NCBI GenBank assembly: GCA_963663475.2
Contig: CAXXJV010000001.1
Location: 1 to 64,000 of the forward strand
DNA length: 64,000 nt
Direction of reading: 5' to 3'
Source: Candidatus Cloacimonadales bacterium
GTDB taxonomy: Bacteria; Cloacimonadota; Cloacimonadia; Cloacimonadales; JAFGVF01
A program made the position numbers and the translations under genes. A model generated the notes under the pieces. The model had not been told where the DNA came from and searched no databases. It saw only the letters and a list, made by a program, of their open reading frames with translations. Position 1 is the stretch's first letter. Every line of letters begins with the position of its first letter. Below are positions 1 to 64,000 of the stretch, piece after piece.

Positions 1-10
1 ATCACTACCT

Positions 11-355
11 TTGAGAAAAACAGTCAGGAGAAAAGAGCCAATGGAAAGAAAAGCAGCAATAAGGCTGATTTGGCACAAAAGTAAAGACATGGGATGGACA
101 CCTGAAGAGCTTCATCAGCAGATAGGTAGTTTAAACATGGTTCGATTTGATAGGATAAGCTGTTGTTCAGGACGGGAGTTATCTCTAATCCTGAACCAGC
201 TTTTTCAGGTTCAAGCATTTGTGGCAGACAGTAAATCCGTAAGATATTTGAAGTATCTGTGTAAAGATAATGATAAAAAGGAGACCTTGAAAGGTATTCT
301 TAAGCGTTGGAAAAAGCAAAGTGTATATTGCTATATCGTTTTTAAAGGGAGATGA
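11..355 (+). CDS. GemA/DUF1018-like phage regulatory protein (start probably at MERKAAIRL)
   Basis: 'AIRLIWHKSKDMGWTPEELHQQIG...RISCCSGRELSLILNQL' resembles the Mu-like GemA/DUF1018 pattern. Confidence 0.5.
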   Translation: MRKTVRRKEPMERKAAIRLIWHKSKDMGWTPEELHQQIGSLNMVRFDRISCCSGRELSLILNQLFQVQAFVADSKSVRYLKYLCKDNDKKETLKGILKRWKKQSVYCYIVFKGR

Positions 356-490
356 GACTGGAGTTAGGAGTGAGGAGTTGAAGAGGCTCACCACAGAGAA
401 CACAGAGAAGAATTGAGAATTGAGAGTTGAGAGTTGAGAATTTCCTCACACGAAGACACGAAGACACGAAGAAAAAAAAGGAGTAAAATT

Positions 491-715
491 ATGACTATAT
501 TTTTATTATTCACCACGATGGTATTAGCAATAATGCTTACTTTATCATTTTTCGGTTCAACAGGCCGAATATCAGAATTAGAAGAGAAGAACTTTCTTTT
601 AAAGAGTGAGAACTATCAATTAAAGCAGAAGTTTAACCAATCACAAGACAAGCTAAAGCTTATAAAAGTTCAAGCTAAGAAATTGAGAAATATTCAGAAG
701 TATAGGGGGTGCTAA
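491..715 (+). CDS. Phage membrane-anchored coiled-coil protein
   Basis: AGGAG upstream of ATG 491; N-terminal hydrophobic helix then coiled coil; the ORF-track extension is repeat-derived. Confidence 0.6.
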   Translation: MTIFLLFTTMVLAIMLTLSFFGSTGRISELEEKNFLLKSENYQLKQKFNQSQDKLKLIKVQAKKLRNIQKYRGC

Positions 716-946
716 ATGGCTGCTTTGCATAAGGCATTAGTACAGAATGACGGTATATACTGTAATGGCACCTGGTATTATCATAAGGATATCTTAGTGA
801 AAATGGGCCAAGAGTGCCTGGTGGAGAAAACAGGATTAGGAGAAAGAGCTAATATTTATGATTTAGAAGGTGAGAGATGGGATGGCCAAGCCCAAGCCGT
901 GGTAACGGTGAGTGTTAAGCCTTTGAAGAGAGGAGTTAGGAAATGA
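716..946 (+). CDS. Small protein resembling a stand-alone Mu transposase C-terminal beta-barrel domain
   Basis: 'VQNDGIYCNGTWYYH...MGQECLVEK...ANIYDLEGE' matches the Mu_transpos_C pattern by eye. Confidence 0.45.
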   Translation: MAALHKALVQNDGIYCNGTWYYHKDILVKMGQECLVEKTGLGERANIYDLEGERWDGQAQAVVTVSVKPLKRGVRK

Positions 947-1179
947 AGTGCTTCACACGAAGGCACGAAGGCACGAAGAAGAAAAACCCCTTAACACAGA
1001 GTTTCACAGAGGTTAAGAGGAGTTTCACAGAGGTTTGAGAGTGGAAAGGATATGAAAAGCGTACTGGAATACGCATTTATACAATTTTAGATATTAACAA
1101 ATAAGTCAAGAAGAAATTAAGAATTAAAGAGAATGCGGGCAGGGATGCCCACGTTCCCAGTTAATTAAAGGAGAAAAAG

Positions 1180-1821
1180 ATGTTTAAGTTTTTAGAAGCA
1201 CGAAAAGAGGGAAACAAGACTATCTTAAGCGTTCCCAGATGTTTATATGAAGATTTTAGAAATGAAATAATGTTATTAATACATGGTAGTTTACTTATCG
1301 TTAATGATCATAAGGATTTCCAAAAACAGGTAGAAAAACTGGAAAGTTTTTTGAGTGGTTCGGATCTACATATTTCTCGAGATACTCTTTCGGTATATCT
1401 TGCTTACAGTAATTGTACGGAAATATATTTGACCACACACGGAGTAAAAAGGGGCTGTAAAATGAATGAAAAGGCCACAGCAGAAGCCATGAAAGATGTA
1501 TTTCGTGCTTCTGATATTCTAGAAGTTCTTGAGCATTTTTCTGAAAGCTTTGATCAAAGTCTCTTACCCGGGTCAGAGGGTCAGAGAAAGTGTAATGAAA
1601 GCACCAGATTGTGTAAAGAACCAGCTGAGCAAAGCGAGAAGAGGAAGTCTTTGCTTGAATTTCTGCGACGTGATCTGGATGAAGCGATGAAAGCTTTAAT
1701 ACAAACCGGACAGTATGCTTATATTTGGCAAGAGAATCTAATAGAGCTGTTTCGCCCGACACTAAACATAATTGATAAAGATGTTCCACCTGCTTCTCAG
1801 ATAGAAGTGAAGATAGTTTAG
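1180..1821 (+). CDS. Phage hypothetical protein (possibly two fused units; internal RBS-like AGGGG before MNEKAT)
   Basis: AAGGAG RBS, 213 aa ORF co-directional with the early operon. Confidence 0.55.
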   Translation: MFKFLEARKEGNKTILSVPRCLYEDFRNEIMLLIHGSLLIVNDHKDFQKQVEKLESFLSGSDLHISRDTLSVYLAYSNCTEIYLTTHGVKRGCKMNEKATAEAMKDVFRASDILEVLEHFSESFDQSLLPGSEGQRKCNESTRLCKEPAEQSEKRKSLLEFLRRDLDEAMKALIQTGQYAYIWQENLIELFRPTLNIIDKDVPPASQIEVKIV

Positions 1822-1867
1822 TAATAGCTTCAGCAACCCGCATTAGGTTGAGTTCATGTTGTTTCAT
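1301..1867 (-). CDS. Antisense hypothetical protein overlapping 1180-1821
   Basis: AGGAGG RBS before the ATG and a TTGACT element upstream; 188 aa. Confidence 0.5.
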   Translation of the reverse strand: MKQHELNLMRVAEAITKLSSLLSEKQVEHLYQLCLVSGETALLDSLAKYKHTVRFVLKLSSLHPDHVAEIQAKTSSSRFAQLVLYTIWCFHYTFSDPLTRVRDFDQSFQKNAQELLEYQKHEIHLSWLLLWPFHSFYSPFLLRVWSNIFPYNYCKQDIPKEYLEKYVDPNHSKNFPVFLPVFGNPYDH

Positions 1868-1940
1868 GGGTTCCTCCTAAAGGTAAATTTACAAATAAAT
1901 ACAAGTATTAACAAATAAGTCAAGGAAAAAGGAGAAAAAG

Positions 1941-2213
1941 ATGAAACCTAGAGTGATAATCCATTTAGAGTGTGATAGTGTATTAAGAGAACCTAAAGTA
2001 GTTAAAGCCTTGGAAGATTTAGGAATCGAAATAACAGGGACAGCTTATAATCCAACAAGTAAAGTTGATGTGACGATACAGAAAGAATTAACCCTTGAAA
2101 TGGCTCACAAGAAGATTGAGAGCATGTTCGAGGGGCTCCCACCCTCTAAAGTAGCCAATATACTAAGTTATATTGCTGATGAGCTAAGAGCTGATACGAG
2201 GTTTAAACTATGA
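1941..2213 (+). CDS. Phage hypothetical protein
   Basis: AAGGAG RBS; stop overlaps next start. Confidence 0.7.
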   Translation: MKPRVIIHLECDSVLREPKVVKALEDLGIEITGTAYNPTSKVDVTIQKELTLEMAHKKIESMFEGLPPSKVANILSYIADELRADTRFKL

Positions 2214-2503
2214 AATACTATGAAATAATAGACCCTAAAGTAAAAGAAATGACTATACAAGGCATATTAGGGTCTTGTAACAAGTTAAATTTTACCGAAG
2301 AGATGCTTGAAATAGTCAAGAATATATCAGTCAGCCTGGTTCCAAAAGATAAAGGTACTTTATTAATTACAGCCTGCTTTCCTTCCAGACGGGTATTAGT
2401 AAAATCAGATACTCTACCAGTTAAAAATGCTGATGATCAAATTGAAATAAGCAAAGAAGAGTATGATGCTTTGGTGGAAGTAGATCACCTGGAGGAAGAG
2501 TGA
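2210..2503 (+). CDS. Phage hypothetical protein
   Basis: ATGA coupling with the previous ORF. Confidence 0.7.
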   Translation: MKYYEIIDPKVKEMTIQGILGSCNKLNFTEEMLEIVKNISVSLVPKDKGTLLITACFPSRRVLVKSDTLPVKNADDQIEISKEEYDALVEVDHLEEE

Positions 2504-2715
2504 AAGAACAAAGGAAATATGTATGGAAAATCAAGTATAAAGGTGGTAATGGAGACTATATAGAAGTAAGTGTTATTGCATCAGGTTTTGAAGCATTAGC
2601 AAAGTGGTTGTACCGGAGAATATGGGTAAACAATGTAATAACCATTTCCTTAGATAAAGAAATATTGGAGCTTGTTGATGAAGACTCTGATATACTACAA
2701 TTAGATAACAATTAA
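2500..2715 (+). CDS. Phage hypothetical protein
   Basis: GGAGG RBS, GTGA coupling. Confidence 0.65.
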   Translation: MKEQRKYVWKIKYKGGNGDYIEVSVIASGFEALAKWLYRRIWVNNVITISLDKEILELVDEDSDILQLDNN

Positions 2716-2761
2716 CCACCCCGCCTATACAGGCATCAAAGAGTTGTCAAAGGAGACAAGT

Positions 2762-3376
2762 ATGAATAACGAACAATTTATGGAGTTAAGTCCTGAAGAA
2801 AGATTTGAAGCAATCAGGAAGCTCTTAGGAAAGATGGAACTTAGTATGGTAGAGACAGGTAATCTGCTCTCTGAGATTAAGAGAATGCGAACATACAAAA
2901 TAAAGGGTTATAAGAGCTTTAGAGAGTTTACTGAAGCTGAGTATAACCTACCCGGTAGAGTGGCCAATTCTTTAACTAAGATGTATGACTTCTTTATTAG
3001 AGAGATGAACCTGGATGAAGATACTATCAATAAGGTTGGTTTTGATAAGTTGGAGTTAATCCACCCAATAGTAAAAGATACAAGTTATGAAGTTCAGGAG
3101 GAGTGGGTAAAAACAGCTGAAGACCTTACATATCCTGAGTTAAATGAGAAAGTAAAAGAGATAAAGGTAAAAGCCCGGGAAGAAGCAAAGACCTTAAAAG
3201 ATGTCTTAGTAGAACAATATTTTGAGAACATGCTGGGTTACTTTAACTGCTCTAAGAGAGAATTAAGTTATAAGTTAGCTCTCTATTTCCAGGATATGGA
3301 CTTGCAGGAAGTTAATGAAGTGATCAGGAAGCAACAGAGGAAGTTTGAGGAAGAGGTAGAAAAGTCTTCACACTAA
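2762..3376 (+). CDS. Helical phage protein, DUF3102-like
   Basis: AAGGAG before MNNEQF; 'ETGNLLSEIK...GYKSFREFTEAEYNLPGRVANSL' pattern. Confidence 0.55.
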   Translation: MNNEQFMELSPEERFEAIRKLLGKMELSMVETGNLLSEIKRMRTYKIKGYKSFREFTEAEYNLPGRVANSLTKMYDFFIREMNLDEDTINKVGFDKLELIHPIVKDTSYEVQEEWVKTAEDLTYPELNEKVKEIKVKAREEAKTLKDVLVEQYFENMLGYFNCSKRELSYKLALYFQDMDLQEVNEVIRKQQRKFEEEVEKSSH

Positions 3377-3478
3377 TTAACACGAATTTAAGCAAATTAA
3401 CACGAATTAAGAAATACCCTTAACACAGAGTTTCACAGAGGTTAAGAGGAGTTTCACAGAGTTTTAAGAGAGGAGAAT

Positions 3479-3589
3479 ATGAAAAAAGGAATCAAACACA
3501 ATGAAATAAGCAAAATAGCTAAAGAACTAAGAGGTTCAAGAGCCGAAAGAAGAAGAGAAGCGAAAAAGATAATAAAGAGAGGTAAATAA
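3479..3589 (+). CDS. Small basic phage protein, 36 aa (MKKGIKHNEISKIAKELRGSRAERRREAKKIIKRGK); not in ORF track
   Basis: GAGGAG RBS; TAA overlaps the ATG of the DUF3164 gene. Confidence 0.6.
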   Translation: MKKGIKHNEISKIAKELRGSRAERRREAKKIIKRGK

Positions 3590-4200
3590 TGGCAAAAGAG
3601 ATTAAAGAAGGAAAGAGTGTATATTGGGTCGATGGAGAAGGATATAAGGTTCCTGTAAAGTATATCAGTAAAGATGATCAGGCCCGTGATGAGTTAGTGT
3701 GTAAAGTTATAAGTGATGTTATTGCACTTCAGAAGCAGATAGCAGAGTTTAGAGTAGATGTCTTCAGAGTAGTGGATAATCATTTAAACAAGGTTGCCCA
3801 TCAACATGGTGAAGACTGGCGAGGCAATGCCTGGATTTATGATTTTTCTAAGGAGAAAGCCATCGAGGTTAAGATCAATAAGAGATTAGCTTTTGATGAA
3901 CGCCTCCAATTAGCCAAAACTAAGATAGATAACTATATCAAAGGACTTGTGAAACAATCAGGTAAAGAGATAGTTATGCTTATTAATAAGGCCTTTAATG
4001 TCGATAAAAGAGGCAATGTAGATGTTCAGCAGATTTTAGGATTGAGACAACTAAAAATCGAACATCCGGAATGGCAAGAAGCTATGGCCTTGATAGATGA
4101 AGCAACCCAGGTAGAATCTACCAAGAAATATCTTACCTTTAAGGTTAAGGATGATACTGGGGAATGGAATACTATCAGCTTGAACTTTTCAGCACTGTAA
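3589..4200 (+). CDS. DUF3164 family protein, typical of Mu-like transposable phages
   Basis: 'YWVDGEGYKVP...ARDELV...FDERLQLAKTKIDNYI...AFNVDKRG...ILGLRQLKIEHPEWQEAM...KKYLTF...ISLNFSAL'. Confidence 0.9.
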   Translation: MAKEIKEGKSVYWVDGEGYKVPVKYISKDDQARDELVCKVISDVIALQKQIAEFRVDVFRVVDNHLNKVAHQHGEDWRGNAWIYDFSKEKAIEVKINKRLAFDERLQLAKTKIDNYIKGLVKQSGKEIVMLINKAFNVDKRGNVDVQQILGLRQLKIEHPEWQEAMALIDEATQVESTKKYLTFKVKDDTGEWNTISLNFSAL

Positions 4201-4262
4201 GAGAAGACTTTTACACGAATTTAAACGAATTTAAACCAATTAACACGAATTAGGAGAAGATA

Positions 4263-4577
4263 ATGAATGATAAAATAAAAACTATTGATGATGAAATAGA
4301 TGAAATGATAGAAAATGCAAAAAGTGCAAGCCCGGTTAATAAGGAGGACTTGCACTTGGTTTCTGATGAAGAGTTAAGTTCTCTTGAGATAAAGAACAGG
4401 AGAATCCGCAAAACTGTTGATGTAGCAACAGATAGAATTCTTAAAACCCTTCATGCTTTGTTAGATGATGGACTTCATCACGAGGCGTCCAAGCTCATCT
4501 TTCACGTTGAAATACCCTTTGTAAAGAAAGGCGTTGGCAAGCCTATCCTTAGCTATAAGGTAGAGAATAACAGCTAA
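4263..4577 (+). CDS. Phage hypothetical protein
   Basis: AGGAG RBS, 104 aa. Confidence 0.65.
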   Translation: MNDKIKTIDDEIDEMIENAKSASPVNKEDLHLVSDEELSSLEIKNRRIRKTVDVATDRILKTLHALLDDGLHHEASKLIFHVEIPFVKKGVGKPILSYKVENNS

Positions 4578-4832
4578 ATCAATATCCTGAGAGGCAATTT
4601 TACGAATCTTGTATGAACAGGCTTCTGGAGAAAAAACTTTAAAAATACTTGATAAGATTTCAGTTTGTTCAGATATAACCGATTGTTCAATAGATTCATA
4701 CTTTTTGCCTCTCGCTTTTTTTATGACTTCTTCAGGAAATATATACTTTAGAAAAGCCTTAGCGAGTTTTTTCTGATTAGTTTCGTAGTAGTAGAAGTCA
4801 AAGTTACCTTTATAATGAAAGGTTTCGTGCAT
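4461..4832 (-). CDS. Antisense moron-like hypothetical protein
   Basis: AGGAGG RBS; TTGACA and TATAAT-like elements upstream on the minus strand (4853-4889). Confidence 0.6.
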   Translation of the reverse strand: MHETFHYKGNFDFYYYETNQKKLAKAFLKYIFPEEVIKKARGKKYESIEQSVISEQTEILSSIFKVFSPEACSYKIRKIASQDIDLAVILYLIAKDRLANAFLYKGYFNVKDELGRLVMKSII

Positions 4833-4908
4833 AATAGCCTCCTTTGGAATTAATTATACCAATAATCGAAGGATAAGCTAATAATGTCAAGTTTTTCAAG
4901 GAGAGAAG

Positions 4909-5121
4909 ATGTCTATAATGCTTTGGAAATATTATCTACTGGGCTTATTTATTGTTTTAGGATATGGAAGATTATCAAAAAGTGTAATATGTTATCATTT
5001 TTTAATAATGCTTATGTTTCCTATATTAGTGGTAATCCACTGCCTGAAGATAATAATTCTCTATATAAAAGCATATTGTCCAAAATATGAAATAAGATTT
5101 ATCCCGGAGAAAAGAAAATGA
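4909..5121 (+). CDS. Small phage membrane protein
   Basis: AGGAG RBS, two hydrophobic segments, ATGA coupling to the next gene. Confidence 0.55.
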   Translation: MSIMLWKYYLLGLFIVLGYGRLSKSVICYHFLIMLMFPILVVIHCLKIIILYIKAYCPKYEIRFIPEKRK

Positions 5122-5792
5122 CCAACAGAGAGTTATATATCAAAGCTGTAGAGTTAGTAGGTAAGGAAGTAATGGAAGTCAAGCAGAGGCAGTTCTTACA
5201 GAGGATAATTAAGAAGAACCAAGCCCCTAAATCCCCTAAAGGGGACTTTGATAAGATGGGAATGAAGAATGAGATATACCAGGAAATAATCACTTATTTA
5301 AATAACCTGTCAGGTAAACAATTTCGTTGGAATACTCCAGAGACTAAAGCTTTAATCAGAGCCAGATTAAACGAAGGTTTTACAGTAAAAGAATTTAAAC
5401 AGGTTATAGATATTAAGTGTAAGCAATGGCTGACAAATGAGTATTTTAAATTCTTAAGGCCGAAGACTCTTTTTGGTACTAAATTTGAGGGTTATCTGCA
5501 AGAATGGATAGTCTTTAAGAAGAAAGAAGAATATCAAAGGAAAGAGCTCGAGAAAGCTAGGAGGATTGAGAGAGGACTTCCTGATGAAACTATTACTCCG
5601 GAAGAGTTGAAAAAACAAGAAGAGTGGAGAAAGCAAAGTAAAGAGCTCTTAGCTAAAGCTAGTGAAGAGGATTATAAGACCTTTTATAAGCAATTAAAGC
5701 CACCTTTTAAAGACATGGCCTATAAAAGGGGATTGAAGGATAATCTTGTGAAGTTGTATTATATTCAGTGGTTAAAAATGAATAAAGACTGA
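5118..5792 (+). CDS. Phage protein with conserved Phg_2220_C-like (replication-initiator C-terminal) domain
   Basis: 'IITYLNNLSGKQF...LIRARLNEGFTVKEFKQVIDIKCKQW...FLRPKTLFGTKFEGYL'. Confidence 0.8.
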   Translation: MTNRELYIKAVELVGKEVMEVKQRQFLQRIIKKNQAPKSPKGDFDKMGMKNEIYQEIITYLNNLSGKQFRWNTPETKALIRARLNEGFTVKEFKQVIDIKCKQWLTNEYFKFLRPKTLFGTKFEGYLQEWIVFKKKEEYQRKELEKARRIERGLPDETITPEELKKQEEWRKQSKELLAKASEEDYKTFYKQLKPPFKDMAYKRGLKDNLVKLYYIQWLKMNKD

Positions 5793-5972
5793 AGAGTTAG
5801 GAGTTAGGAGTTAGGAGTTTAAGAGGCTCACACGAAGGCACGAAGACACGAAGAAGAAGACCAGTTGTCGGAAGTCGCTACTTCGTGAGCAAGACCTGTC
5901 ATTAGAGTAATTAGTGTAATTAGCCTGGGTTGGCATAGCTTTAGCGACGCCACCTGGATAGATTAAAAGGAG

Positions 5973-7457
5973 TTGAAGATGAGTAGGTTCGCCAAGATAT
6001 TAGCAATTAGTAGAATAGCTAAAAAAACAGGTAATAATGGCCTTTCCAAAAAAGACCAGGAGAAGTTGTTTAATGCCCTGGTAAAAGATATTACCACCCC
6101 GCCCAGGGGCACCCCTCCACAGAGGGGAATTAAAAAGAGCAATCTTTCTAATTTTACCAAAGTGGCAGAAGAGATAATGGGAGATAATCCCCAAGTAACA
6201 AAGTCTTATACAAAATTAGTAGAGAAATGGATAGAGCCTTATTCAGCAGGGCAAAAGCAGCTAATATTCAGTCAATACCAATCCTTTAGTCAAACAGCTT
6301 GGTTTCGTTCTTTAACTAATGACTATGTGTCTAATCTGCAAGGAAGAGGAGTTACTAAGGTTCAAATCTTGGCTTATATGGATGACAGAACAACCGAGAT
6401 ATGCCAGGCCATGCACGGAAGAGTCTTTGATATATCTTCTTATAGCATTGACCCTGATTTTGTTACTTATGAGAAGATTGAGTCTATGGGTTATGGAAGT
6501 ATGCCAACTAAAGATATGAAGGTAATGCTACCTCCTTATCATTTTAATTGCAGGACTACTTTTGTTACTTATGAAGAGGCGACTAATGATTTCGATAAAA
6601 TCAAACAGAAAATATATGATGTAGAAAGTTTAACAAGCAAAGATGTTAAAACGATTATGGAGCCTCTCAAGGGGGCTGAATGGCTTAATAAATCAAAAGA
6701 GAGCCAGCACTATCAGAAGCATGGGATTGACCAAGGCTTAAGCAGAGAGAAATACAAGCAACAAATTATTGACAGTTTACAAGACAATGATAATATGTAC
6801 TTGGCAGTTAATAAAGGTAACAAAAACCTTACTTTAACAACGGTTAAATATCATCATCTAAGTGATAAAGGTGTTAAAAAATACCTATTTACTATCTTCC
6901 TGGTTAAAGAAGGCAAGGTTGTTACCAGTCATCTTAAGCCAGAGAATGAAGTTTTGCCAAAGGTTAAAGATAAGGCAATAAAAGTTGTTAGTATTAATAA
7001 TGGTAAGCAAAGAATAATAAAGGAAGCTATCATGAAAAAAGAAGATTATTGGAACAGGCATAACTCTTATGACAGCATTATAGCAGAGGTTGAGGATAAC
7101 AAGAAGTGGGGTAATTATCCTCTCAACTGCCTTGTTACCTGGTACCAATATGTACCCAGTGAGTTAGAAGATGATGAAGACTGGCATTGGGAATTAGATA
7201 GATCTATTCCTGCCCGTTATGATATTCATATCCTGCTGATGAATGACTATAACTTCACCCAGGAAGAAAGAAACTTAATAGAGAGAACTGATAAAAAACT
7301 CTTAGATAACATTGATTATTACTTTAAGAAGATTAAAGTTATAAGCCCAGATGAACTGGCAGAGTTTTTGATTTGGTTGCAGGAAGCGAGAGAAGCAGAG
7401 AAGAAAGAAGAGTCTCACACGAAGACACTAAGCCACGAAGAAAACACAAAAAAATAA
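5973..7457 (+). CDS. MuF (Mu gp30/SPP1 gp7-like minor head) protein with C-terminal putative BECR-fold RNase toxin and fused immunity-like domain
   Basis: MuF motifs 'MDDRTTEICQAMHGRVF' and 'PPYHFNCRT'; 'HYQKHG...Y...GKVVTSH' toxin-like tip; in-frame ATG at 7032 preceded by AAGGAAG. Confidence 0.8.
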   Translation: MKMSRFAKILAISRIAKKTGNNGLSKKDQEKLFNALVKDITTPPRGTPPQRGIKKSNLSNFTKVAEEIMGDNPQVTKSYTKLVEKWIEPYSAGQKQLIFSQYQSFSQTAWFRSLTNDYVSNLQGRGVTKVQILAYMDDRTTEICQAMHGRVFDISSYSIDPDFVTYEKIESMGYGSMPTKDMKVMLPPYHFNCRTTFVTYEEATNDFDKIKQKIYDVESLTSKDVKTIMEPLKGAEWLNKSKESQHYQKHGIDQGLSREKYKQQIIDSLQDNDNMYLAVNKGNKNLTLTTVKYHHLSDKGVKKYLFTIFLVKEGKVVTSHLKPENEVLPKVKDKAIKVVSINNGKQRIIKEAIMKKEDYWNRHNSYDSIIAEVEDNKKWGNYPLNCLVTWYQYVPSELEDDEDWHWELDRSIPARYDIHILLMNDYNFTQEERNLIERTDKKLLDNIDYYFKKIKVISPDELAEFLIWLQEAREAEKKEESHTKTLSHEENTKK

Positions 7458-7467
7458 AGGAGTTATT

Positions 7468-8013
7468 ATGAGAAAGTTAGTATTTATAGTGTGTTTGGTA
7501 TTGTCGTTAATCCAATTAAATGCCAAAAATGATGTTATAAGTCATACTGAGTTTGGCTGTACCTTGGGGCATTCAATAAACCAAAGAGGCTATACTGCTT
7601 CAGCATATCTGTTTAGCCGAAGTAAGTACAGTTCTAAATTTTCTCCATTTATAAAAGTTCTAATCGACTACAAAGGCGAACCTAAAGGTGTACTTATAGA
7701 AGATGAACCTTTTAGTTGGTGGGTTGATACAGGTAGAGAACTATATGAAAAACATATTATTTCTATTGGGAATGTTTATACTATAGACAGAAAATGCAGA
7801 TATAAATTTGTTCCTTACTTAGGTTTTGGCTTTAAAGAAAATTTTATTCAGTGGGATTCATCCATTGGAGAGGTATTTTATTCTTCAAAATCTATTAATA
7901 CTCTTGGTGAAGCTGGAGTAGATTTTCTGTTTGTGTATAAGCAATTACTTATTTCATTAGGTATTTCTGCTCAGGCAGGAGCTAATCTGGGGGTTGGATT
8001 TAGGTACTATTAA
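7468..8013 (+). CDS. Outer-membrane beta-barrel-like protein with signal peptide (phage moron)
   Basis: Signal peptide MRKLVFIVCLVLSLIQLNA, alternating beta-strands, aromatic C-terminus 'LGVGFRYY'. Confidence 0.65.
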   Translation: MRKLVFIVCLVLSLIQLNAKNDVISHTEFGCTLGHSINQRGYTASAYLFSRSKYSSKFSPFIKVLIDYKGEPKGVLIEDEPFSWWVDTGRELYEKHIISIGNVYTIDRKCRYKFVPYLGFGFKENFIQWDSSIGEVFYSSKSINTLGEAGVDFLFVYKQLLISLGISAQAGANLGVGFRYY

Positions 8014-8148
8014 AAAATATCTTGACAGCGTGTAAAACACTGCACCCCTCATGGCAGTGAAGATGATATTAACGCAGGAATGATAGCTATAGTTCTTCGT
8101 GAACTATCTGATGAGGTAACTAAAGATTTGTTTCAATCCTAAATAATC

Positions 8149-8181
8149 AAAGAGCAGGCATCAAAACCTGCTCTTTTTTTT
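8149..8181 (+). terminator. Rho-independent terminator
   Basis: AGAGCAGG-CATCAAAA-CCTGCTCT followed by a T run. Confidence 0.75.
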
Positions 8182-8269
8182 GCTTAAAATTATCTAAACT
8201 GCAATTTAATTTCTCAATCTTAGAACTAAAGGCGTATTCAATACGCCCCTACATTCTCAATTCTCAATT

Positions 8270-8764
8270 CTAAATTCTCAATTCCTGAAGTGTCATTTTC
8301 ACTGCCAATTCTAAGAAAGGGCTAGGTTTTCTTCCGTGTTTTTTCATATTGATAGCAATAGCCCAAGCAGTTTGGGTTATTTTTTTATCTATCAAGTCTT
8401 GTTTCTTGGGTCTTTTACTTCTTTTCATGCTTTGAGCTTTAGACCAGGCACTTTTTATCTCATTTTTTACTATTCCCTTCTTGCGAACCCATTCTTTAAT
8501 CTTATCAACTGGGGGCATATGGGGCTTGATTCCTTCATGTAGGTACTTAGGATATTTGGTAGAACCTGAGAGTTTCCCACCTTCAGCAACATATACCAGA
8601 ATATAGGTTTCAGTATCAGACACCACAGTTTTAGTCTGGATAGAGTTCTTTAAATGCCCTGTAACGACCATTTTCTCACTTTCTACGATGTTTATTGCCC
8701 TTGTCCTTATCTTGTCAGCAATTAAACCTAATTCTTCTTTTAAATGCCTTTTTACGCTTTCCAT
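8270..8764 (-). CDS. HK97 gp10-like neck/tail-completion protein
   Basis: 'TGHLKNSI...YPKYLHEG...PP...WVRKKG...AWAIA...KHGRKPSPFL'; AAGGAG before MESVKR; the upstream extension is a repeat element. Confidence 0.7.
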   Translation of the reverse strand: MESVKRHLKEELGLIADKIRTRAINIVESEKMVVTGHLKNSIQTKTVVSDTETYILVYVAEGGKLSGSTKYPKYLHEGIKPHMPPVDKIKEWVRKKGIVKNEIKSAWSKAQSMKRSKRPKKQDLIDKKITQTAWAIAINMKKHGRKPSPFLELAVKMTLQELRI

Positions 8765-8833
8765 GTGTTTCTCCTTTAATTTATCGCCCGAAGTCCCTTG
8801 CCTAGGCCTGAGGGACTCCGGTCTTCTCACTCA

Positions 8834-9196
8834 CTATATATCAATAAAAGGCAAAAATCCTTCTCGTTCATTTATGATGTCATAGATAATCAGATTAGCT
8901 TCTTTGAGATAAAAGTCTTGTCTTCTCATCACATCAGCATCAGAAATTAAATGTTGAGCAGATTCACCTGTCCCCACTTGTTTAAAGACTCCTTTATTGC
9001 CTGCTATATAAGATATACGAGGTATCAGGTAATATGCAGTTAAATACTTAAGAGCCTTGGTTATAGCATTATCTCCTGTATCTTCTACACCCTTGCGGCC
9101 GATGTATTCATAAGCATCATTTATAGCATTCTCAATCACATCGTTATTTACATCTGTAATGTTCATAAATGTTTTAATCTGGTCTGCAGTAATCAT
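8834..9196 (-). CDS. Head-tail connector/adaptor-like protein
   Basis: 'MITADQIKTF...IENAINDAYEYI...ALKYLTAYYL' pattern and position in head operon. Confidence 0.55.
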   Translation of the reverse strand: MITADQIKTFMNITDVNNDVIENAINDAYEYIGRKGVEDTGDNAITKALKYLTAYYLIPRISYIAGNKGVFKQVGTGESAQHLISDADVMRRQDFYLKEANLIIYDIINEREGFLPFIDI

Positions 9197-9573
9197 AAAA
9201 GCTCCTCAAAGTGTAAGGTTTCTGTAGTTAAATTAAAGAGGGTGGCCTTGTACTCACTTCCGTTTATAACAAGGGGTGGTGATGTTTCAAGAGAGACAAA
9301 TAAGTCAGCATCAAACTGCTCAATTTTACTGAGCAATTCTAAGACAATTTGAGTATGATTTACACTAGTTTCATCTGTTTTAGTTACTATGGTAAGACTT
9401 ACGTCCACCTGGTATCGGTTGAGGTTTAGAGATTCATTTTTCTTTTTAAAGACCTTTTCCAAGGAATACAGAGCCTTTCTATGGTAAGAGGCAATATCAG
9501 TATTAATATCTACTAAAGAAAGGCCTGTGCCTGCAATTAGCTCTTCTATCACATTCCATAAGGGGTAAATCAT
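9193..9573 (-). CDS. Phage structural protein (tail terminator-like?)
   Basis: Coupled to portal and connector genes; 126 aa. Confidence 0.5.
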   Translation of the reverse strand: MIYPLWNVIEELIAGTGLSLVDINTDIASYHRKALYSLEKVFKKKNESLNLNRYQVDVSLTIVTKTDETSVNHTQIVLELLSKIEQFDADLFVSLETSPPLVINGSEYKATLFNLTTETLHFEELL

Positions 9574-10628
9574 TAAGACCTCCTAAGCAAGCTGTCCACA
9601 CTTGTATTTTCTTTGATATTATAGACTAGAGGGTTAATAGTGAAGTCTGGATTATTTCCAAAAATACCAGGATATTTCTTTGCCAGTCCTCCGAATTGCC
9701 CAGATAAGACTAATTGTTTTGGATGGATGGTAGTCTGGAAGAAGATCTCCATTTGCCCTTCAGTTTCTCCTGAACCTCCCATAGCAGTAGTATTAACCAT
9801 AGAGAGTAAGCGGGGTGGTACTGCATGACAAGCAATGATGTTAGTAATACATTGTTGCTCCAACTGTAAGAAAGAAGCATCTTCTCTTTGCTGTAAAGCA
9901 GTCCATTTTCCTGACATTCCTTCTTTGTAAGGTATAACTAAAAGTTTATGAGCTCTTTCTTCTCCCTGGAACTTTTGTCTGAAGAAAGATTGAACATTAT
10001 ATTGAGCATTGGGTGAAATAGCTCCTCCCATTATCTCATAAACATAGTCTGGGATAGCGTTATTATCAAAAAATCTCTCATTATAAGTCTTAATCCTTTT
10101 AATAATCCTAATATCAGGGAGTATAGGAAGATAAGAAGGTGCACCATAAATTGTAGATAAAGGTGTAGCTTGTTTAAAATGAAATACTTCATCTTCTTTA
10201 AAATCAACACTTTCTCCGTTAACTGTTTGCCTGTAACCTGTTTTAATTTTTCTCATAGTTTGAGCAGGCAAGTGAAAGATTTGTCTTTTGCTTCCTACTT
10301 TAGGTAACTCCCAGTAAGCATTTCCATACATTTCATAATCCTTAATTGTTTTTAATAATAAAGTAATTGCTGAATCTGTTGGCGTTACTTCTTCCAGGAT
10401 GTCCATAATTCTCTTATCAAAGCCCTTGCCCAGGATATTGATTGCTTTCTTTTCAATACACTCAGCATGATAAGGATTGATTGTATAAGCATCAGTGAGT
10501 TCATCCATTTCAAAAGGATAGTTGAACTCGTCGTCTTTTAAATCTAAAGCCTTACTTTTAGATGCTTGAGTATCATCAGATTTACTGATAATTACAAATG
10601 GTTCGTAGTTTAATTCATTACTATTCAT
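9573..10628 (-). CDS. Phage portal protein, PBSX/P2 family
   Basis: 'NPYHAECIEKKA...DYEMYGNAYWE...EVFHFKQ...IYGAPSY...RFFDNNAIP...IIACHAVPPRL'. Confidence 0.9.
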   Translation of the reverse strand: MNSNELNYEPFVIISKSDDTQASKSKALDLKDDEFNYPFEMDELTDAYTINPYHAECIEKKAINILGKGFDKRIMDILEEVTPTDSAITLLLKTIKDYEMYGNAYWELPKVGSKRQIFHLPAQTMRKIKTGYRQTVNGESVDFKEDEVFHFKQATPLSTIYGAPSYLPILPDIRIIKRIKTYNERFFDNNAIPDYVYEIMGGAISPNAQYNVQSFFRQKFQGEERAHKLLVIPYKEGMSGKWTALQQREDASFLQLEQQCITNIIACHAVPPRLLSMVNTTAMGGSGETEGQMEIFFQTTIHPKQLVLSGQFGGLAKKYPGIFGNNPDFTINPLVYNIKENTSVDSLLRRS

Positions 10629-10660
10629 ATATTTCTCCTTTTATTCCCCTACATTCCTCA

Positions 10661-11929
10661 CTAAACAACCATCACTCCATCAATCACTCTTTCAGAATGT
10701 CTTAAATCATAAAGCATAGCTAAAGACCAAAATTTATCTCCATGATGTTCAGTGCTTTCTGCATTATAGGAGAAGATGTTAGTACGGTTAGCAGATCTCT
10801 TTATTGATAAAATATGATTAAGCAGTGAAGGATCATTTGGTATTAATAGTTTCTTGTCTTCGAAGCCTCTTTTTAATCTTTTGGCAAGCCTTTCTTTAAC
10901 AGCAGGAGCAAAGCTATATCCCTCAATTACATTAGGATAAAGGTAAGATAAATCTTCCCAGAGATTATAACCTATACCACCTCTATCTATAGCAAATCCA
11001 TCTGCATCAGATTGTCTTATCAAGTTTATAAAAAACTCTTTCTGATAGGCAAAAGTCTCTCTCTTTAAGTCCTTTATATAATTAACAACCATTAACTTAT
11101 CATCATTAATAAAGGCTCCTGTGATAGCAGTTTCATCTTTCTTTCTTCCAATATCAGCAGCATAAAACATTTTAGTGTCTTCAGGGGTTGGATGTTCGTT
11201 AACATAAAGACAGGGTTCTATCAGGTTGTAAGGAATATAAGAGTCTGTAGTATCTAATGGCAGGCATTCATAAGCTTGAGCAAATTCTTCAGGTGTAAAA
11301 AGACTTCTTAATTCATCAACATTAATATCAAGTCCTTCTTCTTTGGCTGTATGAATAGTGATTAAATGCTTAGAAAAAGCATCATTCTTATCCCATATTT
11401 CCCAAAACTTATCTATCCTACTCTTAGGAGTCGAGATTACTGTTACTCTTCCTTGAGCTGCTGTAATAGCAGGAATAATAGCTTTCCATACTTCCCTGTC
11501 CTGGATAATAAAAGCAAACTCATCTAAATATACATCACCTGCAAAACCTCTAGCAGTCATCCAATTAGTCGCCAAAGCTTTAATACTTTTACCATTGGGC
11601 ATTAAGATTTCATGTTCAGTATCATTAAAAGCTTCTATTCCCATTGCTTTAAGATGACTTCTTACATGGTTCATCACAATAACAGCATTATCTTTAGAAG
11701 CTGAAACTATTAACTGGTCCTTGTTATTAATTAATGAACCAATAATCATCTCTAGGCCTGATAGAAAAGAAAATCCTATTTGTCTCGATTTATTAGCAAT
11801 CCTATACCTGGATTTATCAGCTAAGAACTTCTTTTGATATATTCTTAAGTTCTTGATACAGTATTGCTGTATAGCAGTCCTGACAAAAGCAGGTACCTTA
11901 TCTGTTGACCATATTTGCCCTTTTTTCAT
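10661..11929 (-). CDS. Terminase large subunit (P2 gpP/Mu gp28-like, Terminase_6)
   Basis: Walker A-like KSRQIGFS, Walker B VYLDEFAF, ISTP, nuclease motifs DIGRKKD and HGDKFWS. Confidence 0.92.
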   Translation of the reverse strand: MKKGQIWSTDKVPAFVRTAIQQYCIKNLRIYQKKFLADKSRYRIANKSRQIGFSFLSGLEMIIGSLINNKDQLIVSASKDNAVIVMNHVRSHLKAMGIEAFNDTEHEILMPNGKSIKALATNWMTARGFAGDVYLDEFAFIIQDREVWKAIIPAITAAQGRVTVISTPKSRIDKFWEIWDKNDAFSKHLITIHTAKEEGLDINVDELRSLFTPEEFAQAYECLPLDTTDSYIPYNLIEPCLYVNEHPTPEDTKMFYAADIGRKKDETAITGAFINDDKLMVVNYIKDLKRETFAYQKEFFINLIRQSDADGFAIDRGGIGYNLWEDLSYLYPNVIEGYSFAPAVKERLAKRLKRGFEDKKLLIPNDPSLLNHILSIKRSANRTNIFSYNAESTEHHGDKFWSLAMLYDLRHSERVIDGVMVV

Positions 11930-12062
11930 TTTTCTCCTATTCCCCTCTGTGGAGGGGTGCCTGTAAAGGCGGGGTGGTTTCTTAAGTGGGCGAAAGATGT
12001 TTCACCCCTACTCAATTCTCCATTAATAATTATGATTTATTTTTTATCCGTCCATAACTTTC

Positions 12063-12100
12063 GGTATAGATGTATATATCTATACCAAAACATATTGACA
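12063..12100. promoter_or_regulatory. 24-bp palindrome next to a TTGACA -35 box in the divergent terminase/capsid intergenic region
   Basis: GGTATAGATGTATATATCTATACC (12063-12086), TTGACA at 12095-12100. Confidence 0.45.
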
Positions 12101-12156
12101 CCCTTTAAAAAAAGAGCAATTTTATCCATGTAATTAATTTTATTAAGGAGGCTTGA

Positions 12157-12792
12157 ATGCCAAAATTAAAAGAGTTAGATGTCTCTTTTGTGTCATTGGT
12201 TAAGAACCCTGCCAATAAAAAGGATATCGTATTTAAAGCAGCTGATAAATACAATATCACTAAAATGGTTAAAGTGGTTAAAACTGATCCTAAAGGGCTT
12301 ATCTATGGAACTGTCTATGAAGCTGACACTAAGGATTCACAAGGTGACTGGGCTGATATTGATACTATTAGAAAAGCTGCTCATGAATTTCTAATGAAAG
12401 GTAAAAATCTAAATGTTGATGAAGACCATAATGAAAAACCTTCAGGTGCTGCTATTGTCGAATCTTATGTTGATGACAAAGCTTGGAAGGTAACTATTAA
12501 GGCCGACCCGGAAAGCGAAACCTTTAAAAAAGTTATGAAAGGTGATTATGAAGGACTTTCTCTCATGGGAGTTGCTAAGAAAGTTGAAGAAGAACCACCT
12601 GCTAAAGAAGATGCTTTAGCAAAATCTATGGAAGAAATTAAACAATTAAAAGAACAGGTTGCTCAATTACAGAAAAGTATGGAAAGCCTACCTGGTACAA
12701 AGCAAATCGAATTCGATAAAGACGGTAATATCATAGCTAAAAAAAGCGATGATACCGAACTATTCTCTGAATTCAAAACCTTGGAGGTTTAA
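12157..12792 (+). CDS. XkdF-like prohead serine protease/scaffold
   Basis: 'VSFVSLVKNPANK...LIYGTVYE...DSQGD...IRKAAHEF...VDEDH...IVESY...GLSLMG'. Confidence 0.85.
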   Translation: MPKLKELDVSFVSLVKNPANKKDIVFKAADKYNITKMVKVVKTDPKGLIYGTVYEADTKDSQGDWADIDTIRKAAHEFLMKGKNLNVDEDHNEKPSGAAIVESYVDDKAWKVTIKADPESETFKKVMKGDYEGLSLMGVAKKVEEEPPAKEDALAKSMEEIKQLKEQVAQLQKSMESLPGTKQIEFDKDGNIIAKKSDDTELFSEFKTLEV

Positions 12793-12794
12793 GA

Positions 12795-13628
12795 ATGGCT
12801 AAACTTTTATCAAAAAAATCTGCTGACCGCTTCATTGAGATAATGGTAGAAAACTCTCCAGTTCTCAAGAAGATTTCCTTCGCAACTCTCTCTATGCCTG
12901 TTTGTGAATATCCTCTTTTGGGAATTAGCAGATATAAGACTCGCGGGATTGCCCGTAACTCTGTCGCATCTCTCGTAAATCCTACTGATGTAACAATTTC
13001 TTTCAACTGTAAAGAAGTTGTTTTACCTTTAGTTATTCCTGATTCTTATGCTGAAGATATGAATACTTCACAAGAAAAAATAGCTAATTATGTTGCTCGC
13101 GTTTTTGGCCTGGATATGCAATACCTTTTCTTAGCAGGTGATACTGCTAATGAAGGAACTGCTGATAAAGACCTTCTTGCAAAAACTCTTGATGGTTTGG
13201 TTAAGCAAGTAACTGCCAGTGGAAACACTGTTGATTATCCTGCTGATGCTACACCTTTAGACAAGCTTAAGCTCTTAATCAAGGCACTTCCCGATAACGC
13301 TTTGGCTGATCCTAAACTGGAAATCTGGATGGGTTCCTCTGATTACACTGACCTCTGGGATTCCATTGCCAATAACTCTGCTGATAAAGCACTCTTGATG
13401 AAAGATAACAAAATCTATTATAGAACTAAAGAAGTTGTCGAAATTCCTGAACTCTCTAAGATTATTGTTCTCAATCCTGAGCATGTTGCAGCTGGTATTG
13501 TTAGAGATATGACTATCGAAACTCAGCGTTATCCTGAAGCTCGTGGTAACAAAGTTGTTCTTTCTGCTCGTGTAGATATTCAACCTGTTACTGATCACAT
13601 GGTTATTGAAGGTAGCCAATCAGCTTAA
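12795..13628 (+). CDS. Major capsid protein (XkdG/P2-like, HK97 fold)
   Basis: Follows protease; 'LLSKKSADRFIE...KEVVLPLVIPD..EDMN...FGLDMQYLFLAGD...DGLVK'. Confidence 0.8.
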   Translation: MAKLLSKKSADRFIEIMVENSPVLKKISFATLSMPVCEYPLLGISRYKTRGIARNSVASLVNPTDVTISFNCKEVVLPLVIPDSYAEDMNTSQEKIANYVARVFGLDMQYLFLAGDTANEGTADKDLLAKTLDGLVKQVTASGNTVDYPADATPLDKLKLLIKALPDNALADPKLEIWMGSSDYTDLWDSIANNSADKALLMKDNKIYYRTKEVVEIPELSKIIVLNPEHVAAGIVRDMTIETQRYPEARGNKVVLSARVDIQPVTDHMVIEGSQSA

Positions 13629-13638
13629 GGAGTTGATT

Positions 13639-13836
13639 ATGCCTGTTTGTGAGCAACACGCACGACTTGAAGAAGATATTAAATATATCAAAAATAAACT
13701 TGATGGCAATGGTCGTCCAGGTGTCCTGGAACGGCTTAGCCGTCTGGAAACGAAATTAACAATCATAATCTGGCTTAATGGTTTTATGGCTTCTGCTGTG
13801 ATTGGAAGCATTATTAAGTCTATAATTGGAGGATAA
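13639..13836 (+). CDS. Holin-like/XhlA-like small membrane protein
   Basis: AAGGAG RBS; 'LDGNGRPGVLERLSRLE' plus C-terminal TM helix; upstream of lysozyme. Confidence 0.6.
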   Translation: MPVCEQHARLEEDIKYIKNKLDGNGRPGVLERLSRLETKLTIIIWLNGFMASAVIGSIIKSIIGG

Positions 13837-14248
13837 TGTGGGCGAATTATTTAATCATCCTGCTGTTGTATCTGCTATTAGTGTAATCTTTACACTTTTT
13901 ATTATGGGGGCTTTCTGGATTATTAAAAAGCAAAAACTTAACTTTGACTTCTTACTTCCAACAGTCACCACTATTATTGAAGCTATCTTTGCTAATGCTA
14001 AGGCAACTAATCCTGCTTTAGCTGCAAGACAAGAAGTAGAGACGCGACTGTCTCAAGAGGAATTAGCTAGACTCTCTAAACGCTTAGCTACCAACGACCC
14101 CGTCCAAACTATATATAATACTATAACAAATCCGGCCAGAGAGTCCGGGGAAAAAGATGCTTCTTCCTGGATAAGACAAATTGCAAGTGGCTTAGGTGCT
14201 TCTGCTATCTCTGGACTCGCAAAAGGATTGGCAAAGAAGTTGTTTTAG
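13826..14248 (+). CDS. Phage membrane protein in the lysis region
   Basis: N-terminal TM helix; between holin-like gene and lysozyme; start uncertain. Confidence 0.6.
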   Translation: MEDNVGELFNHPAVVSAISVIFTLFIMGAFWIIKKQKLNFDFLLPTVTTIIEAIFANAKATNPALAARQEVETRLSQEELARLSKRLATNDPVQTIYNTITNPARESGEKDASSWIRQIASGLGASAISGLAKGLAKKLF

Positions 14249-14256
14249 AGAAAATT

Positions 14257-14706
14257 ATGATGAGACACATTAAAATTCAATGTAAAGAAATCGCTCGTAA
14301 GATGCTGATGAAACACGAAGGTCTAAGACTTAAACCTTATTCTTGCTCAGCAGGAAAACTAACAATTGGTTTTGGGCGAAATTTGGAAGACAAGGGAATC
14401 ACTGAAGTTGAAGCACATAATCTACTTGATAATGATATTGATTCTCTTGTCTCTCAACTGATTAAAACTTATCCCTGGTTTAGGGAACTCAATGATGTGA
14501 GAAAGGCTGTTGTTATTGATATGGCCTTTAACTTAGGACTAGCAGGCTTCTCTGCTTTTAAAAAGACTATTGCTTACCTTACTCAGCATGATTACTCTAA
14601 TGCTTCTCGCGAAATGCTTAACAGCAAGTGGGCTATGCAAGTGGGTTATCGTGCCAATGAGCTATCTAAGCTAATGGAGAATGGAGAATTGAGAAGTGAG
14701 AAATAA
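14257..14706 (+). CDS. Phage lysozyme (GH24, T4-like endolysin)
   Basis: 'HEGLRLKPY...GKLTIGFGRNL...VRKAVVIDMAFNLG...EMLNSKWAMQVGYRA'. Confidence 0.92.
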   Translation: MMRHIKIQCKEIARKMLMKHEGLRLKPYSCSAGKLTIGFGRNLEDKGITEVEAHNLLDNDIDSLVSQLIKTYPWFRELNDVRKAVVIDMAFNLGLAGFSAFKKTIAYLTQHDYSNASREMLNSKWAMQVGYRANELSKLMENGELRSEK

Positions 14707-14753
14707 CCGGGAACGCTGACATCTTGTCGGCACACTAAATATAAGGAGAAAAT

Positions 14754-15275
14754 ATGTTAACTAAAATAACAACTCTTACTTATGACTTGCTAACATCAGT
14801 TAATTCTGTATTTAGCAAACAATGTAGAGTTTATGTAGCAAAAGGTTCAATGGAAGAAGCTGATATACCTACAGACAAAGCATCACTTCAAGCACTCTAT
14901 TCAGGTGTTGACGCTAAGTTTGTCTTTCTGGGTAACCTTTCTGAAAGTGGATCTAAAATTGGTTGGAAGCAAAACTCAATTGCAATTGACTTTGGTTCAA
15001 TAAATACCAATACTGATATTACAGGAACACTAATTTCACTTATGTGCGATAAAAATATGCTTGGTTTCATCGAAACTCAAGTAGGAGAACATTCATTTCT
15101 TTTTATACCTGATAAAGGTGATGATACTATTCTCTGTGCTCTTTCTGGAGTAACAATGTCTCATGAAGGTGAGATTCCTGTAGTAGGAAAGAATGAAACA
15201 GCCAAAATAACCTTAAATCTAACTGCAAACGTTAATAAGGTTACTGATGCTGTTAAATTTAGCAATCTAGCATAG
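14754..15275 (+). CDS. Putative major tail (tube) protein
   Basis: 173 aa, beta-rich, first gene of tail block, strong RBS. Confidence 0.45.
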   Translation: MLTKITTLTYDLLTSVNSVFSKQCRVYVAKGSMEEADIPTDKASLQALYSGVDAKFVFLGNLSESGSKIGWKQNSIAIDFGSINTNTDITGTLISLMCDKNMLGFIETQVGEHSFLFIPDKGDDTILCALSGVTMSHEGEIPVVGKNETAKITLNLTANVNKVTDAVKFSNLA

Positions 15276-15285
15276 AGGTGAAATA

Positions 15286-15717
15286 ATGAAAATGATAAGA
15301 ATAAAGACCGGTAGTGAACTCCATGAGTTTTACGGAACTATTGATGTTACCCCTGAAATAAAGCATATGGTAGAAGAAGAATGTGTTTATAATACTGGTC
15401 TTTCTTATCGTTTTGGTAAGTATTTTGTTGATAAGATTCAGCTTAATCTGAGTATTTCAGCTGAGGACTACGAAAATCTCTACTATAAAGTTATGAACTT
15501 GAATGAGTGGATTATTGCCTGGGAAACCTTAAACGGCTACCAATGGAGAAAATCTCGTTCTCCTCTCCCATATCCCTCTAAAATTCGCTTTATTAACGAT
15601 GCTGTTACCCTAAAAATTGAGTCTGAACCTTACACTATACCAATGCAAAACATGACTAATATTACTATGAATACTATCTGGAATGAATCTACTCCGGATA
15701 ATACTATATGGAACTAG
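15286..15717 (+). CDS. Phage tail-region hypothetical protein
   Basis: GAGGTG RBS; position. Confidence 0.6.
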   Translation: MKMIRIKTGSELHEFYGTIDVTPEIKHMVEEECVYNTGLSYRFGKYFVDKIQLNLSISAEDYENLYYKVMNLNEWIIAWETLNGYQWRKSRSPLPYPSKIRFINDAVTLKIESEPYTIPMQNMTNITMNTIWNESTPDNTIWN

Positions 15718-15880
15718 GAGTGAGGAGTGAATAGAACACAATGACACAGATTAAACAGATTTACACAGATAAGAAAGATTTAATAATTTCGGTGTATTCG
15801 GTGTTTTCGGTGGCTAATATTTTCTTATCTTAAGACTCTGTGTTAAGGAAATTTAAAAGAATATAAAAAAAGGAGAAAGT

Positions 15881-16708
15881 ATGATAAATTTACCCGGTCC
15901 TGATACTACAGATTGGGGCACTCTCTATAACAGTGCTATTAATCAACTCGAAACTATGATTAATGCCAAAACAACAGAAATTTCATCTCTACAAACTCTT
16001 GTTAGCCAACTTCAAGCAGCTTTAAGCGAAATAGAAATGGATACGCAACATATAGATCACAATGGTACACCACTTTCTGATGTTGTCCATAATTTGGAAG
16101 GATCTTTTAACAATCCAATAACCCCAGGAACTAAAACCAAAATAACTTATGATGCTAAAGGTTTTGTGACAGGAGGTACTAACCTAACTGAAGGAGATAT
16201 TCCTGCACTTTCAATATCTAAAATCATAGGGCTTGAGGATATAATTAACATGGTGTTAGTTGATATGGATAGAGTAGAAATATCTGCTTCTATTCGTAAT
16301 ACAAATGGTGGAATTAGAGTCTCATGTTTTACTAATCCTCCTGTACCAGTACAATCATGGTCTGTAATGTTGGAATGGAAAGGGTCAATTTTTTATGATG
16401 TCCGTTCTTCCTCAAGTGAAAGCTTTATCAATATGGGTAATTATCCAGAAATACCTGATGGCCAATTAGTTAATATTATGGTGGCAGCAATATCTGGAAC
16501 CAGTATTAAAAAAAAGAACTATTCACATACTTATAATTATGTGGCAACTTCCATAGATTTAAGAGTAAAAGCTGTAGAACATGAACTCGCACCTCAAGCT
16601 CTCATGGACAGAATAGCTCAAGATGATAATATTCTGAATGAATTAGTTAACAAGCTTCAACACTCTGGCACATTAGTACAGCGTCTTAGTGAGGTTCTTG
16701 CCCGATGA
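15881..16708 (+). CDS. Tail fibre-like protein
   Basis: 'LPGPDTTDWGTLYNSAINQLE' N-terminus, 'GTKTKITYDAKGFVTGG...DIPALSISKIIGL' fibre repeat. Confidence 0.65.
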   Translation: MINLPGPDTTDWGTLYNSAINQLETMINAKTTEISSLQTLVSQLQAALSEIEMDTQHIDHNGTPLSDVVHNLEGSFNNPITPGTKTKITYDAKGFVTGGTNLTEGDIPALSISKIIGLEDIINMVLVDMDRVEISASIRNTNGGIRVSCFTNPPVPVQSWSVMLEWKGSIFYDVRSSSSESFINMGNYPEIPDGQLVNIMVAAISGTSIKKKNYSHTYNYVATSIDLRVKAVEHELAPQALMDRIAQDDNILNELVNKLQHSGTLVQRLSEVLAR

Positions 16709-16944
16709 CAAAGACCTTAAGAGACCTCAATGTTTATGAGTGGATGCAAGGCAAAACTGTAGCCACTAAACGCATTGATATTAGCCTTGAATATAAAGCT
16801 CCTATCTACTCCCTTGTAGATAAAAAGGAAGAAATTAACATCTTCGATAAAAATATAATCACTGAATCTGATGACTTTCCTGCTACACCTGAACCAGGTC
16901 AAATTGTTAGAAAAAATGGAATAACATACATTTACCGCCCTTAA
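16705..16944 (+). CDS. Small tail-fibre-associated protein
   Basis: Coupled to previous gene; C-terminal 'FPATPEPGQIVRKNGITYIY'. Confidence 0.6.
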   Translation: MTKTLRDLNVYEWMQGKTVATKRIDISLEYKAPIYSLVDKKEEINIFDKNIITESDDFPATPEPGQIVRKNGITYIYRP

Positions 16945-17007
16945 TTCCCCTCTGCGGAGGGGTGCCTGTAAAGGCGGGGTGGTATAACAAGAAATAAGGA
17001 GAAAAAA

Positions 17008-17208
17008 TTGAATTTAACCGAATATCTCGAACAAAAAAGACAAAGCTTAATAGCTACCAACAAGAACCTATCAGATGAAAAACTAAGAGTTGAAGGTGCC
17101 TGGTTAATCTTACAAGAGATTGAAGAGATAATAACAACCCCTAAATCCCCTAAAGGGGACTTTGAGGAAGAGAAACCCAAAACAAAGAAAACAAAGAGAG
17201 GTAAATAA
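17008..17208 (+). CDS. Small coiled-coil phage protein (fibre chaperone-like?)
   Basis: AAGGAG RBS, TTG start; contains an in-frame palindromic repeat (PKSPKGDF). Confidence 0.55.
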   Translation: MNLTEYLEQKRQSLIATNKNLSDEKLRVEGAWLILQEIEEIITTPKSPKGDFEEEKPKTKKTKRGK

Positions 17209-17792
17209 TGGCTTGGAAGAAAATAGTAGATTCATCATTTACTATTAATGGTAAGGCACTAGAAGGTCCAATTGAATTAACAAAAGAAGATGTTGGACTT
17301 AGTAATGTAGATAACCTTTCCAGAGAACAACTAATTGCAGGACTTACAGCTGATGATATTCCTGTAATTACTATAAGTAAAGTAACAGGTCTCCAAGGTG
17401 CATTAGATGCAAAAGTTCCTACTAGCAGAACTATTGCCGGTAAGCCCTTAACAGCTGATATATCTCTTGCTAAGGCTGATGTAGGACTGGCAAACGTAGA
17501 AAATAAATCACCTGAAGAACTTTCATCACTTATCAGAAGTCAAATTGTGGCTGATGATATACCACTACTTGAAATAACAAAAATAAATGGATTAGTTGAT
17601 TTACATGTGTTTCTAGCCTCTGAAATTAGCTCTAAAGTGTCTAAAACCACTACCATTAATGGAAAGGCTTTAGATGCTAATATCTCTCTTGGCGGACAAG
17701 ATATCATTAGGCCAGAGTCTTCTCTCCCTGCATCTGGTTCCCCTGGTGAAATGATTAGATTCTCAGGTAATACCTATATATGGAAGGCTTAA
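17208..17792 (+). CDS. Tail fibre repeat protein
   Basis: Repeats 'TINGKAL...LTKEDVGLSNVDN', 'DIPVITISKVTGL', 'KVPTSRTIAGKPLTADISL'. Confidence 0.75.
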   Translation: MAWKKIVDSSFTINGKALEGPIELTKEDVGLSNVDNLSREQLIAGLTADDIPVITISKVTGLQGALDAKVPTSRTIAGKPLTADISLAKADVGLANVENKSPEELSSLIRSQIVADDIPLLEITKINGLVDLHVFLASEISSKVSKTTTINGKALDANISLGGQDIIRPESSLPASGSPGEMIRFSGNTYIWKA

Positions 17793-17793
17793 T

Positions 17794-18432
17794 ATGTGGG
17801 TAAAAGTAGCTGATAGAGAAGAAATTGCTAAGTTTGAGATTACGCCTCAAGCTAACAAAGTTACTAGTCTAATTGGTGAAACACCAGATAGTTTTATGGC
17901 CTCTGAAGATGATTTAGGCCTTATGCTTCTTTGCAAAGTTCCTCTTAAAATTTCCTCTTTGGATATCCAATTAGAAGATGATGCTGAAATTAACCTAGAG
18001 TGTTGGCAATATGAGGGACAGAACTCTCATTTAATCTTTTCTAAATCAGGCTTTACTGGTATTCTAGGTCTTAATACTATTCCTTGTGATATTATGCTTA
18101 GTCCTGGTAAATACTTTCTAAGAGTGATTAGTAGAGGTATCTTGCTTAAAAATACTACAAAAATCTCTACAAGTCATCACTTCCTGTCAGTTGTTGGAGG
18201 CTCAAGCGTAACAAATGACCTTATTCCTGATTATCAAGAACTTTTAAATCCTACTGTTTGGTTTGGTATTTATAATATCCAAATACAAGTAGCAAATAAA
18301 TCCTTATATCTAGGTATAACTGATGATCTTCTAAATAATGATGATCTCATACTAGGAGCTTTTTATCACTGTATTAAAAGTGGCTCATTAACTATGTATG
18401 TCTTTGACGGTACTCAACAATATTCAAAATAA
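17794..18432 (+). CDS. Putative tail-tip/receptor-binding protein
   Basis: Directly after fibre gene; beta-rich. Confidence 0.5.
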   Translation: MWVKVADREEIAKFEITPQANKVTSLIGETPDSFMASEDDLGLMLLCKVPLKISSLDIQLEDDAEINLECWQYEGQNSHLIFSKSGFTGILGLNTIPCDIMLSPGKYFLRVISRGILLKNTTKISTSHHFLSVVGGSSVTNDLIPDYQELLNPTVWFGIYNIQIQVANKSLYLGITDDLLNNDDLILGAFYHCIKSGSLTMYVFDGTQQYSK

Positions 18433-18475
18433 CTGGGAATGTGGGCATCCTTGCCCGCATCTTAAAGGAGAAATA

Positions 18476-18814
18476 ATGCAATATAAAACAAATATCAAGA
18501 CTCTTAAAAGAGTATATGCAATTGCTAAAGAAGTAGGATTGGAAAACATTATCATGGGTTCCAATGAAGAAAAAGAAGTGAAATTTGACCTTAAAACCAT
18601 CTTAAACGGTGTTTTCGAAAAGGGTTTAATCAACGAATTCTGTCAAACTGTTACAGGAGAGACTAAAGACTTCGAAGAAGTAAGCTTAACTGAAGTGGAG
18701 AGTGTCATACTGGGTTTTTTCGATGCTATCAAAGGGGACTTGCAAGAATCAAGATTACTAAAAGCAATGATAGTAACTCAACAGAAGAATCAGATAACCC
18801 CTTCTACGACATAA
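18476..18814 (+). CDS. Tail assembly chaperone (gpG-like); -1 frameshift product extends to 18894
   Basis: AAGGAG before MQYKTN; slippery G GGT TTT at 18712-18718; -1 frame open to TAA 18892-18894; just upstream of tape measure. Confidence 0.75.
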   Translation: MQYKTNIKTLKRVYAIAKEVGLENIIMGSNEEKEVKFDLKTILNGVFEKGLINEFCQTVTGETKDFEEVSLTEVESVILGFFDAIKGDLQESRLLKAMIVTQQKNQITPSTT

Positions 18815-18951
18815 GCTTTGTCTTATGGCAAAACAATATTAACCCGGATAACTTAGAGATTGATGAAGCATTTCATTATTTGGAAAAGATTTAATTTACT
18901 TGTAGGGGCGTATTGCATACGCCCTTCCATTGGCGGTGTGGTTTCATTCCA

Positions 18952-19059
18952 TCACCTTAAATATTTATCTATCGGATTACTTCCATCATCTGATAAGATA
19001 AACCAAATGATAAAAGCTATAGGTACTAAAAATACTAATATCGCGATTATAAGCCACAT
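18952..19059 (-). CDS. 35-aa single-TM peptide (MWLIIAILVFLVPIAFIIWFILSDDGSNPIDKYLR); not in ORF track
   Basis: AAGGAG RBS, hydrophobic helix plus charged tail. Confidence 0.55.
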   Translation of the reverse strand: MWLIIAILVFLVPIAFIIWFILSDDGSNPIDKYLR

Positions 19060-19158
19060 GGGTAACTCCTTTCTTCTCTGTGTCCTCTGTGTCTCTGTGG
19101 TGAGTTCTTCATTCCTGACTCTTAACTCCTAACTAAATAATAACCAAGTAGGTATAAT

Positions 19159-22056
19159 ATGCAAGATTTAAAATTAATGATAAGATTTAACTTCGACGGT
19201 AAGAACGAATTAGAAAAGATTATCGATGAAGTTGCTAAGAAACATAACCTGGAAGTAAAGAGTAATCTGGGTCAAGTAAAGGTGGATGTAGATAGTATTG
19301 GTAAAGGTTTTACTAATATAACCAATAAAATAACTACTGCTGTTACTAAATTTGGTTTCTTTACTCAAGGTCTTTCTCAGGCAGGCGGTATATTAAGAAT
19401 GCTGACTGATGAAACTGTTAACCTGGGTAGAGAACAAATAAGAGCTGATAAATTAGTTGAAGGTGCTGTAAAAGCTACCGGTGCAGCCGCAGGCTTTACT
19501 ACTGCTGAACTTAAACGTATGGCATCCCAACTTCAAGATGATACTAACTTCGGTGATGAAAAGCTTCTTGCTAAAGTTACCTCTGTTTTACTCACCTTTA
19601 TACAAGTTCAAGGTGATGTATTCCGGGAAGCTCAATCTCTTATCCTGGATATGTCAGAAGCCCTTGACCAAGACCTCCAACAGGCATCAATCCAAGTAGG
19701 TAAAGCCTTGCAAGACCCAATTCAAGGAGTTACTGCCCTTCGCCGTGTCGGTGTTCAACTATCTGAACAACAAGAACAGCAAATTAAAGACTTCATGGCT
19801 GTCAATAAAGTAGCTGAAGCTCAAAAAGTTATCCTCCAAGAACTAAATTCTCAGTTCGGAGGACAAGCTAAGAATGTTGCCGATCCTTTTATTCAACTCA
19901 AAAACACTTTTGGAGATATTAAAGAAATTATTGGCATCGCTTTACTTCCTGGACTTAATGCTATTGCTTCTTCTACCAAAAACTGGCTTGAATCTCTTAA
20001 GCCTGCTACTTCTGAACTAGAAAAAGTTACTGATGAATCCCAAAACCAACAAGCTGAATTCTTTAGCTTAACTTCTGCCTATGAAACACTTCGCTTTAAA
20101 CAAGGCGAAACCCTTGAATCCAGCACCGCCCTTAAAGATATTATCGATACTCTTAATTCTAAATATGGTGATTACCTAGGTAATATTGACCTGGCCACTA
20201 CTAAATACCAAGACTTTAAAACTGCTGTTAGTAATGCGACTCTTGAACTACAAAAAGAGGCAATGACTAAAGCCTTTCTTGCTAAAAGACAAGATATTAC
20301 TGATAAAATAACTGATGTGTCTGCTGACCTTGTTAAAGATGTTATAAAGGAAAGAAAAAAATTGGAGATTGAACAAAAACAACTCCAACAGGCAATGAAG
20401 GACGAAGCTGAAGCAAGAAAAAACTTTGAACAAGATGAAAACTCACAATCAAGAGAAGCCCTTGCTGATGCCATAGATTGGAGACAGCAAAAACAAGAAC
20501 AACTTGAAAATGCTCAAGCTGACTTTGACCAGGCTGTGGAAGATTTAAATAATAAAGCCAAAGCTAAACTAACTGGCTTAGAATTAGAACTTAACTTGTT
20601 CGATGAATCCTCAACTTCTTTATTAAAACAACTTCTTGGTGAAGAAGAAGAAGATGATAATAAAGGCAAGGGAGGAAATACTGTTATTGCTAACCCAGAT
20701 GAAATAGCTAAACAACTACAAGCCCTTAAAGATAGCTTCAAAACCAAACAGCAACTTCTTACTGATAACTATAATGCTCAAACAGAGCTTATCAATAAGA
20801 ACGTCGCTGATGAAACAGAAAGGACTAACCTCTTAACAGCTTTAGATGAAAAATATGCTAATGATTCCAAAGCTCTTAAGCACCAGGAATTTCAAGAAGA
20901 GCTTGCTATTGCTGAGAATAAGAAACAACTGGGTATTCTTACCTACCAAGAACTTAAAACTACTGTAGATGAATACTATAATTGGGTTAAAGCTAATTAT
21001 GATAAAGATTCTAAAGAATATGTCCAAGCCCTTAATATGAAACATAATGCAGACCTTCGTTATGGCCAAGAAACTAAAAAACTTAACGATAAGCTGCTTA
21101 AAGATACTAAAGATACCTGGCAAACTGCTCTGAAAATGTTTGACTTAGGCTTAATACCCTACCAACAGCTTCAAACTGCCTACCAGAACTATAAAAACAT
21201 GCTTCAATCTACTTCTGCAGATGCTGATCTAACTGAAGACCAAATCAATAAGATTACCATAGCTGTTAAAGAACTCGATAACCAAATGGAGAAAATATCT
21301 CAAAATCAAAACTGGCTCTCTACATGGGTGAATAACACTAACGAAGCTTTTGATGAAGTTAATGATCAGTCATGGGGAGTTGCAGGTAATGTTGCCTCCT
21401 CCTGGGCTAATACCTTTACTAAAATACAAAAAGAAGGTATGGACTTTAAAAAAGATATGGAAGCCATCTGGAAAGGCTTAGCATATGCTGTTATAGAAGA
21501 GATAAATAGAATAATTGCCCGTTGGCTTGTGCTTATGGCCATTAAAGGGATTACTTCGATATTTACTGGCGGTGGTTCTAGTGCACTACCACTTGGTACC
21601 GGTGAAGGTATTTCTTTAGGTGGTACATTTGCTGCTGATGGTGGTTATATCTCAGGACCTGGCGGACCAAAAGACGATGTTATCCCTTCCTGGCTATCTA
21701 ATGGAGAGTTTGTAATTAATGCAGAGAAAACAGCCATTTTTAGACCTCTCTTAGAGTATCTTAACTATACTCCTATGGCTTCTCTTAAAACTAGCTTATC
21801 ACTCCCTAAAGTTAATATGCCTGCTATTCCTAAAGTAGCTTACTCTTCAGGTGGATATGCTAAACACCCGGGCTTTGACCTATCCAGAATAGAACAAAAA
21901 TTGGATAAACTTGATAAATTAGAAAAAGTAATTAATGAACTGCAAGAACTTAAGAAAAAAGACTACACTGTACAAGTTTCTACTAAATTTAGAGGTGTAG
22001 AGTTCGCTAAAGAAGTAAATAAAGCCCAATCACAATACCAAAGGATTATGAGATGA
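19159..22056 (+). CDS. Tail tape measure protein
   Basis: 965 aa, helical; 'ASIQVGKALQDPIQGVTALRRVGV' and 'ADGGYISGPGGPKDDVIPSWLSNGEFVINA' motifs. Confidence 0.92.
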   Translation: MQDLKLMIRFNFDGKNELEKIIDEVAKKHNLEVKSNLGQVKVDVDSIGKGFTNITNKITTAVTKFGFFTQGLSQAGGILRMLTDETVNLGREQIRADKLVEGAVKATGAAAGFTTAELKRMASQLQDDTNFGDEKLLAKVTSVLLTFIQVQGDVFREAQSLILDMSEALDQDLQQASIQVGKALQDPIQGVTALRRVGVQLSEQQEQQIKDFMAVNKVAEAQKVILQELNSQFGGQAKNVADPFIQLKNTFGDIKEIIGIALLPGLNAIASSTKNWLESLKPATSELEKVTDESQNQQAEFFSLTSAYETLRFKQGETLESSTALKDIIDTLNSKYGDYLGNIDLATTKYQDFKTAVSNATLELQKEAMTKAFLAKRQDITDKITDVSADLVKDVIKERKKLEIEQKQLQQAMKDEAEARKNFEQDENSQSREALADAIDWRQQKQEQLENAQADFDQAVEDLNNKAKAKLTGLELELNLFDESSTSLLKQLLGEEEEDDNKGKGGNTVIANPDEIAKQLQALKDSFKTKQQLLTDNYNAQTELINKNVADETERTNLLTALDEKYANDSKALKHQEFQEELAIAENKKQLGILTYQELKTTVDEYYNWVKANYDKDSKEYVQALNMKHNADLRYGQETKKLNDKLLKDTKDTWQTALKMFDLGLIPYQQLQTAYQNYKNMLQSTSADADLTEDQINKITIAVKELDNQMEKISQNQNWLSTWVNNTNEAFDEVNDQSWGVAGNVASSWANTFTKIQKEGMDFKKDMEAIWKGLAYAVIEEINRIIARWLVLMAIKGITSIFTGGGSSALPLGTGEGISLGGTFAADGGYISGPGGPKDDVIPSWLSNGEFVINAEKTAIFRPLLEYLNYTPMASLKTSLSLPKVNMPAIPKVAYSSGGYAKHPGFDLSRIEQKLDKLDKLEKVINELQELKKKDYTVQVSTKFRGVEFAKEVNKAQSQYQRIMR

Positions 22057-23120
22057 GAATAGATTTTATAGATAATAATACCGTCGTTGCCTCTACTGAT
22101 AAACTTATTGATATCGACCTATCTTACTACGATAATGTCCTGGTCTCTAAACCTGTTGCCCCTGAAGTAAGATTTACCATAGCTTATAACCACCTCGATA
22201 ACAACGACCCCTTTGTTACCTGGTGGAAAACTATCACTCAAGGCGAAATACCCGAAAATGTCTTTGCTGTTATCTACGACGGAAATGGTTATGAAGTCGC
22301 TTCTGGAGACCTCTTTGAATACGATGAAGACCTACAAAACTTCGCTCTCGAAATCCTTATTGTGCCAGGGTTTACTCAAATTCTTGATGAAGAGAAGAAT
22401 AAATCTGGAGAAATTGTTAAGCCTATTACTCATGATGCATCTCTTAACTATATAACTGGCTTACTCAGAGAAGTATTTCTTAATATGTGGAACAAATTGA
22501 ATATTCCTTATTCTTGCATTTTAAATGATCCTACTCCAAACGGTGTCATCTGGATGGATTTTATTGATGTTGCTAACATTATTCACTACTTTTGCCAATC
22601 CAGGCTATTATCTGGTAACGCGTACTTCCTGCGGATTAATTATGTATTAAATGGGACAAAAGCTAATTCTATCAATAGTTTGGGCTTCAGCAATCTCCTA
22701 AAATTATTTTATTCTAGAAAATCAAACTCTTTCTCTTCATGGAATCCTCAGCAAACTAAACAAGTTCAAGGTTTTGTTACTGGTACTTCATATAATGAAC
22801 TTGATACAGATGATTTCTCTCCTTTATATAGACTTCGTGTATATGATTATGGTGGTGATGATGAAATAGGTGATTTAGACTCTCTATACAAAGCTAAGAT
22901 ACAACAAAAAGTTAATTCCTTAAAAGTAAGAAAAAATTATCATATCCAAGGAAATGTAGCTTTTACATGGCTTTACCCGGGAGACTCAATAAGCCTTAAT
23001 GGACAAACTTATATCATCAAAGAAATTAATTACGATCCTGTATCATTAAATACTATATCTCACATGGGTTCAAATTTAAACCTAAAATTCTTCAATGCTG
23101 TATGTGTCAAAGGTAGTTAA
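22053..23120 (+). CDS. Tail tip/hub-like protein, last prophage gene
   Basis: Coupled to TMP; C-terminal 'LYPGDSISLNGQTYIIKEINYD'. Confidence 0.6.
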   Translation: MRIDFIDNNTVVASTDKLIDIDLSYYDNVLVSKPVAPEVRFTIAYNHLDNNDPFVTWWKTITQGEIPENVFAVIYDGNGYEVASGDLFEYDEDLQNFALEILIVPGFTQILDEEKNKSGEIVKPITHDASLNYITGLLREVFLNMWNKLNIPYSCILNDPTPNGVIWMDFIDVANIIHYFCQSRLLSGNAYFLRINYVLNGTKANSINSLGFSNLLKLFYSRKSNSFSSWNPQQTKQVQGFVTGTSYNELDTDDFSPLYRLRVYDYGGDDEIGDLDSLYKAKIQQKVNSLKVRKNYHIQGNVAFTWLYPGDSISLNGQTYIIKEINYDPVSLNTISHMGSNLNLKFFNAVCVKGS

Positions 23121-23263
23121 ACTGCAAAATAATTTCTAAATCTTAGAACTAAACTGCAAAATAATTTCTCATTAAGTGATTTACCACTGCAAAATAATTT
23201 CTAAATCTTAGAACTAAACTGCAAAATAATTTCTCATTCACTGCAATTTAATTTCAAAGTGCA
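23121..23263. repeat. Candidate transposase-binding end array (prophage right end)
   Basis: ACTGCAAAATAATTTCT at 23121, 23153, 23186 and 23218, variant ACTGCAATTTAATTTC at 23240, terminal ...AAGTGCA. Confidence 0.7.
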
Positions 23264-23461
23264 TATAATGTATCGAGTATGTTTGACAAATATTTATAAA
23301 TATTCTTAACTATCCACGTTACCTATTATGTTTTTTTTAATACTCAAAGTATAGTGATTATAAATTATGTAATTCAGCAATTGAAATATGTATTTTACAC
23401 TTATTGTAGCAAATAAAACTTGCTAATTTATAATTTTTTATAAACTTGTATATATAAAGCT

Positions 23462-23650
23462 AGGTAGTGTAGTAGAGCTTTAGTAATACTCGACTAAAGC
23501 TAGGCATCACAGGTGAAGAGTGCAGATTATTCTAGCAAATAGCTTACAGAATTTTGACGCATATATTTTGTATATTCGGAGAAATTATGGATCTTACTTT
23601 TGCAGAAGAATATTCTGCTATTCACCAAGGTCTACTGCATTATTTGGGAT
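23462..23650. repeat. MITE-like repeat, family also at ~28378-28423, 31142-31225, 31710-31987 and 59696-59966
   Basis: Shared core 'CTAGCAAA(A)TAGCTTACAGAATTTTGACGC' and end 'CTACTGCATTATTTGGGAT'. Confidence 0.75.
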
Positions 23651-23669
23651 AAATAGGAAGGGAGGAAAA

Positions 23670-25751
23670 ATGAAACTCAATATAGTTTTCATAATGTTAC
23701 TAGTTTTTATAGGGAATTTGTGTTCAGTTGGCTTTATCATCGATTCTTCTGAAGAGGATTATTATGATTTAGTTATATTAGATGAGGTAACTTATAACGT
23801 TAACATCGAAAATCAAGCTGCAATTGTAAAGGTAGAGGAAGGATTTATTAACAATCTAGGAAGAGACATTACTCCTCGTTATTATTTTCCTATGATTGAA
23901 GGAGCTTCAGCAATCATGTTGCGCTGGTTTCAAAACAATCAATGGTATCAAGCAAACATAAGTGCAAGTCCTCAAAATCCTCAAGGTGGACCATCTTCTT
24001 ACCCTTACTTTATAGAAGATTATTTAGGAGAGCAAGTTCCGACAATATTTGATTTTCCTCTTGATTTAGCTGCTGGAGATTCAATTAAAGTTGAATTTAC
24101 CTATGTTCAGTTATTGCCTTACGCTTTTGGACAAGTAAATATATTTTTGAAGAATAAATATACTAATTTTCAAGCAAGTGCCTTAAGTCATCAAGAATTA
24201 AACATTGACCTAGTATCTGATAGAGAAATCACAGCTTACACTATAGATCAATTAGGGAACCAATATTCGGAAATAGGAGTAAATCAAGTTCATACCCATT
24301 ATGAAGTCTATGAAACAGGTGCTTTACTAGATTATAATGTAAATTTTTCTTTAAATCAAGAAGAGTTGGGTTTATGGTCAATGTCCACCTACATGGATTC
24401 AGTAGTCGATAATCAGGAACATGGATTTTTTACTATGATAGTTGAGCCTGATCCCTCTGAGAATACCCAAGTTATTGATAAGGTCTTTACTTTAATCATC
24501 GACACATCTGGTTCTATGGATGGTAATAAAATTATCCAAGCCACAGATGCTGCTAGCTACATTATTAATAATTTAAATGAAGGTGATATATTCAATATTA
24601 TATCTTTTTCATCAGGAGTTTATTCCTTATGGGATTCTCACCAAGAATTTAATGAAGCCAATAAGCAAACTGCTCTGAGCTATGTAAGTTCTTTAGAAGC
24701 AGATGGTTCAACAAATATTTCAGGAGCTTTTGATCTTGCTGTTCCTCAGTTCAATGAATCTACTTCAGATTCTGCCAATATCATAATTTTTATGACTGAT
24801 GGTGAACAAACAGCTGGTATCACAAATACTAACACATTGATAAGTCATATTGCTGGGTTATTTTCCGCCTGTGATGCTCCAGTATATCTTTTTAATTTTG
24901 GTATCGGATATTACACAAATGAAGTTCTTTTATCTACAACAAGCAATAATCATAATGGTTTTGCCACCTTCTTGGGAAATGACCAACTTTATGAAGTAAT
25001 CACAGAATTTTATAACATGATTAGAAACCCAGTAATGTTAAATCCTGAAATTTCTATTTCACCAGCTAACCTATTAGTTGATTTACACCCTATATCCTTA
25101 CCTAATCTTTATAAAGGCAAACAAATGATCATTAGTGGTCGCTATAGTGAGCCTGTTGATATTGAAATTACCTTTTCTGGACTTGCTTATGGAAGTGAAG
25201 TATCTTATCAGTATAGTCTTACTCTTGCTGATTCTAGCTTTACTAACTACGCTTTTTTACCTAAAGTGTGGGCTAAGCAAAAAATTGAAGACTTACTAAG
25301 AGAATACCATACATATCCAGAAAATTCAAGTGATGCTCAAGAATTAAAAGATGAAATTATAGAATTAAGTCAGCTTTGGGGAATTATTACTGAGTTTACC
25401 AGTTTTAGTGGAGATGGCGTTGATAATTACGATGAAGAACTTGAACAAGAACAAGTTGAAGACACTTCAGTTATTAGTTTATTAGGCAATTACCCCAATC
25501 CTTTTAACCCTGAAACTACAATAAGATTTGAAATTAAAGAAGATTTTAATGATATCATGTTTATCAAGATTTATAATCTTAAGGGACAATTAATCAAAGT
25601 TCTAGAAATTAAAGTTGATTCCAAAGGACAATATTCAGTTGTATGGAAAGGAGATAATCAAGCTAAACAACCTGTAGCTTCAGGACTTTATTTCTATAAA
25701 ATTGAATATGCTGATCATTCTGCCCATGGTAAAATGATCTTAATGAAATAG
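23670..25751 (+). CDS. Secreted VIT + von Willebrand A domain protein with FlgD-Ig/T9SS-like C-terminal domain
   Basis: GGAGG RBS at MKLNIV signal peptide; MIDAS motif DTSGSM, 'FMTDGE'; C-terminal GNYPNPFNPETTI...KMILMK. Confidence 0.85.
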   Translation: MKLNIVFIMLLVFIGNLCSVGFIIDSSEEDYYDLVILDEVTYNVNIENQAAIVKVEEGFINNLGRDITPRYYFPMIEGASAIMLRWFQNNQWYQANISASPQNPQGGPSSYPYFIEDYLGEQVPTIFDFPLDLAAGDSIKVEFTYVQLLPYAFGQVNIFLKNKYTNFQASALSHQELNIDLVSDREITAYTIDQLGNQYSEIGVNQVHTHYEVYETGALLDYNVNFSLNQEELGLWSMSTYMDSVVDNQEHGFFTMIVEPDPSENTQVIDKVFTLIIDTSGSMDGNKIIQATDAASYIINNLNEGDIFNIISFSSGVYSLWDSHQEFNEANKQTALSYVSSLEADGSTNISGAFDLAVPQFNESTSDSANIIIFMTDGEQTAGITNTNTLISHIAGLFSACDAPVYLFNFGIGYYTNEVLLSTTSNNHNGFATFLGNDQLYEVITEFYNMIRNPVMLNPEISISPANLLVDLHPISLPNLYKGKQMIISGRYSEPVDIEITFSGLAYGSEVSYQYSLTLADSSFTNYAFLPKVWAKQKIEDLLREYHTYPENSSDAQELKDEIIELSQLWGIITEFTSFSGDGVDNYDEELEQEQVEDTSVISLLGNYPNPFNPETTIRFEIKEDFNDIMFIKIYNLKGQLIKVLEIKVDSKGQYSVVWKGDNQAKQPVASGLYFYKIEYADHSAHGKMILMK

Positions 25752-25845
25752 CTGTAATTATTTAAAGAAAGGGTCCTAGGACTCTTTCTTTTTATTTCCT
25801 GACAAGTATTGTTATTTTCTTTTTTTTTAAAATTCTTTACTTAAG

Positions 25846-25924
25846 CATCCTTATATCTTCCTTTACAGTCTTTCGATGAAAGTCCAGGTTTCATCGAAAG
25901 ACTGTAAAGGAAGATATAAGGATG
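25846..25924. repeat. Perfect 36-bp-arm palindrome; second copy at 51676-51755
   Basis: CATCCTTATATCTTCCTTTACAGTCTTTCGATGAAA-GTCCAGG-reverse complement. Confidence 0.85.
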
Positions 25925-26080
25925 TTAAGGTAAACTACCTCACCTCAGCCATGGTCTAGAGCATTATTTGAGTTTAATAGTCTAACCTAATTATTTAAAA
26001 TTTACAATTAATCCTATTTGATAAGAGTATTCATTTGTAATTTTGGCTAAGTTAGTTATATTTTTATATGAGGAGTAATT

Positions 26081-27031
26081 ATGAAAAATATCAAACCAAG
26101 ATTAGTCTTGAGTAAATGTGTTAACTTTGCAGCCTGTCGTTATAACGGTTTAATGATCAATTCTGCAGTAGTAGAAAAACTTAAAGATTATGTTGAATTT
26201 ATTACAGTATGTCCTGAAGTAGAGATTGGTTTACCCATTCCCCGAGAATCTATTAGATTAATGCGTCAAGATGATGAAGTTAGATTAGTAAAATCAATGT
26301 CAGGAGAAGACTTCACAGATAAAATGATATCCTTTTCTCAAGACTTTGTTGGCAAATTAGAAGATATTGATGGATTTATCCTAAAAAGTAGATCACCTTC
26401 CTGTGGAATGAAAGATGTAAAGTTATATTCAGGTATTGGTAAAATCCCTGCAATTTCTACTAAGAGTGTAGGACTATTTGCCCAAGAAGTCTTTAAGACT
26501 TATGGTCACCTAGCTATTGAGGATGAAGGAAGACTAACAAACTTACAAATTAGGGAACACTTTTTAACCAGAATCTATACTTTAGCCGAGTTTAGACACT
26601 TACCTAGAACAATGAAAGACCTTGTCGATTTTCATGCTTCCAATAAGTACCTCTTTATGGCCTATAATCAGACTAAGTTAAGAGAAGCTGGTAAGATTGT
26701 TGCTAATCATGAAAAACTTCCTGTTTCTGATGTATTCGCTAGATATCAAGATAAACTATATCAAATTTTCCAAAAAGCTGCTAATATTTCTACCAATATA
26801 AATGTATTAATGCATATTTTTGGATATTTTTCTAAAGACTTAAATAATGATGAAAAGGCACATTTCTTAGAACAGTTAGATTTATATAGACAAAAGAAAA
26901 TACCTTTAATAGTTGTTGTAACAATCTTGAACTCTTGGCTAATGAGGTTCAAGCAAGCTTATTTAGCCAAACAAAGATATTTTAATCCTTTTCCTAAGGA
27001 ATTAATGTCTATAAGTGATTCAGGTAAATAA
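26081..27031 (+). CDS. DUF523/DUF1722 (YbgA family, thiouracil desulfidase-like) protein
   Basis: 'CRYNG...VCPEVEIGLPIPRE...FILKSRSPSCG...EDEGRL...NVLMHIFGYF'. Confidence 0.9.
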   Translation: MKNIKPRLVLSKCVNFAACRYNGLMINSAVVEKLKDYVEFITVCPEVEIGLPIPRESIRLMRQDDEVRLVKSMSGEDFTDKMISFSQDFVGKLEDIDGFILKSRSPSCGMKDVKLYSGIGKIPAISTKSVGLFAQEVFKTYGHLAIEDEGRLTNLQIREHFLTRIYTLAEFRHLPRTMKDLVDFHASNKYLFMAYNQTKLREAGKIVANHEKLPVSDVFARYQDKLYQIFQKAANISTNINVLMHIFGYFSKDLNNDEKAHFLEQLDLYRQKKIPLIVVVTILNSWLMRFKQAYLAKQRYFNPFPKELMSISDSGK

Positions 27032-27123
27032 AGAAAGTTTGGAAAATTTAAAAAACTAAATAGGAATTTGGTGTCTTAGAGTAAATAAATAAGTAAACTA
27101 TTGACTAATCTAGAGGAGTTAGA

Positions 27124-28275
27124 ATGAGAAAAAAAGTATCAATCTTCATGTTTATAGATGCTTTTGGCTGGGAGATTCAGAAGAAATATAAGTTTTTAGA
27201 AGATTTATTACCCTACAGGTATCCAGCACAAATGCAATTTGGTTATTCCTGTACAGCCATACCCACTATTCTTACTGGCCAGAAACCAACCCAGCATAAA
27301 CACTTGACCTTCTATTATTATAATCCTGAGGAAAGTCCATTTAAGGCTTTTAAATACCTGAAATTTCTACCAAAGACAATTTTTGATAGGTGGAGATTCC
27401 GACATCAGTTTTCTAAAATCATCAAAAAAATAAATGGTTATACTGGATATTTTGAGATATATTCTATGCCTTTTGAACGTCTCCCCTATTTTGATTATAT
27501 AGAAAAGAAAGACCTCTTTATCCCAGGTGGCTTATCACCTGTTAAGAACTTAGCGGATGTTTTAGAAGAAAAGCAAATCCCTTATCATATTTCTAATTGG
27601 AGGTTATCTGAGACAGAAAACATTCAAGCCTTAGAAGAAGATATAAAGGCAGAAAAAATAGATTTTGCTTTCCTTTACACTGCTAGTATGGATGGCTTGC
27701 TCCATAATGTTACTAAGGATGGAAAAGAAGTTCAACCTAAATTAGATTGGTATGCTAGCAAGATTAAAAACCTTATTAAAGAAGTTGAAAAACATTATGA
27801 AGACTATTCCCTCTTTGTAATGTCTGATCATGGTATGACAAGTCTAACTCAGGAAGTGGATGTTAAGAAGGAAATTGAGTCTTTAGGTTTCAGATGGGGT
27901 ATTGATTATGTTGCTCTTTATGACTCTACAATGGTACATTTCTGGTTTTTAAATGACAAGTGCAGACCTCACATCATGAAAAAAGCTGAATCAATACCAT
28001 ATTCCCATTTTGTTACACAAGCTGATAAAGTTAAATATGGAATTGATTTTGAAGATAATATGTATGGAGAAGAAATTCTGTTAATGGACCCAGGAGTACA
28101 AGTAGTACCTTCTGACATGGGTATTAAGTCTCTACCTGGTATGCATGGATTTTCTCCTGAACATGAAGATTCTTATGCTGCTTGGATGGGAACTGACCCT
28201 CTTGATAATCCACCAAAATGGGTTGGCGACTACTTTACTATAATGACAGATTATATGGATAAAGGTTTAAAATAA
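27124..28275 (+). CDS. Alkaline phosphatase superfamily (type I phosphodiesterase/nucleotide pyrophosphatase) protein
   Basis: 'FIDAFG', 'AIPTILTG', 'DGLLH', 'SDHGM', 'GMHG'. Confidence 0.85.
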   Translation: MRKKVSIFMFIDAFGWEIQKKYKFLEDLLPYRYPAQMQFGYSCTAIPTILTGQKPTQHKHLTFYYYNPEESPFKAFKYLKFLPKTIFDRWRFRHQFSKIIKKINGYTGYFEIYSMPFERLPYFDYIEKKDLFIPGGLSPVKNLADVLEEKQIPYHISNWRLSETENIQALEEDIKAEKIDFAFLYTASMDGLLHNVTKDGKEVQPKLDWYASKIKNLIKEVEKHYEDYSLFVMSDHGMTSLTQEVDVKKEIESLGFRWGIDYVALYDSTMVHFWFLNDKCRPHIMKKAESIPYSHFVTQADKVKYGIDFEDNMYGEEILLMDPGVQVVPSDMGIKSLPGMHGFSPEHEDSYAAWMGTDPLDNPPKWVGDYFTIMTDYMDKGLK

Positions 28276-28692
28276 GAAATTTAGATACCCTGAGCAAGTT
28301 TTTTGATCTAAAGCTTTGATAAGACATGGGAGAGCATTCTTCCCAGCTTTAGCTACTATGAAAGCTGAGGCAATTAGCTAAGAAGATTCTGCTATTCGCA
28401 AAGGCCTACTGCATTATTAGGATTAATCTTATGGTAAGAGTATAAAAAGGCAAATAAATTTACTAAAATAAAGGATAACATAAAGATGTCTTGACAGATA
28501 TTCAATGATAAAACAATTGGATATACATAATTTGTTTGTCAAAATATATAAAGTAATTACTATTAGAAATTAGTCATTGATTGGGAAAATATTTTTTTTT
28601 GATAAAATCCTTGACAGATATTATAAAGTTATAATTTTAAATACTTTATATAATAAAATAAGAATAAAATATTGTTATAATAAGGAGAAGAA

Positions 28693-28980
28693 ATGACGAA
28701 AGCAGATTTAGTAAAAATCATAGCTAATGAAACTGGTATTATCAGAAAAGACGTAAGTGTAATTGTAGATAGTTTCTTCAATACTACAAAAGATTGCTTA
28801 AAAGAAGGCAACCATATCGAAATCAGAGGATTTGGTACCTTCAAATTAAAACAAAGAAAAGCTAGAACAGGAAGAAACCCTAGAACTGACGCTACTATAC
28901 CAGTACCTGAAAGAACAGTTCCTACTTTTAAATTCTCTCGTGAATTTAAAAATGATATAATAGACACATTTAAAAAATAA
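28693..28980 (+). CDS. HU/IHF family DNA-binding protein
   Basis: 'MTKADLV...IEIRGFGTF...ARTGRNPRT...VPTFK'. Confidence 0.95.
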   Translation: MTKADLVKIIANETGIIRKDVSVIVDSFFNTTKDCLKEGNHIEIRGFGTFKLKQRKARTGRNPRTDATIPVPERTVPTFKFSREFKNDIIDTFKK

Positions 28981-28991
28981 GGAGGAAGCTA

Positions 28992-29081
28992 ATGCCTTGC
29001 GGAAAAAAAAGAAAAAGACATAAAATCTCTACTCATAAGAGAAAGAAAAGACTTCGTAAAAACAGACATAAGAAAAAATAA
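28992..29081 (+). CDS. 30S ribosomal protein bS22 (AURKAIP1/COX24/mS38 family), 29 aa; not in ORF track
   Basis: MPCGKKRKRHKISTHKRKKRLRKNRHKKK with GGAGG RBS. Confidence 0.85.
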   Translation: MPCGKKRKRHKISTHKRKKRLRKNRHKKK

Positions 29082-29103
29082 TTTTTAGAATAAATAATGA
29101 CTT

Positions 29104-29128
29104 AAGCTCTCTTCGGAGAGCTTTTTTG
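29104..29128 (+). terminator. Rho-independent terminator
   Basis: AAGCTCTC-TTCG-GAGAGCTT followed by a T run. Confidence 0.85.
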
Positions 29129-29329
29129 GTGTAAGGAAACTGGAAAAGAATGGACTGGTAGCATCTTGTTGCCAGATTAACAGGCTTTCAGAACCTGTTG
29201 TGGACGCAAGATGCATCCACTCCATACTCCATGCAATCTAGCTCCAAAAGTCAGAGAAGTTGACTTTGTCAACATTCTAAAAAAGCCAAACAAAAGTTTG
29301 GCTTTTTTAGTATATATTTTATGAATTAA

Positions 29330-31036
29330 TTATTTTTTCTTAATCTTAGCCCATGCATCCTTTAAAGTTACTGTTCTATTAAATACAGGTCTTTCAGGAC
29401 TAGAATATCTTGAATCTAAAATAAAGTAACCAATTCTTTCAAACTGATAATTAACTCCAGCTTTTGCTTTAGCTAGTTCAGGTTCAACAAAGCAGTTGGA
29501 GATTACTTCTAAAGAGTTTGGATTCATATAATCAATAAAAGTTTTACCTTCTTCTTTCTTATTAGGATTCTCTTCTGAGAATAAATTATTAAGGACTCTA
29601 ACTTCCACTTGCTTAGCATGTTGAGCAGAAACCCAATGCATAGTAGCTTTTACTTTTCTTCCATCAGGTGCATTACCACCTTTAGTTTCTGGGTCATAAC
29701 TACAGTGAATTTCTATTATTTTTCCATTCTCATCTTTAATAATATCATGGCATGTTATGAAATAAGCATACCTAAGTCTTACTTCCCTACCTTGTGATAA
29801 TCTAAAGAATTTCTTAGGTGCATCTTCCATAAAATCATCTTGTTCAATATATAATTCTCGGGAGAATGGAACTAATCTTGTACCATCTTCTGGTCTTTCT
29901 GGATTATTAACTGCTTCAAGCCATTCATCTTTACCTTCAGGATAATTAGTAATGACAACCTTTAAAGGATTAACAACACCCATCATTCTTAAGGCACTTT
30001 TATTTAGAACTTGTCTGACATGGTATTCTAAAAGAGCTAATTCAACTGTTGAATTTCTTTTAGCTAGACCAACATCTTCACAGAAGTTTCTGATTGCTTC
30101 AGCTGGGTAACCTTTTCTTCTTAAACCACAAAGAGTAGGCATTCTTGGATCATCCCAACCGTCAACAATTTCTTTATCTACAAGTTCTTTAAGTTTTCTT
30201 TTAGAGGTAACAGTATGAGAAAGCTCAAGTCTGGCAAACTCTATTTGTTGTGGATGATAAAGATCTAAAGCTTCTAAGAACCAGTCATAAAGAGCTCTGT
30301 TATTTTGAAATTCTAAAGTACAAAGAGAATGGGTAATTCCTTCAATAGAATCTTCTAAACAATGGGCAAAGTCATACATGGGATAAATATGCCATTTGTC
30401 ACCCGTTTGATGGTGATGAGCATGTCTAATTCTATAAATAAGTGGATCACGCATCTTCATATTAGGGTGAGCCATATCAATCTTAGCTCTTAAAGTGTAT
30501 TGACCTTCAGCAAAGTCACCATTCTTCATACCTTCTAAGAGGGCTAAACTCTCTTGAGCAGGTCTATCACGATCTGGTGATGGCTTACCTGCTTCTTTAA
30601 CAGTTCCACGGTATTCTTTAATTTCCTCAAGAGAAAGTGAACACACATAGGCAAGACCTTTCTTAATAAGCATTTGCGCATATTCGTAAAATTTATCAAA
30701 ATATTGTGAAGCATAGAAAAGCCTATCTTCCCAATCATAACCCAACCATTTAATGTCTTCTTGGATTGAATCTACATATTCTACATCTTCTGTTGTAGGA
30801 TTAGTGTCATCAAATCTAAGATTAGTTAAGCCATTATAATCTTTAGCAATTCCAAAATCTACGACTATAGCTTTGGCATGTCCTATATGCAAATAGCCAT
30901 TAGGTTCTGGTGGAAAACGAGTATGTACTCTACCATCGTACTTCCCACTTTCAATATCTTTATCTATTATTTGTCTAATAAAATCTTTCTTTTCAGGTCT
31001 TTCTGAAAATGAAGATTCAGTATTTTTATTAACCAT
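29330..31036 (-). CDS. glnS: Glutamine--tRNA ligase
   Basis: 'TRFPPEPNGYLHIGHAK', 'LRFDDTNP', 'SKRKL', 'QFERIGYF'; start set at MVNKN. Confidence 0.96.
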   Translation of the reverse strand: MVNKNTESSFSERPEKKDFIRQIIDKDIESGKYDGRVHTRFPPEPNGYLHIGHAKAIVVDFGIAKDYNGLTNLRFDDTNPTTEDVEYVDSIQEDIKWLGYDWEDRLFYASQYFDKFYEYAQMLIKKGLAYVCSLSLEEIKEYRGTVKEAGKPSPDRDRPAQESLALLEGMKNGDFAEGQYTLRAKIDMAHPNMKMRDPLIYRIRHAHHHQTGDKWHIYPMYDFAHCLEDSIEGITHSLCTLEFQNNRALYDWFLEALDLYHPQQIEFARLELSHTVTSKRKLKELVDKEIVDGWDDPRMPTLCGLRRKGYPAEAIRNFCEDVGLAKRNSTVELALLEYHVRQVLNKSALRMMGVVNPLKVVITNYPEGKDEWLEAVNNPERPEDGTRLVPFSRELYIEQDDFMEDAPKKFFRLSQGREVRLRYAYFITCHDIIKDENGKIIEIHCSYDPETKGGNAPDGRKVKATMHWVSAQHAKQVEVRVLNNLFSEENPNKKEEGKTFIDYMNPNSLEVISNCFVEPELAKAKAGVNYQFERIGYFILDSRYSSPERPVFNRTVTLKDAWAKIKKK

Positions 31037-31347
31037 AGCTATATCATCCTTTATAAAATTTACAGAACTAATATAAATGCTGTTATTATTAGTCAAGTCA
31101 AATCTTTATTTAGCCTAAATAATCCTGAAGGAGACTGTTCAACCCGAATGGTGCAGTAGAACTTTGATGAAGAGTGCTAGATTCTTTTAGCAAAATAGCT
31201 TACAGAATTTTGACGCATATATTTTATGGCTCTTGTTCAAGTCTGGTGGTAAATAAGAGACTTTCATTATAGCATATTGCTTGAATAATAGAAATTTACA
31301 AGTAAGAATATACTGTTAAGAGTATGTTTTATTTGATGATAAGTACT

Positions 31348-31665
31348 AAATCCTGAAGGGATAAGTCTTAAATCCTCAAAGAGGATAAATAGTTTAGCCT
31401 AGGGTAAATTCCTGAAGGAAATGCAACCCTGGGTACTAGTGATGAAAAACAAAGCCTAACCCTGAAAGGGTTAAATAACATCATATATACCATAGACTTA
31501 TACAATAATATATTATTTATCATTTTATTAAACCCTTACAGGGTAACATCTTTGGGCTAGCCATCATTACCCAGGGTTGCGATACTTTCAGCATCTTACC
31601 CTGGGCTAAATTATTTTATCCCTTTGAGTCTTCGCTAAAGCTACGCCCCACAAGTCAGGGATTTT
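31348..31665. repeat. Long imperfect inverted repeat, non-autonomous IS200/REP-type element
   Basis: CTCAAAGAGGATAAATAGTTTAGCCTAGGGTAA...CCCTGAAAGGGTT pairs with AACCCTTACAGGG...TTACCCTGGGCTAAATTATTTTATCCCTTTGAG. Confidence 0.7.
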
Positions 31666-31709
31666 TGATGAATTAATATAGTAATGAAATATTCTCATTT
31701 TCCTATATT

Positions 31710-31875
31710 ATCCCGAATGGTGCAGTAGAACTTTGATGAAGAGTGCTAGATTCTTTTAGCAAAATAAGTTACAGAATTTGAAGGCATATAATATATATAT
31801 TCCTGAAAATTATGTAGCTTACTTTTGCAAAAGAAGATAGTGCTATTCGCAAAGGTCTACTGCATTATTTGGGAT
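31710..31875. mobile_element. Full-length MITE copy with terminal inverted repeats
   Basis: ATCCCGAATGGTGCAGTAGAACTTTG ... CAAAGGTCTACTGCATTATTTGGGAT. Confidence 0.7.
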
Positions 31876-32104
31876 TATTCCCACCAGACTTGAACTTGAG
31901 CCTATTTTATATATTCGGAGAAATAATGGAAGTTACTTTTGCAAAAGAATATAGTGCTATTCTCAAAGGCTATTGCATTATTTGGGTTAAACCACAATAA
32001 AAATGGCACGACTGATGCCGTGCCATTTTGATATATTTTATCATTTTCCCATGGCTTAGAAAACCCTTAAAATGGAATCCTAAAGTTCATGGGGTCATAT
32101 GATA

Positions 32105-35100
32105 CTATTTCATTAAGATCATCTTCTTAGTTGATGAATATGAGCCACTAGACATTCTATAGAAATAAACACCTGAAGCTACACTTGAATTATTTTCATC
32201 TCTACCATTCCAAACAACATTATGTTGTCCTTTATCTTGATGTTCATTAACTAAGCTTCTAACTTTTTGGCCTTTTAAGTTATAGATATCAAGAGTAACC
32301 TGACCAGCTTCTCTTAAGTTATAAGAGATAGAAGTTTCAGGATTAAATGGATTTGGATAGTTTCCAACTAATTCGGTAGTAGCCAAGTTAACATCATTAT
32401 TATTATCAGTACCATTTGGTGCTGTTACTTTGAAGTTATCTAGCATAAATATGAAGGCATCATTTGATACACATTGGACAGCAAGTCTGATTGTTTGTCC
32501 TGCATAAGCATCAAGGTTGTAGTTATATTCAGTCCATGTAGTTGGAGCTTGAATATAATCATCACCAGAGATAGCAGTGAAGTCTTCTATATTTGTTGAA
32601 CCAGTTGAAACTAAGACATTGAATCTTTCTAAGCCATATTGATCAGTAATTGATTTAGCAGTGAAAGAAACATTAGCTTCTTGGTCTATAGTGAAAGTTG
32701 GAGTAATCATCCAATCATCATTAGCAGGAGTAACAGAAGCGAAAGCTGCAGCATATTTAGCACCATCATAAGCACTGTAAACCTCGTCAGTTAGAGGAGG
32801 AGTAGTCATAGATGGATTGAATACGATATAAGCTTGAGGAGCTTCAGCATTTTCCCAGCTAGTATTATTAATTGAATAGGTTCCTGACATATCATTATCT
32901 ACAATAGTCCATGCCCCGAATTCAAGAGAGAAATCAGGATATGTTTCAAAACCATCATTGATAAGAATAGCATCAGGATCACCAACGGTAACAGAAGCTG
33001 TATTGGAAGGAGCAGACTCAACTTCACCATACATAGCAGTTACATAATAAGTATAGACACCATCTTCAGTAACTGGGTCCATGTATTCAATTTCATTCAC
33101 TTCAGCAATCATGACTTCATTACGATAAACTTTCCAGCTATCAGGATTTCTTAGTTCAATAGTTCTAAGATCAGAGTTGACTGTAACTATTTGACCAGCG
33201 TCATCTGTATAAACTTTGCTGAGAAGTTGGGCAACAACAGTATCCCAGTTAAGCATAACACCACCCTCAACTAGAGTAGCAGTTAAGTTTTCTGGAGGAT
33301 TTACACCATCAAATAGGAGGTCTGCATCATTTCTTGCAGTAATATAATCTCCGTCATTACGGGCATTTGGTATTGCTACAATATGGCCTGTTTCAATAGG
33401 AATATCAGAACCAATATAATCAACATCATAGAATGTAGTTCTGAAATTAAAGTTATCAGTACCATCAGTAATAGTGTAGTTTTGACCATTAGCAAAGGCT
33501 CCAGCATCACTAAACATAACATTGTTCAATTTAACAAGTCTTCCTTCATAAGTATCAAAATCTGTTACTAGATCATTGATAGTTACGATAAGAGGATTGA
33601 CTACATTACCTGTAGAATTAGGTGTAGGTCCAGCTTGAGAAGGAGTAAACTGAAGCATATTGCCATATTCAGTAAGAGAACCTTGCAGACCAGTCACAGC
33701 ATCGCCTGCATTATAAACAATATCAAGGACATTATTATTATCATCAATGAGGATACCAGCAGTATCGTCTTGGATATATTTTTGATTTCTGAAGTCTTGA
33801 GTAAAAGTAACAATAACTTCAGATGTTAAGTTATAGATAGTTCCATTAGTAGAGCCAGCTCTTAATTCAGCAACAGAAGTAACATCAACGATAGTTAGAA
33901 TTGTATAGTTAGCAGTTGCTATATAAGAAGGATCCATACCGTCAGCATAAGCTCTAGCTTTCACAGTAGTAGTTTGGCTAATATCTATTGGTTCAGTATA
34001 TTGAGTAGATGTCATAGTTGGTTCAGAGCCATCTAAAGTATAGTAGATAGTAGCATTTTCTGTTTCAGAAGTAATAGATACGCTGATTGCAGTATCAAAA
34101 GTACCAGAAGCAGGATCAAATACAGGGGTAGAAGTATAATTACCAGGATTTCCACCAGTAAAGTCATGAGAACCGATAAAGCTAAATTCATCAATATCAT
34201 AGACTATCCATTCAGAATCATCAGCATTTGTACCAGCAGAAGTAGCCCAATCAGTATTTCCCACAACAACAGTTGGTTTTCTGATTAAGGTATGGTTAAG
34301 AGTTGCTTCAGTAACACCTGCGACATCCCAAGCAGTACCTGGATCAACTTGATAAACACCAACAGCATCAATAAGAACATCATTTAAGAAGAGTCCTATT
34401 GCATCGTCACCATTGAAGTAAGTAACAGCAGAAGTTGCATCAGATGCGTTTAAGATTGCAGGATCAGAAGCAGAGTTAGCAATAACAAATACATCACCAT
34501 TTTCTAGGTTTCCTTCAAGGTTCAATTCATTATTCCATTCACCACCATTAGAAGCTGATTTAACAACATAAGGAGTTAAATCAACAGTCATACCTGTGCC
34601 ATTAAAGATTTCAATAGCTTTATTATTTGAAGATCCTTCAAGATATTCAGAGATGAATAAATCTTCGGCATCACCGTTAGTTTGGCCGATATGAGCCATA
34701 ACAGAGTTAGAAGCTAGAGATTCTTCAGTACCATACATAGCTGTAAGGTAGTATGTATAATCGCCATCAGCTAAGTCTGCATCAGTATAGGTTAAGATAT
34801 TTGCAGCTAACTCAACTAGTAAGGCATCATCCTTATAGACTTTATAAGCAGTCAAGTTTGTAGCATCAGTTGGAGCTTGCCAAGTGAGGGTTACTGCATT
34901 TTCATTAACTTCATAAGTTAAGTTTTCTGGAGCAGGGTTTGTAACTGGACCGAAGTCGAAATCAGTTAAGAAACGTGAAGAAATATATTCACCATCAGTT
35001 CTTGAGTTTGGTAAGGCCACAATTGACCCTTGGCCAGCAGGAAGACCTGTTCCGATATAATCTTCATCATAGAAAGAAGTTCTGAAGTTATAAGTATTAG

Positions 35101-38100
35101 TTCCATCAGATAATTCATAGACTGAACCGTTAGCGAAATCACCAGTAGCAGTAAAGTGAACATCTTCAAGTACAACTAATCTAGCTTCATAAGTATCGAA
35201 GCTAGAAGTTAATTGAGGGATAGTAACAGTAACTACAGCTAAATCATTACCAGTAGAAGCTACTGAAGCAATATCTTGCACAGGAGTAAACTGTAACATT
35301 CCGCCATATTCACTAATAGTACCTTGTACGCCAGTAATTCCATCACCAGGATTTACTTGAGTAGCAATAATATCACTATTATCATCAATTAAGATACCAG
35401 CAGTAGCATCTTGAATATATATTTGATTTCTAAAAGATTGAGTATAAGAAACAAAGACTTCTGAAGTAACATTATAGATTGTTCCATCAGTATTTCCAGC
35501 TCTTAATTCAGCTATAGTAGCAACATTTTGAACTGTAAGAATAGTATAGTCACCTGTTGCTACAAAAGAAGGATCTAAGTCAAGAGCATAAGCAATAGCT
35601 TTGATAGTAGTTGATTCATTAACACTGATAGGTCCTGTGTACATAGTTGAAGCATCTGTTGGTTCACTTCCATCAAGAGTATAGTAGATAGAAGCATTAG
35701 GTGTTTCACTAGTAAGACTTACATTAATAGGATCATCATAAGAGCCTGGTGCTGGATCGAAAGTAGGCATTGCAACCATATCACCAGCAGAACCAGCAAA
35801 GTCATGATAGCCAATATATGAGAAATCATCGATATCATAGACTAGCCATTGAGAATCAGCCATACTTGTACCAGCAGCAGCAGTCCAATCACTTGTGCCT
35901 ACAGCAACGTCAGGTTTTCTAACAAGGGTATGGTTTTGAGTTGCACCAGTAACACCAGCAACATCCCAAGCTGTTCCTGGATCACTTTGGTAAGTACCAA
36001 TGACATCAATAAGAACATCGTTTAAGAAGAGTCCTATGGCATCATCACCATTATACCAGGTAACATTACTAGTTACATCAGCAATATCTAAGATTGCAGG
36101 AACTGCAGCATCATTAGCAATAATGAAAACATCATTATGTTCTAAAGTACCTTGTAAATCAACTTCATTACTCCAATCATTACCATTAGAACCTAATTTT
36201 ACAACATAAGGAGTTAAATCTACAGCTTGACCTGTACCGTTAAAGATTTCAATACCTTTGTTGTTAGAGGAACCTTCGATATACTCAGAGAAGAATAAAT
36301 CTTCTGCAAAATCAGGAGGAGGAGGTGTATGGCCATCAACAGATCCTGAATAAAGGATTTGGTTTTTACCAACTGCTACAACATTGTTATCCCAACCAGT
36401 AATATCCATGATTCTTACAGGGTTAAATTGAGTTTCAGGTAAATCAATCTCAGTCCAAGTTGCTCCATTATCAATAGATTGCATCAAGGCCCATGTAGTA
36501 CCAAGATTTGAAGCATCAGCACTGTAACCACCAACGACTAAAGTTCCGTTATCAGCTTCGTAAATTCTATTGAGGTCATCACCAGCAGATTGACTAGCAA
36601 GTGTCCAATCACCAGCAGTTAAACCACCATTACTAGTGTAATAAATATCACCATCATCATTGATAGCGACACCATGGTCAGCATCTTGGAAGTAGATATC
36701 ATTAATATCACCAGAACCAAGTGTGATTGAAGTAAAGTCATTTCCATTACTTGTTCTATAGATTACGCCGTTCTTAGCACCTAAGACAATATTATTTTCA
36801 TCAAAAGCATGAGCAGCATAAATGTTATCATTACCAGTAATACCAGTTAATGAAAGAGTAGTCCAATCTGCCCCACCATTAGTAGTTTTAGCAGCAACAG
36901 AAGCATAACCAAAAGTCCAACCTATTTGATCATTCAAGAATTCAAAGGTATATAAAGATTTAGTTGAAGAAATACCAGGTACTTGATGACCAGTCCAAGT
37001 ATCACCACCATCAGTAGTTCTATAAACTACACCAGAAGTTTTACCAGTAACTAAACCTTCATCCATAGTAAAGAAATGAGAATCATATAAAAGGCTGATA
37101 TCATTGTTATTATATGGTTCAATATAAATTTTATCATAAGTAGAACCACCATTAGTAGTTTTAAAGATAGTTCCTTTATCTCCCACAAGATACCAGTTAT
37201 TTTGATCAATAAGAGAGACACTATAATTATCTACAGAAGAAACAGTCTTTTCAACCCAAGTGCTACCATCAGATGATTTAGCAACAGTTCCGTACCAACC
37301 AGCAAGCATAGCATTGCCATTAGCATCATAGGTAATATCTTGAGAGTAGTAGTTCCAGTCATTTTCAACAACTTGAACATTGACCCAAGAATCAGTAGTT
37401 TTTACAACAACACCATTCCAACCAACAGCATAACCTTCAGCGCCGTTCATAGTAACACCAGTTAAACGAGAGCCACTAAGGTCTGTGTGATGAGTCCAGT
37501 TTACACCATTATCATTACTGTATGAAATTGATCCATCATCACCAACTACAACAACTAAGTTACCATATTGTTCAACAGCAAAATTAGTTAATTCATTAGG
37601 AGTTCCTAGAGGAAGGAGTTCCCAGTTTTGTCCATAGTTGGTAGTTTTATATAGTTTAGCTTGGTCTGGAGAGCCATTATTACAAGCTACAAAGCCAGTT
37701 CCAGAGCTATTCATTGACATTTTATAGAGACTATCAGTACCAGGAGTATTTTGAAGTACCCATGTTTGGCCATGGTCTTCAGAGTAAGCTATCTTACCAT
37801 TAGCACCAGAAACCCAGATTTTTCCATCAGGATGATAGACAATACCTTCAGCATCATCAGTACCAAAAAGAGCATCTACACCAGGAGCTTGAGTCCAGTT
37901 TTGTCCTCCATCAGATGAGAGAAGAATCATACCATCTTCAGAAGCAATTGCTACATGATTTTCATCAGCAAATGACACATCATTAGCATCATTATAAACA
38001 CCAGACGCAGCATTAAAGGTAGGAGTCATAACAAAGGTAAAAGTTTCACCGTTATCTGTGGAAAGTCCTACACCCCCACTTCCTCCACCAATTACAACAT

Positions 38101-38221
38101 TGTTTCCAGCACGATCGATAGAGTATAAGTTCACTGGGAACTGAGCTTGTCTATCTAACTGCCAGGAGAATAAGGAGACTACAATAGTTAATATTGAAAT
38201 CACACTAATTAATCGTTTCAT
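32105..38221 (-). CDS. Large secreted multidomain protein: YCF48/BNR propellers, 2x (lamin-tail, chitobiase/Fn3-like, OB-like), Fn3, cleaved-adhesin-like, FlgD-Ig/T9SS-like CTD
   Basis: Signal peptide; SxDGGxxW repeats; 'LFFSEYIEGSSNNK' twice; 'IYYTLDGSEP' twice; 'DDWMITP'; GNYPNPFNPETSI...KKMILMK. Confidence 0.85.
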   Translation of the reverse strand: MKRLISVISILTIVVSLFSWQLDRQAQFPVNLYSIDRAGNNVVIGGGSGGVGLSTDNGETFTFVMTPTFNAASGVYNDANDVSFADENHVAIASEDGMILLSSDGGQNWTQAPGVDALFGTDDAEGIVYHPDGKIWVSGANGKIAYSEDHGQTWVLQNTPGTDSLYKMSMNSSGTGFVACNNGSPDQAKLYKTTNYGQNWELLPLGTPNELTNFAVEQYGNLVVVVGDDGSISYSNDNGVNWTHHTDLSGSRLTGVTMNGAEGYAVGWNGVVVKTTDSWVNVQVVENDWNYYSQDITYDANGNAMLAGWYGTVAKSSDGSTWVEKTVSSVDNYSVSLIDQNNWYLVGDKGTIFKTTNGGSTYDKIYIEPYNNNDISLLYDSHFFTMDEGLVTGKTSGVVYRTTDGGDTWTGHQVPGISSTKSLYTFEFLNDQIGWTFGYASVAAKTTNGGADWTTLSLTGITGNDNIYAAHAFDENNIVLGAKNGVIYRTSNGNDFTSITLGSGDINDIYFQDADHGVAINDDGDIYYTSNGGLTAGDWTLASQSAGDDLNRIYEADNGTLVVGGYSADASNLGTTWALMQSIDNGATWTEIDLPETQFNPVRIMDITGWDNNVVAVGKNQILYSGSVDGHTPPPPDFAEDLFFSEYIEGSSNNKGIEIFNGTGQAVDLTPYVVKLGSNGNDWSNEVDLQGTLEHNDVFIIANDAAVPAILDIADVTSNVTWYNGDDAIGLFLNDVLIDVIGTYQSDPGTAWDVAGVTGATQNHTLVRKPDVAVGTSDWTAAAGTSMADSQWLVYDIDDFSYIGYHDFAGSAGDMVAMPTFDPAPGSYDDPINVSLTSETPNASIYYTLDGSEPTDASTMYTGPISVNESTTIKAIAYALDLDPSFVATGDYTILTVQNVATIAELRAGNTDGTIYNVTSEVFVSYTQSFRNQIYIQDATAGILIDDNSDIIATQVNPGDGITGVQGTISEYGGMLQFTPVQDIASVASTGNDLAVVTVTIPQLTSSFDTYEARLVVLEDVHFTATGDFANGSVYELSDGTNTYNFRTSFYDEDYIGTGLPAGQGSIVALPNSRTDGEYISSRFLTDFDFGPVTNPAPENLTYEVNENAVTLTWQAPTDATNLTAYKVYKDDALLVELAANILTYTDADLADGDYTYYLTAMYGTEESLASNSVMAHIGQTNGDAEDLFISEYLEGSSNNKAIEIFNGTGMTVDLTPYVVKSASNGGEWNNELNLEGNLENGDVFVIANSASDPAILNASDATSAVTYFNGDDAIGLFLNDVLIDAVGVYQVDPGTAWDVAGVTEATLNHTLIRKPTVVVGNTDWATSAGTNADDSEWIVYDIDEFSFIGSHDFTGGNPGNYTSTPVFDPASGTFDTAISVSITSETENATIYYTLDGSEPTMTSTQYTEPIDISQTTTVKARAYADGMDPSYIATANYTILTIVDVTSVAELRAGSTNGTIYNLTSEVIVTFTQDFRNQKYIQDDTAGILIDDNNNVLDIVYNAGDAVTGLQGSLTEYGNMLQFTPSQAGPTPNSTGNVVNPLIVTINDLVTDFDTYEGRLVKLNNVMFSDAGAFANGQNYTITDGTDNFNFRTTFYDVDYIGSDIPIETGHIVAIPNARNDGDYITARNDADLLFDGVNPPENLTATLVEGGVMLNWDTVVAQLLSKVYTDDAGQIVTVNSDLRTIELRNPDSWKVYRNEVMIAEVNEIEYMDPVTEDGVYTYYVTAMYGEVESAPSNTASVTVGDPDAILINDGFETYPDFSLEFGAWTIVDNDMSGTYSINNTSWENAEAPQAYIVFNPSMTTPPLTDEVYSAYDGAKYAAAFASVTPANDDWMITPTFTIDQEANVSFTAKSITDQYGLERFNVLVSTGSTNIEDFTAISGDDYIQAPTTWTEYNYNLDAYAGQTIRLAVQCVSNDAFIFMLDNFKVTAPNGTDNNNDVNLATTELVGNYPNPFNPETSISYNLREAGQVTLDIYNLKGQKVRSLVNEHQDKGQHNVVWNGRDENNSSVASGVYFYRMSSGSYSSTKKMILMK

Positions 38222-38386
38222 AATTCCTCCAAATCGATTATTATCTCTAAGTACTAATATACTTGAATATCAATATTTTGGCAAGTAATTTTATATTAAG
38301 TAATATTTATAAAAAATGCAAGTACTTAGAAATATTCTTGTGTAAAAAAATTAAGAGGGAAGAATCCTTCCCTCGTATGAAAAAAA

Positions 38387-39331
38387 TTAGCCTTGAATTA
38401 CTGTACCAGTCTTTCCTGCAAAGGCATCTACAATTCTTTCTATTGAAGTAATAATAACCTTTTTTCCACCATTCTTGATAAAAGAGATAGCAGCGAGAAT
38501 TTTAGGTCCCATTGAACCTTTAGGGAACTGACCTTGATCATAATAAGCTTGAGCTTGTTCTAAAGTTAGAGAATCTAATTCTTTTTGGTCAGCTTTACCA
38601 AAGTTGATAGCAACTTTATCTACACCAGTCAAAATAACTAAGAACTCAGCTCCGATTTTCTCGGCTAAGAGAGCAGAAGCAAAGTCTTTATCAATAACAG
38701 CATCAACACCATCTAAAGTGCCATTTTCTTCTCTAACCACGGGAATTCCACCGCCACCACAAGCAATAACAATTTGGTTATCTTCTACAAGTTGCTTGAT
38801 AGTATCAGCAGGGATTATTTCGATTGGTTTAGGAGATGGAACAACCTGTCTCCAGCCACGGCCTGCATCTTCAGTAATATGCCAGCCAAATTCAGCTTCT
38901 AGGGCTTTAGCTTCATCTTCATTATAGAAAGGTCCTACAGGTTTAGAAGGGTTCTGCATACTTGGGTCATCTTTAGATACTACAACTTGAGAGTTGATAG
39001 TAACGACCTTGTTAGTAATCTTTTCTTGAATGAGTTTATTTTGTAAGCTCTGTTCAATCATATAACCCATAGTTCCTTCAGTAGCAGCGACTAAAACACC
39101 TAAAGGAAGGGGTGCTACGCCTTTTTGGATACCAGCATTATGTTGGATTAACATATTGCCTACTTGGGGTCCGTTTCCATGTGAAATTGCTAATTGGTAG
39201 CCTTGTTTAATTAATTCAACAACACCACCTAAACTATCGCGAGTGTTTTTAAACTGTTCGCTTATTGTACCTTTTTGTCCAGCTTGGATAATAGCGTTTC
39301 CGCCTAAAGCTAATACTGCTTTCTTTGCCAT
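38387..39331 (-). CDS. arcC: Carbamate kinase
   Basis: 'ALGGNA', 'SHGNGPQVG', 'GGGGIPV', 'DAVIDKD', 'GSMGPK'. Confidence 0.96.
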   Translation of the reverse strand: MAKKAVLALGGNAIIQAGQKGTISEQFKNTRDSLGGVVELIKQGYQLAISHGNGPQVGNMLIQHNAGIQKGVAPLPLGVLVAATEGTMGYMIEQSLQNKLIQEKITNKVVTINSQVVVSKDDPSMQNPSKPVGPFYNEDEAKALEAEFGWHITEDAGRGWRQVVPSPKPIEIIPADTIKQLVEDNQIVIACGGGGIPVVREENGTLDGVDAVIDKDFASALLAEKIGAEFLVILTGVDKVAINFGKADQKELDSLTLEQAQAYYDQGQFPKGSMGPKILAAISFIKNGGKKVIITSIERIVDAFAGKTGTVIQG

Positions 39332-39435
39332 TTATTCCTCCACCTTATAATTTTTTAATTTAGAAAAAACAAGGAGACTCACTTTGGTAAGTCTCCTATG
39401 TTCAATTTTTATTTTCTAAATCTTTTTGTCAATAT

Positions 39436-40755
39436 TTAGAAACCATTTTCTTCCAAAATCTCTTTAAGAGTTGGTTTACCTATCTCTTGAAGTTCATAAG
39501 TAACTCTTACAGAAGGCTTTTTAATATTAACAATTCTTCTTAAATCAATTGGAGTTCCAATAACAACAGCATCACATTCTACTGCATTGATGGTCTTTTC
39601 AAGGTCTTTAACTTGCTTTTCACCATAACCCATAGCAGGTAATAGGACACCTATATCTGGATATTTTTCAAAGGTTTCAGCAATTTCACCAACTGCCCAT
39701 GGGCGTGGGTCAACTGTATCAGCCACACCACATTTTTCAGCAGCAACCATACCTGCACCGTAAGTCATCTCACCATGAGTAAGGGTTGGTCCATCTTCTA
39801 CAACAAGGACATTTTTGCCTGCAATTATGGAAGGATCTTCAACAAATACAGGAGAAGCTGCTTCAATAATTTTGGCATTTGGATTTACAGCACGGCAGTT
39901 TTCTCTAACTTCGAAGACATCGTCAGCATCTGCTGAATCAATCTTATTAATGATTATTACATCAGCTAATCTCACATTTGTTTCACCTGGGTAATAGGTA
40001 ATTTCATGGCCAGGTCTATGTGGATCAACAACCACAATTTTGAGCTCTTTATCAGAGGTATAGAATGGTGTATCATTATTTCCACCATCCCAGAGGATTA
40101 TATCAGCCTCTTTTTCAGCCTCTCTAACAATTGCTTCATAGTCCACACCTGAGTAGATTATGCTACCCATAGCGATATGTGGTTCATATTCTTCCATCTC
40201 TTCAATTGTACATTCGTGTTTTACTAGATCATCTAAAGTTTCATAGCGTTGCACTTTTTGTTTAACTAGGTCGCCGTATGGCATAGGATGTCTTATAGAG
40301 ACAACCTTAAGACCTTTTTCTTTAAAATACCTTACAACAGCTCTGGTTGTTTGAGATTTTCCACAACCAGTACGAGCAGCACATATAGTAACTAATGGCT
40401 TGGTGGTTTTGATAGCGGTATTTTTTTGTCCCATCAACATGAAATCAGCACCAGCAGCATTAACAAGGGCTGCACTATGCATAACTCTTTCATGTGGAAG
40501 ATCGCTATAAGCTAAAACTACTAAGTCAATATTGTGTTCTTTTATTAAGCTCGGAAGCTTTGACTCCGGTAAGATGGGAATACCTTTAGGATAAAGAGAA
40601 CCAGCTAGTTCAGCAGGATATTTTTTATCGTCAATACCAGGGATTTGAGTAGCAGTAATTGCTACAATTTCGTATTGTTCATTATCTCTAAAGAAAGTAT
40701 TAAAGTTGTGGAAGTCTCTTCCAGCAGCACCCATGATTATTACCTTTTGTCTCAT
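39436..40755 (-). CDS. arcE: cDPG-synthetase-like P-loop protein, probable arginine synthetase
   Basis: 'GAAGRDFHNFN', 'RTGCGKSQT', 'RHPMPYG', 'EEMEEYEPH', 'DGGNND', 'VEDGPT'; adjacent to arcC. Confidence 0.7.
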   Translation of the reverse strand: MRQKVIIMGAAGRDFHNFNTFFRDNEQYEIVAITATQIPGIDDKKYPAELAGSLYPKGIPILPESKLPSLIKEHNIDLVVLAYSDLPHERVMHSAALVNAAGADFMLMGQKNTAIKTTKPLVTICAARTGCGKSQTTRAVVRYFKEKGLKVVSIRHPMPYGDLVKQKVQRYETLDDLVKHECTIEEMEEYEPHIAMGSIIYSGVDYEAIVREAEKEADIILWDGGNNDTPFYTSDKELKIVVVDPHRPGHEITYYPGETNVRLADVIIINKIDSADADDVFEVRENCRAVNPNAKIIEAASPVFVEDPSIIAGKNVLVVEDGPTLTHGEMTYGAGMVAAEKCGVADTVDPRPWAVGEIAETFEKYPDIGVLLPAMGYGEKQVKDLEKTINAVECDAVVIGTPIDLRRIVNIKKPSVRVTYELQEIGKPTLKEILEENGF

Positions 40756-41135
40756 GTTTTACACTCCTTTGACTAAATTTTGATTATTCAAATTTTACTT
40801 GAAATATTTGATTTGTCAAGGAAAAGCTAATTCTTCAATTGTATATTGATTATTTTAAACTTCAAAAGTAGCTAGAAGACTCTTATAATGCTAGTTCAGG
40901 AGATTATATCACATAAATATCTAAGAAAATTAAATTTATTTTTTATTGAAATAGCACTTATTATATGGTTTTTATTAGGTTTTTGAGGGAAGTAAAAGGA
41001 GGAATCTGGGTAAAATCTGCAAAGAATTACCCAACTATTGCTTCTTTGTCCTGTAATTTTGTGGAAAAAAAACTACAAAAAGAACAGGAAGATCAGACTG
41101 ATCTTCCTGTAATCTATTGCAAGTAAGATAAATAC

Positions 41136-43157
41136 TTATTTAGTATCTTCTTCTTGTTCAGTTTCTTCATTTACTTCTGGAGTTTCAGGACTTTCAATTT
41201 CTTCTTTTACTTCTTCAACTTCAGGAGTTTCTTTAACTTCTTCAGGAGTTTCTACAACTTCTTCAGGAGTTTCTACAACTTCTTCAGGAGTTTCAGCAAG
41301 AGGAGCTGTTTGATTTTCACTTACATCTTCAGAAGGAATTTGTTCAGTTTCTTCAGCTTTTTTAGCTTCTTTTTTGGCTTCTTTTTTAGCTTCAGCTTTA
41401 GCTTTTTTAGCTTCTTTTTTAGCCATAATCTCTTCATGTTGTCCTTTATGGAAATCAACATAAGTGTTTAAGCTTTCTTGATCTCTTGAGAAGAAGAAGG
41501 CTTTAACAGAGAGAATTAATCTTCTGTTATCCATATCAAGTTCAATAACTTTTAATGGAATTTCTTCACCAACGGTGAAGTATTCATCTGGTGTTTCTAA
41601 TTTTGGTATTGCCAGATGAGAAACAGGTACGAATCCTTCGACAATATCACCATCACATTCGATATCTACTAAGATTCCCTTAGGAATAAGTTTAGATATT
41701 TTACCGATAATTTCAGTATTGAGTGGTAATTTATCGTTTAAGGTTTGCCATGGATCTTCATGAAGTTGTTTAATACCAAGAGCAACTCTATGGAGAGTTT
41801 TATCTATTGAGAGAACAACAGCTTCGATTTCTTGGTTTTTCTTATAAACATCTTTTGGATGGTAGATTCTCTTTGTCCATGAAATATCTGATACATGAAC
41901 AAGTCCATCAATACCATCTTCAACTTCAACAAATACACCAAAATCGGTTAAACTCTTAATTTTTCTTTTAAGAATAGTACCTTCAGGGTATTTCATATCA
42001 ATAGCTACCCATGGATTTGCTTCCATTTGTTTAAGACCAAGAGCAATTCTTTTTCTTTCTTTATCTACTGAAAGCACAATAGCTTCAACAGTTTCATCAA
42101 GCTTAAGTATTTGGTGAGGGTGGGTAATCTTCTTAGTCCATGACATTTCTGTAATATGGATAAGGCCTTCCACACCTGGTTCTAATTCAACAAAAGCGCC
42201 ATAAGGTGTTAAGTTAACTACCTTACCTTTAGCTCTTGTTCCTTCTTCATACTTAGTCTCAATGTTTTCCCAAGGTTGAGGAACTAACTGTTTGAGGCCA
42301 AGAGATACTTTCTCAGTTTCAGCTTCATAAGCAGTAACTTTAACTTTAAGCTTATCTCCAATGTTTAAAATATCAGATGGGTGATTAATTTTTCCCCAAG
42401 ACATATCAGTGATGTGTAGTAATCCGTCAATACCACCTAAATCAATAAATGCTCCGTAGTTGGTTATATTTTTAACTTCACCTTCGAGTTCTGCACCAAC
42501 TTCAATAATTTCACGTAACTTTTCTCTCTTTTCGGAGACTTCTTCTTCTAGCACATCTTTACGAGATACGATAATGTTTTTTCTATCAGCATCTAACTTG
42601 ATAATTTTAACATTAGCTGTTTTTCCAATAAACTGATCTAGGTTAGGAATTGGTTTTAAAGCAATTTGAGAGCCTGGTAAAAAGGCTTCTAAGCCAAATA
42701 CTTCTACAATCATTCCACCTTTGACACGGCGTCTGAAAATACCTTCAATAATTTCTTCTTTTTCAAAGGAAGCTTGTAATTTCTTGATATTCTCTTGGAA
42801 ATCTGCTTGTTTTTTAGAAAGTTTTACTTTCCCTTCGCCATCTTCTACTTTAACAATATAGACTTTAATATCAGAACCTACTTCTGGGCTTCCAGAATAG
42901 GTAAATTCTCCGATAGGGATTGACCCTTCAGATTTGTATCCGATATCAACTAAAACTTCACGATCATTTACACTAACTACTGTTCCGGTAACAATTTGAC
43001 CAGATTCATAATTAGAAAATGAATCATCATACATTTTTAGCATATCTTCATTGCTAATTTCATTCGCTTTCGACATTTCGTGCTTTGTTCCAGCACCGTT
43101 TTCTACTGCAGTTTCTGCAGGCACCTGAGTTTTGACTTCATTCTCGTTAAGACTCAT
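41136..43157 (-). CDS. rpsA: 30S ribosomal protein S1 with acidic repetitive C-terminal tail
   Basis: Six S1 repeats (DIGYKSEG, AFLPGSQ, GLLHITDMSW...). Confidence 0.96.
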   Translation of the reverse strand: MSLNENEVKTQVPAETAVENGAGTKHEMSKANEISNEDMLKMYDDSFSNYESGQIVTGTVVSVNDREVLVDIGYKSEGSIPIGEFTYSGSPEVGSDIKVYIVKVEDGEGKVKLSKKQADFQENIKKLQASFEKEEIIEGIFRRRVKGGMIVEVFGLEAFLPGSQIALKPIPNLDQFIGKTANVKIIKLDADRKNIIVSRKDVLEEEVSEKREKLREIIEVGAELEGEVKNITNYGAFIDLGGIDGLLHITDMSWGKINHPSDILNIGDKLKVKVTAYEAETEKVSLGLKQLVPQPWENIETKYEEGTRAKGKVVNLTPYGAFVELEPGVEGLIHITEMSWTKKITHPHQILKLDETVEAIVLSVDKERKRIALGLKQMEANPWVAIDMKYPEGTILKRKIKSLTDFGVFVEVEDGIDGLVHVSDISWTKRIYHPKDVYKKNQEIEAVVLSIDKTLHRVALGIKQLHEDPWQTLNDKLPLNTEIIGKISKLIPKGILVDIECDGDIVEGFVPVSHLAIPKLETPDEYFTVGEEIPLKVIELDMDNRRLILSVKAFFFSRDQESLNTYVDFHKGQHEEIMAKKEAKKAKAEAKKEAKKEAKKAEETEQIPSEDVSENQTAPLAETPEEVVETPEEVVETPEEVKETPEVEEVKEEIESPETPEVNEETEQEEDTK

Positions 43158-44044
43158 CGGGTTTCCTCCTTAAACACAGGAATTTCGCTAATAGACTTAA
43201 CTATCACCCCACCCCTGCTTATATTAATAATCTTATTATAAACATCTATAATTAAATCATCTGGAGTTGATGCTCCAGCACTGATTCCAATTTTATTTTT
43301 ATTAGTGCACCAGTCTGCATGCAATTCTTCAGCAGTTTCAATATGATAAGTTTCGGTATAGTTATTTGAGATTTTAGCTAACATTTTCGTGTTAGAACTC
43401 ATCTTACCACCGATAACAATCATAAGGTCACTAGCCTTGGCTAAAGCCCTAGTAGAATCTTGCCTTATAGTCGTAGCACTACAAATAGTATTAACTATAT
43501 GTAACTCAAAAGTTGTGTCAAGTAATTTTTTTACTATTTTTTCAAAAACTTCATATGTTTGAGTAGTTTGCGAAATCAAAGCCAGCTTTTTTCCCTTTAA
43601 ATTGGGGATTTCTTCTGGCGATTCCACAACTAAATATTTTCCAGTTAAATATGAAGTTAATGCTAAAACTTCTGGATGTTGACTATTTCCGAGTACGACA
43701 ACAAAGTATCCTTCTTTAGATAATTTCTCTCCCATAGATTGTAATTTACTCACATAGGGGCAGGTAGCATCTATTACATCAAGGCCTTTATCAGCCAGTT
43801 CTTTTTTAGCTTCCTTAGAAATACCATGAGATCTGATGATAGCAGGTGTTTTTGTAATTGCAGAAATATCATCTACGGAGTAAACACCTTTTTTCTCTAA
43901 TCTTTGCACAACTTGGGGGTTATGGATTATAGGTCCAATAGTAACAAGTTTCTCAGCTCTTTTTTCTGCTTCACTTTCAGCTATCTTAATAGCTCTTTTA
44001 ACGCCAAAGCAGAAACCAGAATTTTTAGCTAATCTTATTTGCAT
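43154..44044 (-). CDS. ispH: 4-hydroxy-3-methylbut-2-enyl diphosphate reductase
   Basis: 'GFCFGVKRA', 'IIHN', 'DATCP', 'TICSAT', 'SSNT', 'AGASTP'. Confidence 0.96.
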   Translation of the reverse strand: MQIRLAKNSGFCFGVKRAIKIAESEAEKRAEKLVTIGPIIHNPQVVQRLEKKGVYSVDDISAITKTPAIIRSHGISKEAKKELADKGLDVIDATCPYVSKLQSMGEKLSKEGYFVVVLGNSQHPEVLALTSYLTGKYLVVESPEEIPNLKGKKLALISQTTQTYEVFEKIVKKLLDTTFELHIVNTICSATTIRQDSTRALAKASDLMIVIGGKMSSNTKMLAKISNNYTETYHIETAEELHADWCTNKNKIGISAGASTPDDLIIDVYNKIINISRGGVIVKSISEIPVFKEETR

Positions 44045-44636
44045 CTTTCAATCCATTTATAATTTCTAAGATTTTACGAGATAGGTCTCGGTAACTATCT
44101 TTATTAACGGGTAAATCTTGATAAAAGCTAGGGTTCAATGGCTGGCCAATATGCATCCTGAGTTTTTTAATTCTCAAGAGGCATTGTAGCAAGTGGTTGC
44201 TATTTTCCAAATAAATTGGGAGAATGCTAGATTTGGTATTCATAGCTAGCATTCCAATACCTGGTTTAGCAATAAATGACTTTCTTGAACCTTCGGGAAA
44301 AATAACGATTGTTTCATCATTATTTAGAATATTATTTATGGTAGTTAAGGCTCTTTTATCGACTACTCCTCGTCTGACTGGTGTTGCATTGAATTTGGAA
44401 ATCAACCAGCCAAAAGGCTTGAATTTAAAGAGTTCTTCTTTAGCCATAAAGTGGATAGCTATTGGCATAGTTGAACCAATCAAGGGAGGGTCAAAATTAG
44501 ACATATGGTTAGAGGCTATAATGCAGCGGTGAGAAAAAACATCTTGTAAATTCTCTCTGCCAATTATTTTTAAGCCAAAAACATATTTAAATATTATGTT
44601 TACACTTTTTGAGATAATTCTATAATATGCTTTCAC
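44025..44636 (-). CDS. plsC: 1-acyl-sn-glycerol-3-phosphate acyltransferase
   Basis: 'NHMSNFD', 'FMAKEELF', 'FPEGSR'. Confidence 0.9.
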   Translation of the reverse strand: MKAYYRIISKSVNIIFKYVFGLKIIGRENLQDVFSHRCIIASNHMSNFDPPLIGSTMPIAIHFMAKEELFKFKPFGWLISKFNATPVRRGVVDKRALTTINNILNNDETIVIFPEGSRKSFIAKPGIGMLAMNTKSSILPIYLENSNHLLQCLLRIKKLRMHIGQPLNPSFYQDLPVNKDSYRDLSRKILEIINGLKDANKIS

Positions 44637-45319
44637 TTTCCCTTCCTAATGTAAGCCATAATTTCGGCAACTTGTTCTTGAATAGAGAGATTAGTAGAAT
44701 CAATAAGAATAGCATCTTCAGCTTGTTTTAAAGGAGCAATAGCCCTGTGAGAATCATTATAATCTCTACTTTCTAGCTCTGCTTTCACCTCTGCAAAAGA
44801 CTTTTCAGATCCCTTAGCCTTTTCTTCTAAATAGCGTCTCTGTGCCCTCTCTTCTAAATCAGCTACCATAAAGAATTTAAAGTCGGCATTAGGAAAGACG
44901 ACTGTTCCGATATCTCTTCCATCCATAACAATACCTTTATTCTGGCCTAGTTTTCTCTGTAAAGCTGTCATACCCTGTCTAACTATTCCAATAGCAGAAA
45001 TATCCGAGGCCAGCTTTCCTACTTGAGGTTGTCTGATAGCTTGAGATACATCTTCCCCATCTAATAAAACCCTATTATTAGGCAGTGAGTATTTGATTTG
45101 CACATCAATTTCTGCCATCATTTTGGTTAAAGCAGGAATATCACTTAAGGCTATTCCTAGACGATGAGCTTTTAAACCGCAGGCTCTATACATTGCTCCA
45201 GTATCTAAATAGACATAGTGTAAATGCTTTGCTAATTCTTTAGCAGTAGTAGACTTACCTGATGAAGCAGGTCCATCAATAGCAATTATAAATTTATTAG
45301 TTTTAGTGTTTTTTTCCAT
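44633..45319 (-). CDS. cmk: Cytidylate kinase
   Basis: 'IAIDGPASSGKST', 'DTGAMYR', 'DGRDIGTVV'. Confidence 0.96.
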   Translation of the reverse strand: MEKNTKTNKFIIAIDGPASSGKSTTAKELAKHLHYVYLDTGAMYRACGLKAHRLGIALSDIPALTKMMAEIDVQIKYSLPNNRVLLDGEDVSQAIRQPQVGKLASDISAIGIVRQGMTALQRKLGQNKGIVMDGRDIGTVVFPNADFKFFMVADLEERAQRRYLEEKAKGSEKSFAEVKAELESRDYNDSHRAIAPLKQAEDAILIDSTNLSIQEQVAEIMAYIRKGK

Positions 45320-45439
45320 ATTAGACTATTTTCCATTATTTTCAAAAATAGTCAAATGTTTTTTTCTAAGAAAATACAAGAAACTGCCTTGATTCCCCTC
45401 AGAGGAAGAGTAATCAAGGCAGTCTAATCTTTTGTGAAG

Positions 45440-47359
45440 CTATTTTTTAAGAATCATTTTCTGGGTCCAAGACGCTTTATTGCTGGTCATTCGGTAGAAG
45501 TAGACTCCGCTTGCCACCTTTTGATCTTTATTAGTTACGCCATTCCAGTTTATGCTATAATCACCTGCCTGGCCATGAATCACCGACTTATGCCAAATCT
45601 TTCTACCAGCGATATTAAAGATTTCAATTTCCACTCTACCAGCTTCTTCTAAAGAATAAGAGATTGTAGTAGAAGGATTAAATGGATTTGGATAGGCATT
45701 ATGAAGTCTGGTTTGCTGGGGGATATCTATTACTGGGTTTTCAAAATTATCTTCAATAAGGATAGTGATTGGTCCATGATAATAATTATTACCAGAGAGT
45801 TCGCTTATTTTCAACCAATAATAATATCTTCCACTTTCTTTTAAATTATTATCTACAAAGCTATAATTATGAGTCAAAGATGTATTAGTAGCATCAACAA
45901 TTGAACCCACCTGACTAGCAAGTGCAAGGTCATTTTCTGGAGCTCTTAAAACATTAAAGCCATATAAATCTGATTCACTATGAGTTACCCAATCCAAGGA
46001 AACTGTGTAATCACCTGAGTAAACACCAGTAAAGGAAGCAAAGGTTACTGGTAAGGTTGCATCTTCGGGAGAGATAATTACTGGGACATCACTTTTACTG
46101 GCAAAAGGCACATTTGAGAATAAGACTTGAGAAGGTCCAGTAGCAGGATATGGGTTACCTTGATGCCATGTTAAGCCACCATTCTCAGGATCATTATAAT
46201 AGGCTATGACATACCAAGTACCTGCAGGAACAGCTATGTTGAGATTACTGGTAGTTGAGCCATTAAAGACCATTACTATATCATTATCTGTAGTATTTGC
46301 TGGTGAAGGTACTCCTAATGTTTCAATAGATCCTTGAGTAGCAGTAATTGGAACATCCACCTGTCCACTATAAGTAAAGCCAGGATTAACAGGATCATCT
46401 AAAGTAAAAGTTCCTACAAAAGAAATATTTTTATTGCTACTTAAATTACTTAAGATATTGCTATCTGAGCCAGAAGCTAAGGTCCATATATAGTTATCCT
46501 TTTCAGCAGAGACAGTGCCACTGAAGCCATTTTCAAGGCTAATTTTTCCAGGGTCATTTCCATAATTTTGAGTATCTGCATATATGGTTACTCCACTTAT
46601 ATTACCAGTATTTATATTTATTGAATAATAAGGAACATTATCAGACCAAGATGCATTTACTAAAGTAGCATTATAATTGCTATTTGCACTATTGATGACT
46701 GTTGTTCCGGAACCTGTATCAAAGAGAAATTCAGCCAAGAGATTGTCACCAGTTACTGAATTGAAACGATTATCAGCTATTTCAGTTTGAGAACGGGCGA
46801 TCTTCCAGATACGAACTTGATCAATATTACCAATCAGGTTACGCCAATCATTAGTTCTGCTATCGATAGCACCAATCAAAAGTCTCTTTGAAGTGGTAGG
46901 AATACTTATAGAATGATATAAGGAAGCTTTTTCAGCACCATTCACATATAATTTAACCTCGTTACCATTGTAGGTAGCAGCTACATGTTGCCATTTATTC
47001 AAAGTTAAGACATTATTTGCTGTGCAATCAGTCCAGTTACTGCCACCATTACTCATATTAAATTCTAATGTTCCCGATGCAGACCCATACCTAAAAGACC
47101 AGCCATAGGTAATTGATCCATCCTCATCATCCCAATCTGTTTCAGCAGCTATTGTACTCCTCCAAGAAGTATCTTTAAAGTTTGTGGGATAAATCCAGGC
47201 TTCAATTGTTAGATTGTTTGTGAGGTCATAGTAAGTTGAATTTCCACAATCAAGATACTGTCCTTCCCCATTGAACTGCAGAGAATGTTCACTTCCACTA
47301 AGACTTACACCAAAGAAGACCATACAAGTTAAGAAAATAAGAAAAGTTTTTAGAGACAT
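45440..47359 (-). CDS. Secreted LamG/concanavalin-like protein with FlgD-Ig/T9SS-like CTD
   Basis: Signal peptide; 'LTIEAWIYP...WQHVAATY...LYVNG...IDQVRIW'; 'LPVTFASF'; 'NAYPNPFNPSTTI'. Confidence 0.85.
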   Translation of the reverse strand: MSLKTFLIFLTCMVFFGVSLSGSEHSLQFNGEGQYLDCGNSTYYDLTNNLTIEAWIYPTNFKDTSWRSTIAAETDWDDEDGSITYGWSFRYGSASGTLEFNMSNGGSNWTDCTANNVLTLNKWQHVAATYNGNEVKLYVNGAEKASLYHSISIPTTSKRLLIGAIDSRTNDWRNLIGNIDQVRIWKIARSQTEIADNRFNSVTGDNLLAEFLFDTGSGTTVINSANSNYNATLVNASWSDNVPYYSININTGNISGVTIYADTQNYGNDPGKISLENGFSGTVSAEKDNYIWTLASGSDSNILSNLSSNKNISFVGTFTLDDPVNPGFTYSGQVDVPITATQGSIETLGVPSPANTTDNDIVMVFNGSTTSNLNIAVPAGTWYVIAYYNDPENGGLTWHQGNPYPATGPSQVLFSNVPFASKSDVPVIISPEDATLPVTFASFTGVYSGDYTVSLDWVTHSESDLYGFNVLRAPENDLALASQVGSIVDATNTSLTHNYSFVDNNLKESGRYYYWLKISELSGNNYYHGPITILIEDNFENPVIDIPQQTRLHNAYPNPFNPSTTISYSLEEAGRVEIEIFNIAGRKIWHKSVIHGQAGDYSINWNGVTNKDQKVASGVYFYRMTSNKASWTQKMILKK

Positions 47360-47409
47360 ATAAATACTCCTTTTATATTAATTTAATAATTTTATTTTCT
47401 CTTTATTAG

Positions 47410-47426
47410 TGCAAATCATAGGCCAA
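47410..47426 (-). promoter_or_regulatory. Sigma54 (-24/-12) promoter upstream of the LamG gene
   Basis: Minus strand TTGGCCTATGATTTGCA, GG-N10-GC spacing; inverted repeat AGTGAAAA-N7-TTTTCACT at 47518-47540 as possible UAS. Confidence 0.65.
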
Positions 47427-47554
47427 GAATAGTCAAAAAATGCTAGTTATTAAAGGACTAATTTACAGATAGATAGCAAAAATAAATATTTTCATTTTAA
47501 AAAGTTTTCATATATTTAGTGAAAATGAAAACTTTTCACTGAAAACTCTTAGTC

Positions 47555-47880
47555 AGAGTGACGGGAGTTGCTCACGGAGTAGCAACTTCCGACACTCTTC
47601 GCCCGAAGTCCCTTGCCTACGGCTGAGGAACTCCGGTCTGTGTTTACTCTCCCCGCCTTACGGCACCCCTCTCATACCGCTCTTACGAGCTGAAAGGGGA
47701 ATTAGAGCTCTCCGTCTCCCTATCTCCCTGTCTCCCCGTCTTTAAGCCGAAAGGCGAAAATCTTCTTATTCGTGTTTTATTTGTGTTTATTTGTGGCTAA
47801 ACTCTTCTTCTTATCTATGTTTTTTGTAGGCAGTTTGAAACTGCCTACTGCGGGCAAGGATGCCCGCGTTCCCAGTTAGA
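47555..47880. repeat. Mosaic cluster of several palindromic REP-like repeat families
   Basis: Units shared with 5864-5900, 8786-8826, 11940-11980, 50230-50450, 55495-55760 and 57845-57945. Confidence 0.8.
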
Positions 47881-47883
47881 ATC

Positions 47884-50115
47884 TTATTTCTTCTTTTGAT
47901 TAATACTAGTATAAGCTTGCAGATTATATTTTTCGATTCTTCTAGTCATGGTAGAATTACTCATCATTAAGAATTTAGCAGCATCCCTCCGGATTCCTTT
48001 GAAACGTATTAAGGCTTTAATAATTTTTTCTCTTTCATCTTCATTATCTGCACATATAGAGTTTTTTTCACCAAAATTCAAGGAACATATTTCAGCAAGT
48101 AATTGAGCATCCCAGTAGTTACTTTGCCCAAGAATAAACATTTTTTCAATAATATTTTTTAGTTCTCTGACATTTCCTGGGAAGTTATAGTCTTGCAAGT
48201 AGCTTATAAAAGAAGAATGAATTTCGGGAGCTAGTTTTTTATGTTCATTGCAAAAGATGTTAATAAAGTGGTCTACGAGAAGAGGGATATCTTCTTTTCT
48301 GTCTCTGAGTGGAGGGATAACAATTTCTATAGTATTAATGCGGTAAAGGAGATCTAATCTAAATAAATCATTATTTACCAGATCAATAATATCTCTATTG
48401 GAAGAGGAAATTATTCTAGCATCAAAGCTAACCTCATTACAAGAACCTACAGGTATTACTTTTCTACTTTCTAGAACACGTAATAGTTTAGCTTGGAATC
48501 CAACAGGGATTTCTGATATTTCATCAATGAATAGAGTCCCCTTATGGGCTTTAAGAAAGAGTCCTTTTTCATCACTAATAGCTCCAGTATAAGAACCTTT
48601 TTTATGGCCAAAGAGTTCGCTTTCCATTAAACTTGAGGAGATTGCTGCAGCATTAATAGGGATAAAGGGGTAATCTTTTCTAGGACTAGCATTATGAATA
48701 AAGTTAGCAATAAGATCTTTCCCTGTGCCAGATTCCCCACGAAGTAAAACATTAGCATTTGGTTCTTTAGCAAGCAACAAAGCAGTCTGTAGAATTTTAC
48801 GGCTAGCTTGACTGACACCTACAAAGTCTCCCCTAGCAAACATGTTATTTGAGGAAGGAGTTTTATTAAATTTAGTAAAATCTAGATTTGTAATTTCATG
48901 AGAATTTTCTTGGTTTTTAAGTTTGTTTATATCTTTAAGTAAATCATCTTGGATCTTTTTCATTAAAGAGAAGCACTTCTTATAATCTTGCTTACTATCA
49001 TATAATTGGACAAGCTTTTCTCTAGCATGGCGAAAGTGTTCTTTAAGCTTGTATTTCTTGCTAGTCTTCAGACTTTTCAGGAATAAAATCTCAGCTCTAT
49101 CATATTCCCCTGTATCCATTAACATCTTGCCCAGATTGAGATAAATTTCTTGTTCAGCAACTATATCACCAATTTCTGAAGCAATTTTAACTGCTTTATC
49201 CATATCTGAAATTGCCTTATTGAAGTCACCCTTTAAAGCATGAGCAATTGCATAATTATTATACAAATCTAGGAGAAATTCGGGCACATTAAAGGTATTT
49301 TCTTGAGCAAGTTGTCTGCAAGTATCCAAATAACTGATGGCTTCTGTGAAAGAATTACTTTTTATTTTTAATACAGCTAAGTTAAAGACAACCTGGATTC
49401 TTTGAATCATCAACCCAAGATTTATACTAAGAGTGTTAGCCTCTAATAAGTGTTTTTCTGCTTCGGGAAAGCGTTTCAAATCTTGTAAAACTTTTGCTAG
49501 ACTTGTATCTAAAAGTAAAGTAAATTGCTGATTATCCTCTCTTTTGCTAATTTCCATTCCCATATAAAGATAGTTTAGTGCTTTGTCTAACTGCTTGTCT
49601 GATATATAAATATTAGCTAAACTTAATAATGATTGGAGCTTTATCTGGGATTCTCCCTGATTTGCTAAAATCTCTTGAACTTGCTTATGAAAATCTTCTG
49701 CTAACGCGAAATTGTTGAGTCTAAAATATGAATCACCTCTATAGGCCAAAACAGCAGCTAAGAGTAAACTATCCTCTGCTTGTCTAGCATTTTTTTCAGC
49801 AGTATCTAGATATAATTTTTCTTGCTTTAGATCATTACGGAAGCAAAGACTCAGTAAGAGATTGGCATGAACTAAGAAAAAATGATTATTATCTGAAATT
49901 GCCTTGGTCAGAATTTCCTTCAGTAGGGGTTCTGCTAACTCATAACGCCCAATCTTTGTATAGGCGTAAGCATCAATAAATAAGAAATGATTCTCAGAAA
50001 GACCTTCATATTTTTGTCTATAGTCCTGAGACTTTTGCAAATATTCCACAGGATTTTTATGACAGACATCTCTTAAAGTCTTAAATTTCTCTTCCAAATG
50101 ACTTGTTTTTTTCAT
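47884..50115 (-). CDS. TPR-domain sigma54-dependent enhancer-binding protein (Fis-type HTH)
   Basis: TPR repeats; GESGTGKD; ESELFGHKKGSYTGA; LFIDEI; FRLDLLYRI; FPGNVRELKN; start set at MKKTSH. Confidence 0.9.
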   Translation of the reverse strand: MKKTSHLEEKFKTLRDVCHKNPVEYLQKSQDYRQKYEGLSENHFLFIDAYAYTKIGRYELAEPLLKEILTKAISDNNHFFLVHANLLLSLCFRNDLKQEKLYLDTAEKNARQAEDSLLLAAVLAYRGDSYFRLNNFALAEDFHKQVQEILANQGESQIKLQSLLSLANIYISDKQLDKALNYLYMGMEISKREDNQQFTLLLDTSLAKVLQDLKRFPEAEKHLLEANTLSINLGLMIQRIQVVFNLAVLKIKSNSFTEAISYLDTCRQLAQENTFNVPEFLLDLYNNYAIAHALKGDFNKAISDMDKAVKIASEIGDIVAEQEIYLNLGKMLMDTGEYDRAEILFLKSLKTSKKYKLKEHFRHAREKLVQLYDSKQDYKKCFSLMKKIQDDLLKDINKLKNQENSHEITNLDFTKFNKTPSSNNMFARGDFVGVSQASRKILQTALLLAKEPNANVLLRGESGTGKDLIANFIHNASPRKDYPFIPINAAAISSSLMESELFGHKKGSYTGAISDEKGLFLKAHKGTLFIDEISEIPVGFQAKLLRVLESRKVIPVGSCNEVSFDARIISSSNRDIIDLVNNDLFRLDLLYRINTIEIVIPPLRDRKEDIPLLVDHFINIFCNEHKKLAPEIHSSFISYLQDYNFPGNVRELKNIIEKMFILGQSNYWDAQLLAEICSLNFGEKNSICADNEDEREKIIKALIRFKGIRRDAAKFLMMSNSTMTRRIEKYNLQAYTSINQKKK

Positions 50116-50221
50116 TTTTTCTTCCCTAATAAAATCTATATAAAAACAATTATCTCCAACTAAGGAGCAATCTGTCAAGTTTATTCTCACTTTCCCATGG
50201 ACTTCTTTACCCATTAAGGCC

Positions 50222-50585
50222 CACACAAGAAGACGGGGTGACGGGGAGAAAGAAGTTTTTCGCCTTTCGGCTCAAAGACGGGGTGACGGGACTAACTGGG
50301 AACGCGAGCATCCTTGCTCGCAGTAGGCAGTATAAAACAGCCTATAAAAGAAAGTTTTCTCCTTTCGGATCAAAGACGGAGAGACGGGACTAACTGGGAA
50401 CGCGAGCATCCTTGCTCGCAGTAGGCAGTTTCAAACTGCCTACAAAAGAAGTCTATCCACGGATTTCACGAATTTCACGGATTTTTTAAGAACCTTAACA
50501 CAGAGTTCACAGAGGTTACCACAGACTTTTAAGAAGGAAGATTCTTCACACAAATTACCACAAATTGAGACGAATTTCACGAATT
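50222..50585. repeat. Mosaic REP-like repeat cluster, inverted relative to 47700-47880
   Basis: Two copies of TAACTGGGAACGCGAGCATCCTTGCTCGCAGTAGGCAG plus CACAGAG/CACGAAT repeats. Confidence 0.8.
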
Positions 50586-50592
50586 ATTTTTT

Positions 50593-50987
50593 ACTAAAAG
50601 CAACAATATTAAGCTAATTACAGGTTCATTAAGTAAAGCTAAATGGCTATATGAAGGGAAAAAGCAAGAGCACTATGAAAATATGGAGAAAATAAAAGCC
50701 GAAGTCAATACAATCAACAAATTATTGACAGTTTACAAGACAATGATAATATGTATTTAGCTGTTAATAAAGTTAATAAAAACCATACTTTAAAAAGGGT
50801 TAAATATCATCATCTAGGTGATAAAGGTCTTAAAAAACACCTATTTACTATCTTCTTGGTTAAAGATGGTAAGATTGTTACCAGTCACTTAAAACCAGAG
50901 CCTAAGATATTGCCAAAGGTTAAAGATAAAGCAATAAAGGTTGTTAGTATTAATAATGGTAAACAAAGAATAATTAAGGAAGCTATC
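50593..50987 (+). pseudogene. Truncated, frameshifted copy of the MuF toxin-like tip
   Basis: Aligns with 5973-7457 from 'LTSKDVKTI...AEW'; 1-nt loss at the HxxKHG motif (~50685-50695); no MuF domain. Confidence 0.7.
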
Positions 50988-51380
50988 ATGAAAAAAGAAG
51001 ATTATTGGAATGAACATAACTCTTATGACAGCATTATAGCAGAGGTCGAGGATAACAAGAAGTGGTGTAACTATCCCATGAACTGCTTAGTAGATTGGTA
51101 TCATTATGTCCCCAGTGAGTTAGAAGATGATGAAGACTGGCATTGGGAATTAGATAGATCTATTCCTGCCCGTTATGATATTCATACCCTGATCATGAAT
51201 GACTACAACTTCACCCAAGAAGAAAGAAAGCTAATAGAGAGAACTGATAAAAAACTCTTAGATAACATAGATTATTACTTTAAGAAGATTAGAGTTATAA
51301 GCCCTGATGAACTATCAGAGTTTTTGATTTGGTTGCAGGATGCTAGAGTAGCAGAGAAGAATGAAGAATCTCACTCATAA
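50988..51380 (+). CDS. Orphan immunity-like protein (MKKEDYWNEHNSY...), paralogue of 7032-7457
   Basis: AAGGAAG before ATG; near-identical protein to the C-terminal part of the prophage MuF ORF; frame is also open from 50751. Confidence 0.6.
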   Translation: MKKEDYWNEHNSYDSIIAEVEDNKKWCNYPMNCLVDWYHYVPSELEDDEDWHWELDRSIPARYDIHTLIMNDYNFTQEERKLIERTDKKLLDNIDYYFKKIRVISPDELSEFLIWLQDARVAEKNEESHS

Positions 51381-51675
51381 GTTCACTAATCACACAAAGG
51401 AGTTGATAGAAAGATAGTAGAAAATCTATAAACCACCTGAAAAGGATAAATACCTAAACCTAGGTAAAAGCCTGACTTATGATACCAAAGAATAGTCATG
51501 TAGCAAAAACCTGTCTCCCAGAGTAATTATGCTAGGCCAGGATTTTTACCCTCTTAAGATCTAGTAAATTTTTTTTATAAGTGTCATTTATCACTAATAC
51601 CTTTTGTTTTTACACAATCTGGCCCACCACCTGCAGACATAAAAGCCTTTACTAAATCTGCTTTTTCCCTATAAG

Positions 51676-51755
51676 CATCCTTATACCTTCCTTTACAGTC
51701 TTTCGATGAAACCTGGACTTTCATCGAAAGACTGTAAAGGAAGGATTAAGAATGG
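51676..51755. repeat. Second copy of the long palindrome, with the loop inverted (CCTGGAC)
   Basis: Perfect 26-bp arms at 51686-51711 and 51719-51744. Confidence 0.8.
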
Positions 51756-52089
51756 TAAGAGGATTTTTACGGATAATTATCAGGTTTGATGAGAAATTAT
51801 CTTGTACAGAATAGGGAGAGTAAACAATCCCCTTTCAGCTCTTTATCTCTAATGTAAATATCCCTAACACAGAGTTCACAGAGGTTAAGAGGAATTTCAC
51901 AGAGTTTTTAAGAACTAACTAAACTCTAAAATCTTAAATTATTATCATACTCATGTTTTTGTGTCTCTTGTGTGATTCTCTTAATTCCCCTTTCAGCTCG
52001 TAAGAGTGGTATGTGAGGGGATTGTTTACTCTCTCCAGCTATATAAGTAAGTTTCTTTGTACTTATTATAAAGCTCATTAATTCTCCTC

Positions 52090-54534
52090 TTATTTATATC
52101 TTTTCATCTTAACGTAGTCTTCTCTTCTAAATTGAATAATATCTTTCACAAAAAATGTAATTTCTTTGTTATATTTTTCTATTAGTTCTAAGTCCTCTTT
52201 GTTGAGTTCTAGATAAAAGCTTTTGTTTTCCCAATCGTAATTAAAGAGAGATTTTGGGTTTTTAGATAAATAGTATATAGGATTTCTTTCAGCTAAAGAT
52301 GCCCAGTCTTTATCAGTCCATTTTTCATAATCACGATTACTATTATTTGTAAGGTCATGAGAATTTATTGCAGATTTGTAGAAGAGCTTAAAGCTAGCAA
52401 CGATATTATCGAGGCTAATTCGAGTTTGTAGTTTATCTTTTTGGATGAGAGAAAGAATTGTAGGCATTTTATAAAGCTTAGTCATAGAAGTTTTTTCGAT
52501 TTCTATTAATAGTTTAGCCAGATTAGACTCTATCAAATCAGAGAAAATTTGATTATCAGGAAAGATTAAGTGAAGGAAATTTAGCCAAGACCCAAATTTT
52601 TTAATGTAGATTTTGCCTGGGAAATCAGAAGCAGAGTTAAATTCACTTAAGGAATAAGGGTTATTTAAGCTTTCTTGCAATTCCTTATAGTTACTAATAA
52701 GTTTTTCTTTGATATTGATTTTTTTAGCACGGAGAATTGCAAAGATATCTATCAACTGAGTATCTATATCTAAACTACAACCAACTGGAAGTTTTTCAAG
52801 AGTTTGTTCAAGTGTAAAGCTTGCTTTATCTTTATCTTCATTCAAATCCCGAGGGGTAAAACCTGACAGATATGCTAGTTTAAGATGGCTATTTTTATAA
52901 TTTCCTACTAAATCAATAACAGTTAGATGTTTTTTATTTGGATTGGTTCTGAGTCCTCTACCGAGTTGCTGGATAAAGATAGTAAAGGATTCGGTTGGTC
53001 TTAAGAACATTACTGTATCAATTTGGGGAATATCAATACCTTCGTTAAAGATATCAACAACACACAGAATATCTATATCTCCCTTAGAGAATTTACTAAT
53101 AAGTTGTGAGCGATTAGGGCTATTAGAATGCAGTGCATAAGCCTTGATATTTTCCTTTCTAAATTGTTCAGCAGTATAATTGGCATGCCTGATAGAACAA
53201 CAGAAGGCTAGAGTATGTTTGCCAGCCTTTTCTCGATAATTTTTAATAATATTATCACTTCTTTTCTTAACTAAAAAAGCATTTTCGAGAGCATTCAAAT
53301 CATATTTTCCTGAACGCCAGGGGATATTTTCATAATCAACATCATCATAAATAGCGTAGTAAGAAAAGGGGACTAACCAGCCATTATTGATAGCTGTTAT
53401 GAAGTTACATTCAAAGGGGATGTTATAATCACAGTATTGATAAATATCTTTATTATCAAGTCTATCAGGAGTAGCAGTAAGTCCAAGCAGAAATTTAGGT
53501 TTAAAGTAATCGAGGAAATTTAAATAAGAAGGAGCTGCTGAATGGTGAAATTCATCAACAATAATATAATCAAAATAATCAGGGGTAAAGATATCGTTAT
53601 TATGATATATTGATTTACCCAGAGTAGAAATTGAACCAAAAATTATATCTTTATCAGTATCTTTCCTATTAGCTTTGAAGTAACCAAAGCTAGCACTTGG
53701 TCTAATTTTTTTAAAGGTAGCATAAGCTTGATCTAGAATCTCTTCACGGTGGGCAATGAAAAGAACTCGTCTAAAGTTTTTAGAGTCAAAAGCTGAAAGA
53801 AAGGTCTTACCCAATCCAGTTGCCATAATTATAAGAGCTTTATCAATTCCTTCTTGCCTAGCCCTGTCTAATTCATATAAAGCTGGAACTTGGCATTTTA
53901 TTGGTTTGTAATTACTTTTAGTCAATTGTTCTGGAAGGGTGTTATCTTCAGCTAGCTCTTCAACAGGATTATCAGAAGAGCTTGGTTCAACAGAATATTG
54001 AAAATCACTATTTTTTAGTGGTTTATATTCAATGAGATATTTATAAAGCCATTCATCACTAGGAGTGAAAGAGTAGTTTTCGTAAATATCATCATACTGG
54101 GATAAAAAGTCATTAATAACCTCTTTCTCATCAATGATAATATTCCATTCAAGTCCAGTGGTTAATGCTGATTTTGACAGGTTAGAAGATCCGATAATCA
54201 TCTGCTCATTTTCTTCTATAAATTTAAAATAATAACCCTTGATATGGAAAGATGTTTTTAACTTATCATGATCAAATATTGCTAATGATAAGTTATCTTC
54301 TTTTAATGATTTAAGTTTATATAAGGCAACAGGTTCAGTAACATTTAAATAGGTACTTGTAAGGATGCTGATCTTTGCCTTGTTCTTCAAAGCATATTTT
54401 AAGTAGTTGAATAATAGTTCAACCCCTGAATTCTTAATAAAGGAAACACAAAAAATGATTTCTTTAGCTGATGCTAGCTTCTCTTTCAAGATTGTCTCTA
54501 GAGATTTTTTACTGGAGTTGGTGATTGCTTCCAT
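52090..54534 (-). CDS. PLD (HKD) nuclease + SF2 DEAD/DEAH helicase fusion (SauUSI/NgoFVII-like restriction-type enzyme)
   Basis: 'FHIKGY...IIGSSNLS'; 'MATGLGKT'; 'DEFHH'; 'GLTATP'; 'QQLGRGLR'. Confidence 0.9.
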   Translation of the reverse strand: MEAITNSSKKSLETILKEKLASAKEIIFCVSFIKNSGVELLFNYLKYALKNKAKISILTSTYLNVTEPVALYKLKSLKEDNLSLAIFDHDKLKTSFHIKGYYFKFIEENEQMIIGSSNLSKSALTTGLEWNIIIDEKEVINDFLSQYDDIYENYSFTPSDEWLYKYLIEYKPLKNSDFQYSVEPSSSDNPVEELAEDNTLPEQLTKSNYKPIKCQVPALYELDRARQEGIDKALIIMATGLGKTFLSAFDSKNFRRVLFIAHREEILDQAYATFKKIRPSASFGYFKANRKDTDKDIIFGSISTLGKSIYHNNDIFTPDYFDYIIVDEFHHSAAPSYLNFLDYFKPKFLLGLTATPDRLDNKDIYQYCDYNIPFECNFITAINNGWLVPFSYYAIYDDVDYENIPWRSGKYDLNALENAFLVKKRSDNIIKNYREKAGKHTLAFCCSIRHANYTAEQFRKENIKAYALHSNSPNRSQLISKFSKGDIDILCVVDIFNEGIDIPQIDTVMFLRPTESFTIFIQQLGRGLRTNPNKKHLTVIDLVGNYKNSHLKLAYLSGFTPRDLNEDKDKASFTLEQTLEKLPVGCSLDIDTQLIDIFAILRAKKINIKEKLISNYKELQESLNNPYSLSEFNSASDFPGKIYIKKFGSWLNFLHLIFPDNQIFSDLIESNLAKLLIEIEKTSMTKLYKMPTILSLIQKDKLQTRISLDNIVASFKLFYKSAINSHDLTNNSNRDYEKWTDKDWASLAERNPIYYLSKNPKSLFNYDWENKSFYLELNKEDLELIEKYNKEITFFVKDIIQFRREDYVKMKRYK

Positions 54535-54542
54535 ATTGTTTA

Positions 54543-55115
54543 TTATTTCCTTAGCAAGACATTAAGCCATTTTTCATTTTCTCTTCCAGGACGTTTATCT
54601 TGAGAAATTGTATATTCTACAAGCGTGAAACCAATGTTTCGATAATTGAGAGATTCAAATTTTTCTTCTGTATAATCACAAAAGAAACGTCCATTTCTAA
54701 ATTCTTCTTGTGTACCATATTTAAGCGAAAGGAAAAAATAAGCATTAGTTTTTAAAGCTCGATAGACATTGGATAGTGCTTGGGGCATTTCACTTGCAGG
54801 AATATGAAGAAGAGAGGCACAAGCCCAAGCCCCTACAAATCTTTCATGATATTTAATATCAGCTATTTTTTCATTTGAAATAGGTATTTTGAGATATTGT
54901 GTAGCTAGGTCTGCTAGTTTCTGAGCAGGCTCTAAGGCAAGAACCTTATAACCTTTTTCCATAAAGACCTTAGAATCTCTACCTGAACCACAACCAATAT
55001 CTAATACCTCGCCTGAAGAAGGAAGGAAGGAAAGAAAATAATTTTGCAATTTACTCATATCCACATCTACAGTGGAAGAAAAATATTCTTCAGCTTTTTG
55101 ATTATAGTAGTTCAT
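54543..55115 (-). CDS. Class I SAM-dependent methyltransferase (TehB-like)
   Basis: 'VLDIGCGSGRD', 'AWACASLLH'; start set at MNYYNQ. Confidence 0.9.
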   Translation of the reverse strand: MNYYNQKAEEYFSSTVDVDMSKLQNYFLSFLPSSGEVLDIGCGSGRDSKVFMEKGYKVLALEPAQKLADLATQYLKIPISNEKIADIKYHERFVGAWACASLLHIPASEMPQALSNVYRALKTNAYFFLSLKYGTQEEFRNGRFFCDYTEEKFESLNYRNIGFTLVEYTISQDKRPGRENEKWLNVLLRK

Positions 55116-55201
55116 ATAATAGTCCCAAATAGATAATTTAAGGCCCATACACAGGTAACTACTTCTTTTTTATGTAGACTTAGGGGTTTAGAGATAAACA
55201 T
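55112..55201 (-). CDS. 29-aa leader ORF (MFISKPLSLHKKEVVTCVWALNYLFGTII) coupled to the methyltransferase
   Basis: AAGGAG RBS; its TGA overlaps the methyltransferase ATG (ATGA). Confidence 0.4.
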   Translation of the reverse strand: MFISKPLSLHKKEVVTCVWALNYLFGTII

Positions 55202-55435
55202 GTTTTAAAGCTCCTTTGCTTTTTTTATCAGGATATTAATCTTTATTTTTTTGTAAAGAAAAAACTAAAATTCAGTGATAAGATAGCTAAGTTGTTTCTT
55301 AGTTCTTAGTATAATTTAGTGGAAAGGATTAAGTATTAGGTTGGACCTTATTGTTGTATTTGAGTAAGTAGACTCTATATTGGATAAGAGATATGAGATA
55401 TGTGCTAAATGGTTTTGGCAGAGAAAGTAAAAAGA

Positions 55436-55820
55436 CTTGCACCACAAAGGATCAAAGACACGAAGAAGAAGATTTTCTAATATCTCTTGTTGTTGTAGGC
55501 AGTTTTAAAACTGCCTACTGCGAGCAAGGATGCTCGCGTTCCCAGTTAAATTGCGAGCAAGGATGCTCACGTTCCCAGTTAGATTGCGAGCAAGGATGCT
55601 CGCGTTCCCAGTTAGAATCTTCTTTCTCTCAGTCTCTCTATCTCTTTATCTCTCTATCTCTCCGTATTTGAGTCAAAAGGCGGAAATCTTCTTATTCGTG
55701 TTTTATTTGTGTTTATTTGTGGCTGAACTCTTCTTCTTATCTGTGTTTTTTGTGGCTTACTTTTTCATCTCAAAACTCTGTGTAACTCTGTGGTAACCTC
55801 TGTGAACTCTGTGTTAAGGA
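55436..55820. repeat. Mosaic REP-like repeat cluster including three tandem TGCGAGCAAGGATGCTCRCGTTCCCAGTTA units
   Basis: Direct sequence; shares blocks with 47700-47880. Confidence 0.8.
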
Positions 55821-55837
55821 CTTTTTCTTCTTGACAC

Positions 55838-56342
55838 CTGCGTAAACGCGGGCTGGAATCCCGCGACCCAATCCGTAACCACTTTATTATCTGCGTAAAC
55901 GCGGGCTGGAATCCCGCGACCCAATCCGTAACCACTTTATTATCTGCGTAAACGCGGGCTGGAATCCCGCGACCCAATCCCATAACCGCTTGTCATCTGC
56001 GTAAACGCGGGCTGGAATCCCGCGACACAATCCCATAACCGCTTGTCATCTGCGTAAAGGCGGGCTGGAATCCCGCGACCCAATCCCATAACCGCTTGTC
56101 ACCTGCGTAAACGCGGGCTGGAATCCCGCGACCCAATCCAGTAACCACTTTATTATCTGCGTAACCGCGGGCTGGAATCCCGCGACACAATCCCATAACC
56201 GCTTGTCATCTGCGTAAAGGCGGGCTGGAATCCCGCGACCCAATCCGTAACCACTTTATTATCTGCGTAAACGCGGGCTGGAATCCCGCGACCCAATCCC
56301 ATAACCGCTTGTCATCTGCGTAAAGGCGGGCTGGAATCCCGC
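55838..56342. repeat. Tandem array of ten ~53-bp units with palindrome CGCGGGCTGGAATCCCGCG and two alternating linker types
   Basis: Unit starts at 55838, 55891, 55944, 55997, 56050, 56103, 56157, 56210, 56263, 56316. Confidence 0.9.
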
Positions 56343-56567
56343 TGAGCGAGCCAATTCGCGTTAATTCGTGTAAAGAATCGTGTCAAGTACCAATATAGTG
56401 GACACCTTTTTTATGTATCCTGAGTCATGTATCTCTTTTGAAAAATGAGACATTTACTCATACTTTTGAGTTCTGTTGTCGACTCCATTTTGCATTCGTA
56501 ATTTAGTCGCATTTTCCAAAAGAAAATACATTCAGCTAAGTATCTGTTCATCATCTGGTAACCTCTT

Positions 56568-57353
56568 TTAATGATTTGCAAAATCATTTGGAGTAAAATA
56601 CCCCAAACTTTTGTGAAGTCTCTGAGAGTTATAGATCATTACTGCATCTTTAGTAGCTTTTTTAAGACTTTCTATAGTGCTAAATGTCCGATTTAAACCA
56701 AATTCATGCTTCATTGTGCAGTTTATTCTTTCAGCAATAGGGTTATCATAGCATTTACCATCACCAGTCATACTAATCTTTATACCATGCTTTTTCAGAA
56801 GGCTAATAGTCTCATTACTTGTATATTGAGAACCATGATCTGAATGATGAATAAGATCGTTAGCATTATCAACATGGTTTAGCTGTCTTTTTAACATCCT
56901 TATATGATTATCAGTCAACATATTAGAAGAAACTTCATAATCCAATATCTGTCTAGTATACATATCACTTAGCAAAAACAAATAATAAAACCCTTTGCCT
57001 TTAGAAATATAAGTAATATCAGTTACCCAAACTTGATTTTTCCTCTTTACTTCGGTATCTTTAAGTAAATTAGGATATACCTTACTACCATCTGATATTG
57101 AAGTTTTGCAATATTTCTTCTTCTTCCTGATCAACATATTATGTTCTTTAAGCAGGCAGTTAAGATGATTTCTCCCAATTTTAAAACCATCATTATGTAG
57201 CATTTTCCAACATTTATAAGTGCCTGCATAAGGCTGAATTTTTCTATATTGTTTAACTCTGGAAAGACATAGGGAGTCATTTGTAGAACTCTGGGAGACA
57301 GTTTGAAGATATTTATAGTAACCTGATTTAGATACTTGTAATAAACTACACAT
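56568..57353 (-). CDS. IS3 transposase OrfB (DDE integrase core), probably expressed as an OrfAB fusion
   Basis: 'WVTDITY', 'HHSDHGSQY', 'CYDNPIAERIN..MKHE', 'YNSQRLHKSLG'; -1 frame open from the slippery site. Confidence 0.93.
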   Translation of the reverse strand: MCSLLQVSKSGYYKYLQTVSQSSTNDSLCLSRVKQYRKIQPYAGTYKCWKMLHNDGFKIGRNHLNCLLKEHNMLIRKKKKYCKTSISDGSKVYPNLLKDTEVKRKNQVWVTDITYISKGKGFYYLFLLSDMYTRQILDYEVSSNMLTDNHIRMLKRQLNHVDNANDLIHHSDHGSQYTSNETISLLKKHGIKISMTGDGKCYDNPIAERINCTMKHEFGLNRTFSTIESLKKATKDAVMIYNSQRLHKSLGYFTPNDFANH

Positions 57354-57358
57354 TTGGC

Positions 57359-57781
57359 TTATTCCTGACCTTTTAGCAACCTTGAAATCAAGAGTTTCTG
57401 AGTATCTTCTGATAAACCTGAATCGATCTTTTTTTTTAAATCAATACCATTTTGTTCTGCAATATAATGAATATATTTCTCTAGAACTTCGTTGGAGAAC
57501 TGACTATCTTCTAATGCTCGTTTTAACTGCTTATTCTCTTTCCTTAAAAGGTCAGATTCACGTATTTCTCTATCGGTCATAACTACCACCTTTTTTCCCA
57601 CTCGTTCATTCATACCATAATTGGCAACCCATCTACTCACATTGCTATCTGAAATATTGTAAAGTCTACAAGCTCCAGCTTGAGTTAAATCTCCCTTCTC
57701 TATTTCGTCAACAACTTTAATTTTAAAACTTTCACTATAGGTCTTTTGAATCTTATGAGTCATATTCTTTTTTCTTTCCAT
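57359..57781 (-). CDS. IS3 transposase OrfA (HTH)
   Basis: 'YSESFKIKVV...ACRLYNIS..NVSRWV', leucine zipper, 'LKKK' slippery region. Confidence 0.9.
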   Translation of the reverse strand: MERKKNMTHKIQKTYSESFKIKVVDEIEKGDLTQAGACRLYNISDSNVSRWVANYGMNERVGKKVVVMTDREIRESDLLRKENKQLKRALEDSQFSNEVLEKYIHYIAEQNGIDLKKKIDSGLSEDTQKLLISRLLKGQE

Positions 57782-58075
57782 TTCAAGCTCCTAGTTTGTT
57801 TAATTTTCTAGTCCACTTTTATGGAACGACACATCGAAGGGGAATGTTTACTCTCCCCGCCTTACGGCACCCCTCTCATACCGCTCTTACGAGCTGAAAG
57901 GGGGATGTTTACTCTCCCCGCCTTACAGCACCCCTAGCATACCGCTCTGACAAATTGAACTGAAAAAAAAATAATCTTTTTTTCAAAAAAAAGGACCATA
58001 TTGAGAAAAATGGCCTCTTAAAGATTATGAAGGGCTTGCAAGCGTTCAGAAAAAAAATATTAAGAGGTAAAAGAA

Positions 58076-58537
58076 ATGAAAGTTAAATTTAGATATGGGA
58101 TTAAAAGTTATTCTGGCACATTAGATGAGTTAGTTTTTGCAGCATATGAAGATAGGAATGTAGTAATTGGTAGAGAATTACCAAGTGGATTTGAGCGCCA
58201 GGCTCAACATGATGTAATTGCAAATTACTCTGTCAAGCTAGGTGAATTTTATAGAGGCCTTTCTGAAGGTTTTAAAAGTGATTTGGCAGCTTATAGCAAA
58301 CAGATGTATAATTTGAAGGCTTATAGTAAAAAGATAGCAGGTTCGGGTTACTCTGTATTTGTTAAGATGATTTGGGCAGCTTCCAAGGATGCTAATTCAC
58401 CAGTTGATGTAATGTCTTTATCTGTTGATGACATATCTGCAGGAGCTTATAGTATGATTGAGAGTGTTAAGGTAGCGGTAGATAATGGTTATTTACCACT
58501 TGTAGAAGATTATGAGGTATATACCAATACTTTATAA
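58076..58537 (+). CDS. Hypothetical protein with 'MKVKFRYGIKSYSGTLDELVF' N-terminus
   Basis: GAGGT RBS; own terminator at 58551-58587. Confidence 0.8.
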   Translation: MKVKFRYGIKSYSGTLDELVFAAYEDRNVVIGRELPSGFERQAQHDVIANYSVKLGEFYRGLSEGFKSDLAAYSKQMYNLKAYSKKIAGSGYSVFVKMIWAASKDANSPVDVMSLSVDDISAGAYSMIESVKVAVDNGYLPLVEDYEVYTNTL

Positions 58538-58550
58538 AATTTAGCTAGTA

Positions 58551-58587
58551 AGTCTTCCGGGAGTTTAGTCTCTCGGAAGACTTTTTT
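58551..58587 (+). terminator. Rho-independent terminator
   Basis: AGTCTTCCGGGAG...CTCTCGGAAGACT followed by a T run. Confidence 0.75.
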
Positions 58588-59079
58588 GTAAAGAAATAAA
58601 ATATCTTTTCCTTTAATAATTGTTCTTATTTATTTGAAAAATAATATGATAGTAAATGATCTTAATTGTGAATCTTGTTCAACTTGTTTATTAATAGATT
58701 TTTTCCTTGACAAAATATCTAAATATATTATTATGTCTTTAGCATTAATAATGACAAGGAGAGAGAATGGAGTAAATTAACTTTTATGGGTAGGTAGATA
58801 TTTTAGCATGGTAAGAGGACTTTGTGTAGTTTTAGATGATTTAGTATATTGTAAAAACAATTTAGTAGTTATTAAGAAATTCTTGGTTAGGATTATTTAA
58901 TAAACTTATAAAATCACGCCCTTGATAATTTGTATAATATAAATCCAGGTTGAGAAGTATGCTTTTGTAGATAGCAGAATATTCTTTTGTTGTCTTAACA
59001 AAAGTTTTAATGCATCATCAGGGATAAATATAAAATAAGGCGATACTACTGAAATTTTTTTAAAATCTAATGGGGTAAA

Positions 59080-59694
59080 ATGAAGACTATTAGTATAGAA
59101 TATGATGGCAATAAGGAAAAGTTTATTATAAAATGTGATGGTTTGGAAGATCTTGTTTTAAAATCAAGTTTAGGAGCAAAATGTTTATATCATTTAATTA
59201 ACAATCCAGATAGATCCTTTAAGCCTGCAATTCTGAGGGATATTATCAAAAGTAGTGTAGAGGTTCCAGGGGAAATTAGGAGATGTTTTGAGATAACAAG
59301 CAATGATGATCAGTTGTTTTATCAAGCAATGAATTCATATATTCCAGCTTGTGATATGAAAACTGTAATTGAATGTAGAAAGAGATTAAAGCAAATTAAT
59401 CTAGAATTAGCTGAAGCCAATTTTAATAATGATTTAAAGGGGGCTGATAATCTAATAGCTGAAAAAGATGAAATTGAATCTTACCTGCAGGATAGTTTAA
59501 ATATTAATGGGACATTTAGAAACCTGAATAAAGAGCCTAGGAAAGCAACTAGAGCTATTCAGAGAAATTTAACTCATGTATTAGATGAGATTGGCCAAAG
59601 AGCACCTGACTTGTACAACTTACTTAATAGTAGGCTACTAATAACAAGTCAGGAAGTAAAATATTTTATTAGTAACAAGTCTTACTTCCTTTAG
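59080..59694 (+). CDS. Putative DNA-binding/regulator protein resembling the C-terminal domain of TPR/AAA regulators
   Basis: 'LGAKCLYHLINNPDRSF...RKRLKQI..ELAEA..NND...L..E...I...L...G..R...RAI...I...P.L..LL' pattern. Confidence 0.6.
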   Translation: MKTISIEYDGNKEKFIIKCDGLEDLVLKSSLGAKCLYHLINNPDRSFKPAILRDIIKSSVEVPGEIRRCFEITSNDDQLFYQAMNSYIPACDMKTVIECRKRLKQINLELAEANFNNDLKGADNLIAEKDEIESYLQDSLNINGTFRNLNKEPRKATRAIQRNLTHVLDEIGQRAPDLYNLLNSRLLITSQEVKYFISNKSYFL

Positions 59695-60260
59695 CCAAGT
59701 AGTGGAGTAGGATTTTAGGGAAGAGTGCAGATTCTTCTAGCAAAACAAGTTACAGAAATTGAAAGCATATAATCCCAGATAGTGTAGTAGGGCTTTAGTA
59801 ATTCTTAGCTAAAGCTAGGCATCACAGGTGAAGATTGCAGATTATTCTAGCAAAATAGCTTACAGAATTTTGACGCCTATATTTTATATATTCGGAGAAA
59901 TTATGGATCTTACTTTTGCTGAAGAATATTCTGCTATTCACATTAGGCTACTGCACTATTTGGGCTATATCCCCTTTTCCAGGGGATTTTTTTAATCCAA
60001 GTAGTCTAGAGAATTTAAGGGGAGATTGCAACTTCTGGGATTATTCTCTCTTCTCAAAAAAAGTAACAGAACAGTATTTTAAAACCAATCAGTCAGTTAA
60101 GCCTAAGATATAATTTTGAGGAAATATTTTGATCATCACTTTAATCTCTTATTTAATAGTCTTTTAAGATTTTTTTTTATGTCTAAGAATAAAATCCTTG
60201 CCAAAATAGATTAAATAAGATAAGTTGGAAAAAAATACTAAATAATTTAGATAGGGAATA

Positions 60261-61706
60261 ATGTTCAAAGAAAAGCTTAACACAGATTTCATTGTAAAAT
60301 TTAACAATTATATTGTAGAAAACAGGTTAATAGAGAAGAAGAGTAAGATCCTTGTTGGATTTTCAGGAGGACCAGACTCTACTGCCCTTCTACTTGCCTT
60401 GTTAATGATAAAGGATAGTTTAGATTTATCTATCCTAGTTGCTCATGTAAATTATAATTTACGGGGGGATGATTCTCAAGCAGATGAGGCTTTTGTTAGA
60501 GATTTTTGCTTTTCTCACAACCTCTATTTAGTGATCAATCGGGTAGAGATTGACGGTGGTTCTAATATGGAGGCTACTGCAAGAGATATCAGAATGAATT
60601 ATTTTTACAGTCTTTTAAAAGATTACAAGTTAGATGCAATAGCTTTAGGGCATAATTACAGTGATAATGCTGAAACTGTTATGATGAATCTTGTTAGAGG
60701 GGCTGGGATAACAGGTCTAAGGGGTATATTACCCAAGTACAATCAAATAATTCATCCTTTATTAAGCTTTACTAGGCAAGAAATTTGTGCTTTTCTGATG
60801 AGTCAAAACATAGCTTGGCGGGAAGACAAGAGTAACCAGGAATCTACCTTTACTAGGAACAAGATAAGAAATGATTTATTCCCTTGGATTGAAGAGAATT
60901 TAAATCCTGCCATAGTTGATAAGATGGTATCTTTATCAACAATGATGATAGAGACTGAAGATTTTTTAGAGGATTATCTTGAACGTTCTTTTAAGCGGTA
61001 TGTAGTTAAGCAAAGTGATGATAAAATTACCCTATCCTTAAGAACTATTCTGCACACTAAGAGGATTCTCAGATACTATATTTTTAAGAAATGCCTCTTT
61101 CAGCTTAGGGGAACAGACAGTGATATTTATCAAAACAATATCTTAGAAATAGAGAATATTCTTACTTCAGATGGTTCTAAGATGCTTAATTTCCCTAACA
61201 AGATTTATGTGATAAAGGAATATGATTATTTAGTTTTTACCAAAAAGAATCCTTTAACAAAGCAAGAGAACATACCAGATGCTAAAGTTATTGATTCTCT
61301 TAGGCCACGACTTAGTTTTGGTAAGTATAGAATTAAGATGAAGCGGATAAAGAAAATACCTTCCGAGAAGTCTTTAGTAAATAATAAGAATTTAGTATTT
61401 TTAGATTATGATGAGATAAACTTTCCTATAACAATAAGAAATAGAGATAATGGAGATAGATTTATACCCTTAGGTTTAAAGGGATTTAAGAAGTTAAAAG
61501 ATTTTTTCATTGACGAAAAAGTGTCTAAATTCGATAGAGATAAGATACCTATTTTTACTGATTCAGATAAAATAATTTGGGTTGGAGGAATGAGGATAGA
61601 TAATAGGGTTGCTATTAGTGAGAAAACTACTAGTATTTTAAGAATAGAATTAGAAAAAGTAAATAATAAAAAAATGCGTTCAGCTGAACGAAAACAAAAA
61701 GGATAA
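60261..61706 (+). CDS. tilS: tRNA(Ile)-lysidine synthetase
   Basis: 'SGGPDS', 'HVNYNLRG', 'GHNYSDNAET', 'RNKIR', TilS C-terminal domain. Confidence 0.96.
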   Translation: MFKEKLNTDFIVKFNNYIVENRLIEKKSKILVGFSGGPDSTALLLALLMIKDSLDLSILVAHVNYNLRGDDSQADEAFVRDFCFSHNLYLVINRVEIDGGSNMEATARDIRMNYFYSLLKDYKLDAIALGHNYSDNAETVMMNLVRGAGITGLRGILPKYNQIIHPLLSFTRQEICAFLMSQNIAWREDKSNQESTFTRNKIRNDLFPWIEENLNPAIVDKMVSLSTMMIETEDFLEDYLERSFKRYVVKQSDDKITLSLRTILHTKRILRYYIFKKCLFQLRGTDSDIYQNNILEIENILTSDGSKMLNFPNKIYVIKEYDYLVFTKKNPLTKQENIPDAKVIDSLRPRLSFGKYRIKMKRIKKIPSEKSLVNNKNLVFLDYDEINFPITIRNRDNGDRFIPLGLKGFKKLKDFFIDEKVSKFDRDKIPIFTDSDKIIWVGGMRIDNRVAISEKTTSILRIELEKVNNKKMRSAERKQKG

Positions 61707-61711
61707 ATTTT

Positions 61712-62248
61712 ATGATACAAGATATATCTGCAATAATGTTTGATGAAAGACAAATTAATACAAGAATTAAAGAGTTAGGTGAACAGATTTCTAAAGATTA
61801 CTGTGGTAAATACCCTGTACTCCTTTGCATTTTAAAAGGTGCATCTATGTTTATGGCTGATTTAATGAGAGCTATAACAATACCAGTTGAGATAGATTTT
61901 ATGGCAATTTCAAGTTATGGAGATAGTAGAAAATCTTCTGGGGTAGTGAAAATTAAGAAAGATGTTGATGTAAATTTAGAAGATAGAGATGTGATTATTG
62001 TTGAAGATATTGTTGATACTGGTTTATCACTCAAATATCTTAAAGAGTATATTAATAAGCACAATCCAAGTTCTTTAGCAACTTGCGTTTTATTAGATAA
62101 GCCTAGTGGTCATAAGATTGAAGTTTCTGTGGAGTATATTGGTTTCCAAGTAGCTAATGAGTTTGTTGTTGGTTACGGTTTGGACTTTGCCCAGAAATAT
62201 CGTAACCTACCTTTCATAGGTATTCTTAAGGAGGATGTTTATTCATGA
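61712..62248 (+). CDS. hpt: Hypoxanthine phosphoribosyltransferase
   Basis: 'ILKGA', 'IVEDIVDTG', 'LLDK', 'FVVGYGLD...YRNLP'. Confidence 0.96.
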   Translation: MIQDISAIMFDERQINTRIKELGEQISKDYCGKYPVLLCILKGASMFMADLMRAITIPVEIDFMAISSYGDSRKSSGVVKIKKDVDVNLEDRDVIIVEDIVDTGLSLKYLKEYINKHNPSSLATCVLLDKPSGHKIEVSVEYIGFQVANEFVVGYGLDFAQKYRNLPFIGILKEDVYS

Positions 62249-64000
62249 ACAATGAAGAACAAAATAACAATAAAAACATAAAAAAGCCCAACGAAGATAA
62301 AAAAAGTAAGGGACCTAATCCCTTAAAAAATCCTTCAGGCAATAAATATTCCTTTATTATTGTCTTAATCTTAGGAGCTATTTTAATCTGGGCACTACTA
62401 CAAGATTCTCAGAATCAAAAAGAAGTAGATAACAAAGAATTTTGGTCTGCTTTAAATAGTGGCACAATCAATGAGGTTGTGATAGAAGGTGATGTCTTAA
62501 ATTATAAAGTAGGTAATCAGTCTTTTTTCACCCGTTGGTCACAGTATGATTATGATTTTAAACAAGAATTGATAGAAAAGACTCAGGGACCGGTGAAAGA
62601 AAAAGTTCCATCTAAATGGGAAGCTATTTTAATCTCTTGGCTACCTTTCTTACTAATGATCTTCTTCTTCTGGTTCTTTATGCTTAGAAATGTTAATAAA
62701 GGACAGAATTCAGCCTTTTCTTTTGGCAAGAGTAAGGCTAAAAGATTTGATGGTACAAAGACTAAGGTAAAATTTGATGATGTTGCTGGTGTAGATGAAG
62801 CCAAGGAAGAATTAACTGAAATAGTAGAGTATTTAAAAAATCCTAAGAAGTTTGAAATGTTAGGTGGTAGGATACCAAAGGGTGTACTCTTAGTGGGCAG
62901 ACCTGGAACAGGTAAAACTCTTCTAGCTAAGGCTGTGGCTGGTGAAGCTAATGTACCATTCTTTAGTGTAAGTGGTTCTGACTTCGTAGAGATGTTTGTA
63001 GGTGTGGGTGCTTCTCGTGTAAGAGATTTATTTGCCCAGGCTAAAAAGAATGCTCCGGCAATTGCTTTTATTGATGAGCTTGATGCTGTGGGAAGACATA
63101 GAGGCTCTGGACTTGGTGGTGGTCATGATGAACGTGAGCAGACTCTTAATCAATTGCTTGTAGAAATGGATGGTTTCGAAATAAACGATTCAGTGATAAT
63201 TATTGCAGCAACCAACCGTCCTGATGTTCTTGATCCTGCATTACTTAGACCAGGAAGATTTGATAGACAGGTTATAGTTGATTTACCTGATATAAATGGT
63301 AGGACTAAGATCCTTCAGGTTCATTCTAAGAAAGTACCTCTTTCTCCAGAAGTAAATTTAAAGATAATTGCTAGGGCAACCCCTGGTTTCAGTGGTGCTG
63401 AGCTTGCTAACCTTGTAAACGAAGCTGCCTTAATTGCTGCTAGATCATCTAAGAAATTTATTGAGATGGAAGACTTTGAAGAAGCCAAAGATAAACTTAC
63501 CTTAGGAAAGCAAAAGAAGAGTAAAATAGTTTTACCTGAAGAAAGAAAAATTACCTCTTACCATGAGATTGGACATGTAATCTGTGCTCTTTTTGAAAAG
63601 CATGGTTCTCCTGCTCATAAGGTTTCCATAATCCCAAGAGGTATGACTGGGGGAGCAACTCATTTCCTAGGAGAAGAGAAATCTAATTACTCCAAGAGTT
63701 TTTTGAAATCTATGCTAGTACATCTATTAGGTGGAAGAGCAGCCGAAGATATTGTCTTTGATGAAATTACAACAGGAGCTTCTAACGATATCGATAGGGC
63801 AACTGATATAGTAAAACAAATGGTATGTAATTGGGGGATGAGTAAGAGAATAGGTCCTTTAGCTGTTATGAAGAAAGAACAAGAAGTCTTCTTAGGTAAG
63901 CAAATAGGACAAAAAGAACTACATAGCGAAGAAGTAGCTAAAATTGTTGATTCTGAAATTCATTCTTTCATAGATGAAGCTTATAAAAAAGCTAAAGATA
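62245..64000 (+). CDS. ftsH: ATP-dependent zinc metalloprotease FtsH (truncated by window end)
   Basis: Two TM segments; translates to [47 protein letters not shown]; tilS-hpt-ftsH synteny. Confidence 0.96.

Follow-up and report, generated by a model that had tools for sequence, protein, structure and literature searches.

[quoted passage not shown] Like the MuF polymorphic toxins, the gene family described here is found in a prophage head/packaging region, with an N-terminal MuF domain followed by a toxin-fold domain (recognized here from a structural model), and a small acidic product is encoded right behind the toxin domain. Unlike them, it carries its putative inhibitor in frame behind an internal ribosome-binding site and ATG, with no separate downstream ORF, and its C-terminal parts are alleles of one family, not unrelated toxin domains. 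Neither nested in-frame MuF immunity nor host orphan immunity against virion effectors was found among the literature matches listed, and the word "orphan" occurs 0 times in the main texts of PMC5576092 and PMC11699363.

The window (the whole stretch of 64,000 nucleotides analysed) contains a resident prophage MuF gene at 5973-7457, in which the MuF domain is followed by module A (6615-7031) and module B (7032-7457). This gene and the fragment described below are on the forward strand. The N-terminal MuF domain (PF04233) was identified with Pfam (E 2.6e-07, 31.8 bits, cutoff 29.6) and is present in 8/14 aligned family members. Neighboring genes for the terminase large subunit, portal, neck and tape-measure proteins place the gene in the head/packaging region. 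A separate immunity ORF of <150 aa directly downstream is absent; the gene is followed by an ORF (7468-8013) whose 181-aa product is hydrophobic at its N-terminus and belongs to no known family. The candidate inhibitor shares its ORF and reading frame with MuF and module A. An earlier note on this DNA used the prophage MuF gene as the source comparison; the homology holds, but the gene is not single, as the genome carries four identical copies. The C-terminal parts of the MuF family vary as alleles at 60-90% identity, and recombination breakpoints among these alleles fall inside A and inside B, not at the module borders.

Module A is a basic domain of 139 residues (pI 9.5). Its structural model (pLDDT 87.5, pTM 0.82) has helices at 8-20, 26-40 and 44-56, followed by strands at 60-66, 72-82, 88-96 and 101-108. 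In an all-against-all structure search the first 7/7 rows are RNase toxins, with Z scores that are each modest (4.9-7.2): CdiA-CT 8ey4_A (Z 7.2, rmsd 2.2, 79/88 residues aligned), the TA toxin 7vd7_A (Z 5.9), Colicin D 5znm_B (Z 5.7), BrnT 3u97 (Z 5.2), CdiA-CT 5i4q (Z 5.0), 3ao9 (Z 5.0) and Colicin D 1tfk (Z 4.9). Two histidines, H32 and H36 in the numbering of the 139-aa module, are invariant in 10/10 aligned homologues, and both lie within helix 26-40. T104 and S105 lie in strand 101-108, and an alcoholic residue is retained there among the aligned homologues. On this model, module A adopts a BECR RNase-toxin fold; we predict that it is an active RNase.

The likeness to PBECR extends to the order of elements in the model: an N-terminal helix and then four to five strands, with the His in the helix and the Thr/Ser in strand 4. 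Unlike PBECR, module A matches no Pfam PBECR model (0/14 family members at E <= 1), and an attached acidic module or inhibitor is not described in the available sections of PMC5512222. Pfam at E <= 10 gave at most chance-level rows for the A-plus-B region (P0001), the A piece, the B piece and the B part of the fragment described below. The best rows of a PDB sequence search were only at E 1.6, and Foldseek found no PDB match at E <= 0.001 for the two-domain model or for module A alone. PADLOC gave no family for the MuF gene or the fragment ORF, nor did PHROGs for the latter. Against viral predicted structures Foldseek gave nothing at E <= 0.001; among its weak rows are three phage proteins (~456-514 aa, E 0.018-0.077), of which two bear the name minor capsid protein, at best a lead.

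A further, partial copy of this gene, here called the orphan, lies outside any phage, 43 kb from the nearest phage copy. Judged from its sequence, the region from 50593 to ~51415, the limits of detectable homology, represents the 3' portion of a phage minor-head-protein gene, separated from the rest. The earlier note reported ~790 bp resembling the 3' part of the MuF ORF, and this was confirmed: 50707-51374 is 90.4% identical in DNA to MuF 6751-7418 over 670 aligned columns. In translation, 50679-51383 aligns with MuF residues 249-485 (85%), interrupted by a single stop. The preceding 50593-50706 bears only a weak resemblance to the resident MuF; its translation from 50593 (TKSNNIKLITGSLSKAKWLYEGKKQEHYEN...) tracks the allele in the intact MuF proteins P0008, P0006 and P0009. 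Because this part matches another natural allele, we regard it as an allelic difference, not decay. Module B of the orphan is almost identical to the allele of a metagenome phage contig (L021) that keeps neck and portal genes downstream. The proposed origin in a related phage is borne out, as the allele differs from that of the resident MuF. The source is a second allele of the phage family with four resident copies here.

The 5' remnant of module A (50593-50681, frame of 50593, TKSNN...EHYE) corresponds to a MuF-type protein from roughly residue 221 onward and has neither a MuF domain nor a start codon. The homologous reading quits this frame after H-Y-E (codons 50671-50679) and resumes in the ORF frame as KYGENKSRSQYNQQIID. 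The frameshift site (50678-50684) consists of an A-run (50678-50681) that is one base short and a Tyr codon (50682-50684), which replaces H36, the invariant second His of H-x-x-x-H. The remainder of module A (50679-50987), which makes up the beta-sheet portion of the BECR-like fold, is an open frame running into module B. This frame is open for 233 codons (50679-51380), and its first start codon, ATG 50751, has no ribosome-binding site. Beyond module B, a DNA alignment shows residual homology (51381-51415) to the phage intergenic spacer and to the ribosome-binding site of the next phage gene (AAAGGAG, 51396-51402), whose start codon is missing.

Two lesions claimed earlier were thus verified, namely the loss of 1 nt at the putative catalytic motif and the absence of the MuF domain (Pfam found no Phage_Mu_F in the 209-aa orphan ORF, whereas the resident gene has it). 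The broader claim that the part before the internal ATG is toxin-like and broken is supported by the predicted BECR RNase fold, the frameshift and the Tyr at H36. With no start, no MuF domain, a frameshift and the motif His changed to Tyr, the orphan RNase part cannot work. The frameshift is located within a homopolymer and depends on the assembly being correct there; contigs of run X1 agree with the assembly at this site, but X1 may derive from the sample that was assembled. An assembly chimera was considered and rejected, as X1 contigs match 50726-51005 and 51239-51705 without differences, with the same proviso that X1 may be the assembly's source.

Module B of the orphan (50988-51380) was said to be intact, and it is: 130 codons plus a stop are open, and 116/130 codons after ATG 50988 are identical to the resident copy. 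The product is acidic (pI 4.6) and helical, belongs to no known family, and retains 16/16 invariant columns of an 8-sequence B alignment in which the orphan itself is one row. A start signal (50976-50990) comprising AAGGAAG (50976-50982), a 5-nt spacer and ATG 50988 is placed exactly at the A/B junction. The same ribosome-binding site and ATG occur in the resident MuF gene and in contigs L021 and L020, despite differing encoded residues (K-E-A vs K-G-V), and they coincide with the position where solitary B homologues begin. The 3' end of the host 16S rRNA is a canonical anti-SD. We infer from these sequences that the internal start is used, and the orphan module B would still be made if the region were transcribed. 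The idea that the part after the ATG is a separable module gains support from its acidity, the conserved ribosome-binding site and start, and the solitary homologues.

Acidic B (pI 4.6-4.8) contrasts with basic A, and B is a putative inhibitor or immunity protein. A complex prediction of A with B scored 0.05 against a mark of 0.32, which is no answer, neither for nor against binding. We found no match of orphan B to a known immunity family. The fold search with module B returned generic helical matches only (Z up to 7.1, below the tool's meaningful level for helical proteins), and in the ESM Atlas the best score was 0.87, with every cluster unnamed. A scan of viral contigs with the B alignment gave 63 pattern matches, of which 0 were confirmed. 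In the scheme we propose for the parent gene, the MuF domain would target the protein to the capsid, so that the RNase would be packaged with MuF and injected together with the DNA. Free B would also be made alone from the ribosome-binding site and ATG at the A/B junction, and would restrain the RNase in the producing or lysogenic cell.

Across the family, A and B are closely associated. Five clusters (50% identity) contain A, and B is fused in 4/5; in a search for longer proteins, 5/5 hits were MuF fusions. All MuF proteins with this A family that extend far enough carry an in-frame B. Some polypeptides carry B as two or three tandem repeats (P0011, P0014 and a 421-aa protein of genome G001). 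Solitary B genes encode 112-131 aa. In the phylum, B was found in only 4/232 genomes, and solitary B-like genes in host contexts occur in three other genomes: one adjoins cas2-cas1-cas9 (G028), one lies between a dipeptidase-like gene and pgk (G033), and the third encodes the G001 protein, which consists of three B repeats.

Around the orphan, dispersed repeats, an IS element and a Type IV restriction-like gene form a 10-kb island specific to this strain. In place of the 5' part of the MuF gene is a cluster of dispersed repeats (50228-50592) with two 98-nt units, each carrying a REP-like hairpin, and further dispersed repeats lie downstream (51585-52075), including a hairpin element (51668-51762) with very many genomic copies. 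The earlier note described CAC-type simple repeats at both ends; these are instead dispersed repeat families with ~20 to hundreds of genomic copies. On 50000-52200, Rfam matched only the dispersed hairpin repeat, with microRNA-hairpin rows below threshold. The adjoining gene (52090-54534, reverse strand) encodes a Type IV methyl-directed restriction-like enzyme with PLD nuclease and SF2 helicase domains (PADLOC mREase_IV, E 1.2e-83), and counts here simply as a neighbor. Of the restriction-like gene pair claimed in the earlier note, this one member stands; its partner is a small class-I SAM methyltransferase.

Surrounding phage remnants, which were to speak against the earlier reading, were looked for with tblastn and PHROGs and none were found. 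A tblastn search of prophage ORFs of at least 60 aa against window positions 24000-64000 recovered the orphan only, beyond its antisense shadow and one 14-residue chance-level hit, and PHROGs assigned no phage structural family to the 5 neighboring ORFs. The objection of simple prophage decay therefore does not apply to that reading.

On balance, we consider that the orphan is a recent relic and not a cassette maintained by the host, a view we hold with a modest degree of confidence. Deletion or recombination between dispersed repeats and IS elements in the island would have produced this relic. Several observations favor this reading. The orphan was not found in 6/6 same-genus genomes, and the closest (G006) has 2.2 kb with a different gene in place of the 10 kb here. 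Dispersed repeats flank the fragment, and an IS3-type element is nearby. Finally, dN/dS between orphan and resident is the same on the two sides of the internal ATG (0.19 before, 0.15 after), and orphan-unique residues number 9/91 in A and 6/130 in B (Fisher p 0.17). Pairwise dN/dS mostly reflects divergence between two working phage genes, and cannot split the phage phase from the host phase. The earlier note looked to a contrast in dN/dS across the internal ATG, which is absent, and its claim that the host retained the immunity part is unsupported, given the equal dN/dS, a phage-like pattern of branch substitutions and the result for the congeners. On the orphan-specific branch, synonymous and non-synonymous changes number 5 and 4, compared with 15:13 and 5:3 on intact phage branches. 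Since the neutral expectation is 17% synonymous (P 0.0099), little neutral decay has accumulated.

RNA and metagenome data, as contigs of four runs, were also searched and gave no sign that the orphan is expressed. RNA run X20 has two short contigs at 50910-51046 and 51096-51214, with 8 and 3 differences. They were rejected as orphan transcripts: their unaligned continuations follow the MuF-type allele, and their source is thus a related phage gene. Contigs of metagenome run X3 cover the left flank and the dispersed repeats and leave 50666-51627 uncovered at a likeness of at least 93%, a gap that is no evidence of the orphan's absence.

A somewhat unlikely alternative is that the orphan is a working immunity gene, with the host expressing B from 50988 to neutralize MuF-injected RNase and the dead toxin part carried as baggage. 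Every clear lesion lies outside B, which is open, keeps the invariant residues of its family and has its own ribosome-binding site and ATG intact, and the 233-codon frame is spared. The opposite charge of the two modules, a junction signal conserved while the encoded residues change, the nearly constant company of B with the A family and the existence of solitary B genes, some in host contexts, all favor this reading, as do the adjoining defence (restriction) gene and the lack of other phage remnants, some of which a simple decaying prophage is expected to leave. Substitutions on the orphan branch show purifying selection; however, this signal can date wholly from the phage phase, as intact branches look alike, and the broken and intact halves show no contrast in dN/dS. 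A promoter-like site (TTGACA-16-TAATAT with TG) is present at 50725-50752, but the promoter scan as a whole was not above chance (11 sites vs 6.8 +/- 2.5 expected). That the orphan was not found in the congeners and that B is rare in the phylum also weigh against a maintained gene. Four resident prophages already encode B, and an extra, 89%-identical B adds little unless its specificity differs. The inhibitory role of B is, moreover, itself putative.

Phage head genes often make an assembly factor from a nested in-frame start. B may be such a factor, or another virion or injected part (for example, an anti-defence or nucleic-acid-mimic module), rather than an inhibitor; the orphan would then be a meaningless relic. 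We think this unlikely. It would account for the in-frame fusion in all A-carrying MuF proteins that extend far enough (the 5/5 hits above), for tandem arrays of two and three B repeats, which are unusual for a simple cognate immunity protein, and for allele breakpoints that ignore the module borders. Polyvalent phage proteins also string together independent effector domains that are found solo (PMC5512222). Against it, a ribosome-binding site and Met stand exactly where the solitary homologues begin, and no structural match indicates another function, the matches being generic helical ones. An acidic/basic pairing and a position right after the toxin fold are, in addition, typical of toxin-immunity pairs (PMC5576092). 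With a non-inhibitory B, the solitary B genes would be further relics, or else domesticated copies, which we likewise think unlikely.

More doubtful still is the full proposal that the MuF gene is a toxin-antitoxin pair in one frame and that solitary host B genes are acquired protection against virion-delivered RNases. The protective genes would be this orphan, those of G028 and G033, and the three-repeat protein of G001, an assignment we regard with the same strong reserve. Storage of the fragment as a silent cassette, which would recombine into the resident MuF gene and install a new RNase allele, is very improbable. The first third of its module A does belong to another allele, and the next 668 nt, at 90% identity, might provide one recombination arm. 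However, there is no second homology arm upstream, where a dispersed repeat takes the place of the MuF domain, the stored allele is frameshifted and without the invariant His, and the fragment is not within a phage, the nearest phage copy being 43 kb away.

As a relic, which is the reading we prefer, the fragment is ordinary. It has, however, exposed a small unannotated family, in which a MuF domain, a predicted BECR-fold domain and an acidic module with a conserved internal start are combined. If B inhibits the RNase, this would be a MuF toxin with immunity nested in frame rather than encoded downstream, and solitary host copies would extend orphan immunity from secretion-system toxins to virion-injected effectors.

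Basic RNases with acidic protein inhibitors are well known, for example barnase-barstar and colicins D and E5 with their immunity proteins. The predicted pairing here, with pI 9.5 for the RNase-fold domain and 4.6-4.8 for its putative partner, is similar, although no relation of B to those inhibitors was detected in fold or sequence. The orphan resembles an ordinary prophage pseudogene in its 5' truncation, frameshift, loss of the next gene's start, repeat and IS flanks, and occurrence in one strain only. It differs in that no other phage piece is nearby and the lesions spare a 233-codon frame. Like the orphan modules of CDI, Rhs and T6SS systems, it comprises a truncated toxin tip that lacks its delivery domain and, behind it, an intact putative immunity frame, in a variable island and away from the full-length gene. 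Unlike those modules, it is not adjacent to its parent locus, has no upstream homology for recombination and was not found in relatives (6/6 congeners searched), and its vehicle would be a virion, not a secretion system.

We identified a stranded 3' piece of a phage MuF gene at 50593 to ~51415 (+ strand), an observation of the earlier note that DNA and protein alignments to the MuF gene bear out. DNA alignment and whole-genome searches pair 50707-51374 with 6751-7418 at 90.4% identity over 670 columns, and a protein search matches MuF residues 249-485 to 50679-51383 at 85% identity, with one internal stop. An ORF of 209 codons covers 50751-51380 (+) of this piece. The orphan encodes TKSNNIKLITGSLSKAKWLYEGKKQEHYEN when read in frame with 50593, and it continues in the ORF frame as KYGENKSRSQYNQQIIDSLQDNDNMYL.

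The resident prophage gene (5973-7457, +) encodes a 494-aa protein in which the MuF domain (residues 124-197) is the only Pfam match, and which PHROGs labels a minor head protein. A protein search of the genome recovered four MuF copies, all 100% identical (C1:5973, C1:1373840, C2:3179 on the minus strand, and C2:313534). These sit in copies of a ~25-kb phage-like element that are 94-99.9% identical (1-23265 of the window, C1:1366173-1391213, C2:305896-331003 and C2:1-11050) and encode terminase large subunit, portal, neck protein and tape measure. Each of the assembly's two contigs starts within a copy of this element. The element may be a transposable (Mu-like) phage, because on a related contig, L020, these genes are preceded by a large transposase-like ORF. 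The record title of L020 names an archaeal metagenome-assembled genome, which is probably a binning error; the contig carries the MuF gene of this bacterial phage family, a replication-initiator-like gene and the transposase-like ORF. The product of the ORF after the resident MuF gene (7468-8013) is 181 aa long, hydrophobic at its N-terminus and assigned to no family by Pfam or PHROGs. This slot is variable, since metagenome contig L021 carries an unrelated 155-aa ORF at the matching position.

The last 280 residues of the resident MuF protein define a small family. Four further full-length MuF proteins (475-483 aa, 64-79% identity) have this region, P0012, P0013 and P0015 are distant MuF fusions (26-31% identity), P0017, another MuF protein, stops after module A, and P0009 (280 aa) stops within it. 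Only the last ~125 residues are present in the solitary proteins P0002 and P0003 (131 aa each), P0010 (127 aa) and P0016 (118 aa), and P0011 and P0014 consist of two or three tandem copies. Alignment of the family therefore divides the region into module A (residues 215-353) and module B (residues 354-494). W23, H32, H36 and Y47 (module A numbering) are invariant in 10/10 homologues.

Module A of the orphan is truncated at the 5' end, frameshifted and has Tyr for the invariant H36, and as read from the sequence it cannot work. A cluster of dispersed repeats cuts the gene at about residue 221, so the orphan lacks the MuF domain and a start, and one base has been lost from the A-run at 50678-50681. 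The variant in the upstream third is another natural allele rather than decay, because the intact MuF proteins P0008, P0006 and P0009 from other sources share it and the resident copy does not. Module B is an open frame with its junction signals kept, and it retains every one of the 16 invariant columns of the B alignment, in which the orphan itself is a row. It resembles the allele on L021, where a near-identical module B ends a MuF-type ORF that is followed by homologues of the prophage neck and portal genes. Past the orphan stop, homology fades by ~51415; the ribosome-binding site of the next phage gene is present and its start codon is absent.

Module B is predicted to be helical, lacks a specific structural match and is assigned to no family by Pfam, PADLOC or the Atlas. 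Module A is basic (pI 9.5) and module B acidic (4.6-4.8; 4.5-5.7 in solitary homologues). All close fused homologues except P0005 (Val) have Met at the exact start point of the solitary proteins, as do the distant fusions P0012 and P0015 at the A/B junction. In 4/4 sequences with DNA, a purine-rich ribosome-binding motif lies 5 nt upstream of the junction ATG (50988 in the orphan): the resident copy and the orphan both have AAGGAAG, L021 has AAGGAGG and L020 has AAAGGAG. It is kept despite differing encoded residues (K-E-A vs K-G-V). The host 16S rRNA has the canonical anti-SD 3' end, and ordinary genes of this genome use such motifs. From these signals we infer that module B is also translated alone from the junction start. 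Free B would then most likely inhibit the putative RNase of module A, given this separate translation, the charge pairing and its place right after a toxin-fold domain. A promoter-like sequence (TTGACA-16 nt-TAATAT with an upstream TG) occurs inside the coding sequence at 50725-50752, ~240 nt before the internal ATG, and recurs near 6769-6796 in the MuF gene copies. Expression of module B without late phage transcription could start from it; overall, the promoter scan was not above chance.

In the closest congener, G006, two blocks are collinear with 43224-50070 and 60064-64000. The interval between them is 2.2 kb there and contains a different secreted-protein gene; in this genome it is a 10-kb island of dispersed repeats, the orphan, a Type IV restriction-like PLD-helicase, a small SAM methyltransferase, satellite-like tandem arrays and an IS3-type element (56381-57833; HTH transposase and rve integrase-core ORFs, at least 8 near-identical genomic copies). 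No other piece of this phage was found between 24 and 64 kb of the window. A single REP-like hairpin forms inverted clusters on either side of 50.4-55.5 kb, with two copies left of the orphan (50298-50419, +) and three right of the methyltransferase gene (55520-55609, -), enclosing 5 kb with the orphan, the restriction-like gene and the methyltransferase. A further copy at 47850-47873 (-) preserves the stem by paired changes. The hairpin at 51668-51762 (44-nt arms) is part of a dispersed repeat that occurs very many times in the genome (275 BLAST hits in the genome for a 709-nt query around it); Rfam gave only sub-threshold microRNA-hairpin matches. Another dispersed repeat of ~400 nt (31227-31625) has at least 9 copies elsewhere on C1 at 89-99% identity. 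The tandem array at 55830-56342 (53-nt unit, 9.7 copies, 89% matches) was rejected as a CRISPR because whole units repeat; similar arrays occur elsewhere, for example on C1 near 783, 1400, 215, 199, 670 and 792 kb.

The earlier note had proposed that the host captured a toxin-immunity tip from a related phage and kept the immunity part against virion-delivered MuF toxins. The analysis supports a toxin-like part, a separable immunity-like part and an origin from a related phage, and gives no support for the host retaining or using the immunity-like part. dN/dS shows no contrast across the internal ATG: between the orphan and an intact copy it is 0.19 upstream and 0.15 downstream of the ATG (0.167 for both together), with overlapping bootstrap ranges, and such a pairwise value mostly reflects divergence between two working phage genes. 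With L021 as third sequence and the last two, indel-disturbed codons excluded, synonymous to non-synonymous changes in module B are 5:4 on the orphan branch, 15:13 on the resident branch and 5:3 on L021. All three depart from the neutral 17% synonymous share (P 0.0099, 1.2e-05 and 0.005, respectively), which argues for little neutral decay since stranding. This fits a recent event and continued constraint equally. Residues unique to the orphan number 9/91 in the rest of A and 6/130 in B (not significant, p 0.17), and are less conservative in the former. The orphan copy was not found in 6/6 same-genus genomes, and B-like sequences occur in 4/232 genomes of the phylum, this one included.

On balance, we lean towards the orphan being a recent relic. 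That it is a working orphan inhibitor is a doubtful reading, one to which the open frame of B lends itself and from which the flat dN/dS detracts. It is kept alive, without proof, by solitary B genes in three other genomes. That of G028 (125 aa; 808-1185 of L025) lies where a 234-kb contig begins, beside cas2-cas1-cas9 and adjoining a gene homologous to the phage neck gene (451-816); G033 has a 112-aa B-like gene between a dipeptidase-like gene and pgk; and the congener G001 encodes a 421-aa protein of three tandem B-like repeats amid housekeeping genes (9425-10690 of L024). P0014 (420 aa) is of this last kind. We consider it improbable that module B has another role and the orphan is meaningless, a reading against which the charge pairing stands. 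Among the titles listed by a literature search, none dealt with orphan immunity against MuF toxins, and in the main texts of PMC5576092 and PMC11699363 the word 'orphan' occurs 0 times.

Folded alone, module A is predicted as three helices followed by a sheet (pLDDT 87.5, pTM 0.82). Foldseek gave no significant match for the two-domain model or for module A alone. The top seven rows of a structure search with module A were all RNase toxins, namely CdiA-CT 8ey4_A (Z 7.2, rmsd 2.2, 79/88 residues), a Salmonella TA toxin (Z 5.9), colicin D (Z 5.7 and 4.9), BrnT (Z 5.2), CdiA-CT of NC101 (Z 5.0) and the ribonuclease domain 3ao9 (Z 5.0), every score being modest. We limit the claim for module A to a predicted fold and mode of working, rather than membership of a curated family, because none of the 14 family members is matched by a Pfam PBECR model at E <= 1. 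PBECR domains, which are phage BECR RNases, are common C-terminal partners of MuF according to Iyer et al. (PMC5512222). The model of module A fits this class in that its matches are consistently toxins and cover small toxin chains almost completely, with the His in the helix and T104/S105 in strand 4.
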